Shown here: piece after piece, positions 1 to 64,000 of the stretch
Numbering within the stretch: the stretch's first letter is position 1
How the letters are laid out: the number at the start of each line of letters is the position of its first letter
From: Phyllosticta citribraziliensis
Taxonomy: Eukaryota
Assembly (NCBI RefSeq): GCF_038025025.1
Contig: NW_027117345.1
Span: 1 to 64,000, forward strand
Reading direction: 5' to 3'
DNA length: 64,000 bases
Notes under the pieces: generated by a model
Databases searched by the model: none
The model's input: only the letters and a program-made list of their open reading frames with translations
Told to the model about the DNA's origin: nothing
Program-made: the position numbers and the translations under genes

Positions 1-107
1 CCCTAACCCTAACCCTAACCCTAACCCTAACCCTAACCCTAACCCTAACCCTAACCCTAACCCTAACCCTAACCCTAACCCTAACCCTAACCCTAACCCT
101 AACCCTA
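1..107. repeat. Telomeric repeat array (CCCTAA)17 plus a partial unit; chromosome end
   Basis: Perfect CCCTAA tandem array from base 1; this is the C-strand of the TTAGGG telomere typical of filamentous ascomycetes. Confidence 0.99.
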
Positions 108-1400
108 GTAGTTAAAAAAACTACTAATTAGTAAAGTACCTTCTTTCTAGGTATTCTAGTTATTAGTTAGGTATTAGCTAACTTACTAGTATTTTACTTT
201 ACTAGAAAGAATATACTTAATTAAAAGCTTTAATTTATTATTATATAATAGATACTAGTTCTTTTAATACTAGAAAAAAATATATAAAAAGGTCTTAAGT
301 CCTTTTAAGTAATAACTCTTTAATTACTTTTTATTTTTATTAAATTTACTTTTTTTACTTAAAAAACTTTTCTTTATCTATTTAAAACTACTAGTCTACT
401 AAGATTTATATTTTATAATCTACTAGTAAATTAACTAGAAGAGTATAGAGATATTTTTTTTAATATAGGCTTTTATAGTAGTCTTCTTCTATATTAATAC
501 TAAAATAAGGCTATACCTCTTTATTTTAGTATTTTATTTTAAAAAATCTAAAAGTTATATAACTTTTACTAGCTATAATTCTACCTTAGATACTTATATC
601 TTAGATACTTATATAATAATATATATTTATTATATTAAGAGGACTAGGCTCTAGTATATAGTAATATCTATTTAGAAGCTAATTTCTTTTTAAATAATTA
701 TCTTACTATTTAAAAATTATATAAAAATATTAGGTACTTAAAAAAATTATCTATATATTTAAGTAGTCTTATCTATTAAGCCTATTTATAGGAATAGCCT
801 AGATAATACTATTATAGCTAGATATATATAAATATCTTTAAAGATTATTATTTATTACTACTTATTAAGTACTATATTAAGATATCTAGAACTATTAGTT
901 AAGTATTAAGTAGCCTTAGTAATTATCTAATTAGAATTATTTAAAGTATACTATTATACCTATAGCCTTAGTATTTTATAATCTATAGGCTTATCTACTA
1001 ACTAGCTAAAAAAAAATAAGCTAAAATAAAATAGTACCTTAAATAGGTAAAAATCTATAAGATATACTATTATTATTATTATATTAAAAGTTAGTAAAGG
1101 TCTCTATTAAGTATATTAAGTATATTAAGTATATTAAGTATATTAAGTATATTAAATATATTAAGCTTTTTAAAGTTAGTAAGTATATTAACTATAGAGA
1201 TTTTTATTAATATAATACTATAAGAAGTAAGTTATTAATATATAATATTACTAAGAGGTTTTTACTACTACGCCTATAGTAATCTAGTCTAAGGATAATG
1301 CCTTAAGGGTTCTATAGGGTATATATATATAGTATAAGGTAGCTACTAACTAATCTTAAGAAGGAGAGCTAAGCGATCTAATAGATAGTTACTGCGATTA
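108..1400. repeat. AT-rich subtelomeric block, RIP-degenerated repeat or transposon relic
   Basis: Very AT-rich with TpA everywhere. CpA, TpG and CpG are nearly absent until about 1270, and no ORFs are present. It grades into normal composition at about 1300-1450. Contains a (TATTAAGTA)n tandem at about 1105-1165. Confidence 0.85.
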
Positions 1401-2265
1401 TCTAGAGAAGATGCGCGAGGTTTCTGTACGTAGAAGGAACTCGAGCGAATGAACATGTCGCGAAAGGAAGGTCTTTCTCTACCGACAGATGCGGCACTGA
1501 AGTTCCGACGCGTCAGCATGATGTCCCATAATCGGACAAGTGGCCGAGCTGACTTCGTTCCTCATATACTCTTCTTGCCTTGATACACGAGGTCGGAAAC
1601 AGAGGGCGGCAAAAGCAAGACTAGGACGCGCTTACACAATCGAACGGCTCGTTCCGTAAGGCGGCCACTTTTGGCAACTTCCTACCACATCGGGCCGGGA
1701 CGAAGGGCCGACACAACCGCTCTGGGAATTAATATCTGTATATTGGGATGCAGGGGATTTCCAGAAGAGGACGTTCGATGGCTTGGGCCTTGCGGTGCCG
1801 TCGAACTTTCGAAGTCGTCGCATTGCGACTCCCGGAGACAGCGTCTCGTCGTTTCGTTGGCTTGCCGAGATGCAACAGGCCAGCGCCATCTGATGTCCGT
1901 CCTGCGAGGCGTTTCCACAGAACCATTCGCGAAGAAAAGCAACGGCGCATTTGGGCCTTCATGTCAGCCGCAGCACTTTGGACAGCTGCCCCACACAGGA
2001 CGCCACTGTCTTGCCTCTCCGCCACAGTAGTTTTGAATCCGGAGTCTGGACGCTCGATGAGGTGCTCCAAATTTTCAACGCGAAACGCAGGAAGGCCTCT
2101 TCTTGTGTAATCCTTTACAAGTTACCGAGGAACTTAGCGAATACATTGTCGATGTGATGGTATAAGTAGATCCTGTCGAGTGAACATGTCGCTGAACAAC
2201 AAAAGCTTTTCGTCTTCTTTTCTCTTGGCCTGGCATTTTGCTGCATTGTGCATTCGACGGCGAAA

Positions 2266-3116
2266 ATGGTCTTCTTCCAGAATTTGTGCCTTGTCATTGC
2301 TCTTGCGGGAGCCAATCCGCTTCCTAAGGGACCCTCCTTCACTCCTTCTTTCGGATCTGGTCTCCCAAGTCTCCCAACTGCAACGCCGTCATTCGCTCCT
2401 GGATTGACCCCTTTCCCCTCGGGTACGCCATCTCTGCCCACCGGTCTGCCATCGTTTACGCCGAAGGGTGTTAGCGGAAGCTCTCCCCTAGTTGCGCGCG
2501 ACGAGTTTGGGTCTTCGACACAGAATGGTCTCACCGACGGAACTGCTTGCAAGAAAGTTTCGTTGATTTTTGCTCGCGGCACTTCGGAGCAGGGTAATAT
2601 GGGATCTGTCGTTGGACCTCCCCTGGCATCCCATTTGGCATCTGCAATTGGCAGCGGCAACCTTGCCGTGCAAGGTGTTGAATACTCCGCTTCTGCAGCT
2701 GGTGCTGCCTCCGGCGGAGACGCAAGTGGGGCCTCCAAGATGACGTCTCTGGCCGACGATGTGGTCAAGAAGTGTCCAGACACCCAGGTGGTTCTCGGAG
2801 GATACAGCCAGGGCGCACAGTTGGTGCACAAGGCTGGCTCCTCGATCGCAAGCTCGACCGCGGCTCAAGTCAAAGCGGTTGTTGTGTTTGGCGATCCGCT
2901 CAAGGGTCAAGCAATCAAGAACATCGATTCGGGGATCGTCAAGACCTACTGCCATGAGGTGAAACCTGGTTGCATCCCATGAAGAAAAGGTCACTAACAC
3001 TTGAACAGGGAGATGAGGTCTGCAGCGGCACTTTCGTCATCACTCAGGCCCACTTGACTTACGGCGACGACACTCCCGATGCTGCGAGCTTCATCAAAGG
3101 AAAGGTCACCGTCTGA
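2266..3116 (+). CDS. Secreted cutinase (CE5), 2 exons (intron 2959-3008)
   Basis: Signal-peptide-like MVFFQNLCLVIALAGA, then IFARGTSEQGNMG, nucleophile GGYSQG and VFGDP. Splicing GT..CACTAAC..AG restores the C-terminal C-x3-D-x2-C...AHLTY motif (YCHEGDEVCSG...AHLTYG). Confidence 0.93.
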
Positions 3117-3457
3117 TTCGACTTCGCGTCAACCTGGGGCAATGTCCGGATAGCTGCTTCCGAAGAGGAAGTCACATGCGTGGCACCACAAGGAGGCTTC
3201 GTCTGCAGGCGGACATTCAGTTCTAACACTCGCTGTTGCACGCTTCCATGATGTCGGCTTGTTATGATCTGTCGAACCATCTAGAATTCTAGAATTTAGC
3301 CTTGTCATTCGTTTGCTAGACCGAAAAATACAACTGATTGCAAAAAGCTCTACTGTTGGCGAGTTTCGAACGTCTTTCAGTGCGTGCCCTGTTTGCTTTA
3401 TTCATTAGCCTGATTTGATGTATGTCGAGCGGACTGACCAGTTGCTCGAGTTCCCCT

Positions 3458-5628
3458 TTAACCGTAACGTGGTCTGGGAACATTCTCGTAGTAAGGAACG
3501 ACGATGATATTTTTGTCTTCACTCGCTCCGACCATCGATTTCGTGACAGGATGCGTCGGCTTTCGGCTGACGAGAAGTTCGATGCAAGATGGTCCATCTT
3601 GGCTGAGCACTTCCATGAGCGCAGGCTCAATCTCTCCGATTTGGTCAACTTTCGCAGAACTGTTCCCGAGTCCCCTTGCGATCATGGCATAGTCCGTCTT
3701 TGGGCTCAAGGACGAGACAGGTCGGGAGGCGATCTTTTCACCATACACAAGGTCCTGGCCGTTGGCGCTCATTCCCCAGCAGTGGTTATTTACGACTACA
3801 GTGAGCACATTCAGGCCGTGTCGAGCGTACGAATCCAGGTCCATGAAGTGGAATCCGGCAGAACCGTCTCCTTGGATGTTGACAATCATCTGGTGCGGCG
3901 CTGCGACTGCGCATCCCAAGGCCTGGCCGAATCCCGACCCGAGAAAACCAAGGTAGCCGGTGCTTGATACGATAGTGTGTGGTTTGGCTAGCTTTGCTGC
4001 CATCGCCGCCCAGGAAGCGCACTCTCCGCCGTCAAAGACGATGATCGGATCTGGTGGGAGCAACGACAACAGCGCGGCCAACGCGTGGTAAGGGTGCATT
4101 TTTCCGTCCTCTATTGTTCGTGGCTCTTTTTCAAAAGGCGTCGGTATGTCCTTCAATGCCGTGGCAAGTTTGATCCACTCAGGAGATACTTGGACCGGTA
4201 TTTTTGACAGTCCCACGTTGAGAGCCTGCAGTGTTTGACCCACGTTGGCAACGACTCCAACGTCGACTGCGCAGGTCCGACCGATTTCGCCTCCGTCTGT
4301 GTCGACTTGAATGATTTTGCAATCTTTTTCAGGAATGATGGACCCTCCACGACCTCCAAGATACATTCCGGTGCGGGCTCCGAGCAGTAGAAGGCAGTCC
4401 GGTGGCGCGGATCCCACTCGCTTCAGAAGTCCCAAAGCGTCTGCAGAACCAGCAAAGACTGGGCTTTCGTACAGCGGAAATAAGAAACAGAACTTGCCGT
4501 TGTGAAAAACTGGTATTTGCGTTGATTTGGAAAATTCCAGCAGTGCCTTGACAGCCTGTGATGAAATCAGCCTTCTGTCGCATTATACTGGAATCTTTCG
4601 AGACGCTTACAGAAGCAGACCTCGCGCCACTCCCGAATATGATTGCCGGTCTTTTCGCCTCTTTCAATAACAGTAGGGCCTCGTTGACGGCACTCATGCT
4701 CGGGCCCGGGGGGAACGGAAGAGGGCTCGTGATGGCACCCCAGGATATGCGCGATGCCTCGACGGGTGCGAACAACACATCGATCGGAAAGTCGACAAGA
4801 ACAGGACCTGCAGTGTGTCAGTCAGAGACGATTCGTGGCCATGAGGCTCGGTAGCACAATTCGTGGCGCAAAGTAATGCGGTTGTGCGAATGCTCCTCGT
4901 AGTCACAGCCCACAGGCGCTGGAAATCGTCTGAGCCTCTGGCCAAAGGAAGGCTCGAAGTTTGCCCGAACGCTCCACATTAGTTGAGATCCAAAGCGTAC
5001 AAACACTTCTAATCAACTATCGCCTTCTGATGTGCGCCACGACCTTTGCCACCGAGCATCGAGAGACGGATTCCGCAGACTGACCTGGAGCGCCAGCTGT
5101 CGAAACATGAATGGCGTGGGCCACAATCCGAGGAATATCCTCGGCATATATCACTCGGTGCGCGAATTTTGTCAGTGGTCTTGCGGCAACCACTTGGTCG
5201 ATTTGTCCTTGGAGGGAATTGTTTTCTTGATCTCTGAGTGGCACAGAGGACGTGATGCAAAATATGGAACTGCGGTCTGCCAACGCCGTCGCCAATCCGG
5301 GAAGACCGTTTGAGTACCTTTGCGCGCAAGGTCAGTCGCCATGCTCCACGCGATTGGGGTCGTATACTGACCCGCTGTTTGCAGTGACGAAGCAAACGCC
5401 TGTCTTCCCAGTCATCTTCGAGTATCCTTCGGCGGCCTGGACTGCGACAGTTTCATGCCGAGTATCCACCAGTCTGATGCCGACGTAGTCACATCCAACC
5501 AAAAAGGCATCCAAGTGACCGCCATGCAGGCCAAAGGCGACCTCCACTCCGATCTGACGAAGACATTGGGCCAAAAGGTCGCCTCCTGTCAGCTCTCGGT
5601 GAACAGGATACTTGAGCGAAAACGACAT
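3458..5628 (-). CDS. ThDP-dependent enzyme, benzaldehyde lyase / 2-hydroxyacyl-CoA lyase / acetolactate synthase-like; 4 exons (introns 5318-5371, 4808-5084, 4556-4610)
   Basis: N-terminal GGDLLAQCL..GVEVAFGLHGGHLD..DTRHE (catalytic Glu), GPVLVDFPIDVL, and the ThDP/Mg motif GDGSAGF...VVNN. The three GT-AG introns join all segments in frame. Confidence 0.92.
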
Positions 5629-6009
5629 GGCGTTCGATGCGCGCAAAAGTTTTGGGTGAGCTGACAGTGTTTTAAAGAGCCGACCTCCAGTTTCTCGACG
5701 CGTCACGTAGCCGCGGGGCACAACAGTATGAAACCCCGCATACAGCCAGCCGGGGTGTCCCTCACAACCCTGACGTATCCCTTGCCAGATTGGGCACTGA
5801 TCGCGTTCGTACCGTGCCGAAAGTGAGATCCAAAAGTCTTGGCCACGGCGGGACCAGACGCATTGGTTTCAAAAACAAGTTTTCGGCCGATGCCGTTGAT
5901 TGACTACGCTTCAAGAGTCGAAAGAAATGTGCAGTCAAGCCTGTGATCGGCTGGAGAGATTCCGGCGCCACGTCAACACGAGGTGACTGCGGCAACATTA
6001 AACGGCTTC

Positions 6010-7100
6010 TTAGTTCTCGGCTCCATCGCCGAAGAAGGACGCCGCTTCCTGTGCCTGCCTCATCTTGTCCACTGTGTTGGCGATGGGCTCCCTGTCACCC
6101 TGCACCAAGTTGCGGGCCGCAGCGCGCAAACCCTCTTCGATTTCCAAGAGTTGGCCCTCTTCCGAATAAATGACTTGCCCGTGTCGAGATGGGTCAGCCA
6201 TTAACAAGACCGCAGACCGTGCTACCGTCTCGGGGCCTTGGAACGGAATTCCAAGCGCGTTCATAAAGTCGCCGGGAATTATACTTGTCGATGTCCAGGA
6301 TGGCGCGAGCGCGTTGATTCTGATCGGAAACTTTGGATACAGCAGCGTTGTGAGTGATCGCATCAATCCCAATACTCCGTGTTTCGAGGTCGCTGTTCCA
6401 TCTCGTGTCAGTCAATCTGCCCCACTGTTGTATTCGTTCGACCATTCTGTACTTACAGTAATCGACCGCCGGAAATACTTGGAAGCCTTGTGCCGTGAGC
6501 AGGATTTCATGTACAGATTCGAATTCAACTTACTCGAAGCCGACCCGATTAAAACAACGCTTCCTCCTTGCGGGCTCTTCTTCAAGTGGTGACAGGCGAG
6601 CGCTGTCGTATTCATAACACTCTTCAAGTTGATGTCAAGCACATGATGACTTGGTTCCAACAAATCACCATTTTCGTCAACATTGTCTTCCAAAAGGTTC
6701 GTCTTGGGGCCGACTCCTACGTGCATTTTTAGTCAGAGCTTCAAAGCCCAAGCGTGGGAGTCCATGCGCACCCGCGTTGGCAAAGACATGATCGACTCGA
6801 CCATGCTGTTTCAAAACCTCCTTGAAAGCAGCAGACAAGCTCTCCCAAGAAGTGACATCCAGCGAAACATACGACAGGTTCCGCTGAACCGCGTCTGCTG
6901 GCAGCGGGTTGCGGTCTCCAACGACAACTTTGGCCCCATTCTTGATACACAGCAACGCCGTGGCCAAGCCGATGCCGGATGCGCCGCCTGGCGGTGTTAA
7001 TCGAACGTCGCATTTCCGGGGAGAGCAGCTCACCTGTGATGAAGACGACGTGATCCCGGATGCTCCCAAGGTCAGAGTCGTTGATCTTCACGTCCGTCAT
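6010..7100 (-). CDS. Classical short-chain dehydrogenase/reductase (SDR), about 5 exons
   Basis: Spliced product has VFITGGASGIG, VFANAG, catalytic YSTSK (split across a mini-exon) and IRINALAPSWT. Confidence 0.9.
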
Positions 7101-8357
7101 GTTGTGTAGGCGCTTGAAATTGAAGCAGGAAGGCGAATAGCAGTTGAGACGGATATGGGGGCGACTTCTCAAAAATAATTACTGGAACAGGAGGCTTTAT
7201 ATTGCTGGCTCGATATTAACGAGTTTTCCAGTGGACCTGCGTGGGCCAGGTGGATTCTTCAGATAAGGGGCTGCGCGCACGGTCGTGCCTAGTCCGTCGC
7301 ACCTCATAGGAAGTGCGGTAAGATTCTTGGTACGGCGGGGAGATCATGGTAGCCGAGTAGCCCCCCGCACATGACGGGCCCTCGGTTGGTCTCGTCGTGC
7401 AAGGTCCTGGACCGTTTTCCTCATATCAAGAGCCATGAACACTAAGACATTTCCAGTCAAGCGCTGATAGCTTTTGGAGATGTCACAAAGTGTTCTCAGT
7501 GATGTGCTCTGTAAGTCGAGAATTGGACCAATGCCATCGATTCCCTCTTGCTCAACACCAAGCTCTTCCACTTCCACGAAACTTTCTTCTAACCAGATTC
7601 ATTTTCTAGATGTTGCTAGTGCGTTCGGTACATGATGCGAAAGGTCGGATCGGGAACATTTCTCTTGCGTGATTTTGTCGACCCCTGCGGTAGAGGGGTT
7701 GGCTTTGAACTTTGAACTCATGACCACAATGATGGGTGCTGATAGAACGGCGCACGCCAAGCAGGTTTTCGCTTAGAGACTACTCATGGGCCAGCGACTT
7801 GATCTTAGTCTGTATGCTGAGAACTGAAACCTTCTGGCATTGCGGACGGCCAGGAGCATTCGTTCAGTGTCGCAGTTGCGACTAAGGAGGTCCCGCACGC
7901 CATCACACTGCGCTGAGATACTGCCGTTCTTTGCTGCAGGCAGACCTTGTAGTATGGTTTCCTTCAATGCCCACTGGGATATGACGCTGTGCCACCCAGC
8001 CATCCGAGGCTAAGTCTCGAAACCAGAAACCGTTTGCAAAGAACGCAGGCGCCGTGCGGAGTCGTACTCGTCGAGGTTGAACGACGTTTAGTACCCGAGG
8101 TTACGGTGTTGGATCCCCAGCTTCGATCTTCGCCAACTTTGGTAAGTCTGGCACGCGGCCAAAGTGCACTGAGCAGCTGCGGGGCCGGCGTAGCGAGTTC
8201 GGGGGTGCCGAGATCCCGTCGGACCACCATGCCACCTGGGACGAGAAGGGCCGAGCTGCTGCTCTCCTAGATTTTGGAATGTGCTGGATCCTTTTCTCTT
8301 GTCTTCCTCGTCTGGTCTCCGACTGTTAGCGTGATTCGTTTCAACCTGGCCTTCAAA

Positions 8358-10175
8358 ATGGCGGGCTACTCGGTGCAAGGTGAAGCTCATCGTATTCTTC
8401 AGGAGGACCTCCTCGAAGATGCGCGATTGGGCATCTCGAGAAGCATTGCCGATGCCGCAAAGAAGATTGAGTTCACAGGGGGTGATTCTCAGCCATTTGT
8501 GCCTTCTCCTTGCAAAATGACAGAATCTGGCTCTGCCCTTACCGCGCTGGTCGCAGCGAGTGGGAGCGCGGTTGCGGCCGATAGGTATGGCATTGAGCAT
8601 CAGGAGATCGAAGTCAACACGTAAGTCCTTTCATGTGTTGCGTCGCGAGTAGGAAAGAACATTTACCACTCATCCACAAGTTTTTGTCAACAAAAGCTGA
8701 CAAGCGTTCAGCGACGTTGCCACCTTGTTTCTGGAATCAGTCTTGCTGCCAACAATCAACGGTCAGCACTATCTGAAGAATGAGCACATGCAGAAAGAAA
8801 TGGGAAAAGCAGACATTTACCAGATGGGTGAGCCCATTCACCGTTTCTCGACCAACGTCTATCAGACCAAGGACGGCCGGTGGTATCATCTCCATGGATC
8901 AATGAATGCAGGGCCGACGATGAAGATGATGCAAGTCGAAGAGCAGAAGGCTTCCGAGGACGAGGCGAAGAAGATCTACGCCGAGAAGGTGGCGCAGTGG
9001 GACTCGACCGAGATTGAGAGAACGGCGAATGAGCAGTTCAAACAGGCTGGCACTGTGTGCAATTTTCCGGAGGAGTTTTTCGCTTCCGAACACGTATGTA
9101 TCGTCCTGCAGCCAAAGAAATCGCAGTGGCTGACGCATAGCAGGGAAAAATCATGGGCGAGGAGCCCCTCTGGACTTCGAAGACGCTACCGGCTCCGCGC
9201 AAGCCATGGCCTCAAGTCTCGGCCGATTCTGAGTACAAGCCTCTTGCAGGCATCAAGGTCGTTGACTTCTCACGCGTCATTGCTGCTCCGGCTATCTCCA
9301 AGATTCTGGCCCTTCTCGGGGCAGATGTGCTCAAGATCTCAAACACCAATCTGCCAGAGGTCGGAGCGGTCATGATTGAACTCAACACTGGGAAGCGAGA
9401 CGCCAGTCTTGACCTCAAGACTCCAGAGGGCAAGAAAGCCTTCACTGAATTGGTCGAAGGTGCTGACGTGTTGGTGGATGGCTACCGTCCCGGCGTGTTG
9501 TCAAAATTGGGTTTCGACTCGGCCTCTTTGCGGAAGCTCAACCCGACGTTGATTTACGTCCGCGAAAACTGCTACGGATTCAAGGGGCCTCTGTCGTATC
9601 GCTCAGGCTGGCAACAGATCAGTGATTGTCTTGTTGGCATCTCGTGGCTGCAAGGGAAGTTCCTAGGCCTCAACGAGCCAGTCGTCCCGTTGTTCCGTGA
9701 GTACACGAATGCTTCTGATTCGCCGCTGGCACTGATGAAGATTGCAGCCAACTCCGACTACCAAACGGGCCTTGCTGGAGCAGCCGCAGTACTTGGAGCT
9801 CTCCTCGCTCGCACCAAGGACGAAGTGACCTACGACATTGACGTTAGCTTGACCCAGTACAACATCTGGTACTACCGCTTGGGTCAGTACGACGAAGAGC
9901 AGCAGACGCAGTTGCGCAGTCGCAATCAGGGGTTTGAAGTGCGCCACGACGATGACATGCTCAACCTTGTGATGAAAACTCACGCAGCCATCAAAAAGTC
10001 TCATCCAGACATTTTCACGCATCCAGAGTACTTCTGGAACATGAGCGGAAAGGAGTGGGGACTGGAAGACGACATTTTGATCCTTGCACCGGCATTCAAG
10101 TACGAAAAGTCGAAGCTGGGATACTCGGTTCCTTCGGGCTCGCGCGGGAGGTCTAAGCCGGAGTGGTTGTCTTGA
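8358..10175 (+). CDS. Family III CoA-transferase (CaiB/BaiF-like, long fungal form); introns 8621-8711, 9094-9143, 9697-9747
   Basis: PLAGIKVVDFSRVIAAP..LALLGADVLKI, NTGKR..LDLK.PEGK, ADVLVDGYRPG, and spliced PNSDYQTG (catalytic Asp position). The N-terminal half has YQTKDGRWYHLHG. Confidence 0.92.
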
Positions 10176-10354
10176 GGGAACGGGTTGCACGTGGGTATTG
10201 TTGCATGGCAAATGTTTTTGCTTCGGATCCAAATCTGTAGACGACGGAAGCACAAATGGTCTGGTAGAGAATTTATCAGTAGCCCAATGTAAAACATTCA
10301 GATTCGTGTGCACTACGGAGAGAACAAACTTACGTCGCACATTTTAATTGGTAC

Positions 10355-10834
10355 TTACTCTTCGCTGATAGAAGTCGACCGCATTGCATTCGCGAGGCTG
10401 TCCCGAACAGTCTTCCACTGTAAGATCATGGTGAGTGCCTGAAGAAGTGCCACATAGGTGCCATCGTCAGGCTCGTATAGCTGCAGCTTGATCATCTTGT
10501 TCATGATCCGTCTCAAGTCCAGGGCGACAGACTCCCACTGTTCCAGTGAGTCTTCGATTTCGAACGAGTAGTAAAAGTCGGACCTTTCAATCTTGTCGAG
10601 AGATGCATTGCAGCAATCAATGTACCGTCTGGTGATGCACTCGACCTTTTCTTTGAGAAGGTCCCAGGAGTTGGGAAGCACGGCAACGAGCTCCTCGGTG
10701 GAAAGCTTGCCGTCGGTGGCCGACTTGCCTGCGATTTCAGGAGTCGGAATTGTCGAAACAAGGTTCTGGGGAGGGCTCGAGGCTACCTGAGGCTCTGCCT
10801 TTGGCTTCTGGGCGATTGGGGTCTTGACGTCCAT
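10355..10834 (-). CDS. Hypothetical protein, 159 aa
   Basis: ATG-initiated ORF with coding-like codon usage, a disordered N-terminus and a helical C-terminus; no family recognised. Confidence 0.55.
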   Translation of the reverse strand: MDVKTPIAQKPKAEPQVASSPPQNLVSTIPTPEIAGKSATDGKLSTEELVAVLPNSWDLLKEKVECITRRYIDCCNASLDKIERSDFYYSFEIEDSLEQWESVALDLRRIMNKMIKLQLYEPDDGTYVALLQALTMILQWKTVRDSLANAMRSTSISEE

Positions 10835-11513
10835 GTAGAAATTTGAATACTTCCGTTGCTTGATGATTTACTGTGGGAGATGCTGAATTCGTGACCTCGT
10901 GTTGATTCTGGTTTTGCTGTTTGCCAGTGCCTAAGTGCGACTTCCACTTAAGTATCCAAATCACAGTGCTGACATTGTGCCTGAACAATGGCGAAACTGT
11001 TTGAAAGAGAACCAGGGACAAAGAAGACGTGGTCGAGATGAAAGGACGTTCAAAGTCGAAATATCCGCAGCGATGAAAGACATTTTGGTACGCATTTCAA
11101 ACAAGAAAGCGCGTCAACACATTGTTCTAGCAGCTGGTGGCAACGCTGTAGTTGCTATGCCGGCGGACTGCAAGAGGGTCTCGCGGTGGTTTCGCTGCAT
11201 GTTGCTGAAGTGTGGTTTTGTCGACGGTTGAGGAGGCGAAAGACATCAGTGGCTGCGCAGCGACTGCGATGACTGAGATGAGCCAGACGTGGCCAGAGAC
11301 AAACAGAACGAAGAAGAAAGGGGCTTCGATGGATGGACGAGATGGTGTTGCGAGTCGTTGCAGCAGGCGGGTGGATGGTCGCCGAGCGGACTTTCCAGAC
11401 ACGGACTAGCGCGGCGGGCGCGGTCGCGTCGGCGCGTCTTCCCAGGAACATGAAGCCCACCACCGACACCATCTCTCCTCACAGTCCTCCATCCAACCCG
11501 CTGTACGCCCATC

Positions 11514-12863
11514 ATGTCCTCAAGTACCGCCCGTCGATCCACGGCAGACCGTAATGCTATAGCTTCGAGCAGCAGGTCGGCTTACGAGAACATCAACGAA
11601 CCTCTCGATTACCAACCGCCATCCGCACCTCTCAACGCGTCCGGCCACCAGGCTCTTCGCAGCATCGCAACCCAACACCAGGACCGCCTGATTGCACACC
11701 TTCGCGCCGCCGCTGAGTATCTTGATTCTTCCGCGGGCCAGATCAACGAACGTCTCACCGAGCGCAACCAGGCTGCGCGTCTGAAGCGCAAACGCGACGG
11801 CAATGGAGAACAGACGGAGGAGTCACAAGCTTTGGCCGAGCACTTGTCCGAGTTTCAACCCAAGGTGGAGTTCATGACCAAGCGCATGGATGAGGCTCTA
11901 CGTCAGACGATAGATGGCAAAGAAATGGCAGCGCAGCTGGAAGCCGCGTTGAAAGGCGTCAAGGACCATACTGCAGGTGCTGCCAGCCAGGTCACGGCAT
12001 CACAGCGCTCCGAATGGGATCCAACGATGCCAGGTCAGACGCAAGATGGTGTGGCAGCTCCTTCTGAAAGATTCCGCCAGAGTTTCCAAGGCCAAAAGAA
12101 CAGATACAACTCCAAGTCGCTCAGAGTCCGCTACTCGGAGCATCCAGACTACGTCAAATTCAAGACCAGTGTCCACATGGCATTGCAATCTGGAGAACAA
12201 ATCGCGCCACTGCCCCACAAGAGTACCTGGTTTCAGGATGGCTCCAATGCAGACCAGGATGATGCGGACAGCGATGACATTGTCATGGAGGGCGAGAGCA
12301 TCAGGACCACCTGTCCCATTACGCTCGCCCCATTTCGCGAACCTCTCAGCAGCGACTTGTGTCCGCACCACTTTGAAAGGTCCGCCATTCTGGAGCTGAT
12401 TCGAAAGAGTCCCTTGACGTCGGAAAGGACGACACAGAGGGGTGCCACGCAAGTCAAGGTGGTCCAGTGCCCTACGCCCGGCTGCGACCAGGTACGTCTC
12501 AATTTGTTCTTTCGACATGCAAACAAACTGACTGGTTGATAGATGCTCTCCGAAAGCACGCTCAGCGTACGGCAATCCTTCATTCGCACGTTACGTCGCC
12601 TGGAACGCCTGCGAGAAGCTCGAAACAATGACTACGAAGACGAGGAAGATGGAGACGAGACCCGGCGAAGCAGGTCCATCGTTTTGGGATCAGATGACGG
12701 TTATGCAGACGTCGACGGTAACGTTGCGGCTGGCAGCAGTGGTCCACAGGTCAAAGTGTCGTCCAGCGCGGCTGCTCCGTCAGCGACGGCCAGAACAAAC
12801 AATGACGCGGACAACATCGTCGATCTTGGTAGCGAGACGGACGAGGAGGACGAAGAGGATTGA
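11514..12863 (+). CDS. MMS21: Smc5/6 complex SUMO E3 ligase Nse2/Mms21 (intron 12492-12542)
   Basis: Coiled-coil N-terminus, acidic DDIVMEG, then SP-RING TCPIT...CPHHFE..AI...QCPTPGC and an acidic tail. Confidence 0.87.
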
Positions 12864-13974
12864 AAACTTCAAGGCATGCGGCTTCCAGTGTAGCTACGGA
12901 CATTGGTCACTTCATGTTGCTATGCTCTGAGGCGTTGTGGTTACGCCAGCGAATGAAGCAGACTTCTTGAGACCTTTATGGCCCAGCTTCTTCCTTCACT
13001 CGCTACGATGGTGACATCTCCCCGGGACTCCGTTCATCTCACGGCGAGATTTCGCTGTCCTTTATCCACTTGGCCTCCCGGCTTCCGTCCTCGACTTTGT
13101 ACTCCCAAGCCCTCTGCTCCTTCACCAACTTGGCATCCACGACGACGTATTCCTTGGTGCTGCTCTCTTCGGAGACCGAGACTGTTGACCCGATCTTGTG
13201 CGCTTGAGCGGGCTACGCGATGGCGCGGTGGTCAGATGCCGGTCGTCGTCCATGAAGCAGCTGCGACTCACGAGACGTGGATTCGATCGGCGCTCTAGGC
13301 GTTGGCTGACGTCGCCGTTGGGATTGCCCTGAACGAGATGGCGACCGTGAGACAATGCCAATTCTTCAATGACAAAGAACAGTGTACGGTCTGCTCCGCC
13401 ACGTACCTCAATCATATTTCTTTGTTGTCGGCAGCTTCTTTGTGGTTCGGGTAACGGCTTTTCCTGGTCGAAGACGTTGCAGGCAAAAGACGTCTGATCG
13501 AGAGGAGCTTGTTTTGATTTCAAGGCACATGGACCGATGACGAGCTCGCGCGATAGATATGGAGCCCGCCTACGACCTTGCTGGAGCTGTTCAGCGACCC
13601 ACAGTTTCTCGCACCTGCCAGATTTGTTTAGCGTCAACCTGCTGCCACATGCCCTGCCTATCCTCTGCCAGCCGGGCACACGCTTCTTCCTTGATGCGAG
13701 CTCATGTCAGAGCGAGATAGAGGTCAACATGGGATGACGCCACGTCTGCTCGACTCAAAATTGCATACGCTACCTAGGCGCAAGCAAAAATCGTCGCAGG
13801 CTCTGGTGATTGACGCTTTGAGGCCACGAAATACGCAAGTCACGAAGGGACCATTTTCTGCGTCACCTCGCAAGCGCGCGCTTCTTGATCCTCTTGAGCA
13901 GTACTGGGGCTTCAATTCGCGTCATCCCATTTCTCACGTTTTTTGCCTTTCTTGTCGGTCCCACACTACCACAA

Positions 13975-14475
13975 ATTCCATGCACTCTCTACACCACAGA
14001 ACATGTCGGCGGCGCAATCAACCACATATCCTTCATCCTTGCCGCTCCCGCCCCCGGCTCTGCGGGCACTGCAACTCCCTCTACGTCTGACACGACAACG
14101 GGTTCTGGCGGCGCGCCCGCACCCCCATCCGCACCCGCACTCCCGACAAACACGACCACAACAACAACAACAACATGCACTGTGTACGACGTGAGTGGTA
14201 CCGTTCTGGCCGGCATGGTTTTCCGCATCCGCGCGTCGCACCCGTGGCCCAAGTGTGACCCGGCTTTTGTACCCGGCTCGCTCAAATACATCGGCTGTAC
14301 TGAAAATGCGAAACTGGGGCTCTGAGAAGAGATGTGTCGCGCTGTTGAACTGCCGCCCAAGCAGGTCCAATTGAATGGTGAGAGAATCGATAAGAGCAAG
14401 GAGGTCAGAAGATGTACTTGGTAGGTTCAAGAAGTCACAAAGGGGGCCGAGGCAAAAGGCCTGCTCGTGGAGTGA
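13975..14475 (+). pseudogene. DUF6540-like gene disrupted by two in-frame stops (TGA 14323-14325, TAG 14422-14424) and lacking an ATG
   Basis: One frame reads TLYTTEHVG..NHISFI...VYDVSGTVLAGMVFRIR...KYIG..*EEMCRAVELPPKQVQLNGERID..VRRCTW*VQEV..GLLVE*. This is protein-like across both stops and resembles DUF6540 (recalled pattern). Confidence 0.6.
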
Positions 14476-14995
14476 CGAGGGCGCGTGATGGAAGTTGAAA
14501 TTTGTCGATGTTCGAGGCCAAGGACGACAGCTTCGAATGGTTTGTTCACCCTTCAACTTCTCTTTCCGACTGGACGTTTCCTTGCTCTGTATCCTGGATC
14601 GGTGTTTTTACTACGAACTATTCGAATCTCATCATCCAAGGCTTATTGACAAACCCGGAACAGTGTGGGGAAACATTCTTGTTCGCTGTCCGCTCCGCAA
14701 CTCGTTCCACTGCGATATCTCTTTCCGACCCGCCATAGGCAGTCGCTTTTCTGAACACGTCGAGTAATTCGGCCTTGTCACTATTTGCGTTCAACAGAAG
14801 CGCGTTGTCTCTTTAAGTACAACCCCAGAGCCCGAGTCGACACAACGAGGCTAAATGAGCACACGATGCTGATCCCAAGACATCTGTCGGTCCCGCTTCT
14901 CCAGGCCGGTATACTCTTGTCCTGCTGAACTTTCTTCCTCCGGCCCATGTGCTCATCGGGCAGATTACGTCGGAACTCCGGTCTCGTCACTGGTT

Positions 14996-16105
14996 CTACT
15001 TTGGCATCTCTGTGGAGCCTCTCCTGCTGACGCCTTCCTCGATATTTTTGGGTTTGCAGTCTTTCCGTCGTTTCGCCAAATGCCTCAGCGCAAAAATCGT
15101 CTCTCTCAATCCCATGAACACGAAAAGAGCAAGCAGCGAAATTGCAATGATACAGATGACAAGCAAAATGGCAACGCATACGCCCTCTCCCACTCTGTAC
15201 AGTGGCCTCCAGTTGTCATGGATAGTGCCAAGTCCATCTCGTGACTCGAATCCCAGCTGTATGGCGTTGATCATGATGGTGAGAAGTCCGAAGATGAACA
15301 GCAAAGGACCGTAAAAGCGACCAAAGTATGCGTCATAATTGCCGTATGCCTTGAAAAAGGAGAATTCTCCGAGGACGAATTTGGCCCAGAAGTTGAGGCG
15401 ACCGAGACGCAGGTCACCGTATTGGAATCGGCGGGAAACGTCCGCATCGTCCACGTCGAAATCTTCCATGAATCTGATGAACGAAGCGAAGTCTATCTTT
15501 GGCTTTTCGTTCCCGTTTGCGCTTGTATCCTGGGAAGTGTTGCAGTCAACAGGAACTAGACCCTTTTGAACGGCAAGAGCAAAGTCTGATGGATACTGAA
15601 TCAAGAATCGGTAGCTCCGCATGAAGCCCAACAGCGATCGATGGATGTTTTCGGCCTCCAAATCTTCGCCTTCGGTCCGCGCATCCTTCGCAAAACACGC
15701 TTTCCAAAATGCACTCGAAAGGAGGAACGGCGGTATTGGCTTGATGAATATCCTCTTGTCGTGCCAGACAAGGTGCAGCTCTGGTCTCTCCGTCACTGTT
15801 ATTTCGCGGCCCCGGACGATTTGGTGCGTCAAATCAGAGATGTGCGTGCTGTCTTGCGTCGCTACAAGCCACAGCCACGGGGTAAATTTATCCAGTCGAG
15901 GCGTGTGAAAGTCTTTCTTGAGGAACTTCAGAACGTCGCTCCGAGTCAGCCGCGTTTGGGGACGGCTGGGAAGCCGCTTTGGAGTGCTGTCTGTTCCTTG
16001 TGTCTGCCAATCGACATCTGAAGGGATCAAGTCATCGAGCCCTTGAAAGAGACTACCGTTCGGCATGGGGAGGTCTTCCTGCTCTTGCCTGGATGTGGAT
16101 GCCAT
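14996..16105 (-). CDS. DUF6601-like fungal membrane protein, 369 aa
   Basis: Motifs HQIVRGREITVTERPELHLVW..RIFIKPIPPFLL, GFMRSYRFLIQYPSDFALA and FQYGDLRLGRLN, plus two C-terminal hydrophobic helices. Confidence 0.8.
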   Translation of the reverse strand: MASTSRQEQEDLPMPNGSLFQGLDDLIPSDVDWQTQGTDSTPKRLPSRPQTRLTRSDVLKFLKKDFHTPRLDKFTPWLWLVATQDSTHISDLTHQIVRGREITVTERPELHLVWHDKRIFIKPIPPFLLSSAFWKACFAKDARTEGEDLEAENIHRSLLGFMRSYRFLIQYPSDFALAVQKGLVPVDCNTSQDTSANGNEKPKIDFASFIRFMEDFDVDDADVSRRFQYGDLRLGRLNFWAKFVLGEFSFFKAYGNYDAYFGRFYGPLLFIFGLLTIMINAIQLGFESRDGLGTIHDNWRPLYRVGEGVCVAILLVICIIAISLLALFVFMGLRETIFALRHLAKRRKDCKPKNIEEGVSRRGSTEMPK

Positions 16106-17175
16106 GATGGTGGGAGTGATTCAGGTTTCCCTGCGAGTCGAATTCAGCCCCTATTTGTCGGACAGACAACACAGGTAACTGCACTATGAACAAACGGGAA
16201 AAACTCTCAATGGCCTTCAGCGGCACAGAACAAGCGGAGTTCAGGTTCTGTTCAATATCTGGCTGATGCGGTTGACGAGACCCACAGCGGGTCGACCTGA
16301 TCCATATGGATCAGGGGCGCTTGTATGTGACAGCCACAATGCGTAAGGAAAGCCCCTGGAATCGTGGCGGCACCCAATGAGCATTTGTTCACTAGCACAG
16401 TTGCGTCTCGATCTGCGGCCAGGGCTTGTCACTCATGTTGACACCCACCGTGAAGCAAATGAGAGACAGTAGGTGGGCGTCTGTCACTCATTTGACTGGC
16501 TATCGGGCTGCCGCGATCGCAAAGCAGGCTTCGCGAGCTGTAAGCGCCACATAGTTCCTATACATGTGCAGCAGGTGTTACAGGTCAAGATGATGCAAGG
16601 TAGAGACGATAGGCTACAAGGGTCACTGTTGAAAAAGCTGACTCCTGTACAGTTGGGTATCGAATCACAGGCTGGTACGGAGTACTTGCCAGTTGAGTTT
16701 ATGAAGCCAGGCCTGGCTCATTCCAGGTGGCATCACGTAATTCGCATTGACCGTTTCCACTGTCTAATTGTGGTTGACTGTCTCTGAAAAGCCCTGAGCA
16801 AAGACTTCTCTGTTTTACCGTGGACCAGGCCAACACAAGAACGACTTTCGCACACACCACCCTCAAACCTAGACTGTGATCCGTTTCGGACTCTTGTAGA
16901 CGCAAATATTCTCGACTCGATAAGGAGCACCTCTCTCGGTTCGGCTCGAAATCTATTCGCGGACAGCGCGTAATCAACCCACACCACATGCAGTAGCCAG
17001 TTGCGGTGCATAGTGCCGTTGACGCACACAGGCGCTTATATAGGCTTGTGTGGACCCCACTTGCTATTCTTTGCTTTGCTCACCACCGTCGACGAGACGA
17101 CAACACCTACCTCGGACTGAACAACTTCCGGGCACTTCGCAGCTTTCCATCGGACACACCGCGAGACATGACAAA

Positions 17176-20100
17176 ATGATCCCACCGACCATTTGGATCG
17201 GGCCAGTGGCCTACTTTGTTCGTTCAATATTCTCTTCGTCCTTATTCCACCGTCTTTGGTCTGCGTCTATTCTCGCACTTCTTCTGTTACTTGAAGTCTC
17301 TTCCCTTCAAGCTAGCTGGAGCGCTGCCGCTTTCTATTGGCTTCTTGCAGCAATAGACTCTGTGCTTGTCCTGCTTCTTTCCCCGGCTCAGACGCTCGTC
17401 TTTCGAGAAAAGGTAGCAGAAAGCGCTCCGAGGAGGTATGAGGAATGGCCGAAGCTGGAGAAAGCGAAATTCGAGTGGGCATCCTACCAAACTTGCGACA
17501 ACTTGGCTGCTGATGAGATTCCATCACAGCGTTGTGGCCGTCCATGGTCTCGGATCAAAGCCCCAATCGGCCTGGACGAATGAAAAGCGCGATAAGCTCT
17601 GGCTTCGCGACTTCCTGCCATACGAGAAAGACCTCAAAGTTCGTGTCATCGCCCATTATCATAGTTCGCATTGGAGCTCCAACGCGCTTCTTTTGTCAGT
17701 GGAGGATCTGGCTCGAGATCTTCTCCAAGCCATTGACATGAGTCGGTCAAATCTAAGCGTAAGAACGGCTTCGAACACCATTTCGGCTCTTGCTGATGAG
17801 GCATGGATTTAGGAACCCGAGCGACTCTCAAGGCCCATAGTTTTCGTCGGCTACAGTTTTGGTGGTATCATCATCAAGAAAGTGAGCTTCACTCCTGCTC
17901 GTACGCTCTTTCACTACATGAGCCCATCGTACCATCCTTCTGACAACTTTCGAGGCTTTCTTGATGAACAAAGGCCGCCATAGACAGATTTTTGATCCCG
18001 ATGCAGTTGGATGTATCTTCCTTGGAACGCCCCATGGCGGATCTCCACTCACCTTCGCCGGAATTTTGATGTCCTTACTTGGATATTGGTCCGGATCAGA
18101 AACAAGATTACTGGAAGCGATCAAGCCTAGCTCGAAAGAGAACAAAGCCCTTCACAGCGATTTTAAGAGCAAATTTCCCGACATGCGTAACAAATTAGTC
18201 AATTTCTTCGAAGTTGCGCCCGAGTATCTTGGCCCCTTCCCACTCACACAGGTAATTCCACTCCTTTGTGGCTCGAAGGCCATTATTCTGATGAGTTCAG
18301 GTCGTCGATAAAGAATCTGCCACATTAGACGGCTACGAGGAAGTCTCTTTCAAAAGCAGCCACAGAAACATGCAGAGACTTGACAAGGGAGACCAAGCTT
18401 ATGAAGACTTGGTGTTCTGGATCAGGAAATTGGCCGGGGGTGCCGAAACTGAAGCAGGGAATGGTGCGACTGAATGGTTACATTCCGAAATACATCATAC
18501 TGATTCAACTGCTTCCGATAGCAGCTCTCCAAGTTCAGCAAAAACAAAACGAGTGCTTCGATAGACTCCCGTATGCGGAAACGGCAGGGCACAACGATCG
18601 CGGTCTCGGGGTTGACAAATGCCTTAACGGTACACGGGAGGAGCTCCTCAAAGATATCCGCAAGTGGCTCGAAGATCCCGAAGGTGAAAGACTTTTTGGG
18701 CTTGAAGGCATGGCAGGAACAGGAAAGTCTACTATTGGTTGCAGCGTTGCAAAAGATGCCCCGAAAGATGTTGCCGTGGCAAGCTTCTTCTTCCAAAGAG
18801 GCAGTGGTGAACGGGGCAGGGCAAGCAGCTTTGTTACTACGATCGTTCAACAACTGGCTCGCCATCCCCGACTACAGTCGACTTTGGCCGCCGCCGCTGC
18901 AAGCGACCACCGGATAGCAACGACAAATCTCTCATATCAATGGACGAAACTTATCCAAGAGCCACTTGCGAAGTTGGAAACCCCGCGTATTCTTTTGGTA
19001 ATAGATGCTGTCGACGAATGCGAGGACAGTTTCCAAGAAAAAGGAGCTCTCTCGAATCTTCTATTACAGGAAGACAATTTCAAGGGTCTCAACCTGAAAT
19101 TCTTCGTCACAGCTCGTCCACAAGAGCTCGTTCTTCAGGGATGTCAAAGAAGGAAAATCCTGCACAATGTGCCCACTGGCGACGTGGAAAAAGACATTCG
19201 TCTGCTTTTACGGGTCCGATTCTCTGAATTCCGAGAGAGAGGCGCCGAGTGGCCCGAGAATGAGGAGGAATTCGACATTGTCATCGAAGTCCTCGCCAAG
19301 CGTTCTACACCACTCTTCATCGCCGCGATGACCAGTTACAAATTTGTCACACTGAATAAATTTCAACCCAGAAAACGGTTTGAGCTTCTTCGCAGAAACT
19401 CGGAGGCCTCAAAACCAGAACCAGAACTTGACGTCAAATACCTTACCATCATTAGGTATGCCATCGCAAGCGGCGGCGTGGACACGAGAGACGAGATCAT
19501 GCCAATGTATCGTACCATCATTGGCTCGGTGGTGACGCTCAAGGACACTCTCGTGGCAGAGGATCTCGCGAAACTTATTTCAGAGGAATGTGGCGTCGTG
19601 AAGAGGTTCCTCGCAGAGTTCTCGGCGGTCTTGGTCGTTTCTAAGCCAACGGAACCGGTATCAATTTTCCACGAATCCTTTCGCGACTTCGTTCTCGATC
19701 AGAATAGGCACCAGAAGGCTGCAACATTGACCAAGCATGAGGGAGACCTGAACTTTGACCCGAAAGACTTGTGGATCGACGAGCGAAAGGCCCACGCCGA
19801 CCTTTTGCACCACTGTCTCCGCACCATGGGAAAATACTTGAAAGAAGACATTTGCAACTTACGAGTCCCCGATGCCGCGGCTTCGGAAGTCTCTCAAGAG
19901 CAGCTACAAATTCATATCCCAGCGCATGTGCGCTATGCCTGCAGGTATTGGATTGTCCATTTCTTGAGCTGCTGCAAGTCCGGAGACAAAGAGTGCGGGA
20001 AAGTGCTCGAGTTTCTAAAGAAGCACTTATTACATTGGCTCGAGGCAATGAGCTGTTTTAACAGCATGGCCGAAACTGTGAAAATGACCAATGATCTCAA

Positions 20101-22435
20101 GCAGTATTTGAAGAAGTCTCTAGGTCATGGCAGTGCCTCTCTATCCTCTGAACTGCTCGAGTTCGTCCTCGAGTCACAGCGATTCCTTCGATACAACAAA
20201 CAAGCTTTTGAAAAATGGCCACTTCAGCTATACAGCTCGGCTCTTTTATTCTGCCCAGAAAAATCTCCGATCCGAGACCTTTTCTTCAGACGGCCAGCAT
20301 GGATTGTCAATCAGCCCAGTGTCTCAAAAGAATGGAGCGCGACTGTTCAAGTACTTGAAGGCCACGAGGAACCGGTCACTCAAATCGCCTTCTCTTCCTG
20401 CGGCACCAGCATTGTGTCCTGGTCAATGGATAACGAAATGATCATATGGGACGCTGAAACTGGGAATCTTCGAGGTCGACGGAGAATTCAAGGGTTCACA
20501 CGACAGAGTCCCCCTTCCTCCTTTGCAGTGTCGACGGATGTCCTCGTTTATCCTCTCAGCGACAACAGACTCGGACTATTGAACGTCAAGGAGATGGAAG
20601 AGCTAGGACAGTTAAAGGGCTTTTGTCCGAAGTTCTCCCCTGATGGCACTATACTTGCAGTCTTGTCTGAATCAAACGAAATATTCATATGGAGGATTAC
20701 GGACACGAAAACCTTTCCCACATTACAAACGATGCTTCAACTTCAACTAGAAGACTGCGAGTCCCTGATTGTAGAGACCTTTTTTAATGCCAGTGGAAGC
20801 TACTTCACTGCTTTATCACGTCTTGTTGAAGGTAAGTACATTACCCGAGTGTGGAGTACAGAGACTTGGGAAATCTGCTTGGAGTTTTCAGACTCTCTCG
20901 AACCTGGAAGGTCATGTCGCGGATCTTCCTTGTTTCACCCAAGTGGCAAATTCCTGATCAGTGGATTGAGATCTTCTAAAACTAAGCTCTGGGACATCGA
21001 AAACCAGCGTTTAGTAAGAATTATCATAAATCCATCCAACTATGGTCCTGTTTCTGCTGGGTACGTCGACTTACTTTCAAATGCTTTCAACGACGTCGCA
21101 AATCCATCGCACGAGCCGGAGAAACTGCAAGAAACTGAGGGTCCAGATACTCCCCACAGAATTCCTATGCATGTCTCAATCTCTCCGAACGGCAAGACCC
21201 TCGCCGAGGTGTCACTTCGGACCAAACGCTGTGTCAGGGTTTGGGATATAGACCTTGGCGCCCCTGTCAATACACTCAGCGGACAAGGAGGAGCTTTGTG
21301 GTCTCTGGCCTTCTCACCAGATAGCAATCTACTTGCCTCCGGCGGACAAGACAAGGACATTCGGGTGTGGGACTTACAGCCACGCATGCGAAAACCTGAA
21401 CAGCGCCCCCAAAACTCTATGGCTACTGCCATCTCGCCTAATGGAGACCTATTTGCGGTCGCTGTGTGGGATTCGGCATTGAAGTCCTCGACAATCCAGA
21501 TTTGGAACATAGGTGCTGAGGAAAAACTATGCAATCTGCCCGTACTGCGGTCCAGCCCCCCTGAAGGACTCTTCTTCTCCTCAAACAGCAGAGTCTTGGC
21601 CAGTCAATACGAGGAAGGAGACTGGGGCGGACGGCCAGTGGCAATTTGGGACCTACTAACAGGAGAGCTATCGAAGCAAACGACGATCAAGGAGTTCAGC
21701 AAATCCGAGTCTAAAGAAGCCAACCAAGACGATCTACCAAAATGGTGGGATTCTATGATAGACAAACCCTTAGTGCGTCTGCTCAACGTGGATCGTCCGC
21801 TGAAATTTGCTTTCCACAGTGGTATAAGAACAAGGTTTAAAAAACCAGAAGTAAGGCCTGCGTCTCTCCGATGGAAGCTCAGAGACCGTTACCATTCGGA
21901 CTTTGCGTTCTCTCCATCAGAAAGAGTTTTGGTAACCACGCACGATGAGCCGTACAAGAACACTTCAGTCGGCGAGGTCCGCGTATGGGATATCCTTGAC
22001 GGCTCCACGTTCAAAGAGCGCTGCTGCTTTCGACTTCGAAATTGTATCGACCGAATAAAGTTCTGTTCTGGTGGCTGCTGTCTCATTTCATCGACCGGCG
22101 TTTTTCATCCGTCCGGTGTTCAATCTGAGAGCTTCAAAACCTGCCCCGATGGAAAGTTGCCAATTTTGTACTCTGAAGACTGGTTGCTATGGCGTGGAAA
22201 ACGCCTGTTATGGCTACCAATTGAGTATCGGCCAGCTTACAACCTTTGTCATACTGTGGGACTTGCTGTTTACAAGAACGTTGTGGCCATTGCTCCGGTG
22301 GAAATGGATGTTTACTTTCTAAAGCTGGACTCTGTTCGTCTCGACGAGATGTTCGAGAAAATGAAATCGGCTGGAAAGACCCGGGAGATAGATGCAAGGG
22401 GATTCGACAGAGGCGACGGCGTGTTTTGGTACTAG
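17176..22435 (+). CDS. Fungal NLR: N-terminal TM segments, SesB-like alpha/beta hydrolase, NACHT and WD40 repeats; about 6 exons
   Basis: Spliced exons give DVVAVHGLG, LWLRDFLP, RPIVFVGYSFGGIIIKK and IFLGTPHGGS. The long exon has Walker A GMAGTGKS, Walker B LLVIDAVDEC, FHESFRDF, YACRYW, LEGH..VTQIAFS and LASGGQDKDIRVWD. Confidence 0.9.
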
Positions 22436-23554
22436 GCAATCTCGGTCGCATCTACTTCGCCTACATTCTCTGTTTGCTATGAACCTGTCTTGAATCCATC
22501 TTTTCCTGTTCAACTACCAACTCTTCCCAGTAGCTGATGCCCAGTGGTCTCCCCCATCCATTGAAAAGGTGAACCGCCACGACTTATTCAATTGACAACA
22601 TTCCATCCACACCCAATCATTTAATCAGTCACTTGCGCAGCGCAACCAAGACAATCCGCAGAACTGACCCTGAGACCCGTACCAGTCAAGATGCACCGAG
22701 CACCCAGTCGCCGGACAGGACAATGCGCGTCTGGCTCCAACAGTCGCTCAGTGACTTGCGCAGGGCAGCTCGCTTCGTCGTGTCCGACAATGCCACAGCA
22801 TGTTTCGAGTCACAAGCCACTGATCACGCTCAGAGAGGCATGGTCCACCACAATAGAAGCTACCCAAATATCTCTGGTTCGCCAACAAGCGGGTCCGCGC
22901 AGACAGCTGCGCAAAAGCTTTGTTCTGCGACATATGCGGCACGGGAGCCATAGTCCATCACTGGAGCTGTACACAGTGAAACTCTCCCTTCCCGCAACCA
23001 CCGCCGTGAAATCCCAGACAACAAGCAGCTGAACTTTCACCAGGAGCAGAGCCAGACGATTCGCCGTCACTGCGCTCGCAGAGTAGAGAAGAAGGCACGT
23101 TGGAGCGACTTGCAGTTTATTTCAGTCCAGTCCAGTCAAAGCAGACAGGGGCAGAGTGGAATAGAGGCAGGCTACATACCCACCAGGTCGAGTCAACGCA
23201 GCACCACACTGCCGACTGCAATCCAAACGGCATACTACCAGCAGGCATAGCTTACATGGCATCAACAGCAAAATGCATCATCTTCGTCCGCACACACCAC
23301 AATCTCTTCTCTTCTCTCATATTCGTTCGAAATAGTCTCGATAATACCTCGGTAGTCATCCATCCATTCATCCTTCCATCAAATAAAAAGCGAGTACATA
23401 CACGAAAAAAGCTCCTACTTTTTTGTGAAAGACCTCAAACTACCGGTCCAAACCCAATCGAGCCAACTACATGTGAAAAGGTGGTGCGTGCTTCCAGCAA
23501 CATGTCGCCACATCCGATCATTCAATGCATAAAAATCCTCAAGGCGCCTCCACC

Positions 23555-26500
23555 TCAATTCCGGTTGCGCGGAGCGGCCTCCGCCGACTTCTCCCTGACC
23601 TCGTCCAAGATGAGGTGCCTGGCCTGCTCGACGCCGTCCTTGGAGCCGACAATCTCGATGGCCTCGTTGCCATCGCCGCCGCGAGGCACCTGGATCTTGG
23701 TGCCCGTCTTCTTGCGGATGCGGTTGATGGTGGATCCGCCGGTGCCGACGACGAAGCGGTACAGCGAGGGGTTGGACAAGATGAGGTAGCCCGTCGAAGA
23801 GGGCTTGCTCTTGTCATCCATGGCCTTTTGCAGGCGCGCCTTGGCTTCGGCGACATTGTCGGCGCTGCCGCGCAGGATCCAGGGAATGGTGCCGTTTTCG
23901 CCATCGTCCGATGCAGGCAGGCTGTCCACAATCTCCCAAGCGTGAGAAAGCTGGTCCTTGCCTTCCTCGGGCTCGTCAGTGATCAGAGGCAGATCACCAC
24001 CGTTGGCGCGAACGTTGTTGGCACCCGCTGTCGTGGGCCTTGGCGGAGGCTGCTGGCCAGCGTGGTCGACAGTGACCTTCAAGTCGTTGCGGAGGCGGCG
24101 GAAGAATTGGCCATTGTCAGCGATGACGTGGTGCAGACGCCTAGGGACGTCGACGGTCTCGCCTTCCTGCTCCTTAATGAGGGTTTTGATGTGCTCCTTG
24201 GCCTTTTCGACATCGGCCGGCTGGCCAATGATCTTGACCTGGCTTCTGGCGGCACCAGTGGCGGATTGCCTGGGAACATCCAGGGTGACGCTGAACTTGG
24301 ACTCGAGATTTCTGCGGGTGTCACCACCACGGCCAATCAGGAGACGGTGCTTCTCGGGGGCAATCTCGAGAGTCTCGGTGACTTGGCTCGCCCGGTCGTT
24401 CACGAGCTGCTCAATCGAGGCAATAATCTTGTCGGCGACGGCAGCGGGGCCTTCGACGCGAATGGTGCTGCCCTCGGCATCAGGGGGCGGGAAGCGGACC
24501 ATGCGGGCAAGCTCGCGGCGGTCATCGGGACCACCAGCCTTAACGACAATGTCGCGAATGTTGGCACCTGTTGCATGTCAGAAATGTTCTTTCGATTTTC
24601 ACGTGGCCAACTTACCAGAAGTGCCAATCAGAGCCTTGTGGTACTTCTTGTCCACGTCAACGGTGCGGACGACAGTCTCGTCAAAGACCTTGGCCTTTTG
24701 CTCGAGAAGCTTCTTCGCGTCCTCGACCTGCTTCTTCGTTCCCTTGATCTTGATCTCGGCACGGCCAGAGGATTCGGCAGCCTCGCGAGCGTTGGGCACG
24801 TCAATCTGGGCGCCGGTGGTGGAGCGCAGAGCATCCATCTCCCTGCCACCAGCACCAATGAGCGACGGGACCTGGTTTTGCGCAACAGAGACGGTCGCCG
24901 TGTGCGAGTTGTCAATGGTGTACTGGAGAAGCTCGAGAAGCTCCTCGCGAGCCGCATCAGCGCCCCTCTTGGGACCCCTGACGACAACCTCATCCGGCGC
25001 CTGGCGACGACCGGGCTGCTCAGCCTCGGCTTCTCCGCTCTCCTCGGGCACTGAGGCGCGGGGGAAGTTGATGCGCACGTTGTAGCGGTCCTGCAGGCGG
25101 TTGACTTGGCTGCCCTTGCCTCCAATGAGGTCGCGGTGGTATTGAGGCTTGATCTTCAAGATGTGGGTAGCTTCGTCTTCGAGCTTCTTGCGCAGAGCAA
25201 TGACGTGGCTCTTTGCCGCGTCCGCCTTGGCCTGCGGACCCGTAATCTCGACCTTGCCATCTTGGACTTGGATCTCGACATCGAATTCGTCGCGGATCTT
25301 CTTGATGTTCTCGCCACGCTTGCCAATGAGGACGTTGGCGAACTTTTGCGGGTACTCAAACTCGACTTTGTAGCCGCGCTCAAGCTCATCCTTCTTCTCC
25401 TGCTCGACGAATGCCAGGATCTTGTCGGAAAGGCCGTTGACAGACTGGTTCGGTCCGCGCAAGAAGAGGTTATCCCTGGAGGAGCGCGAGCCTTGCGGAC
25501 GAGCATCGCCAAACAACACCTGGACGGGAATCTGATCTTGCGGCAAGCTTTGCTGCTCGCGGTCAACGAAGCGGCGAATCTTGTCATGGAATCTGAAGGA
25601 GCTTAAGAGTCAGTACGTCTGTTTTGGTAAGATCAACTGTCGACTTACTTCTGGGAAGCCTCAAGGTCGCGGCCGACAATCTCGTCCTTGCCATTGACCA
25701 TGGAGGAAATCTTTTGCTGCGCCTGCTGGAGAGCACGCTGGAAAGCCTGGACTTCGGCAGCAGAAGGTTGGCCGCGAGGCAGCTGGTATTCCGAAGGGGC
25801 AGTGGGTCCTTCGTAAACGAGGACGATTTGAGATGACTCTGGATTTTCGTCAGGGAACACAAGGTGCACACCAATGTCGTTACGCAGACTCTGCGCTGCA
25901 CGCTGGCGCAAGTGCTGGTGGTAAAAGGGGTCGACATCCATGTTTGCAAGTCTAGTGGGAGGATGACCATAGACGAGAGCCAGGATGTCTTCCTGGGCAG
26001 TCATGCCATTCCTGGGGTCCTTGGAGTAGATTTGCCAAACTGTTTGACGATCGGTGGAGCCGGGGAGCACGATGGTGATGTCGTCTTTGCCTTGCTCTGC
26101 GTACTTGTTCTTGAGCTGAGCAATGGCATTACGCTGCCTCAGGTATCTGGTCAGGGCAAGAGCGTGGCTGTTGGAGTTGTTGTGGTGCTCAGCAATGTCG
26201 ACATCCATGGCCTGCTTCGCGAACGCTTGGTCGATGACCTTGTTGACACCCAAGTCGATCTTGTCGGCAGGGCCAACGATGGTGACATTTTTGCTGTTGT
26301 CATGGCTTGGGGGGAGAATGACGGTGCATCCAGTTTCCTTCAAAAACCTGTCCAGAGGCATGCTGTTGTCGTCGATGATGAATTGATGACGGCGACGGTC
26401 AATGAGTTGTTGCCTGATTGTGAGCTGGCGGCGGAGCTCCTCGACTCGGCGCTCGATATCAGCGCGAGCTTCCTGGGCTGCACCACGGTCACCAGAAATC

Positions 26501-27718
26501 TTGATAGGGAAGGAGGCCTGAGGAGCAAATGGCACAGGCTCGCCCTGGGTTGCCGACTGGGGTGGGGCATGCTCTTTCCAAGTGTAATACGTAGGAATCT
26601 GGACGCGAATGTCGCGACCATTTTCCAAAGAACCAATACGAGAGTTCTCAGGGCCGGCCAAAAAGGGGTAATACTCGGCGGGGATGTCCTTCAGACGGAG
26701 GTCAACGCTCGAAGTGCGCTCGTCGACGATACGCTCAATCTCGCGTGTAGCCAAAGCGGCGGCGACAGTGTCACCCTCGATAATGACATCCACAGTCGCA
26801 TCCTCGTCTTCGGTCGCTCCGTTCTCGTCTTGCTTGGGAACCTGGATACGAGCGCCAGTCCTCTTGCTGATGCCTTGGATCGTGGTACCTTGACGACCAA
26901 TGACGTGAGCGCGGATCGACGCCGGAATCGTGACCTTGTTGACTTGCTGCAAAATTGTCAGATCAGTCTACCTTATGCGGAGGTGAACTTACCTTGGAAC
27001 CAATTTCCTTGGCAACCTCCCTCAAAGCCTCACGGACAGCTTCGGTGGGACCAGAGCCCTGGAAAACATAGTTGCCGCCGGCGCCAGTCTTGAACTCAAT
27101 CCTGGCCTTGGACCTGCGGTTGATGTCCTTGATTATGTCTTGCAGGGGGCGTCTCATCTGCTGGCGAGGGATCATCTGGTGAGGGTGCAGCGTGATTGCC
27201 TCGACATGACGGCCGGGGAGATTCAGAATCTGGGGACCGGCAGCTCCAAGAGTAGGCGTGCCCGAGGTCGGGGTTGCGATTCCTGAGCCTGGCGTCGACG
27301 CGCGAGAAATTCCATTGTTGGCCGGAAATCCATTGGAGCCGTTGGCATTGACAGAAGCGGGCTTGCGGCCCCAGGCAGAAGAGACAGCTGCTGGAGCGTG
27401 AGCCTTGGGTGCACCTAGGCCAGGGAACATTTCCTCCGATGCAATGTTCAGCGGCTGGTTTCCACCCGACTTCTTGGTAGGCTGGACCTCATTGTCTTGG
27501 GCCTTTTGCTTGCCGGCAGCCTTCTCAGACTGGGGGGCAGGCGAAGCAGCGCCATTGGCATCCGAGACGATGGCGGCAGCCGCATGCTTGAGGTCCTCCT
27601 CGTCGGGGACTTCCTCGACGGTCGGGCGGTGGGACTCATCGTGCTTCGCCTCGAGCTTTTGAGCAGGAGTCTGGACGGGACCACCGTTGGTGGAGGCTTC
27701 AGCAGTAGCAGCAGACAT
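23555..27718 (-). CDS. SCP160: Vigilin / Scp160 multi-KH RNA-binding protein; introns 26947-26992, 25593-25648, 24568-24615
   Basis: Many KH GxxG motifs (VIGRQG, LIGKRG, LIGGKG, LIGAGG, LIGRGG, VVGTGG) and N-terminal EEMFPGLG; the introns join four ORFs in frame. Confidence 0.95.
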
Positions 27719-29280
27719 TGTTGACCGGTAGAGTTGCCAAGCGGGCGACGGCGGTAGACGTGAAGAGGGTGGTCGAAGTGCTTCAACGAGCGCTCAGTGC
27801 GGACGGGTCGATGGGGCAGTTGCCAGAGCGGCTGCGAGGACAGGGAAGTTAGCGGTGGAAGCTATGCAGGCAGACGAAAAGGACGCGTAGGGTCGGGGCA
27901 TACAGAAGAGTTGAAGCAGGGGAAAATGTTGAAAGGCGGAGGGGGCAGTGAGGGAGAGCGGACGCAAGGCACGGGCGCGCTTCTGGAATTGCAAAGACGA
28001 CAGCAGGCGGGCACAATCCCGTGATTGGGCAGCCGATAATGGGGACTGAAGGAGAAGCAAGAGAGGAGAGAGCAGAGCAGCGGTGGTGGTGCTGGGGTAG
28101 AGGGAGAGTCCGAGGGAGACGGTTCCCTGCAGCGGTCTCGACTGGAAAGTTCGAGGTGGAGGGACTCGATTGGCTGGAGCGGCGAGCTCAGCCCTGCGGG
28201 GGCTCAATGCACGTACGTACCTGGGGTGATGCGAGAGCTGGGGATGATCCTGCGCGAGAGCACGACAGGACGATCAGAGGTGGTGTAGCGGACGCGGCGG
28301 GTGGTGAAGAAGTCGAGGAGGGAGGCGTGAAGCTGGTGAAGAAAGGAAAGTGAAAGGAAGCGTGGGGTGCCGTCGACATATGAGAGCTTCACCGCACGCA
28401 CAACACGGGGCACGGGCCACGGCAGCACCACCTCAACACCATCGAACCGGACCTGCACCAGACTTCGTCGACCCGTTCAACAATCGCCCTCTTCAGTTTG
28501 CACCCAATTGCTCGTCATCCGCCCTCCCCACAACCGAACCCCACAGGCACGCGCCCCCCGACGCGGATGCTTGCGCGCCGAGCCGGGCGCGTTCCTGGCC
28601 GAACCAAGGGTCCCGGCATCCCGACACGCAAGTACCCTGCACTCATCAAGACAAAGCATTCATTCTCTGGATTGTTGATTGTGTGCTCTATCGTACATCA
28701 CCCGCCCGCCTCGACCACTTCTCCTCAACAACCAAAATCTCTGCTCCAGCTGCCACGGCCCCAACGGACCCGGCTTGCCTTGCAATGTCCAGGTGCCCCA
28801 GATGCAATGCAAAGCGAAATTTCAGCCAATGCACCCCGGACTCCAATGCCAAGTACCGCTGAGAACGAAAATCCCTACTTGAATCGCAAAGGAAAAAGAA
28901 CAGCTCGGATAATACATGAGATGAAACAAAAGGACCGAGACCAACGCTTCGCAAATACGTCTCGGTCTCTTGTCAAACCCGCTGGCGATGAAAGGAATGA
29001 CGCAAGAGCATGCAGAAACTGACAAACGAGCCCCAGGTCAGTGCTGAAGGATAGGAAATCTAATGGTGGGCTCGCAAGGAAAGGCCATGGAAATGCAAAG
29101 AGTGCAGCCAAGCTCCGCTGCGAAGCTTTCCAAGAAGACTGGCCTGGCCGAAGAAGGCAAACGGAAAAGATGGAAAGGGCCTAGTGGTGCATGCTGGTTG
29201 AAAATGGAAAAAGGCAAGCCAGCGCAATACAGTCGCCGTCAAGCTACACATCTCGTACTTTTCTTTCTGTCTACCTCGTC

Positions 29281-30899
29281 TTATCCTTTCAAAATCTCTC
29301 TCAGGTTGTCGGCAAAACCCAAATCGTACACATTGTCCACAGTCTCGAGGCTGTGGCACCGCTCCCAACTCTCTGGGTCGACACCTTCCAGCTCGGGCGG
29401 CAGAGGATCGCGCGGGAGCTCGCCGTTCTCGGTTCTGACAAGTACCTGACGCGGCGCCAGAGGCCACATTTCGCCTCCGACTACCGTGCTGTACGGATAC
29501 TTGATCTCCGGTGGTTCTGGCGTGTAGTCGTCCCAGTTTTTCTCTGTTGGGGTAGACCGATTCGATGCCGCCCGTCGACCCATGGTTGAGTTTGAAGTGG
29601 CGTCGCCATTCGGAGACATGGACCAGCCCAATTCTGCATAGCTGTTAGACGTGGCGCGTGCGTGGCCGTGGCCGCCGCGATAGGAGGGGGAGCGGCCTCG
29701 GGGCGTACCGGCACCGGATCCGCCGCGGGAGGATGCTGGCGCGTGGCATGTGGACGAGTACTGAGACGACGGTCGAAGTCGCCCAATGTAGACGTTGCCC
29801 TCGCGCATCTGGTCCCGCCAGTCGGCCCATTTGTTGGCCTCGTTGGTCGTCATACCAGCCCAAACCAGGTACACGTGGTAGGCAAGCAGGCCGAGCGGGA
29901 GCGGCCAGGTCATGGCCGCAAGCAGCCCAACGCCAAGCACGGAGATGCCGCCCACAGCAATCGACTCAACCATGACCGTGTTGAGATCCTCGCGAAATCC
30001 CTTGAGACGCAGTGGCCAAGGAGCCCATGCTGATAACAGGCCTGCGGGAAAGGCGTGGTCGTAGTGTGTGAAGCGGTCGTGAACGCGCGGGTAGAGGTAG
30101 ACAATGAGCGCCAGATAGGCACCATAGAGCAACAAAACTGCCGTGGATGCCAGGAGTGCCAGGAACCAGCGGTAGTTCTCCCGGCCGAGACAATTGTTGA
30201 CCCAAATACAGTGGTGGTCAGCGCGCGCAACGCACGTCCCACAAATGCTGCAATGTTTGCTTCGCGCTGGCTTCGGCAGTCGACATGTCCGGCAGAAGAT
30301 GTTCGGATGGAAAAGTATGCGGTCGTAGGGGTACGCGGCGACCTGGGCGCTGTGGTTGGAATGCGTGACGACGGTGTTTGGTAATGTCCGCGAGGAGAGG
30401 TACGTAAAGCCGTATGGCAACGGGAGGAGGAGCGGAATGAGGAGGCGGTGCCAGGCAGCAAAGGTCGTGTACGTCTGGAAAAGGAGAAGGGTGGAGGAGA
30501 TGGTGAGGAGACCGAGGAAGAAGATCTAGGGTCGCTGTCAGCGCATTTCAATGGTTGGGGGATCAGGGTCAGGGTCAGGGTGACGCACAATGACCAGGGG
30601 GTGCTTCTCATAAAGGAGATAGTTCCAGGTACGACTGCTGTACCTGTATATGCGGCCGCCCGTGACAGCGGAGTCGATGCGACGGAGCAGAGCGGGGAAG
30701 TACTGCCATATCAAGCGGTGGAGGAATCCTATGGGGGTTTTCCTGTTGGCAAGCGAATCGCGTCAGCCACGGTTTCAGAGTGCGGATCCGAGGGGAGGGA
30801 GTCGTACCGGAAGACGGGCAGACGACCGAAGAAGACGGTGAAGACGAGAAACGACAAGACGAGGACGGCGATGACGATGTGGCGGAGGAGGGGCTCCAT
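29281..30899 (-). CDS. SWF1: DHHC palmitoyltransferase Swf1, 3 exons
   Basis: N-terminus MEPLLRHIVIAVLVLSFLVFTVFFGRLP, CRTC..PKPARSKHCSIC..CVARADHHCIWVNNCLG, GMTTNE..KW and C-terminal NVYDLGFADNL. Confidence 0.92.
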
Positions 30900-31393
30900 G
30901 ACTTTGGAAGCACAACAGGGCGGGCGGGGGGTGGATCAGTGCAGCATGGCGTGGGGGGGGGAGCAGACTGGGGTGTGCAGCGACGAGTCGAGACGAAGGG
31001 CGGAGACGAGGTCGTAAAGAAGAGAGTCAGGTCGGGGGAGGAGGAGACGGGGGACGGCCGTGGTAAAAGAAATGGGAGACGGAGTGGTAGTTGAACTGGC
31101 AAGTGTCACTATAACGCGAGAGTGTATCATCCTAATAGCCGCGAAATGACCAAGACCCCCCAAGCCACAATCAGAGGGCCTGGGAGCCTTGGAGCCTCGG
31201 AGCCTGGGAGCCTGGCCGCTCTGCTAGAAGGAGGCTTGGAGCCCGAGCCCCGACCCGGACCCCGACCTGACCCGGCGGGGGCCGCCTGCCTGCCCGTCGG
31301 CACTTCCTCGGCCCTGTGGGCCCGCGTCGGCGTCATTCACGTCGACGCGTCTTCCCAACCCTCGCCTGCTCTGCGACAACCCTCTCCGGCGCC

Positions 31394-34300
31394 ATGATTG
31401 TCATCACCGACGTCTCCAAGGAGCCTCCCATCAAAGGCGACCTTTTCGCTGGTCTCCAGTTCTGGATCTCTCAGCGCTGCCCCAACAGAATCGATCTCGT
31501 CAAGCGCGTCAAATACAACGGCGGCGAAGTCGTGCTCAATGAAAAACTCGCCCAATATCTCATTGCCGACCATGAACGCGGCAGCCTTCCCAGCGGCTCC
31601 ATTTCGTATCGCTTCATTCTCGACTCGGTCGACAACCAGCAGCTCGAGGACGTGGAGAATCACCGTTGTGGACCGCCCGTTGGCTCCGCCAGAACCACTG
31701 CTTCGGCTCGTCCACCACGACACGGGCGCGTGCCCTTTAGCGCCCAAGATGACATTGACCTGTATCGCTACGTGACAAGCTGCAAGAGAAAGAAGTGTCA
31801 TATCAACGGCAACGAAATTTACAAGGAATTCGCCAAACAAGTGCGCCGCAACTGCCCTTGACGTGTCCACTAGCTAACCGCTGTTGCAGAATCCGCGCCA
31901 TTCCTTCCAATCATGGAGAGACCGCTACGTGAAGCATCTCAGCGTGAAGCCTCCTCTAGGAGCCTCAAGACTCACGCCGTCACCAGAGCCCGGACCCTCG
32001 GAATCCCATACAAACACAAATGACCAGAAAACTCTGTCCGAGACCTCGACCAAGCCGTCGAACAAGTCTCCTGCAGGAGCTTCAAGACCTAATCCATTGC
32101 TCGAACCGCGAGCCTTGGAATCCCCTGCAAACACAAATGGCGAGAAGGCTGCGATCGGGACCTTGGCCGAGTCGTCCGACAAGCCTGTTGTGGAAGCTTC
32201 GAGACCCAGTCCCTCGCTCGAGCCACGATCACGGCCCTCAGAATCTCCTACAAATACCAGTGGCAAGAAGGCTGCAACGAGAGCCTCGGCCGAGTTGTCT
32301 TACAAGCCTCCTGTAGGAGCTTCAAGAACTACGCCCGCATCGGAACCAAGAACTTCAGCTTCTCCTGCGAAAACAACTCCCCAAAATGACACTACCTTTA
32401 CCTCGAAAAGGTCGTCCAACTCGGCCCCGCAACTGAAAAGAATCTCGTTCGGAGGTTCGCCCTCCGCCATCGACAAGCTGTGCCCGGATCTGCCGGCGGT
32501 GGTCGATCAGTTCCACCTCGGGGACTTTGATGGACTGACTGGCGCGGGACAAATGATTGAGGAATGTGTGGCAGACAATAATCAGGCCTGGATCGGTCTT
32601 GCGCGCGAGCATGGGGATCATACAGCAGAGCAATGGCGTACGTTTTGGGAAGATTGTGTCAGGCCAATCTACCGACAGGTTGGAGAGAGCCAGACAAAGG
32701 CGCAAATTTACGACCAGGCTCAGAAAGAATGGGAAGCTAAGATGGGTGCTGATGCAAGCGTTCGGGAATGGGTCAGCTACTTTCGTAAAGAACTTGCACC
32801 GAGACTGCGCGAGTTGCCAACCACGCCAAACAAAGAGCAGACGAACGGGCATACAGGCGAGCGACAGGTGGAGGATTTAAAAGTCAACGGCGATGCACCG
32901 AATTCGGATCCTGGGAAAAGCGCACGCATTCCTTCCCCTCGGCGCAAGCATGAGAACGGAAGTTGGAATACGGATGGACACTATTCGTCTCCCGTCCAGA
33001 GTAGCTTAGGAAAACGGCAAAGAGGGAACGACTCGGACGCCGAAAATCAAAACGAAACTCCACCGGCCAAGAGACCACAGCTCGATATTCCTGAAGAAGA
33101 GTCCGAGGACAAGATCCATGACAGCATTGAGTTCTCGCCTTCAAAGAAGCTCGCTTCGAGTTCTCTCGGCGAGCGCAAGGTGATACAGATTGGGTTCGAG
33201 CGGTCTTCATCGTCGTCGTCGTCGTCGTCCGACTTGTTTGTGCGGGGTCCTAGCAAAGACAAGGGCCCTGAAGTGCAAGGCTCACCTAAAGTTGAACCAG
33301 AACAGGATGAGACTCAGGAAAATGAAGAAGGCGACATTTTCGAGGGATGGCAAGGCCATATCCGACGAACTCTCTGGGAACTTGACGACCAGAAAATCCT
33401 CGAACTCCTAGAGTTGCTTCGGACTGCGCCTTCGGCCCCGGAAGAACCTGACGACATGCTTCCGTTTGATGCTGCGGTGATGCGTACTGTCCACGTTTTA
33501 AGCACTACCGACCAGAGCGCGGCTCAGTGGCAAGCGTTCAAAGGTGTTTTGTTAGAAAAGCTGCAGGAATTGGGTATTCTTGCGCAGCTTTTGGAACACG
33601 ACGAGTCAGACGACGAGTCAGACGAAGGTGAAGAGGAAGACCAAGAGGAAGAGCTGAACGGTCTGAACGGTTACCAAGAGGAGCAGAATGAGAACCAGGA
33701 AGAGCACTTTGAGCATCAGGATGATCAGTACGAGCATCAGGAGCAGAACGAACCCCTCGGCGATCAGTACGAGCACGAGGAGCAATACGCGCCTCACGAC
33801 CAGCAGTATGAGCCCCAAGACGAGCAATACGGTCAGCATGACGAGCAGTCAGCTCTCGAGAACGGTGCAACAAATGGACAATTCGACTACGAGCCCACAA
33901 CAGTCCCAGAGTCGCCACTGCGCGAGGTTACGCCGCAGATAAACGATAGCAACGACTCCACCTTTACCTTTGTCGACTCCATCACCCAAATCGACGACGA
34001 GAACCCGTCCGACTACCCTATCGACCTGACCTCCGAGGCAGAGGCCCAAGCCTACATCACCTCGCGCCTCAGCCCGCCATGGGCGTTCAGCGAAGCCGAG
34101 ATCCTGATTGCGCTGCACGCAACATGCTCCAACAGCGCGGCGCTCGCTGACCGCGTGCTGCGCTGGATGCGGCAAAACGACCCGATCAAGGGCAAAGGCA
34201 AAGGCAAGGAGCGCAGTCGCGGTCGACGCAGCAGCATCGGCCCCAACGACAAGTTTCTGCCCGTCATGGCGGGCGTGTGGACGGGCGATGACGACGAGGC

Positions 34301-34403
34301 TATCGTGGGAATGGCGGGTCCAGAGGAGGAGGAGCGCATCGTGCGGAAGCATGGCGCGACGAGGTGCAAGCAGAGGAGGGCCTTTCTGATGAGTTTTGAG
34401 TAG
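31394..34403 (+). CDS. RAP1: Shelterin component Rap1 (BRCT, Myb, C-terminal RCT domain); intron 31841-31889
   Basis: BRCT LFAGLQFWISQRCP..GGEV..YRFILDS; Myb RVPFSAQDD..GNEIYKEFAKQNPRHSFQSWRDRYVKHL; RCT GVWTGDDDE...KHG...RRAFL. Confidence 0.88.
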
Positions 34404-35005
34404 TGGCAAGTCGCGCGGTGAGTGGTAAGGCAGGACGTGATGACGATGAATGACGGCCGTGGATCTGCTTCTTCTTCTTCTTCTTCTTCTTCCACGAGTG
34501 CTATTTTTTCCGGCGTTGGTGGAACATGGTAGCGGCACTTTTCGGCGCACAAATCGCGGCGGGACTGCTGGACTGGACGGCGGGAAAAGTGAAAGTTTGA
34601 CTACCCACTCTTGGGTGATGGAAGGCAAAGGTTTGCTGGATGGCGTTGCTTCTTCTTCTTTCTCTTACCCCTTTCTCATCTAGGTTCAATTTTCAACACT
34701 CGCGTCTCTCGAGATCAGGTCGTTGCCGTTTTCCTTCTTTTCTCTGTTTGGTGGCTGTGCACTGACTCTGTAGATTGGGGATGGTGGGAAGCAGCGGCGA
34801 CGTCTGCGACAAAGCCGGTGAGATTGTTCGGAATACTTACTGCCCAGTTTCTCAATCATGTTTCCGTTTTACCACTCGTTGTGGCCACGAAGGGCTTCCA
34901 CCGACAAACACCTGCCCGCAGCATCCAAGCCGTCCAGCAGAGTATAAAAGCGCGAAGGGAACGAGCGGGCACAGGAAGCGTTCGTACGTCGCGACTCCTA
35001 CTGAG

Positions 35006-36940
35006 ATGGCAAACAAACGGTACAACCTGCGGCGCCGACCGTAAGTGCTCCCCTGACGCAAATGTCTTCAAGTTGTAGTGCTGACCTCCCTCTGCAGCGG
35101 CGAGCGAGCGAATTCGGGAGATGCTGGACCACCGGCCGACAATGGAGAGCAGCCTGATTCGACTGGTCAAGTGTGAGTCGTCAAGGGTTGATGCACAGTA
35201 TGAGTGAGGTGTTTTTGACAGCGGCTTCTCTAGTGCCGAAGCATCGAGCGCGCGGCAGCCTGAGGAGCCTCCTCAAGCGCCACCCAAGAAGGGGAAGGCG
35301 AGAAGAAAGCCTGTGTAAGTCGTTCCCGAAGAATGCAGCCCGGATGGTCTGACAAACGATGGCTTTTCCAGTGCCGAAGAATCGAGTGTGCAACAAGCCA
35401 AAGCACCTTCTCAACAGGAGCCAGCTCAAGAGCCGCAGAAGAAGAAGAAGAAGAAGAAGAAGAAAAGGCCGAAGTGAGTGATGCAATCTATATTCGTTGA
35501 AAGCCGCCGAATGTAACATTTGCTCCATGCAGGGTGTCCAAGTGGGCTTCCCAAAGGGCCATGAATAAGATGGCATACAAGTCCGCTCCCCAGGCGACTA
35601 AACCCACTCGCAAGCCAAAGAGTGAGAAAATTTCTCGCGGGACAGAAAATGATCTCAATCCTTACGAGAAGTATCCGCATCTTTACGAGGAGCGGAAGAA
35701 CTCAAGGGCTTTTGTATTTAGCTCTTGCATTTTGCTGCAGCCAGAGCTGACTTTGCGCTAGGTTCGCCAGACGCAGACGCTCAGCTTCACTGATGACCTG
35801 CCCCCTGAGATTCGCCTCATGGTGTACCGGTATCTCCCTGGTATCGATGTTGACGTAATGGAAATATACCACTACGGCTTTCAAGGATCTGGCATGCGTG
35901 ATCTCAGATCACAGTGCCCGGCCTTCAAGATGATGCGTCTTTGTCGAATGATTTATACAGAGATAGGGCAAATCTTGTATGGCAAGATACTGAAATTCGC
36001 TGGACCATCTGCCTTTTTTGCCATGGGAGCCTTCATGTTTTCACACCAATCTTTGGCCTTCCAGAATGTGCGCCATATCATTGTAGAAGTGCCAGCACTT
36101 GATCTGGCTGGCCTCAATCGGGAATTGCGCGCGTCAAAGGATTTCCGGAAGATCATTCTCCCAGGCAATTTTTCTGTTTTGCGGTACAAATCGCGGGCGT
36201 GGAGCACCGCGATCGTTGCTTTTCAAAAGCAGTGTAGGTGGCTTCAACAATTGAAGAATCTTCATCGACTTGACCTTTACCTCAGCCACCAGCCATGCAA
36301 TCCCTGGCCCTTCGTTATCTCTGAACTGCCAGCTCCTTCCGGTCGACCAAGAGGGCCAATCGTTATGTCATGCAAGTGCAAAAGTCTCCCTCGATCCAAG
36401 GATCCGGTGCAACACGTGCGAGATCATCTCAATCCTGATTTCTGGCACGCGCTGGAAGAAATGAGAGCTGCGTTGCCCAACCTGCTCTTACGCATGGTGA
36501 TTACCTCTGCACAGCGGGAAAGGCTGCATCACTTACTGCGGACGAACATTCCATTTCATCCTGCCAAATTCTGCTTCAACACCTGGATGCTTCGAAGGGC
36601 AAGCACCATCGGTTGGGAGCTAGGTTGGGAAGACTCTGACCGCGGGGAATGGATCGTCGAACCGTTTAAACTGCCGCCTCTTTCGTCGCGCGACGAGGTG
36701 TACCATGGTTATATTCCACGCCCTCGCGAATATCGCAACTTACCGCCAGTGCGTAATAATTTTGGAAACCATGCCGCATATCTCGCGTGTCGAAGAATTC
36801 CTGCTGACGAAGAGTCGCGGTGCAATAACTTTTCAACGATCAGAGGCCTACTCCTGGGGAATCGGCAATTCGACATTCCCAGCGGCAGTTTGAATCTCGA
36901 GGGTCTTGAGGTCGATTCTGACGTACAGCAAGCCTTGTGA
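35006..36940 (+). CDS. F-box-like protein with a basic multi-exon N-terminus (about 6 exons)
   Basis: Exons from ATG 35006 splice in consistent phase into SFTDDLPPEIRLMVYRYL (F-box-like), then LCRMIYTEIGQILYG; poly-Lys NLS-like tracts are present. Confidence 0.7.
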
Positions 36941-38531
36941 CAGCACTTGCGCTCGTTGACTATGCTTACTGTGCTCACACATCACTCAGGTACACCGCCT
37001 GCCGGCAATCTGTAGATCGCTTGTCGGCATAACCACCGTCTCGGTCAAATGCTTTCTAGATGGATCCCCGCCAACGACGTCAGTCGGTATTTGCGCCTCT
37101 CTAGGAACGGATTCCAACGACTCGGACTCGGACTCAGACGATGGAGAGTCGTCCTAGGAACCGGGCGAACTGGACTGGGACAGATCTTCCCAAAATTTCG
37201 GAATCTGAGGAAATCAGGAACGATGCGGAATAGGTAAGCGGGCAAAGTGAGGCACCTTAAGGACACAGAATAACCATCTGAGCTCACAAGTAAGATAGAA
37301 CTCGACCAGAAGAGTCTCAACTTGCCTCGAAATCAACAGCTCAGCGAGGGTGTTTCGCAAGGGATCATGGAGGAGAGCAACGTCAACGGGAGTGTTGAGA
37401 AGTGTATGGAGCCAGTATTCAAGATTGGGGAGACGGCTTTGCGCTGGAGCAGGTGGTGTAATTTCGAATCAGCAGTCTCTCTCACTTTTCCCCGTTGCAC
37501 ATATTGATCCCCTTTTGCAGTGATGTAGCGCCGTTGAATACACTCGACAAGGTCCTCCCCATACGTGAGCGTCTCTTTGGTCAGTGAATCGACTCAATTC
37601 GACCGGTGAACAACACTCCTCGTCGTTGACCAAGCATTGGAGCCAAACAAACGGATTCTACATCCCCGAAATCCGAAGAAGCAGAGTCATCCATCGCCCT
37701 CCGACATGTCCGACATCACTTGCCCACACCCGCGTATGACGTCGAATTCAACAGATAAGTCCAACACAAATAGAACAAACTCGCCATCTCCTCCACACAT
37801 GCTCCCCACCGGCGACCCTGTGGCATCAGCACCGTTTCGGGAAGCATCCACAACAACGTCACCAGCGGACGAGAAGACAACACCAAGCGCTGCAGCAATG
37901 ACATCACACAGTGTCAATCGTGTTGCCAACGTTCTAGAGCGTCGTCCAAGACCACGGGCAGAAAATCGCGCGCGCAGTGCGTGCCAATCTTCTTGGAGTA
38001 CGGGGGGACGACATATGGAGATCGACAATAGACAGGCGCGGTCGGACCAAGCAAGCTCGTTTTCCGGGTGCGCATGTGCGCGTAATATGGTTCATCAAAT
38101 TTTTTTTTCTTCGCGTGGTAAGCCGTACAATCTAACGAGGGCCCTTCGTCGTGTTTAGTGATCCCGACCGACCCAAGCGCGAGAGCCCAACGACGCGCGA
38201 AAAGCAGTAACTGGTGAGCAACAAATGGGGTATGATGATGATGATGCAGGCGAGACAGCGGGCGGGCGATGGTGATCCATCCCCTTTTCTGCTCGCCGTG
38301 CGCGCACGGACGCCGTCGACTCCCGGTCCCCTTCCAATTGGTCCAATCCCGTCCTATTCCATTCCATTCCATCCATATTGGTCCATCCGAGGGTCCGTCT
38401 CTACGCCGAAAACCGAAACATTAAAAAAAAGTTCAAGAGAGTGAGACTCCAAATGAGCGCCGAACAGTACAGCCGTTAAGTGGTCGATCGATGGTGCGTG
38501 CGAGCGTGCAGTGCAGTAGATGTGGTGGAAA

Positions 38532-39089
38532 CTATGCCGGGCTGACGTCGTCCTCGGCGAACCACTGGCTGCCGTCGGCGGAGACGTAGACCTTGCCGTC
38601 GCGCTCGTCCGTCTTCCGCAGCTTGTAGACCCAGCGGCGCTCCGAGGCGACCCAGCGCGACTCGACGACGGTCAGGTCGGGTATCGATTGCTTGCGCGCC
38701 TCGTTGGCCGACAGCTGGACCGTGGATCCTTTGGCGTGCTGGTGGCGGGTGCGTTGCCGGGGAAGCTAGTGGTTTGGCTGTTAGCGTCGTTTTCTTCCTC
38801 TTCCAGCTGGTTGCTGGGGGGTCAGCTTGGGTGCGGAGCTTACTCCTACGCTGCCAGCGTGTAGCAGATCCGGTTCTTCGATTTCAGCTTCTTCTTTGGG
38901 CGAGGAGATGTAAGAAGAGGGACTGTGTGCATAGAAATGTTAGCCACTGTTTTCTTGTCTCTCTACCCCACAAACAGGATCGAATTCTGTTTCCTGTATG
39001 TTCTTGTGGATTCGAGACACTTACGGGAAGCATGGCGAAGGAGGACCAAGAATGAGGTAGCGCTCGGGGTCGGCACGGTATTCAATCAT
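38532..39089 (-). CDS. Small hypothetical protein, 125 aa, 3 exons (39089-39025, 38922-38844, 38765-38532)
   Basis: Donors GTAAGT and GTAAGC, GCTAAC branch sites and CAG/TAG acceptors give phase-consistent joining. The last exon has strong GC3 codon bias and encodes ..GSTVQL..LTVVESRWVASERRWVYKL..QWFAEDDVSPA. Confidence 0.72.
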
Positions 39090-42000
39090 TTTGTTGGATG
39101 GGTCGAAGAAGTTTTGAATCGAAAGGTTCGGCGCAGGATTTTCAGGAAGGACGGACGGCTGGAGAGTCGACTGGAAGCTGGATGTTCGAATTTTCAGCTT
39201 CCAGAAGGAGATCTGGAACAGACTTATAAGTGACGAGAGGCTTGCGGGTTGGCCTCCTGAGCTTGCGGCAGACGGCGCGATGATCAAGCGCCGTGGGGAC
39301 GGCACACGGCCTCGGGATCTTCGCAACGAGCATCCGGCCGGGTCAGAGGGTGCCCACAAGTGGAAACCGGCCGGAAGGTCTCTGTTTTTTTCGAGGCTCG
39401 CCCTGCAGGCGAAATTCGCGGACGAGATCTCGCCTAGAAGATCTGTATGATTGCACCTCTGTGCATATTGCTTTTTCATCAACCTCGACCGCCCCCTTTC
39501 CCCCACACACATGCCCACTCTCTTGTTTCCTATTCCTTTTGACGGGCGAATCGTGGCCGCTTTCGTGCGTTGACAGCGCCTCAAGTTTGGTTTGGGCCGG
39601 GGCGGCCAGATCGGGCCGGCGGGAGCACGTACCATGGCTTGTGGATCACGACCGGTCCAGAATGGTCTTGACAAACATGACAGTTCCAAGGTTCCAAGGT
39701 CCTCGCAGCGATTGGCGAAATGAGGTCATCTGTACCCGCGAGTTTGGCGAGAGGGCAGCGGTGAGTTTGCCTTTGCACCCCAAGACCCCCTATGAGTTCT
39801 CTACGTGCCGAGCACACCCCCTTATTGTGTTCATTTGCCAGCGCCGCAGCAGTCGCTCGCCTTGACGGATTCGCAGAGTATTGGAGCTACGCCGCGGGTT
39901 TCTCCCCACTGGCCATGCGGATCCTCCAGGACCTCTCCTTGCCTCGACAACGGTAGGATTCGAGCAACAAGTGCCGACTGCACCGTACGCAAGCAGCAAG
40001 TGCATTGTCCGCGTGTTTTCGCGCCCGTGCGTTGCTCTTGACAGAGCGATGTAATATGACGAGTCAGCAACGAAGAAGAGGACAAATTTGAGAATATGCC
40101 GTCGAATCACAAAAAGAACAGGCGAACAAAAATAAAAAGTCTCAGAGAGAAATGTGACAGAAGACGGGCCCAACACACCTTGCACTGTTTGCCCAGCAAC
40201 TCCACCCCATTCAAGATCAAGCGTTGGACCAAGCAGCCGGTCGATTCTGGGATCTCTGGTGTTTGCAGTCCGAGGCCTAGACCATTACTAGCAGCGAGGC
40301 AGTGATCTTCTCTCTATTTCATCAACGCTGACTCGACCCAATCACGGCATCAGGCCACGACGACGACAGCGACGACAGACGTTGATCAAAGACCCATCAT
40401 CACGTGGCGCGCACGCCGTGATGACTATTCGGCCGTGCAAATCTCTCTCGTCTCCGGCTATTCTTTCTCCCTCGCTCTCCTGCATCGGACCGCTCCGCGC
40501 AGGCGCTTCTCCCCCGGGTCAGGGCGTATCGCATGCGTCGCGGCTCCGCGGGGAGCTCGCAGTCGCGGCGACAGGGGCCGCGTGGATTTCGGGTCGTCGT
40601 CAAAAATACTCCGAGGACCCCTTCGAAGAAGAAAGAAGCGCTGCGTCTCTAACAAAACATCGACAAGTGCAGTAGTGCGGAAATAAAACAGCAAAGCCGC
40701 GGCATCAGTAAGGCGCCGACTTCGCCGCCTGCCTGCAGTGGACATGGACATGGAAATGGAGGCTGTGCGCGGCCTGCTCTCCCCTCCTCCTCATCATCAT
40801 CATTCCTGGGGTGGCCTTGTTGACCGAAATAGACAAGACACTGCTAGGCCGCCAACGCGGCCAGCGACCGCCCAGCCAATGACGGCGTGCGGATTCAGTG
40901 TACTCAGACAAATTGCATGCTCTGGGTGGCGAGTGGTCCTACTCGTCCGAATTACACCCTCGGAGTCGGAAAGTGGCCCCTGAGACAGTCAAAAGCAAGA
41001 CGCTTTGCATGTTGGTGTGGGAAGCTCTGGCGGTTGTTGACAGGTCGGCAGGTCTGCGGTTGATGAGTCTTGTCCAGGTATATTCTGTATGTTCAGGAGT
41101 TGGGAATGTTGCGCTTTTGTGGCAAAATCCGGCGGAGCCTCCGACGTGTTGTGCAACTCAGATGCACCAGTCACTTCCACAGTGTCCGGACATGGCACGC
41201 CGCGAGTGGCGAAGATGCCTCCAGGCCGATTCTTTGTGCACCTCTCAATCCGGCCTCTTGTCAAGACGAGAGGGCAATCTGGCAGCGCATGACGGCCATC
41301 GCCTCGATGCCAGCACTTTCTCGCTCCTCGCCGCACGTGGCGACGGATGGACGGATGGACAGACAACGCATGAAGACGGCGGCCCCGGCGTTCTCGATGC
41401 GATATGCGGCGGCCGACCGGTGCGGGAGGCGGCGTGCGGCTGACGTGTGGACGAGCGATCAGGACGTCGTGTGAGCATCACCCGGTGCGGTGGCGGACTC
41501 GGAGCAGGAGAGACGAGACGATGTGCTGGCAAGATGTAGGTACGAGTGTGGGTGGGCAGACGTGGAGTGCAGGCGGCGCGCGCGAGCGATCGTCTTCGCA
41601 GCGAGTGGAGAGCGAGGGGAATGCGAGTGATGCGTGCGTACATGATGAGATGGCGAGGCCGGTGAGGTGAGTTGCAAGGAGCGAGTCGGTCGTCTGGCGG
41701 GATCGTTGGTCAGTGGATGAGTGAGGCTCGGCCGGTGAGGGAGCCTCGAGAATGAGGCTGGTGCAGGTGCAGAGAGACGTGGTCTAGAAGGATACGGGCT
41801 CTGGGCTTGCCTGACGGGACGAGATGCGTTCTCGGAGGCGTTGCTCGCTGGTACTGGTTCGCGGCCAACATACACACGTGCAGCGTGCAGCTTGCAGCGC
41901 AGGTGCATGCCGCAGTGGGTTGGTTGGCGGGTGTGGTGTATGCTTTGAGTTTCTTCGATGGATCGACAAAACGGTCGTGACAGATGTCGTGGATTGCTCA

Positions 42001-44335
42001 GTTTGGGCGATCGATGGTGTTGAAGCAGGATGGAGGGACCTCCGCAGCCAATATGGTCCAACAGCACTCACTCAAGGTGCGTGCGAGCAACGGGTGCTCC
42101 CAGACCGCCGTGGGCCGTAATCTTTGTGCTTTTGATCGTGTTTGTTGATCTGATGATGGTAAGTGAGTGAATCGACTGGCTCGTCAACTCTGCGATTTGC
42201 GGCCACTCCTCTGCGATGCTGAGCAGGTGATCCGGCAGTGCAGCATGGAAGTTCAGAAAACAGTCGACCGCATCCAGTTGGTCTCAATTCTCAACCGGAA
42301 GCCGTCAATCAAGAGGGACGCGAAGAAACTGCAGCAATGATGTCAATGAAAGTGCAGTCGTGCAGTGCTTGCTGAGGCACCGCTCCCAATCCGGCGCGTC
42401 TCTATCAGCAACATGCACATGAATTTGTAGGCCCACAGATAGAAGCAGGTACCATGAACACATCCTACCCCGGTGCCCCCAATCCTTTGAAACAATAACC
42501 ACAAAGAAGACTCCAGAGATTGCCAAAGACAGCGCTCCCGTAGCGTGCCGCGCCGCGACGAAATCTAGACAACACCATCAGTTTCTAGAACGACCAAATG
42601 CTCGGAAGCTGCAGAATCTCGTCAACTACGAGAGCACCTTCGCAGGAGTCCCCGAGGTTCACCGGCCGGCTCGCCTCGCCTTGTCTCGTCCTTCCCGCAT
42701 GCTCGGCCGACGGGTACCTCGACGCCATACGCAACGGCGCAGCTGGCAATGCACAGGCAGCGCGCAGACCGTTGACATGACAGACAGGCAGACAGGCACG
42801 GTATCAGGTACCTCCAGCCCCTGGAGAACGAGATTGGATGTCTGCACTCTGCGCCGTCCGCGACTGCAGCGCCGCCGGTCAAGTCCAACAACACCAATGG
42901 GGGAAATGCAGGGGCGCGCCGCAGCGTGACGTCGAGACCGCACGCGCAATCCATGGCCGCGGCTGTTGCGAGAGACTGGCTGGCAGACTGACTGAAGCGA
43001 GCGAGCGAGCGAGTGAGTGAGTCACCACGCGGCATGGCATGGCGTGGCGTATCATTGCGTCACGGCCGGTCGGCTGCACCGAAGCTTCTGTGCAGGCGTC
43101 GGCGTCTTTCTGTGCATGTGCGGTACAGGACAGATACGCGCGCCTCACTATTCGACAGTCGTGCAATCGCCGTCAGTCCCGTCCGGTCTGGCTGTGTTGG
43201 CTGTGTTGGCCCCACATATGCGCGCGCAGCTGGCCAACGACGGTGCTTACGTCTTGGCCGCATGCGCACCGAGGGGCCGGGACGGGCGTTGTCAGACGGC
43301 GAACAGGTGGAGAGAGAGAGAGGTGGAGAGGTGGAGAGGTGGGTATCTTACTGCATGCCGGTCTGGTGGCCCTGTCGCCCTCTGCTCTCTCAATTTGCTG
43401 AGGATGGCTAGTAGATAGACAGACAGACAGGCAGGTAGGGAGGCACATGACAACGCGACGCGACGTCGTCGTGTTCTCCGTTTCCCGCCGCTGGTTGCTC
43501 TTTTGGCGAACGCAGGCTGCGAGGTGCGTGCGAGGTGATTGGGTGGGTGGGTGGCTGTTTGGGTGGTGAGTCCACTCCACAAACACCACTTCTCCGGCAA
43601 TCACTTCCCTCCGCTCCGATCCATTGCAGTGCAGTCCATCAGTACCAATTCCTCGCGTCCAGCCACCCATCAAGACACTCACCTACCTTACCCAACCTCA
43701 ACTCACCTCACCGCCATTGCCATGGCATCCGTGGCTGTCCAGTCCAACACATCCCAGCGCAGCCCAACACAGCCCATCCACGCCCAGCGCCACACCACAC
43801 CGCGGCACGGCGCGAGCGTAGGGTAGGGTAAGGTACCCACGCCACGGGTACCCGATGGCGCGGCGGGCGGTGCGCTGGGTACCTGCCTGCGCGTACCTAC
43901 CTACGACACCTTACGTTCACTACACCATACCATACCACATCGCACCTGCCCGCCTGTTCAGTTAACATAGCATTGGGTCGGGTTTGATTGGGTTTGATTG
44001 GTTATGTTGGATTAGGTTCTGCAGCTATCGCAGTTGATAGCGGACGCATCCGCGATGAAAGGCACAGTAGCAGAAGCAGCAGCATCGTCATCGTCATCGT
44101 AGCAAAAGCCGACAGGCAGCCAGAGAGCGAGTGAGTGGGCGAGTGCGATGGGCGCGTCTGCCCGACAAGCCGGGTCCAGGCCATCATCGCATCGCATCAC
44201 TTCCGGCTCCTTCACATGGATCGTGGCTTAGCCCGGGGGCCCGTAGACGTGGGAAAAAGCAATATAAAACGCTAGGTAAGGCGGGAGAAAAAGAAAAGAG
44301 AGACATGCGTGCGTGGCTGACGGGCAATGAAACAA

Positions 44336-44385
44336 AAGAGAGAGATAGAGAGAGAGAGAGAGAGATAGAGAGAGAGAAAGAGAGA
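44336..44385. repeat. (AG)n microsatellite, imperfect
   Basis: Run of agagag with occasional at/aa interruptions. Confidence 0.85.
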
Positions 44386-46493
44386 AGCGATACGCGGAGG
44401 AACGGCAAGGCAGTAACGCGGGAGGAAAAAGCAACAAGATAAGTTAAACGTAGAATTGATGGATGGATGGGGGGTTTAGATACCCAAGACACTGTGTTTA
44501 GTGTTTAGGGAGAGGGAGCGAGAGGGCGCGCGGTGTGACTCCTGCTCTAGGCTTGCTCTTGCTCTTGCTCTTGCTCTTCTACAGTGCGGCGCGGCGTAGC
44601 CATGAGGTTGCGTCGTCCTGTGTCACCTGTGTGTGCCTGTCTGCCTAATTGTTGCGTTGCGTCACCGTGCGAATATTGCGGCTCAACTCAACCACCATGC
44701 CGACCTACTCGAGCAGAGGATGGGAGAAAAACGATGCGCGATAGCGATGGCGTTGGTGTTGACGCTCGACGTCGTACCTGGCTGGCGTCGCAGAGAACAG
44801 TACAGGAGATACGTAGGCACAGTACCTGTGAATAGGAGGCGGATTGGCAGGGAGTAGACGGCGGGAGATATGGCACGCCGATGATGTCGAGGGAGTGTGT
44901 GGAGGGATTGTGTGTGGAGGGGTGGAGGGGTAAGGGTATCAGGTACCGCTCTCCTGTAGCAAGAGATCTCCGATGCCTTGCCATGGCGCGGTACCCCTCC
45001 CTCCTCCCCTCCTCCGGTCCTACGCATCACGTACCTTGCCTACCTTATCTACCGAACAGATCAATCATCAACGGGATGGTTTTTAATGAACGCGATGACG
45101 ACCACGCTCGGGCAGATTCAAAGAAGCGGTGACGCATCTGCCTGCCGTCAAAACGACAGACGGGCCAACAGCGATGCAGCGCTCTGCTGCAGCGACAATA
45201 TATCCATACGTTGAGGGTGCAGTACTGTGTGTATTGTGCGTGGTTAGCCGTACCGTACCGTGGTGGCCCGGCGCAATGTATGCGCGCAGTGCAGTGGCTT
45301 AGTTGGTGGGTAGGCATTGAGCGGGCGACGCGTGTGACGCACACGATCTGAGGAGCAACGAGGCATTTGATTCCTGTTTGCTCAACGGTGCACTTCTACT
45401 ACTGTCGTTAGCTAGTCGCAGTGTTTTTGTTGTGGATGGTGGTGGTAGTAATGGTGGCGAAGCGAGCGCGGCGGCGCTGAAACAGGAAAATGACTGGGCT
45501 TTTCTTGACGGGCAGGAAGACGGACGAGGCTGGATCGGAATGGCTGCTGCAGCTACTGCAGACAGGCAGTGAATTGGCCCAAGGCAGCCATGTGGCACGA
45601 CAGCCACGGCACTGTGGACGCGAGTCAGAGGTGCGTCTGCAGCGGACGGAGGAGAGACAGACGGTGTCGACGCCGCCAGCTTAGGAGATTCAGTCAGTCA
45701 GTCAGTCAGTCATCGAGAGAATAAACAGAGTTGGAGATGGCGGTTTCGCGGCGCGGCGCGGCGCGGCGCAAGTAGACGAGATTCAAGTGTCAGCGGACAG
45801 GGTCATGAGAAGCCTGTTTTGGCGTCGCAGAGTACGGTTTTGTAGCAGCTGAAGTAGCATTTACGCTTTCAGCGTCATCTTGTCCTCACAAAAGACGTGG
45901 GGAGCCAGAGGCTAAACTAGTCTTTGCTGCGACCGACTGAAACCACAGACCCCCCGGGCTGCCAAACATGACGCGCATCAAGTCCATAGCCTGCTTGCTT
46001 GCCTGCACAAAGGAGAAGCCAACTGTCGCCAACTTCGAGTGTTGTCGTCACACCCATCTCAACGCTTTGCAGCCGAGTTCCAGTGGTAGGAAAGAAATGA
46101 TGCAAGACAAATAAGTGCCTTGAGACAATCCAATGGGACCGGACCAACAAGGGAATAGACCAGCGACGCCCTTGCTGCCCCGTCGAGTCCAGGCCACCCT
46201 GTCGAGCGTTGGGTTTCGGCCGTTGTACCCCGTACATCAAGTGCCTGAACGAGCCCTATAGCAACATGGTTTTATTTTTGCAGCGCGTCTGCGATGTCCA
46301 TGGGTATCGAGGGCTAGAGGCGGTGCCATCCAGCATCGGGAGGGGTTGGTTGGTGTGTGATTGGTCCAGGGATCCTGTGTCGTTCAGGGTCCTCCCTTCA
46401 CTCCAAACATTGCTGCTCTCGGCGTTTGGCGGGGGGATCAAAGATCGGCTCTGCATCGGTGACGTATCAAAACACGCCCCGGATTGCGTTCGT

Positions 46494-47210
46494 TCATCGG
46501 TAGTAGCCCGCGTGTCGGCGCTCGCGCACGTCGCGCTTGGAAGGCTCGCGCACTTGGACATTGTACTTTGCGTGGTTGCGCTTTTGCTCGGCCAGGTCGG
46601 ACTCGTACAGGGTTCCGCGCTTGTGGTGGGCAGAGGTGTTGTTGATGTCGAGGGTAGCCGCGGAGCCGTGGCCGTGGCCGTCGACGCGTCGGCGCCTTGG
46701 GCTGGGAGCCGGCGCCTCCATGTGGACGACGGCGGGCTGGGGCTTGTGATGGTGCTTTGGGCGCTCTGGGAGTCGCGGGGCCACCGGATATGAGCGGTCC
46801 ATGGAGAGAAATGGTCGCTTGTGCCGAATGCTGCGCTCGATGGCTCGCAGCAGTGATCGTGCCTCGTCGTAGCCCGGCTGGATCTCGACGCGCACCACCT
46901 TGAAGTCTTCCTCGGCGGTGCTGTATGCCTCGCCGTCCTTGCGCATGTAGAGGAACTTGGCGACGGCCTGCGCCAGCGCGTGGCCTTGGTCGCAGAGCTG
47001 CTTGCCGGAGCGGTGGACGGCGTACGAGTTGCGGCAGGACGAGCAGTTGCGGGCGTGCATTTCAAAGTCGTAGAGGGCCCAGCTTTCGGCAATGTTGGCA
47101 GGGCGGGTGACGCCCGTCACCTCGCCCTGGACGAAGCCGACGACTCGTTTGGTGGCCATTTTGGGATTGACGATGGTGGGGAGGAGAGCGTGGCGGAGAA
47201 TCGAAGGCAT
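46494..47210 (-). CDS. Hypothetical protein, about 238 aa, with a His/Cys cluster
   Basis: High-GC3 coding-like ORF: FEMHARNCSSC...HRSGKQLCDQGHALA. Start is 47210 or 47159; the upstream extension in the ORF track looks non-coding. Confidence 0.8.
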   Translation of the reverse strand: MPSILRHALLPTIVNPKMATKRVVGFVQGEVTGVTRPANIAESWALYDFEMHARNCSSCRNSYAVHRSGKQLCDQGHALAQAVAKFLYMRKDGEAYSTAEEDFKVVRVEIQPGYDEARSLLRAIERSIRHKRPFLSMDRSYPVAPRLPERPKHHHKPQPAVVHMEAPAPSPRRRRVDGHGHGSAATLDINNTSAHHKRGTLYESDLAEQKRNHAKYNVQVREPSKRDVRERRHAGYYR

Positions 47211-50200
47211 GGTGATGGTTGCCAGACTGGGTCTGAGAGGATAGTAGAGTACGGTAGGTTGTAGAGGGTGATTGAGCTGCGAGAGGATAGCTCGGAAGGG
47301 CGGAGGGTATAGGAGCTTTTGTAGGAGGTATGGGCTGGGCTGGGCTGGGGGTGGTGGTACTGTACCGAATTGGATGGGGAGGGTCAGCATGGGTGGGCAT
47401 GGGCAAGGATGGCTGTCGAGGGCCGGGGGGTGCTGCAGCAACTGAAGCTTTCCCTGCCCTGCCCTCGAATTCAACTCGACTGCTGCACCACCCCATGACG
47501 AATACCTACATGTACAGTACGCTCCATCTCCAATTCGGTCACCGCACACGAGCAACGGAACAGTCTTTTCGATAGTGGCTGTTCGCCCTGTGCGGTGGCG
47601 CTCTCCAACGCCGCTGCGCCTCGTCCCGCTCCATCGCAAAACACGTCCGACACGACGACGACGACGAGATCAACAGCAATTGTCCACTGCCGTACCAGCA
47701 CAGCCATCATTCTCCACTCGGTCGCAAACCTCTTCCTTCGAATAATCTCTCTCCTCCGTCTGCAGCCGTGGCTGACGGTCAAGGCTCGGCTCGCCGACGC
47801 CTCGTCGACGCCCATTCGCCTCTCCCTTCCGACTACCCGTCACTCACCTCGACACGCTGTCTACATACCCTACCTACATCACACTGCACTCCCCACAATC
47901 CGGGCCTGGACTCGCAATGCAGACGGACCAGGATCTGCTCACCGGTGGGACAACAACCTACATTCCCCCCGGCCTCCATCCGTCGCGGCTTTTGCTCGTG
48001 CCTTTCCCCGGGCCCACCCTCTGCACCATTTGGCCAAGTTTGCATCTTGTCCGTCCACGTCTGCTGTATTTCGCTCGTCGCAGCCCACCGGTCAGCCGTC
48101 CGATGTGGTGTTGAAACGACTGGCTGCGACGTCTCGTTCGGGGAGAGGGAGATCCCCCACGTTTGCTCCAGGCCTCCCTGTGACCTGCCACGCCCCCCAA
48201 AACAGGTCGAGCTAAGCCCTACAACCACCATTCCCCAACCTTGGACCTACTCTCTCGCGACTCATCCGACGCCGGCGTGAGCGGGGACCACTTTCGTCTT
48301 GTTTGCCAACACCACGAGGCCCCACTGCTCCGCCTAGTTCCGCATCGACGTGTTTGCAGTCAAGTCAGGCGCCCGCCTGCATCAGTGCAATTGTCCACTC
48401 GACGCCAAACCGTGGTGCTCGCATGAAAATCTGCCCTGAGAAATCCACATTTGTTAAACCGCTAGCCCCATTCGCCAGCTCACTCAGCTCCACCTTTCCG
48501 TATCCAGGCCGGCCAAAACCGCCGCCGCGCATTGCAACAACAAGGCCGAGGCGTCGACGACGACGACGCGACCGTCTGTCTGTGCAAATTTGCGCCGATG
48601 ACTCAATGTGCTGGCGGTCGGTCCGGGCATCTCATCATTCATGAGGACCGTTAGCCTCACTGCGCCAAATTGCCGCATTGCCTGGTCGTCAAACTCTCCC
48701 TGTCCACAAACCCCCCATCGCTCTGCAGATTCTGCCGTGACCCATCGGTCCGCCCTTCCCCAGCCTCGGGGAAACGTTGCACGCCCACCAGCTTTTGAAG
48801 CAGGAGAACGTGGGCGGCACGCCGTGCGACGCCGAATCATGTCGAGACGAGACGAGATGAGACTCGGATTCCAGGCCAGGACAGGCGTGCGTGAGCAGAG
48901 AGCATGCACCTGCGCGCTGCGTAACGTTTGCTGCCATCTGGGATCGAAGCATCCGTCCATCGGCAGGCGCCGCTGCGAGGCCACGCAGTCGAGTCGTTGG
49001 CAGCTACACAGCTGCCTGGCGGCCAAGAATGCAATCAAACCAGGTCAAGTCGCCTCGAGGCATCAACAAGGCTCACGGCGCCACCATTGTTGCGCCGGTC
49101 AATGATGATGTTTGCTACCAAAGGCTGAAATCAAAACCTTGACATGTCGTGGGCGGGCAGCCAAGTCACGCGGGGAATGACAAAGAGAACCAAGCTGCCA
49201 GCTTGCAACTTGAACGCGCTTCTATAATTGACGACAACAAACAACGTTACTCGCCAGGCACGATGTAATGTATCCTTCATTCTCCGACGCATACCATGCC
49301 TCTGATAAGCTGGGCTTGCTAACCGACAATGGCAGGACCCCGCCGCGTCGTCTCACTTGATTCCAGAAAAGCGCCGCTGACATTCGATGCACCGGCACGG
49401 TACCACAGCCAACCACGTCTGCCAGCTTCCAAAGCAAAGCCTCCTTCCCCAGCCTCCAGTCCAGATCAGGTCGGCCAAATGCCATTGACTTCTCGAACGA
49501 ACCCTGTGCGACCCCCGCGGGGCCGAGCGAAACGAAGACGCGCGACCATTATTGGCCCACCTCGTCTCCTCGGGACCCCTCGTCATCGTCGTCATCATCA
49601 ACGACCACCACCACCACCGTCAGCTGCCTCTCTACGCTACCACTCCAAAGCCTGCTCAGCGCATCACGCGGAGCTTTTCCCAGCCCAGCTCCAATCAGCC
49701 GCGACGACTAGATAGGCGCTCGCCAACTCGCAGGTCGTTTCGTCGCGACGAGCCAAACGGCGTCTCCCCTCTCGCCTACGCGGCCCGTCCGGCGCCAACG
49801 TCATAGGTAGCATCTCGGCGTACCTGCATTAGCTGACCCCTCCAGCCGGTCGTGGGCGGCGCTGCGCTGCGCTGCGCTGCGCCTTTGCTGTGCTGGCCCG
49901 TCCGCCCGCCCGCTCGCCAGGCTGAGGATGGATGGGTCGATGGATGGATGGACCCGCGCCGCTGTCACGTCAAGGTGCACAGCCATGGTCCTTGCCCGTA
50001 GGTCTGCCCGGCTGTCTGTCTGACTGTTCACTTACCCTGCCTGCCTACCTACCTACCGGCAGGCTGGGCAGGCTGGCTTTGTGGATGGCGCCGTCATTGT
50101 TGCCGCCGGCCAGCCAGCCAGCGGGACACGTTTTACATCGTTTCGTCTCATCACCGTTGGTTGTCGAGGCAGGCAGGCTGGCTGGGTAAGCTCAAAGCTG

Positions 50201-50589
50201 GCGCGCAAGCTGAGACTCTGGAACGCAAGCAACGCTACGCAACACGACGCAAAACGGTAGCATTCATTCATTCATTCGTCGCTCCAACTCAGAAGGTAGT
50301 CAGGTAGGATTCTCGGTGCGGCGATGATGTCGTCGTCCTCCCTTTTTCTTTTTCCTTTTTCCTTTTCCCTTTTTTTTTCTTTCTTCTTTCTCCTTCCTTT
50401 CCCCCTCCCTCTTACATTCCTCTTCCCAGCCTTGCCACGCCACGCCCTGTCTTGCCCTGTCATGCCCTGCCTTGCCCTGCCTTGCCATGCCTTGCCCAGC
50501 CTGACACCCCTCCATTCCTCCAGTTCGGTCGACAACTCGATATTTTGCCGTTTCAACATTCCAACACTCCAGGCCAGCCGGTCAGCCAA

Positions 50590-51230
50590 TTAGCTACTAC
50601 GCATCTGTGACTCCGGCTATAGACATAGAAATAGATAGAGTGGATATGAATAAGATAAGGGAGAGTAGTAGACAAGGAGTCAGTGATAGGCAACTAGTAA
50701 ACTTACACCTAAGCTAAATTCTCGTGTTGGTTGCGCCTAGGATGGTCCGTGATGTGATATAATATAATATAGTATAAGGCATTCATTTAATGACTACTTG
50801 GGTTAGTAACGTAGATATCGCCTAGTAGAATCTACATGAAAAGGGGGCTTCAATACCTAAAAAGGGGGTTTTAGCACAGAGATAAGGGGAGTTACTTATA
50901 CAATTAGAGGCGTCTCTCATATGATACGACGCAACGCTACATGATCTCCTATAACGACTATATTCTCCAAGTAACGGAGATCTATTCCATCACATCGTGT
51001 TGCGTCATGCAATGCGACAACGCCAGAATTACAAAGACGTCGCATCGCGGACCACGCTAGTTGCGCCGCACTAAATTTACCTTGACACCATTCCAGGGTC
51101 ATAGTACGCCTCCTTACGCCTACAAACTAGCCACGCCATACCGAGGTAACTATAAGGGGTCAGGGGTGGGGGTAAATTAGCTAGCCCTAACCTAAACACG
51201 ATCCGAGGGGTAAATTGCCTATGCGTACGC
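50590..51230. repeat. Small AT/TpA-enriched island, probable RIP-affected relic
   Basis: Abrupt drop in GC relative to the flanks, with many TAG/TA dinucleotides and no credible ORF. Confidence 0.5.
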
Positions 51231-51238
51231 GCTACGAG

Positions 51239-51377
51239 GAGTATGATATGGGCTGGAAAGAGTAAAAGTGAACCGACGCGGAACTCAGACCTGAGAGTAA
51301 CATGGGCTGACAGGAGCAAGTACTCACGCTGAACTCCGGTCTGAGAGTAACACGGGCTGGAAAGAGTATCAGTGGAC
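51239..51377 (+). repeat. Imperfect ~50-bp tandem repeat, about 2.7 copies
   Basis: Units share GAGTA..(T/C)GGGCTG..GAG.A..ACGC.GAACTC; CTGAGAGTAACA recurs at 51291 and 51341. Confidence 0.75.
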
Positions 51378-51685
51378 TTGATCGCCTTCAGCAGCAATTG
51401 GGCATAGATAAGAGGTCTTCATTGTCGGCGTTCTTCGTGACTTTTTGGGATAGTTATATAACTCCTCTTTAGTGGCCGTTTCTCTCAGGAGCATCTACCG
51501 CATACACGCAATTGTTCGTTGGACCTCATTCAGTAGTTGCCTTGGTTCCGCGACTGGGAACCTACTTCACCTCTTCGTTTCTCTCTCTTGCGCCTCTCCC
51601 GGCGCGAGCATCTTCGCTAGGTAGCTGAGCAAGCGTGTCAGCGAGTAGCTTGCTTGCCCCTGCCCGTACGAGGTTCCGCGACAAC

Positions 51686-52371
51686 ATGGGGAATCGACTG
51701 AATGCCGCCCTCGCGGTCCTCTTCCTCCTCTTCCACCTCATCCAAGGTAGGATCTCCATGTTCCCTCATACGCAACACCGCCAACGGACTGTGCAGGAAT
51801 GCCTCTAGACGCAGCGTCTCCCCTCGAACGAGCCGTTCTGGAAAAAAGGCAACCGCCACCGAACACATGCCCTGACAACGCACACCCTGCCGCGAAGCAC
51901 TACCACAACACGCGATGTGTGCAGATGCAGGGCAACAAGAAACTCCTCAAAGCACAATGCCGGGGGAACTCGGCAGTGCGCGTTTACTGCGGGGTGCCCA
52001 TCGTGGGGGTGCAGGACTTCGTAGACATCGATTGCGCCTTCAACGAGTTCTGCTTCCCCGATTCTGGAACCAACTGCATCGGGTACGAAGGACGAAGTAT
52101 GGACGCGTGCGTCAGGGACCTGGTGCCGGGCAACGTCGACACGCTGGGCCGCTGCTACGCCACGCAGGGCATCGAGATTCCGCAGACGGGCGCCGTGCTG
52201 CTGCACGCCCACACCTCGGGCGTCCATGCCAACTGGAAGGACTTTGAGAGCGGGCAGGCTCTGGCGGATAAGAGCTACTTTGATGAGTTTCTGTATGGGC
52301 CGGCTTCTGCTTCTCTGCGCGTCGTTATAGCTTGCACGAATGCCGTGTACTACTCGGTGTTCAAGATTTAG
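51686..52371 (+). CDS. Small secreted cysteine-rich protein (effector candidate), 211 aa; intron 51747-51796
   Basis: Exon 1 encodes signal peptide MGNRLNAALAVLFLLFHLIQG; propeptide ends in LEKR (Kex2 site); 10 Cys in the mature part. Confidence 0.82.
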
Positions 52372-52877
52372 CTGGGCTCGGTCGCGCTTCGCTTTGTCTC
52401 GTCGACGTCTGGTGGTGGGGTGGGCCGTGTATGTAACCGAACTAAGAATGCGATGGATGGACGGACGGACGCCACGGCTACGGTGACGGCGGTGAGGTGG
52501 ACCGGACGAGAGGGGAGAAAGAGAGTAGTGGTGTTTGTGGCGTCGAGTAGGGGTTATTGAGACTTTAGAAAGAGAGGTAGGTAGTAAACATGTAAGTAGG
52601 CGGAATGATATAGGCAGCGTTGAGCTACATACGTTCGATCTACAACGACACGCTTTTTAAAAAGAAAAAGGAATACCCGTTCGAAGCCAAGGTATACGCG
52701 TCATTAAATCATCGAGCCAATTCATCGCATCGCGTGCCCTGTCTATAACGAGGAACGAGGAAAAGAAGAGAAGAAAAGATCCTCCCACATGTACACGCAC
52801 GCCGCCTGCCTGCCTGCCTGCCTGTCTGTCTGTACTATATGTACACCCCCGCCAGCCGCATCGCGCCACACTTCCGC

Positions 52878-55800
52878 TTAGTAGACCTCCAAAACGTAGC
52901 GGCCGTCCTCCTTCATCTCCTCAATGACGCGGCGGCTATCGACCTTCTTGCCCGGCTGGCGCAGCTCGCTCTCCAGCTCGACAGCCTCCTGCAGCACAGC
53001 CGTGACATCCGGAACGGGCCACGTGGGGCCGCAGAGGTAGAACGAGCCCTCCTCCTCGAGGTACGCCTTGCGGATCTCGGCCATGCTCTGGCGCATGCGG
53101 TCCTGGATGTAGATCTTCTCGGGCTGGTCGCGCGAGAAGGCGCGGCCGAGCAGCGTGATGATGCCCGCGTCCTGGTATGCTTCCCATTCCTCGCCGTAGA
53201 GGTATTCTTCGCGCTGGTGGCGCGCGCCCATGTACAGTAGGACGGAGCCGATGGGCTCGCCGGCCTGCTTTTGGCGCGCGCGCTCTTGGACGAAGGCGCG
53301 GAAGGGCGCGAGGCCCGTTCCGAGACCCGCCATGATGATGGGCGCCGTCGTCTTGGGCGGCAGCTTCATGACCGAGGGCTTGACCGACACGGTGACGGGC
53401 GCGCCGACGGGCAGCGAGTTGAGGTACCGCGTGGCCTGGCCGAAGCGGTCGCGGCCGTACGAGTCGACCCAGTTGACCGTCACAATCAGGAGGGACACGC
53501 TGTTGGGCGTCACCTTTTGCGACGACGCAATCGAGTACTCGCGGCGCTTCATTGGGCTCACGATGCGCACAATGTCGTGGAAGGACGGGTGCGCAGACTT
53601 GAACTCGAGCAAAACATCGGCATACGTGATCGTGTCGACCTCGGCACGACGCTTGAATTCGGCCGCACCGTCGGGCGTGGCGAGCGTGAGCAGCGACTGC
53701 CTGTCCTTCTCTTCCGTCGCAAACTCGGCCAGCGCCTCGTAGAAGCGCTTGGGGGGACGGCCAAAAATGTCAACATTTTGGATGAGAGCCTGGAAGACGG
53801 TTCGGTTCTCCAGCACGTTGGGATCGTCGCGAGTGGGAACTTCGACGATCTCGTCGGCATTGAGGCCGTACCACTGGATAAACTCTTCGACCATCTTGGG
53901 GTCGTTTTCGGCGTGGACACCGAGAGCCTCGCCAATGTCGTACTTGACGCCAGAGTCACCAAGATCGAACTCAATGTGGAAAATGTTGCGGTCGTAGTCG
54001 GGAGGCGTCAGACGGCGGCGCTCCTTGACGTGGACAATGGCAGTCTTGACGGGCAGGTCAGGACGGAGGGCCGACTTGGTGCCGTACGCCTCCTTGAAGG
54101 CCAGACCCTTGGCAGCCGTGACCCAGTTCTTGAGCAGGGTCGGCGGCTCAGGGTCAACCCTCTCAAACGACGAGAAGCTGTTGACGTTGATGTCGGTAGG
54201 GAGCGAGATGCTCTCAACCTCAGGCTCAATGGTAGCCCAGGACTCGGGAACCTGGATTGGGCGAACAGCCGTCTCGACATCCTTGACAAAGGTCTCCAAA
54301 GAACCGCCGCTAAGAGTGGCAAGCTTCTCGACAGCAGCGTCAAACTTGGTGGGCTCCAAAATCTTGAGAGCAGCCAGCTCGACCAGGTACGCTTCGAGAG
54401 TGGTATCTTCTTGCACGCTGGGTGCGGCAGTCGAGTCGAGGACAAAGAGGTTGAGGTTCTTGGCAAAAATGGCCTTGCGAGCACCCACGGGGATGCGCTT
54501 TTCCAGATCTTCATCCTTGATAGCAGGAAGGCTGACGAGCAGAGTGGCTCCAGTCTTGAGGTTGTTGACAATGTCAAACTCATTCAGAAGCTTTTCGTCA
54601 CCGACAAAGGCAAAGTCGGCGGCCGAAACGGAGTAAGCTGCCTCGATGGACTTGTTGGACTTGCGCAAGTCTGTACGCACGACACCGCCCTGGACAAGGT
54701 TGTCGTGACCGGTGCGAATCGAGACATTGGTGGCAGAGTCCTTGGAGAAGAGCTGGCCGAGAGCAACGGGGGCGCCAATAGCAGGAGCATCGTCAATGTT
54801 CCAGAAAGTCAGCTGCTGCGCTGTCGGGTCCTCGAGAGAGACGGCGGTCGTGTCAATCTCCGAGTTGTACTTGGCAAACAGTTCGGCAAATTTGGACGGA
54901 GTCCACACCTCTTCCCTGGGGTACTTGACGTCCACAACGGACGAGGCCGAGTTGGAAGAGAAGCTCAGTGCAGCAAGGACATCGCTGTACAGCGCAGAGT
55001 GAGCGGTCTCGTCGGCAACGGCAGCAGCATCGTGGACCTGGCCCAGGACGGCAACGGTGCGGGCAGTCTGGGGAATGGCCTCGACGAAGAGCTCCTCAAC
55101 AAACGGACGGTAGACTCTGACGTTGAGAACACCAATCTTTGCGCCCTTGGCGGCAAGCGCGTCGGCAACCTGTCTGCCCAAAGAGGCCTCGACAGTGCCA
55201 AAGACGACAAAGACGGTCTCGGCGGCCTCGTGGCCGTGGTATTCGAACAGCTTGTAGTCAAAACCCAGCTCGTCGTTGAAAGCCTTGAGCAGGCGCACAA
55301 GTCTGCCCTCGTTGTCCGAGTGCTTGCCCTCGACGTTGGAGACGGCCTTGAGGATGGCATCGTAGTTGTTCTTCAGCCCCGACTTGTCGAGGACGTCGAC
55401 GACGCGGGTAGTCTCGCGGCCGACGGTGATGCCGTCGTAGGTGTGGATGGCGGGAACAATGCTAGCCAGCAGGGTAGAGAACAGGGCCATGTGCTGAATC
55501 TCGTAGGCAGATGCGCTGGAAACAAGGCCAAGGCCCAGCTCCTCGGCGAGGTTGAAGGCGGTCGAGTAGTCGGTCACCAGGCCGGTGGACGAGTTGGCGG
55601 CATAGTCGACGGCAGCAACGTGGGCAACAAAGGGATTGGCGACGGAGTAGAGCAGAGACAGCTGGTCCAGGGCGGGCCTCAGCTGGTTCAGACTCGAGGA
55701 CGAGGCGACAATGGCCTGAGGAATGTGCCTCTTTGCCAGGTCAAAGTCCTTGGAAAAGACGTAACCCAGGGCGAGGTTGCCGGCGCCAGTCCTCGTCTCG

Positions 55801-56099
55801 AGAGAAGAGACGCCCGTCTTGTATCCCCAGGCATTGGCCTCTGCCTTGTGCTGCCACTCTTTCAAGGCGACGTCCAAGTCATAGGTGTCGGGAGAGTAGG
55901 TGAAGATCTTGTCGGAGAGGGCGTAGGCGACTTGCTGGACGAGGGTTTGCGCGGTGAGGTAGGTAGGGCCGGCAATGGAGGAGAGGGAGACGTGCTGGCC
56001 AAAGGGCAGGTTGGAAGACTTGTGGGCGAATTGCTTGAGGGTCTTTTGTTCGGAGGAGTCGACGGCGGGGCCAGTCGATTCGGCCTGCTGGAAGTGCAT
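52878..56099 (-). CDS. MET10: Sulfite reductase [NADPH] flavoprotein (alpha) subunit, 1073 aa
   Basis: PFOR-like N-terminus, YDRNIFHIEFD, RREYSIASS (FAD), MAGLGTGLAPFRAF, AFSRDQPEKIYIQD, FYLCGPTWP and GRYVLEVY. Confidence 0.96.
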   Translation of the reverse strand: MHFQQAESTGPAVDSSEQKTLKQFAHKSSNLPFGQHVSLSSIAGPTYLTAQTLVQQVAYALSDKIFTYSPDTYDLDVALKEWQHKAEANAWGYKTGVSSLETRTGAGNLALGYVFSKDFDLAKRHIPQAIVASSSSLNQLRPALDQLSLLYSVANPFVAHVAAVDYAANSSTGLVTDYSTAFNLAEELGLGLVSSASAYEIQHMALFSTLLASIVPAIHTYDGITVGRETTRVVDVLDKSGLKNNYDAILKAVSNVEGKHSDNEGRLVRLLKAFNDELGFDYKLFEYHGHEAAETVFVVFGTVEASLGRQVADALAAKGAKIGVLNVRVYRPFVEELFVEAIPQTARTVAVLGQVHDAAAVADETAHSALYSDVLAALSFSSNSASSVVDVKYPREEVWTPSKFAELFAKYNSEIDTTAVSLEDPTAQQLTFWNIDDAPAIGAPVALGQLFSKDSATNVSIRTGHDNLVQGGVVRTDLRKSNKSIEAAYSVSAADFAFVGDEKLLNEFDIVNNLKTGATLLVSLPAIKDEDLEKRIPVGARKAIFAKNLNLFVLDSTAAPSVQEDTTLEAYLVELAALKILEPTKFDAAVEKLATLSGGSLETFVKDVETAVRPIQVPESWATIEPEVESISLPTDINVNSFSSFERVDPEPPTLLKNWVTAAKGLAFKEAYGTKSALRPDLPVKTAIVHVKERRRLTPPDYDRNIFHIEFDLGDSGVKYDIGEALGVHAENDPKMVEEFIQWYGLNADEIVEVPTRDDPNVLENRTVFQALIQNVDIFGRPPKRFYEALAEFATEEKDRQSLLTLATPDGAAEFKRRAEVDTITYADVLLEFKSAHPSFHDIVRIVSPMKRREYSIASSQKVTPNSVSLLIVTVNWVDSYGRDRFGQATRYLNSLPVGAPVTVSVKPSVMKLPPKTTAPIIMAGLGTGLAPFRAFVQERARQKQAGEPIGSVLLYMGARHQREEYLYGEEWEAYQDAGIITLLGRAFSRDQPEKIYIQDRMRQSMAEIRKAYLEEEGSFYLCGPTWPVPDVTAVLQEAVELESELRQPGKKVDSRRVIEEMKEDGRYVLEVY

Positions 56100-56815
56100 G
56101 GTTGGCGCGAAGAGACTTTTTTCCCTTGAGTGTATGCGATTGAAGTGTCAAGGGAGCCGGGACAATGGGAGAGGCGGCGCGCTCTCGTGGGGGATATTTG
56201 CCCTCTTTTGCGAACAAAGCCGGGGCTTGGGATTGGGGGGCGGAGAGGGAGGAAGAGTCGCGAGGAGCGGAGAAGAGGGCCAGACGGGCAAAAAAGAGGC
56301 GTAGTGGAGAGTCCCGATACCGCTCCCGTCTGGCTGAGAAATTGGTATAAGCATGACTGCCGTCGACATGGTTGGCTCGACGAACCCAATCAGGTTTGGT
56401 GTTGATGGCGTGCTCGCTGGCAGAATCCTCACCGCCCGCAGCCCTGCGCCTCGGCCCAGTCTCTGCCGACAACATTAGTCATCCCTCTCCCTCTCCCTCT
56501 CCCCTCCTCAACACCACGGTTCCGTCGCTTGTCCTCATGGCGTGCTTGTGCCGCTCTCTTGTCTCTTGCCGACCATGCCGATGATGCCGAATAGTACATA
56601 ATATCCTGTCGTCCGAGACTCTGCCTCGCTCCACCTTCAACACATGCGCCATGTTGCTGCGCCGCTGACTCGCAGCTCGCAGGCCTCTCCAACTGCCAAT
56701 TCCGGTAAGCCGTTGTGATGGCTCGACGCACTGCATATTCCTGCACTTGTACAAATGCCTCTCTACATACGCCGGCTGTCTTCAACCTGTTCTACAAATT
56801 TCATCCCTTTCCATC

Positions 56816-57857
56816 ATGAGCGATTCCCGCGTCTTCAGCATTGATCATTTCACCTCCACTCTTCACACTCAGCCCTGTTCCCAACTTCTCCCCACCAACA
56901 ACCGTCTACCGTCTCCTTTTGCTGTCGTCGTCATTGGCGCCTCGCGCGGAGTTGGTGCTGGCATCGCTGCTGCATATGCCAAAGCAGGTGCCTCGCTTTT
57001 GATTCTGGCTGCGCGCAACACCGACGAACTCGCCAGCGTTGCCCGCAGCCTTGTCGCCGACTCGACAACAGCGAGCCCAAAGGTCCTCACCCACTACTGT
57101 GATGTAGCCTCGCCCACTTCGGTCAAGTCTTTCGCTGCCTACGTAAATGCTCGGCTTGCCAACCATGACCTGCCAAAGTTGGATGCGTGCATCTTCAACA
57201 GTGGCTACAGTGGCCAGGTCCATTTGCGCCTCACTGATGGCGACCCGGAGGATGGCCAATGGGGAACGGCTTTTGGCGTCAATGCCTTGGGAACTTACCA
57301 TGCAGCCCACTACTTTGTCCCCTTACTGCGCGCTGAGCTTATGCAATCGACCCCAGAGCTGAGGAATCCCGGTTCCTTCGTCGCTGTCGGCAGCATCGCC
57401 TCGTGCATAACCACTGGAATCATCGCCAACTCCAAATACTGCATCAGCAAGATGGCGCAGGCGCGAATCGTAGAGCACTTGGCCGAGCAGTTTGGAAGTG
57501 GTCAAGATCTAGAGCAGGGCAACCAGGGACCGCCAGGCATGTTGGCAGTCGCAGTCCATCCTGGCGCCGTTGACACGCAAATGGCCAGGGACTCTTGTCC
57601 AGAAGATTTCTACAAGTGTGAGTTGCAACCGTTGCCAAGCCAAACACGACGGCTAATGCGCAGCACCAGATCTCACAGACTCGCCCGACCTCTGTGGCGC
57701 TTTTTGCGTGTGGTTGACCAGAGACCCAGAACGCGTCATGTGGTTGAATGGACGCCTGCTCAGTGCGACGTGGGACCCGGACGAGTTACTTGCAAAGAGG
57801 GACGACGTAATCAAGGGCGACTTGCTCAAATTCGTGGCGGTGACGTCCAAGCAGTGA
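56816..57857 (+). CDS. Short-chain dehydrogenase/reductase (intron 57618-57669)
   Basis: IGASRGVG, FNSG, YCISK and AVHPGAVDT; spliced C-terminus DSPDLCGAFCVWL..WLNGRLLSATWD. Confidence 0.9.
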
Positions 57858-58555
57858 CCTGTAAATGCACATCCTGGCAAGATTTGTCCATGGTGCCAAA
57901 TGGCCGAGCCCTGGGCAGAGATGTTTGACTTGTACCTGACAGATTGATGGTTGGGTCATGCTGATGAGGCTGGATTCTCGGGGAGCTATCCCAACTGCGT
58001 GGCTGAACATGGCAGACGTCTGCATATCCGACTCCTTGTTTCTATCACCAGCGTATGCGACAGACACATTTTGCCCTCTTGCCTTTTCACATTGCAAGCC
58101 GGCTCACTTCTGTAAGGCCAGCAGTTCGTCCCCGTCAGCATTCATCCTTGGTCGTGCCAACCAATCAGAGTCTAGCGCCCGTTGGCTGCAAGCCATAGCC
58201 GCCATTTGCAGGGACTTCATCTACCTCGACGCCCCACTCAAAAGCATCGCCTGAACATGTTGGGTGTTTTGCAGTGCAAACCCAAGCAGATGACCTGTTG
58301 GTGTATCGAAGGCCGGCATTGTGGCCATTAGGTGTCGACCGTGGGGCTGGTTTTGCACTGCACTAGAGGCTTGGGCGAGTGGCGATGGCTGGGGAGCTCT
58401 TCCAGCCACCACTTTTCCACCACTGCAAAATGGGCTGTGTCACCACAGATAATTGAGACAGCCCTCTGCGCACTGTTGCTTTGCTGGCCGCGCGCATCCC
58501 AAAGCATCCAATTCCAATCGATCAACACTGGAAACCACATATTCGGCAATCAAAC

Positions 58556-60543
58556 ATGCAGCGCAGTTCGCACAGCAACGCGGGTGCGACTGCGAGCGAC
58601 CATCAAACACAGTCCAAATCGGGCAGTCCGCGACGTGTCAATTTCGACTTGACACCGAATGATGGACGGAACTGGCACCAAAATGCGACATCGCCCCTCA
58701 TCAGCCCGCGAAAGGGACCTCCGTCCATTCCATACTGCGACCTTGCCACACCACTGCTGTCAAAGCGAGAAAATGGATTGGACGACTCATCGCGGTCCAG
58801 CTCGCCCAGTCACTCTCGACTTCGCTGGGCAGAACTGCGAAGTATAGCTCGAAACTCGCTCGCGACGTGGGAATCGTCCAGAAAAGGCGCAAGCAGCAGC
58901 ACTCCGCGGCCAGCGTCTCCGCAAAAGAGCCAGTCACCGGGCCCAAAGAGTCCCCTCAAGCCGTGCCTCAAGTCCCCAACCTCGCCGACCTTTGCGCCGC
59001 AACTCCCTCCGCCGGCTCCCGTTCCCCCGCCTCCACGCACCCCGAGGAGAACGGCGTGGCGCAGTCAAGTTGCGCCGTCTCTGCCAACGCTGGTCGAGGT
59101 GTCGAGTGCTGCGTCGGGCGCAAAATCGGACAGTGCTTCTCGAGCGAGCAAGAGTAGCAAGTCGAACCAGAGCAACAGGAACAATAGGCCAAGGGCAGCG
59201 GCGGGAAGGGCCTTGCGGCATGAAAAGTATGAGATGGAGAGGAAGAAGCGGATTCGAGAGTATGGCAGCAAAGTCTCGCAGACCAGCCGTGCGAGCAAAA
59301 GTCGGCCACAGGGTGAATCTCCAAGACCAATCAAACAAGAGCAAGGGAAAAGAGTGAGCAGGCACGAGGAAAATGATAGCGAGCTGTCCAACACTAGCAA
59401 ATCCAGCCGCAACAGCAGAAGCAGCCGCGTCATCAAGACCAAAGAAGCCAACAAGAAGAGCCCGCCTCGCCCACCTCTAACCCGCCGCGACGCCATCCTC
59501 GAAGCCATGCGCGTAGAGGATCCGCCCGCTCCGCCTCTCGCCTCATCCAGCGTCTACTCGTCGAGCGAGTGCTCGTCGCCCACCATTTACTCGTCCTCGA
59601 GCATCTACTCGACGGACACTGCCACACCCACCAGTCCAGCCACGTCGACAGAGCGCAGTTCGCCGCCGAGCACGCCACTGTCGAAGCGCACCGCGTCTAC
59701 AAGTCCCACGTCGTATACCGCTTCTGGTAGCGACACTGAGAGCTTTCCCAAGACACCTCAAACGCCAACGAGCCCGACAAAGACGGCCACCTCGGCGACC
59801 GTCACCGAATTCGACAGCGAGGCCGACACTGCGCGGACGGAAACTGTCGACACGGCATCCAGCACGCATCGGACCGTCAGTTCCGTCGCGCTCGGCAGCG
59901 CGCTCGGGCTCAAGAGACCGTCGAGCGCGGTGCGGTCCGTCTTGGGGCTCCAGGAGAGCCAGGTCTCTGCCGCTCAGGAGCCTTTGGTCCCAGAACCTGA
60001 ACCACGCAGGAGACGCAAGAAGACAGAGCCCCGAACCGAGGAGACAGAAAAGAATCGGAAGAATGAGAACGACGGCGGCGGACCGACTGCCGACTTGCCC
60101 AAAACTAAACCGCAGCCGCGCGTGCGAAAGCGCAAACAAGCACGCTTCCCCGAGACGGCAGAGACGCCAGCCAAAGACCTGAAAAAGACAACGTCAGATT
60201 CGGGTGAGCGCCACAGCAAGCCGTCGATCCGCGGGGGCGCAGACGAGCAGCGGCCAAAGCGAGAGCGCAAGGACGGCGGGAGGAAGAGAGAGGCGCAAAA
60301 AGCGCCGGCGAGCGTGGACAAGGAGAACAAGACGCCGGAGGTGGGAGACGGTGCAGTGGTGGAGGACGACAAGACGCCGCGCCGCCACGTCTCGCACAGC
60401 ATCAAGTCGCGGCGCTCCGTGTGCGTGCGCGGGCAGGGGATGAATCTGTTCATCGACATGGCGCACGCCAAACCGTCGACGTGCTCATCATCCCCAACCT
60501 TTGCGTCGACTGCGCCCTCAACGCCCCGTAGCCAACACCGCTC

Positions 60544-60581
<38 letters not shown>

Positions 60582-61582
60582 GCCAACCACCTCACGCCAA
60601 CAACCCCCCTGCCGCTGCAGACGACGACCTATCATCCTGCCTGTCCACCACAACAGCAACGTCCCTCCACCCCGGCGTCGACCTCACCCGCAACCCCACC
60701 AAACCCAAAAACCTCGCCTTCCGCAACCCCTTCGCGCAGCCCCCGCCGCCGCAGTGCGGCATGCGCTACACGCGGCCCGTCCGGCGGGCGTACGCGTGGC
60801 CGCGGCTCGACCGCGGGTTCGACGGCGTTGGTCGCCCGCCGCTGGATCTGGGCAAGGCGTTGCCGCCGATTCCGCGGGGAGCGGATTCCGGTTGTGAGTC
60901 TGACGAGGATGGTGCTTTTGGTGCTGCTGTGGGTGCGCGTGCGAGAACGAGGCCGCAGAGCTCGCAGCAAAGAAGCAGTGCGAAGCAGAAAGACGACGGG
61001 AAACCGCATCCGCATCCCCGCCGCCTCTCCCTCTCGCTCTCGGCGCTGCCCGACACGCCGTTCCTCGGCGCGCTCGACGTGTCGAGGCTGGCGGTGGGCG
61101 AGGAGCGCGTTTTCAGGCTACCGCCGCCGCCGCCAGCATCGACGACTACAACAGCGACGGCAACGGAGGAGGCGGCGGTCACGGCGTCGGGGCTGTCGAG
61201 GTCGTTTGAGCCGGGTGCGGGTAGAGGGATGAAGATGCGGCGGCACGGGTCGGCGCCGCAGCCCACGACGGCGACGACAGCGACGACAGCGACGGTGAAG
61301 GAGATGCAGGTGGCTAGCAGCAGAGGGAGGTTCTCGTGCGATGACGCTGCTTCATCATCGCGTCGAGGTCAGTCTCAACCCCACCAGCGCAGTCGCAGTC
61401 GCCCACCACCATCAGAGCCAGAACGCCCACACAGCCGCACCGAGTCAACGAGCCGCAGCGAAGGACAGAGCGCCGTCGATCAAGAAGTAGACGGCATAGC
61501 GCGGCGGCTGGCTTTTGCGATCAAGAATGGGCGGGCGAAGGGGACGCGCGCGGTCAAGGTGAGTTGGGTTGTGGGGTACTGA
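58556..61582 (+). CDS. Large Ser/Pro/Thr/Arg-rich, intrinsically disordered hypothetical protein (about 1008 aa) with a poly-His tract
   Basis: A 3-kb uninterrupted ORF; (CAT)12 at 60545-60580; short ordered C-terminus ..IARRLAFAIKNG..VKVSWVVGY. Confidence 0.75.
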
Positions 61583-62648
61583 GTTGGGTCGGAAGAGGGG
61601 AGAGACGATTGGCGTATGTATGTATGCACGAATATACTGTGCGGTACAGGAAGTGTGTTCATGAGGTGGGCTGGAGACAAGCTATACACCAGATGGAGAG
61701 CAAGAGCGAAACGCATGGCCAACAGAGTTGAGTGAGTGGAGTGGGTATGAAGAGTGTTTGTCCATGCTGTAACTCTTTACTGGACCGAAGAATGAGGTTG
61801 CTTGTGTTGTCAGCACTCACTACTCGATGCCGCATCTCCCATTGCAACGACACATTCTTGCTCACAGCGAGGAAAGGCGTGCGGAGTGAACAAGCCGCAT
61901 TGTCGCTCTTCCTTTGCTGTCACGGGATGGAGGGTCGCAAGCAAGTCAAAGCGTCGATGCGGCGAGTTGAGGTAGCTGTTAGGTATCAGATAGCCATGTC
62001 ATGTAGTCGGATGTTTTCTTATTTCTGCGTTACCTATCTTGGCTTGCTGCGTCTGCCTTTTCATCGTCGCGGTGAAGAGGGTTCTTGACTACTGTACCTA
62101 CCGTAGCTGGCCCGGCCCGCTGCTTGGGTCTTTGGAGTCACAGCACACTGATTGCCGTCTTTGATTGGCCGCGGCAGACGGCAGAGAGCGAAGCCAGCTC
62201 TGCAACTTGCACTTCTTGCGCAGTCGCTGGGCTACTACATGCCTAGGTACTGCTCGTGCGGCGCCGACGGCATGGACTGCGTCAAGGGAAGTGTCTCTAT
62301 GGAATGCTGAGGTGTGGCGGTGCTTCGCTGTATGTGGGTAGATAAGGTAGCACACAGCCGGAGCACCCAGCCCACACCAACCCATGCCACCTCGCCGCCA
62401 TTGGCGATGCAGACAAACACAGCATGACTACAGCACCACGGTGACTCCCTCGATGGCCGCCTCGACGCTTGCAATCGCGGCATGGAGACAAGGCCGCGGG
62501 CGGCAAAGCAGCTCTCGCGGCAGAAAGGACATGTGTTTCAACGGGCCAGGGCGGATTTCGCATCTGAACGGCGAGCACTCTATCTGAATGCAGGCCGACG
62601 CGAGCTTGTGGCTGGCAGGCAGGCAGGCAGCGAGGCTTTCTTTGGTCG

Positions 62649-62684
<36 letters not shown>

Positions 62685-63898
62685 GCGATGAGTGCTGTGG
62701 TAGGTGGTAGTCGGCGCGATGATGGCGCAGTCGGGCCACAGTCGGCGCCAGTAGTGGCAGAGCACAGCACGCAGCGGCAGTGGTCAGGGCAGGGCAGGGC
62801 AGGGCAGGGCAGGGCAGGACCGGCGATCAGAGCAAACAAACGTACGGTGGCGGCGGGCAGCCGCTAGCTAAGGTAGGTACAGAGGCGCAAGCAGGCTCGC
62901 AGCGCAGCGCAGCGCAGCACAGGGCAAAACGGCGCGATGGCTTACCGTACCATGGCAGCCTTGGGCGTGCGACGGAGCGATTTGGGCGTGGAAAAGGGAG
63001 AGACAGACTGGAGTTGAAAAATGAAATGGACAGAGGCGGCGGTGACACAGACTGGAGGCGTGGAAGTCAGGGCGGGTGATGGATGGCGTGGAGAGTCGAG
63101 TCGAGTCGAGTCGATTCGGTGGACGCACTGGATGGGTTGGTCTGAGGCCGCGCGAGGAGCAGGACGAGCCGTGAGCCGTGATGCTCGTGTTGAGCCAAGG
63201 CCGAGTATTGGTGGTGATGATCTGGGGAGCGGAATGGAAATTGGACGGCGAGGGGAGGGCGAGGGGCGAGGGGACGGATGATGTGGAGAAGTGAATGAAA
63301 TGGATAACGGAACGGCGGTGGCCATGAGCAGCAGAGCAGCGAGATGTCGATGGAGTGTTCAGGTTGTGGCAGAGGGCGGGATGGGATCCTCGCGTCTGGT
63401 CTGGTCTGGTGGGTGTTGGTGGGTGTGGGCTAGGGGCTGGCTTGACGTAAGCAGTGATGGGGACCGGGACCACAACCCTGAATCCTGAATCTCAAGCGAA
63501 CATCCGCCACTGCTCTCGACCATCAACACCCAAGGAACCCAACCACCAACCCCCATCTCCCACAACCCCATTCGCCGCGCATTGTCGCCGTGCTCCCGCT
63601 GCAGCGCGCACTCGCTGCCTCGCCGCGTCGCTGACGCCGTCGCTGTTCTTTTCTGCCTCTCGACTGGACGCGTCGCGTCAACGCTGCTGTCGGCTTGGCA
63701 TTCACCTCAAGCCAGACAGCCCGCCACCTGACACACTGAACAACTCCGACTTCACTTCAATCCGCGTCGCCCACCATGACCTTCCATCAAAACTCTCTGC
63801 TCACCTACTTCCATTCCAACCCACACCCTCCCCCCATGCAACCAGCTCCTGCCTCTCCGGAACTTCCGCTCCACCAGCATTCCTCGCAGCACGTCAAC

Positions 63899-64000
63899 AT
63901 GTCTCAGAAGCCTGACGACAGACCATCCAAGCCCAGGTCGTGGTCCATCCAGAGTGCCACCACCGACGGCACCGAGGGCAGCCGCCCCATGAAATCTCAA
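63899..64000 (+). CDS. Possible 5' end of a gene running off the window
   Basis: ATG in CAAC context after a pyrimidine-rich leader; open to the window end (MSQKPDDRPSKPRSWSIQS...). Confidence 0.4.
   Translation, partial: MSQKPDDRPSKPRSWSIQSATTDGTEGSRPMKSQ

Follow-up and report, generated by a model that had tools for sequence, protein, structure and literature searches.

Fungal TPP riboswitches are known from places other than the genes of enzymes that use thiamine diphosphate (ThDP). The introner-like elements of Dothideomycetes are defined by many near-identical copies, each of which is a whole newly gained intron, and the 2012 work of van der Burgt reportedly described them as longer than regular introns and stably folded. 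As stated in passages of Collemare 2015 (PMC4457414), introner-like elements insert no more than 15 bp away from sites at which other fungi carry regular introns. Introners of the MITE type or derived from DNA transposons (Gozashti et al. 2022, PMC9860276) are reportedly short non-coding segments that are bounded by inverted repeats, lie in genes, and are spliced out. The internally symmetrical (stw)introns of the Hypoxylaceae, as sections of PMC8469720 describe them, have terminal repeats of 45-55 nt, a donor split by an inner intron, and many similar sister copies at new positions. Additionally, in yeast introns of the RPS17B/RP51B type, a segment downstream of the donor pairs with one upstream of the branch site (a zipper stem), and this pairing aids splicing by shortening the branch-point distance, according to the parts of PMC2536676 devoted to this effect.

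Here, we compared these systems with the second intron of a ThDP-enzyme gene located in the window, i.e., the whole 64-kb stretch of DNA that was analyzed. The gene model predicts a 594-aa enzyme encoded by four coding exons on the minus strand (5628-3458), and the pieces of the gene matched the Pfam families TPP_enzyme_N, TPP_enzyme_M, and TPP_enzyme_C. Exon 1 (5372-5628), which begins with the ATG at 5628-5626, matched TPP_enzyme_N (E 3.7e-20) and is covered by spliced RNA contigs. It is followed by intron 1 (5318-5371, 54 nt, GT..AG) and by exon 2 (5085-5317), for which the gene model, a Pfam match, and RNA contigs are in agreement. Intron 2 (4808-5084, 277 nt) separates exon 2 from exon 3 (4611-4807; gene model and RNA contigs), and intron 3 (4556-4610, 55 nt) precedes the coding part of exon 4 (3458-4555), which matched TPP_enzyme_M and TPP_enzyme_C and ends with the stop codon at 3460-3458. 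Just past this codon, the 3' UTR contains another intron of 50 nt (3389-3438, GT..AG). The translation of exon 4 was 100% identical to the annotated 594-aa Phyllosticta protein P0026 and 89% identical to the protein of a second Phyllosticta species. The nearest solved structures were benzaldehyde lyases (E about 5e-88), and the gene product would be, judging from its sequence, a benzaldehyde-lyase-like ThDP enzyme.

Intron 2 interrupts the codon of Gly164 in phase 1, at a site where G164, P165, and V166 were invariant in the alignment of 24 proteins (A1). Read along the minus strand, it starts with the 5' splice site GUCAGU (5079-5084), followed by the 5' arm of an inverted repeat (5033-5060), an interior of 162 nt (4871-5032), and the 3' arm of the repeat (4843-4870), which was recognized by repeat search, shuffles, and pair probabilities. 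The putative branch region, CUGACUGAC (4817-4825), contains two overlapping CUGAC motifs, with 4818 or 4822 as the candidate branch A; we take this to be the branch site on the basis of the fungal CURAC consensus. The intron ends with the 3' splice site CAG (4808-4810), which is seen both in the sequence and in spliced contigs.

Transcript evidence was available from three contig sets. X1 and X2 are runs of the organism itself and come from separate studies, X6 is from a relative, and all three were taken as RNA since their contigs are spliced at GT..AG sites. In spliced contigs of X1, X2, and X6, the exons are joined exactly across 4808-5084 at GT..AG, with the corresponding 277-nt skip, whose ends read CT..AC on the plus strand. 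The three coding introns (including the 54-nt skip of intron 1, likewise seen in X1, X2, and X6, and the 55-nt skip of intron 3) and the intron past the stop codon (50-nt skip) are removed in X1 and X2, and the three coding junctions are also used in X6. Both the gene model and the spliced contigs bear out the description of intron 2 in an earlier note on this DNA, namely, an intron of 277 nt that is five times the length of its 54- and 55-nt neighbors, and the RNA contigs show the same junctions as the exon structure assumed there, with no differing structure among them. Intron 2 is a normal intron that is correctly spliced.

Besides the spliced form, an unspliced contig of intron 2 was present in both X1 and X2. 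The word depths of the unspliced and spliced forms were 143.6 and 1377.1 in X1 and 11.2 and 175.7 in X2, so that roughly 6-9% of the intron is unspliced by contig word depth, which is a poor measure. In both runs, the depth of the three short introns was zero, and the bin depths equaled the exon-only expectation by bin arithmetic, which excludes that the unspliced contig stems from contaminating DNA. In addition, the X1 contig that covers intron 2 spans both exon junctions (4781-5111), which marks it as unspliced pre-mRNA and not as a processed fragment. These results indicate that intron 2 is removed in most transcripts, yet less completely than its short neighbors. The read-through frame meets a stop codon at 5016-5014.

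To place the intron among its relatives, metagenome contigs were scanned with the 24-member family alignment, which yielded 77 loci. Both flanking motifs were found in 31 of the 77 loci, with the remaining 46 lacking the motif pair; by the motif-distance test, 24 of the 31 had no intron at the site and 7 had one. Two loci from the group without the motif pair (L066 and L073) were assigned an intron by inspection. Nine metagenomic fungal loci, corresponding to 7 distinct sequences, thus share the position and phase of intron 2, with an intron of 50-62 nt (L001, 54 nt; L031, 58; L058, 53; L060, 50; L061, 50; L066, 56; L069, 50; L070, 50; L073, 62). In all nine loci, the glycine codon ahead of the invariant Pro-Val is the one interrupted, in phase 1. 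When 4843-5060 (218 nt) is removed from intron 2, the remainder of 59 nt falls inside this range and keeps the donor, the branch site, and the acceptor. The shared site and phase, taken together with the short introns of these loci and the 59-nt remainder, point to an old short intron that was enlarged in the Phyllosticta lineage, and the comparison shows that the position is old and that the short size is the norm.

The excess length is confined to the Phyllosticta lineage. Two pieces of DNA contig from X4 cover the region: in the 885-nt piece, intron 2 has 277 nt, with 22 differences and no gaps, and in the 892-nt piece, which belongs to a diverged relative, it has about 284 nt, with 147 differences and 19 gap letters. 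All 9 indels in intron 2 of the diverged relative lie in the interior, at 4885-4956. The insert is thus common to at least two further genomes within the genus, with the length of intron 2 kept, and the extra length of about 220 bases probably arose once, before these Phyllosticta lineages split and after they parted from the other sampled fungi. As a separate observation, a 472-aa open reading frame on the contig of a relative (P0028) runs about 48 nt into the 3' end of intron 2, which is too short and too ambiguous to bear on the stem.

All of the excess length of intron 2 is accounted for by the 218 nt that the repeat bounds, and an inverted repeat that brackets the excess length exactly is the architecture typical of small foldback or MITE-like elements. 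The best-supported explanation, and one that we consider somewhat probable, is that an old intron was enlarged by an insert with an inverted repeat at its borders and that the stem formed by the repeat is a by-product. Under this explanation, an ordinary U2-type intron at an old position would have gained about 218 nt (4843-5060), bordered by an imperfect 28-nt inverted repeat, in the Phyllosticta lineage, and this insert would most likely be what remains of a small foldback or MITE-like element or of another single insertion. The arms would pair in the pre-mRNA as a by-product of the DNA repeat, giving a stable stem in which an internal loop separates helices of 11 and 10 base pairs. By looping out the insert, this stem may reduce the separation of donor and branch site to roughly that of a short intron, so that the intron is mostly removed, and the minor unspliced fraction would encounter a stop codon 27 codons into intron 2.

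A MITE tolerated within the intron was among the origins proposed in the earlier note, and it fits best with regard to the insert and its boundaries, although its expected footprint is lacking, since no target-site duplication abutting the arms was found in the flanking sequence. The best flanking direct repeat (11 of 12 positions, score 9) was equaled in 37 of 150 shuffles, i.e., it is at chance level, and was rejected as a target-site duplication. No second copy of any part of intron 2 was found in the window beyond chance matches of 12-16 nt, and none was found in the 77 metagenome loci, in which the single match was 18 nt long (E 3.2). The G+C content of the insert (0.55) equals that of its surroundings, in contrast to a block of 17-18% G+C at 300-1200.

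The long stem itself was found as claimed: the helix of 25 positions (5057-5033 with 4870-4846) comprises 21 Watson-Crick pairs, 2 G-U pairs, and 2 purine-purine mismatches (A/G and G/A). It extends to 28 positions (5060-5033 with 4870-4843) with 82% complementarity, and the pair probability of the 5' arm is at least 0.93 at 22 of the 28 positions. In the comparison with shuffled controls that had been suggested for it, the whole of intron 2 folded at -104.9 kcal/mol on the minus strand (z -2.79; 2 of 200 shuffles as good) and at -93.6 kcal/mol on the plus strand (z -1.60; 14 of 200 shuffles as good). The best ungapped stem was equaled in 0 of 2000 dinucleotide shuffles of intron 2 when G-U pairs were allowed, and in 3 of 2000 when only Watson-Crick pairs were counted.

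Over the whole window, the picture is different. Two Watson-Crick repeats of such a score were found, where 15 block shuffles gave 1.4 on average, and with G-U pairs allowed on the minus strand the count was again 2 places, where the block shuffles averaged 0.2; the Watson-Crick inverted repeat is thus at chance level across the 64 kb. The stem is significant if the intron is chosen for its length, and only borderline if it is chosen for its stem. A second, higher-scoring stem near 61203 was set aside as unrelated, being located in a GC-rich, repetitive, low-complexity coding stretch.

These counts bear on the alternative that survives best, namely, that the repeat arose by chance in an ordinary long intron, which grown by unremarkable insertions or duplications would have neither an element history nor a function. 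Given a window-wide expectation of 1.4 per 64 kb, the repeat could indeed be a coincidence in an intron that grew otherwise, and the lack of a target-site duplication and of a further copy in the window, the unstructured interior, and the modest z-score of the plus-strand fold are all consistent with such an origin. However, a stem of this quality is rare within intron 2 according to both sets of dinucleotide shuffles, and the arms bracket the excess almost exactly, leaving a remainder whose size is like that of the orthologous introns. For these reasons, we regard a chance repeat as unlikely, and the enlargement of an old intron by a repeat-bounded insert remains the preferred explanation.

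The finer structure of the intron was examined by partition function and by folding of the interior. The stem is predicted to consist of two halves of 11 and 10 base pairs with probabilities near 1, and its center is an internal loop in which A-U and G-U pairs have probabilities of 0.17-0.18. The G-U pair 5050-4853 is predicted to form (probability 0.999), but the other one, 5044-4859, has a probability of 0.17. The case for strand-specific wobble pairs, which the earlier note had placed in this stem, therefore rests on a single pair, and wobble pairs are as expected from RNA folding in general. The nested structure that had been proposed inside the stem did not hold up: the second helix (5009-4994 with 4973-4956) and the GAGCCU/AGGCUC hairpin (4955-4932) were not found in the minimum-energy structure of intron 2, and the 162-nt interior folded no better than its shuffles (z -0.77; 43 of 200 as good), without excess structure. 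Within intron 2, only the bounding repeat is non-random.

Two further features had been noted in support of a functional fold. The complementarity between the donor and the branch region (GUCAGU/ACUGAC) is present in intron 2, but it also occurs in the 54-nt intron 1, because the splice consensus signals GUCAGU and CUGAC yield it on their own. Likewise, looping out the stem does leave a normal intron size of 59-65 nt, and the long stem alone reduces the structural distance from the donor to the branch A from 266 to 50 nt, compared with roughly 40 nt between donor and branch in the short neighboring introns. However, shuffled interiors gave a distance of 50 nt or less in 200 of 200 cases, with a median of 23 nt, so that this shortening is a general property of folded RNA that does not single out the stem and is not evidence that it was selected.

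Known RNA families were searched for with the Rfam covariance models (cmscan on 4500-5400, both strands, E up to 10), as had also been suggested, and no family matched. The only hits were noise, i.e., mir-978 (E 1.1) and HOTTIP_1 (E 6.6), both far below the gathering scores. The motif CUGAGA, the core of the TPP riboswitch, has zero occurrences in intron 2, the C box motif UGAUGA is absent from it, and CUGA occurs solely in the branch region. This motif search and the Rfam result confirmed the statement that the TPP core and C/D boxes are lacking. The idea of a novel splicing-regulatory RNA linked to thiamine lost its footing on these points together with the unexceptional interior and the removal of the intron in most transcripts, and nothing points to a new regulatory RNA in intron 2.

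A doubtful alternative is that the stem has been selected, either as a zipper stem that is needed for splicing an intron of 277 nt or as a switch that sets the unspliced fraction with its premature stop and thereby tunes the enzyme level. The pair probability near 1, the superiority of the stem over every shuffle when G-U pairs are allowed, and the better folding of the minus strand than of the plus strand, each relative to its own shuffles, could be taken as traces of selection. Moreover, at least two further genomes retain both the intron and its length, with 0 of the 9 indels of the diverged copy in the arms, and of the four introns, intron 2 alone left an unspliced contig in X1 as well as X2, so that a regulatory interpretation could claim the less complete splicing as well. 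A precedent for donor-proximal and branch-proximal pairing that aids splicing exists in yeast, as parts of PMC2536676 report.

Each of these points is nevertheless limited. The arms make up 56 of the 277 nt, so that 9 indels would miss them by chance in about 13% of cases, which makes their position a weak point, and the 5 mismatches in 28 positions are close to what neutral decay since the split of the diverged relative would produce, by a rough estimate from the difference counts. The fold prediction retains just one of the two G-U pairs, the donor-branch distance becomes equally short with shuffled interiors, and no riboswitch-like match was obtained from Rfam. A selected role of the stem in splicing is thus possible with low probability. 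The more specific proposal, in which the stem would be a conserved, selected Phyllosticta element that governs the removal of an over-long intron, sets a condition-dependent fraction of unspliced, prematurely terminated transcripts, and thus tunes the enzyme level, is in our judgment improbable.

The whole intron might instead be introner-like or generated by a transposon, having been gained in parallel at a site that holds an intron in other fungi. In agreement with such a gain, intron 2 is longer than regular fungal introns and folds more stably than shuffles, the landing of introner-like elements within 15 bp of the intron positions of other fungi is documented in passages of PMC4457414, and six bases that are identical at both exon-intron junctions can be read as an insertion duplication. 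These six common bases, however, mostly restate the AG/GU junction consensus, and the site and phase are identical, rather than merely nearby, in nine loci with introns of 50-62 nt. In addition, the repeat begins 24 nt inside the intron and not at its ends, the 59-nt remainder is a complete normal intron by itself, and the window is without a copy. An introner-like element, which had been offered as another possible identity of the intron, is accordingly disfavored by the position and phase common to the nine fungal loci and by the lack of a second copy in the 64-kb window, and we consider a parallel gain very improbable.

Fungal snoRNAs often reside in introns, which they lengthen beyond the usual size, and the long stem could serve as a substrate for a double-strand-specific nuclease, but the processing of a non-coding RNA (snoRNA or hairpin-derived small RNA) out of intron 2 is hardly credible in view of the Rfam search at E up to 10, which returned no family save the two noise hits, the lack of UGAUGA, the confinement of CUGA to the branch region, and the X1 intron contig spanning 4781-5111, which is unspliced pre-mRNA.

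The enlargement of an old intron by a repeat-bounded insert offers a clean, datable case in which a fungus with a compact genome tolerates a five-fold enlargement of an old intron, although its practical value is modest. The insert is neatly bracketed by a repeat, and transcripts show that splicing still excises the enlarged intron, albeit to a lesser extent than the short neighboring introns; this locus may provide a natural test case of how spliceosomes that work by intron definition cope with long introns. It also illustrates that donor/branch complementarity, wobble pairs, and a normal size after looping out can look striking and yet be expected from the splice consensus and from RNA folding. 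Should the stem prove to be under selection, the locus would become a modest yet genuine instance of structure-based splicing control that was acquired by domesticating an inverted-repeat insertion.

Compared with the systems described above, intron 2 resembles the TPP riboswitch introns of fungi as a structured intron within a thiamine-connected gene. It differs from them in that no covariance model matched at E up to 10 and CUGAGA is missing, and in that the product of the gene is a user of the cofactor, with no part in its synthesis or import. With the introner-like elements of Dothideomycetes, it shares the fungal class, a length above the usual 50-55 nt (277 nt compared with 54, 55, and 50 nt for the other introns of the gene), and a predicted stability (z -2.79), whereas its position is old and shared, its repeat is internal, and no copy occurs in the 64 kb. 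The MITE-type or DNA-transposon-derived introners (PMC9860276) resemble the insert, which is also a short non-coding segment bounded by inverted repeats, located in a gene, and spliced out; in contrast to these introners, the insert lacks a target-site duplication and sits inside an existing intron that it did not create.

Like the Hypoxylaceae (stw)introns in the sections of PMC8469720 that treat them, intron 2 carries inverted repeats able to form double-stranded intron RNA, with no flanking short duplication. Unlike those introns as presented there, it has a 28-nt repeat that begins 24 nt inside the intron, a single plain GUCAGU donor, and an old position. The arrangement is that of the zipper-stem introns as described in parts of PMC2536676: one complementary segment of intron 2 lies 24 nt past the donor, the other ends some 25 nt ahead of the branch A (about 25 nt), and their pairing shortens the distance from 266 to 50 nt. 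Shuffled controls shorten the distance as well; moreover, the host is a filamentous fungus with short introns rather than a budding yeast, and the arms resemble a DNA-level repeat that bounds an insert. Taken together, the defining features that were tested for TPP riboswitches, hosts of C/D snoRNAs, introner-like elements (a new position), and Hypoxylaceae (stw)introns are absent from intron 2, while the features by which zipper-stem introns are described are present in it.

Among the 77 metagenome loci carrying homologues of the ThDP enzyme (L001-L077), intron 1, located at residue 86/87, was present in many more orthologues than intron 2, the 277-nt intron with the long inverted-repeat stem. 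Additionally, some of these loci, such as L031, retained intron 2 and lacked intron 1. The introns of the ThDP-enzyme family form a patchwork of loss.

Two versions of the whole ThDP-enzyme gene (window 3300-5800) were identified in the single DNA run X4, with identities to the window of about 97.5% and about 83%. Therefore, the sample seems to hold two Phyllosticta-like genomes.

On the minus strand, a 50-nt GT..AG intron at 3389-3438 follows the stop codon (3460-3458) at a distance of 20 nt. It is removed by splicing in the RNA contigs of X1 and X2, two runs of the same organism from different studies. A 3'-UTR intron located so near the stop codon should not trigger decay. In this region, the contigs of the relative deviated from those of X1 and X2, with a loose end at 3438 in X6 and a 91-nt skip in X4. 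An open frame at 2170-2979 on the plus strand, matching Cutinase in the Pfam search (E 4.2e-39), is convergent with the ThDP-enzyme gene.

The window also harbored other inverted repeats. Several AT-rich ones were located in a block at 300-1200 with a G+C content of 17-18%, compared with the window average of 55%, and this block looks like a repeat degraded in the style of repeat-induced point mutation at the contig edge. Of all G-U-tolerant inverted repeats in the window, the one at approximately 61120-61300 on the minus strand scored highest (23.5), and it sits within GC-rich GTC/GCC-type repeats, which look like low-complexity coding sequence.

The two junctions of the 277-nt intron with its exons (4805-4810 and 5082-5087) share an identical stretch of six bases, which probably represents just the AG|GU consensus. 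This junction repeat also resembles the mark left by insertion-generated introns.

What the first reader, a model, noticed from the sequence alone, without database searches (positions are those of the whole stretch)
3458..10175. Subtelomeric three-gene catabolic cluster: ThDP lyase, SDR and family III CoA-transferase
Seen: three intact enzyme genes within 6.7 kb; the SDR and CoA-transferase are divergent across about 1.26 kb, and the ThDP gene lies in tandem behind the SDR. Knowledge: a CoA-transferase III paired with a ThDP acyl-CoA-cleaving enzyme is the logic of the bacterial Frc/Oxc oxalate pathway and of 2-hydroxyacyl-CoA lyase routes. As I recall it, the N-terminus (FGLHGGHLD, DTRHE, LRDQENNSLQ, IDQV) resembles Pseudomonas benzaldehyde lyase more than acetolactate synthase. 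None of the three ends in a PTS1 (-RYG, -AEN, -WLS), unlike peroxisomal alpha-oxidation enzymes. Inference: an uncharacterised cytosolic activate/oxidise/C-C-cleave pathway for a plant-derived hydroxy acid or alpha-hydroxyketone.
Basis: partly seen in the sequence, partly recalled or inferred. Interest (0 to 1): 0.75.

Follow-up and report, generated by a model that had tools for sequence, protein, structure and literature searches.

The report
Fungal benzaldehyde-lyase-like catabolic gene trio
Three intact, transcribed enzyme genes sit together at a chromosome tip of a citrus-associated fungus, and the central one, a likely bacteria-derived cousin of benzaldehyde lyase, likely works with its neighbouring dehydrogenase to cut carbon-carbon bonds in plant compounds without coenzyme A, a reaction predicted here but not tested.

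Summary
The trio is real. All three genes are intact, 3.4-10.2 kb from a telomere, and RNA contigs splice all 10 predicted introns. The proteins are identical to annotated Phyllosticta citribraziliensis proteins and are consecutive in six Phyllosticta species. The ThDP enzyme is neither Ilv2 (a separate copy exists) nor Oxc (AU tests reject both). It belongs to an apparently uncharacterised clade next to benzaldehyde lyase (BAL; ~32% identity), widespread in Pezizomycotina and nested among bacteria.

The fungal enzymes lack the CoA-binding arginines, and a CoA-transferase III occurs in only 1 of 108 relatives' loci. The recurring partner is an SDR (14 of 27 bacterial genome loci; tandem in two Penicillium-like loci). 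The CoA-transferase link holds only in Botryosphaeriales: 5-6 genes away in Macrophomina, unlinked in 6 of 6 other fungi.

Best reading: the SDR oxidises a vicinal diol to an alpha-hydroxyketone, the ThDP enzyme cleaves it CoA-independently, and the CoA-transferase activates the resulting acid or is a passenger. The substrate is unknown. New variant of a known kind; interest 0.45.

The parts
3458..5628 (-). BAL-like ThDP-dependent enzyme, 594 aa; exons 5628-5372, 5317-5085, 4807-4611, 4555-3458
   Evidence: identical to P0001; 3 introns spliced
6010..7100 (-). Classical SDR, 292 aa (TGGASGIG, NAG, YSTSK); exons 7100-7034, 6987-6772, 6716-6534, 6486-6457, 6392-6010
   Evidence: identical to P0241; 4 introns spliced
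7101..8357 (.). Divergent intergenic region, 1,257 bp, shared by the SDR and CoA-transferase genes; no regulator site demonstrated
8358..10175 (+). Long-type family III CoA-transferase, 541 aa; catalytic Asp403 aligned to Frc D169; exons 8358-8620, 8712-9093, 9144-9696, 9748-10175
   Evidence: identical to P0274; 3 introns spliced
1..1300 (.). Context: (CCCTAA)n telomere to about 105, followed by an AT-rich RIP-like tract

Best explanation
The SDR and the BAL-like ThDP enzyme likely form a CoA-independent two-step module: the SDR would oxidise a vicinal diol, probably a plant-derived aryl diol, to an alpha-hydroxyketone, and the ThDP enzyme would cleave it into two carbonyl fragments. The family III CoA-transferase, linked only in Botryosphaeriales, would then activate the acid formed from one fragment. 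The likely order is oxidise, cleave, activate, rather than activate, oxidise, cleave. Shown: gene anatomy, splicing, family placement, residues and neighbourhoods. Inferred: every reaction, the substrate class, cytosolic location and co-regulation.
For: BAL, formolase and HeBAL are the nearest solved proteins by sequence (299 bits vs 178 or less for other classes) and by fold (top-ranked Foldseek rows, TM 0.83-0.85). The tree joins the clade with ReBAL (98/97), a tested BAL from plasmid pLRE138 (PMC9293332, passages), and rejects grouping with Oxc (p=0.001) or Ilv2 (p=8e-39). The BAL catalytic set H29/E50/L112/Q113 is kept as H38/E59/L121/Q122 in 20 of 20 fungal sequences, with Ser at the BAL T481 / AcHACL E493 position (PMC13327070, passages). 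Arg is found at the Oxc R264 column in 0 of 20 fungal sequences and at the R412-414 columns in 0 of 20. An SDR lies within 2 kb in 14 of 27 GTDB loci, spread over several branches, and in 2 of 4 plasmid loci. Bacterial neighbours include epoxide hydrolases, Zn-alcohol dehydrogenases and an ALDH-ThDP-SDR run. A same-family SDR (49% identical, same first-intron position) lies in tandem 445 bp upstream of the ThDP gene in a Penicillium citrinum-like locus, behind a salicylate-hydroxylase-like monooxygenase. ThDP and CoA-transferase genes are 5-6 accessions apart on one contig in two Macrophomina assemblies.
Against: There is no enzyme assay. Identity to BAL is only about 32%, and substrate-pocket residues differ (H286>G, Y397>A, F484>G, A480>M, L395>E, plus a C-terminal PYY(D/E) extension), so benzoin-type activity is not assured. 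The same-family SDR is upstream in tandem in only 2 of 15 fungal metagenome loci with at least 1.4 kb upstream. Bacterial SDR neighbours are generic (about 30% identical) and the loci are not independent. The trio has no ALDH, transporter or regulator beside it. The Phyllosticta and Macrophomina-linked CoA-transferases fall in different supported clades; their union is not rejected (p=0.08) but not shown. Some bacterial members do have Arg near the CoA positions (7 of 28 and 16 of 28).
Confidence: 0.45

Rival explanations
1. The SDR-ThDP pair is the only functional unit. The CoA-transferase is a passenger kept nearby by ordinary synteny, or an independent catabolic gene in the same metabolic island.
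For: A CoA-transferase III occurs in 1 of 108 relatives' loci (0 of 104 with our own protein as query). It is unlinked in 6 of 6 non-Botryosphaeriales species named in both hit lists. In run X3 (another organism), one contig also covers the unrelated gene at 10355-10867, so synteny within close relatives is not specific. The Macrophomina-linked copy may be a paralog.
Against: The link persists across two families of Botryosphaeriales, including two Logan contigs of identical length (38,523 and 40,163 nt) in both clusters. The CoA-transferase shares a divergent promoter region with the SDR.
Confidence: 0.25
2. One reading: the CoA-transferase activates a 2-hydroxy acid or oxalate, and the ThDP enzyme cleaves the CoA ester to formyl-CoA, as in Frc/Oxc or HACL routes.
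For: The catalytic Asp is intact in 38 of 38 CoA-transferases. No other Oxc/HACL ortholog was found in the own genome (a lower-bound search). The C-terminal extension could act as a lid like that of AcHACL.
Against: CoA-binding Arg positions are absent, and Gln stands in place of the Oxc Glu (PMC8760513, passages). NCBIfam scores are far below cut-off (HACL 224/600, Oxc 204/739, Frc 88/504). The AU test rejects fungi+Oxc. There is almost no co-location with CoA-transferases elsewhere.
Confidence: 0.1
3. The clade does other ThDP chemistry: hydrolytic cleavage of a 1,2-diketone (cyclohexanedione-hydrolase-like), or elimination from an aldehyde carrying an alpha leaving group (Xsc-like), giving an acid directly for the CoA-transferase.
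For: The clade has its own invariant signature (G406-E407, M491-S492, G495; 48 of 48 sequences). One actinobacterial branch sits among coenzyme M synthesis genes, MetE-like genes, paired SDRs and epoxide hydrolases. It would explain the missing ALDH. The CDH and Xsc mechanisms are recalled, apart from the table in PMC13327070.
Against: CDH (63 bits against the last exon) and sulfoacetaldehyde acetyltransferase (190/620) are far more distant than BAL.
Confidence: 0.12
4. Biosynthetic use: carboligation to an acyloin followed by SDR reduction to a diol metabolite.
For: The BAL reaction is reversible (established knowledge). The locus is subtelomeric. One fungal locus carries P450s, an EthD-domain gene and a flavin hydroxylase (L068).
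Against: No PKS, NRPS or other backbone gene was found among the window ORFs scanned. Bacterial contexts look catabolic.
Confidence: 0.08

Closest known systems
Benzaldehyde lyase (PfBAL, PDB 2AG0; ReBAL, PMC9293332; HeBAL, PDB 8Y7S)
   Same: Nearest solved sequence and fold; H29, E50, L112, Q113 and Q485 equivalents kept; no CoA-binding Arg; joined in the tree at 98/97.
   Different: About 32% identity (299 bits to PfBAL, whereas ReBAL scores 560). Pocket residues differ at A28, H286, A394, L395, Y397, A480 and F484. It has an extra C-terminal PYY(D/E) segment, is eukaryotic with introns, and its activity is untested.
Frc/Oxc oxalate pathway and 2-hydroxyacyl-CoA lyases (E. coli oxc-frc; AcHACL, PMC8760513)
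   Same: A ThDP enzyme of the same superfamily lies next to a family III CoA-transferase with the catalytic Asp.
   Different: 26% identity to Oxc; CoA-binding residues and the Oxc Tyr-Glu pair are missing. The CoA-transferase is a long type (extra 240-aa N-terminal part), 24-28% identical to Frc over the aligned part.
Fusarium verticillioides FDB2 cluster (PMC10512309, passages)
   Same: A fungal xenobiotic-catabolism cluster that contains a CoA-transferase III and a salicylate hydroxylase.
   Different: No ThDP enzyme appears in the listed part of FDB2. Whether FVEG_12629 or the induced ThDP gene FVEG_12508 are homologs of these proteins was not testable.

Membership tests
Benzaldehyde lyase (EC 4.1.2.38) | POX/BAL-type ThDP fold with GDG...NN motif and catalytic Glu50 | tested here: met
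   GDGSAG...NN present; E59 in 20 of 20 fungal sequences; Foldseek TM 0.83-0.85 to BAL
Benzaldehyde lyase (EC 4.1.2.38) | His29 and Gln113 at the active site | tested here: met
   H38 and Q122 in 20 of 20 fungal sequences
Benzaldehyde lyase (EC 4.1.2.38) | Conserved aromatic-binding pocket (A28, H286, A394, Y397, A480, F484) | tested here: not met
   G37, G297, G406, A409, M491 and G495 at these positions. ReBAL also differs at Y397 and F484 (PMC9293332), so this does not exclude BAL-like activity. The script label 'H281' is PfBAL H286 by count.
Benzaldehyde lyase (EC 4.1.2.38) | Falls inside the clade of tested BALs | tested here: inconclusive
   Only ReBAL could be placed in the tree. It is sister to the clade (98/97 for the union, 82/71 for its exclusion).
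Benzaldehyde lyase (EC 4.1.2.38) | Cleaves benzoin to benzaldehyde | not testable with these tools
   needs an enzyme assay
Oxalyl-CoA decarboxylase / 2-hydroxyacyl-CoA lyase | CoA-binding Arg-Ser and second Arg (AcHACL R273-S274, R417) | tested here: not met
   0 of 20 fungal sequences have Arg at the E. coli Oxc R264 or R412-414 columns; 1 and 2 of 20 have one within two columns. Mapping the AcHACL numbers onto Oxc is my inference.
Oxalyl-CoA decarboxylase / 2-hydroxyacyl-CoA lyase | Oxc Tyr120-Glu121, or AcHACL Glu493 | tested here: not met
   Leu121-Gln122 and Ser492 (PMC8760513 and PMC13327070, passages)
Oxalyl-CoA decarboxylase / 2-hydroxyacyl-CoA lyase | Curated HMM cut-off and phylogenetic grouping | tested here: not met
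   224/600 and 204/739 bits; AU p=0.001 against Oxc. No HACL sequence was in the tree.
Acetohydroxyacid synthase Ilv2 | Groups with IlvB/Ilv2 and serves as the housekeeping copy | tested here: not met
   AU p=8e-39; a separate Ilv2-like gene lies at G000:C14:774596
Family III CoA-transferase (CaiB/BaiF) | PF02515 domain and catalytic Asp169 equivalent | tested here: met
   143.6 bits against a cut-off of 23.3; Asp403 in 38 of 38; Z 25.3, rmsd 3.0, 267 aligned to SUGCT, tied with others
Formyl-CoA transferase Frc | TIGR03253 equivalog cut-off | tested here: not met
   88.4 of 504.2 bits
Classical SDR | TGxxxGxG, NAG, YxxxK | tested here: met
   T22, N93, Y165-K169; Pfam adh_short
Co-regulated metabolic gene cluster | Linkage conserved beyond close relatives | tested here: inconclusive
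   Trio in 6 Phyllosticta species; ThDP+CoA-transferase in Macrophomina; SDR+ThDP in two Penicillium-like loci; CoA-transferase unlinked in 6 of 6 other fungi
Co-regulated metabolic gene cluster | Co-induction | not testable with these tools
   Contigs show transcription of all three genes but cannot rank expression

The most novel reading that the evidence does not exclude
This is a eukaryotic branch of BAL-like C-C lyases, taken from bacteria by an early Pezizomycotina ancestor. With a partner SDR it gives plant-associated fungi a CoA-free, oxygen-free route to split aryl-diol/acyloin side chains (lignin beta-1 or phenylpropanoid fragments). Botryosphaeriales added a single-chain pseudo-dimeric CoA-transferase to channel the acid product.
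Probability: 0.3. Interest if true: 0.65.

Novelty: new variant of a known kind. Interest (0 to 1): 0.45.

Why it matters
If the reading holds, it assigns a function to a ThDP clade with hundreds of fungal and bacterial members that is now labelled acetolactate synthase, pyruvate decarboxylase or hypothetical. It would add a non-oxidative C-C cleavage step to fungal breakdown of plant aromatics. It would also supply a new pool of BAL-like carboligases with a different pocket (Gly at the A394 position, as in formolase) for biocatalysis. The three genes give a small, directly testable unit. If only the SDR-ThDP pair matters, the finding is still a usable functional lead but not a new three-step pathway.

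Tried and rejected
Housekeeping AHAS was rejected. Recent horizontal transfer into Phyllosticta was rejected: the gene has three introns, GC equal to its neighbours, and groups with Macrophomina and Mytilinidion inside a fungal clade.

The 'intradiol dioxygenase' beside the Penicillium-like pair (L097) starts with a signal-peptide-like sequence, so I did not count it as a catechol dioxygenase.

The 4-5 genes between the ThDP and CoA-transferase genes in Macrophomina could not be obtained. A paper search for EKG11372-77 gave 0 hits, and look-ups of the 10 chosen top SDR representatives named no Botryosphaeriaceae protein.

A profile comparison of the CoA-transferase N-terminal 240 aa with Frc gave only E=0.019. 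The single-chain pseudo-dimer idea is therefore a lead; that part was not folded alone.

The first AU test of CoA-transferase orthology (6 rows, p=0.001) left out nested Sordariomycete rows. The second (10 rows) gave p=0.08. Both groups were named after seeing a tree.

CGG-type motifs in the divergent region had no chance control and are not claimed. Contig depths were not used to rank expression. The 53-row ThDP tree finished only as a quick tree; the careful tree used 29 rows. Earlier findings of the scan returned nothing.

Paper searches found no characterised fungal BAL-like enzyme or this trio in listings or passages: 11 papers, listing; PMC8838675 passages only mention BAL as an option; 1 paper; 2 papers, listing; 1 paper. 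Searches gave 0 papers. Subscription papers are not covered. The one supplement held for PMC10512309 had no matching rows; its full expression tables could bear on FVEG_12508.
Full report
Observation. The window starts with a (CCCTAA)n telomere and an AT-rich tract with a RIP-like signature. A cutinase follows, then the three genes. Gene models with GT-AG introns give intact proteins of 594, 292 and 541 aa. They match Pfam TPP_enzyme N/M/C, adh_short and CoA_transf_3. They are letter-identical to P0001, P0241 and P0274, annotated in Phyllosticta citribraziliensis. Spacing is 381 bp from SDR stop to ThDP start and 1,257 bp between the divergent starts. Contigs from four public runs were laid on the region: X1 skips 10 of the 10 coding introns, X2 9, X3 8 and X4 1. 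All three genes are therefore transcribed and spliced as modelled; expression levels cannot be read from contigs. None has a PTS1 ending or a PTS2 pattern. In the wider families 1 of 120 ThDP and 3 of 120 CoA-transferase hits end in a PTS1-like tripeptide.

The ThDP enzyme. The homolog search gave 453 proteins at E<=1e-20; the 120 listed are ascomycete where named (Dothideo-, Eurotio-, Leotio- and Sordariomycetes). The own genome holds one copy, plus separate genes that look like Ilv2, pyruvate decarboxylase, an Aro10-type decarboxylase and one further ThDP enzyme (these labels are my reading of the ORFs). The best solved relatives are BAL, formolase and HeBAL by sequence (299 bits, next class 178) and by fold (model pLDDT 83). 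No NCBIfam model reaches its cut-off among the 25 shown. A GTDB scan gave 27 loci at 37-53% identity and plasmids gave 4. One plasmid hit is the R. erythropolis R138 protein that scores 560 bits to PfBAL, which fits ReBAL (PMC9293332, passages).

In a 29-row careful tree the fungal sequences are monophyletic (100/100) and nested among Binatota and Actinomycetota sequences. ReBAL is the sister of the whole clade. Grouping with Oxc (p=0.001) or Ilv2 (p=8e-39) is rejected (the 53-row quick tree agrees). This points to an old transfer from bacteria. The caveat is that the GTDB loci were picked with motifs from the fungal alignment.

Residues. BAL's H29, E50, L112, Q113 and Q485 are kept in 20 of 20 fungal sequences. 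The clade has its own invariant set (G37, G406-E407, M491-S492, G495, C-terminal PYY) and lacks BAL's H286, Y397 and F484. AcHACL binds CoA through R273, S274, R362 and R417, and Oxc has Tyr-Glu where HACL and BAL have Gln (PMC8760513, passages). At the E. coli Oxc R264 and R412-414 columns, which I infer to be the equivalents, 0 of 20 fungal sequences have Arg. Some bacterial members do have Arg nearby (7 and 16 of 28). The fungal enzyme therefore works like a BAL-type, CoA-independent enzyme, but it should not be filed as BAL itself.

Linkage. The three genes have consecutive accessions in six Phyllosticta species. This is weak evidence by itself, because one contig of a related organism also covers the next, unrelated gene. 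In Macrophomina phaseolina the ThDP and CoA-transferase genes are 6 and 5 accessions apart on the same contig in two assemblies. In 6 of 6 other species named in both top-120 lists (four Aspergillus, Penicillium macrosclerotiorum, Clonostachys rosea) the two lie on contigs of different length; paralogs outside the lists are not excluded.

Our CoA-transferase hits 0 of 104 fetched loci. Frc-, YfdE- and Variovorax-type queries hit 1 of 108. Many of these loci are short, and a Macrophomina-like spacing could exceed the 10-kb flank. The Phyllosticta and Macrophomina-linked CoA-transferases sit in different supported clades; their union is not rejected (p=0.08).

In contrast, an SDR lies within 2 kb of the ThDP gene in 14 of 27 GTDB loci and 2 of 4 plasmid loci. 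It often comes with Zn-alcohol dehydrogenases, epoxide hydrolases, an aldehyde dehydrogenase or flavin monooxygenases (133 of 158 called ORFs scanned). I ran no genome-wide background for SDR density. Among 34 loci that I judged fungal by GC and intron-sized gaps, a same-family SDR appears in 3. It is tandem upstream in L095 and L097 (2 of the 15 with at least 1.4 kb upstream) and divergent in L110. The L097 SDR is 49% identical, shares the first intron position and lies 445 bp before the ThDP start, behind a salicylate-hydroxylase-like gene. Other fungal loci carry flavin hydroxylases, amidases, an RraA-like aldolase, or no evident catabolic context (141 of 180 ORFs scanned).

The CoA-transferase. 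It keeps Asp403, aligned to Frc D169, in 38 of 38 sequences but scores far below the Frc cut-off. Its residues 244-541 match the family III fold (Z about 25, rmsd 3.0, 267 aligned; SUGCT, Brucella Frc and Rv3272 tied). The N-terminal 240 aa folds confidently and resembles part of a second subunit only weakly (E=0.019). Two paralogs of the same long type exist in the genome.

Mechanism. The evidence favours an SDR plus ThDP module that oxidises a vicinal diol to an alpha-hydroxyketone and cleaves it, followed by CoA activation of an acid product in Botryosphaeriales (confidence 0.45). All reactions are inferred.

Novelty. The proteins are in databases, and one ortholog is auto-named 'Putative Benzaldehyde lyase' (P0040). 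My searches found no characterised fungal member and no description of the cluster. Papers seen: PMC9293332, PMC8760513, PMC13327070, PMC10512309, PMC8838675, PMC10330721 and PMC9457059 as passages only; all others as search listings. Verdict: a real but lineage-restricted cluster around an apparently uncharacterised BAL-like clade; new variant of a known kind; interest 0.45.

Noticed in passing
L013, L017, L019, L020, L021, L024, L037 (GTDB Actinomycetota): The closest actinobacterial members of this ThDP clade sit among MetE-like genes, paired SDRs, epoxide hydrolases and GAF-PucR regulators; L017, L024 and L037 also carry coenzyme M synthesis genes (XcbA, XcbD over cut-off; ComA). This looks like an epoxide/CoM pathway with a ThDP enzyme where 2-KPCC would be expected (recalled comparison).
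   Followed up: partly
window 2266-3116 (+): Cutinase with a Pro/Ser/Thr-rich N-terminal stretch, the first gene after the telomere; its intron is spliced in run X1.
   Followed up: partly
window 10355-10867 (-): 170-aa ORF without a Pfam match, convergent with the CoA-transferase, with a spliced 73-nt intron at 10261-10333 downstream of its stop.
   Followed up: no
window 3388-3437 (-): A 50-nt intron in the 3' UTR of the ThDP gene, spliced in runs X1 and X2.
   Followed up: no
window 11454-12930, 14999-16120, 18329-22432, 24602-27793, 29284-30525, 31271-34400, 52881-56147, 56669-57925: Nse2-type SP-RING protein, DUF6601, NACHT-like/WD40 protein, multi-KH protein, DHHC palmitoyltransferase, Rap1, sulfite-reductase-like flavoprotein and a second SDR (62 of 95 ORFs beyond 12.9 kb scanned). 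Housekeeping genes begin only about 11 kb from the telomere.
   Followed up: no
G000:C7:4200-18000 (L128, L129): A second subtelomeric group: GMC oxidoreductase, long-type CoA-transferase III divergent from a 3-hydroxyacyl-CoA dehydrogenase, P450 and MFS. The CoA-transferase/3HCDH pair recalls FVEG_12628-12629 of the Fusarium FDB2 cluster (PMC10512309).
   Followed up: partly
window 8358-9143 (N-terminal 240 aa of the CoA-transferase): Well-folded extra part with an invariant Glu56 weakly aligned to Frc D169; it may stand in for the partner subunit of the usual interlocked dimer.
   Followed up: partly
L117 (R. erythropolis R138 plasmid pLRE138): The BAL-clade gene lies between an FAD monooxygenase and Rieske/VanB-type, aldehyde dehydrogenase and formaldehyde-handling genes (hxlB, purU), which hints at its natural substrate.
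   Followed up: no
G000 (own genome): No Oxc/HACL ortholog was found with E. coli Oxc as query (lower-bound search).
   Followed up: partly
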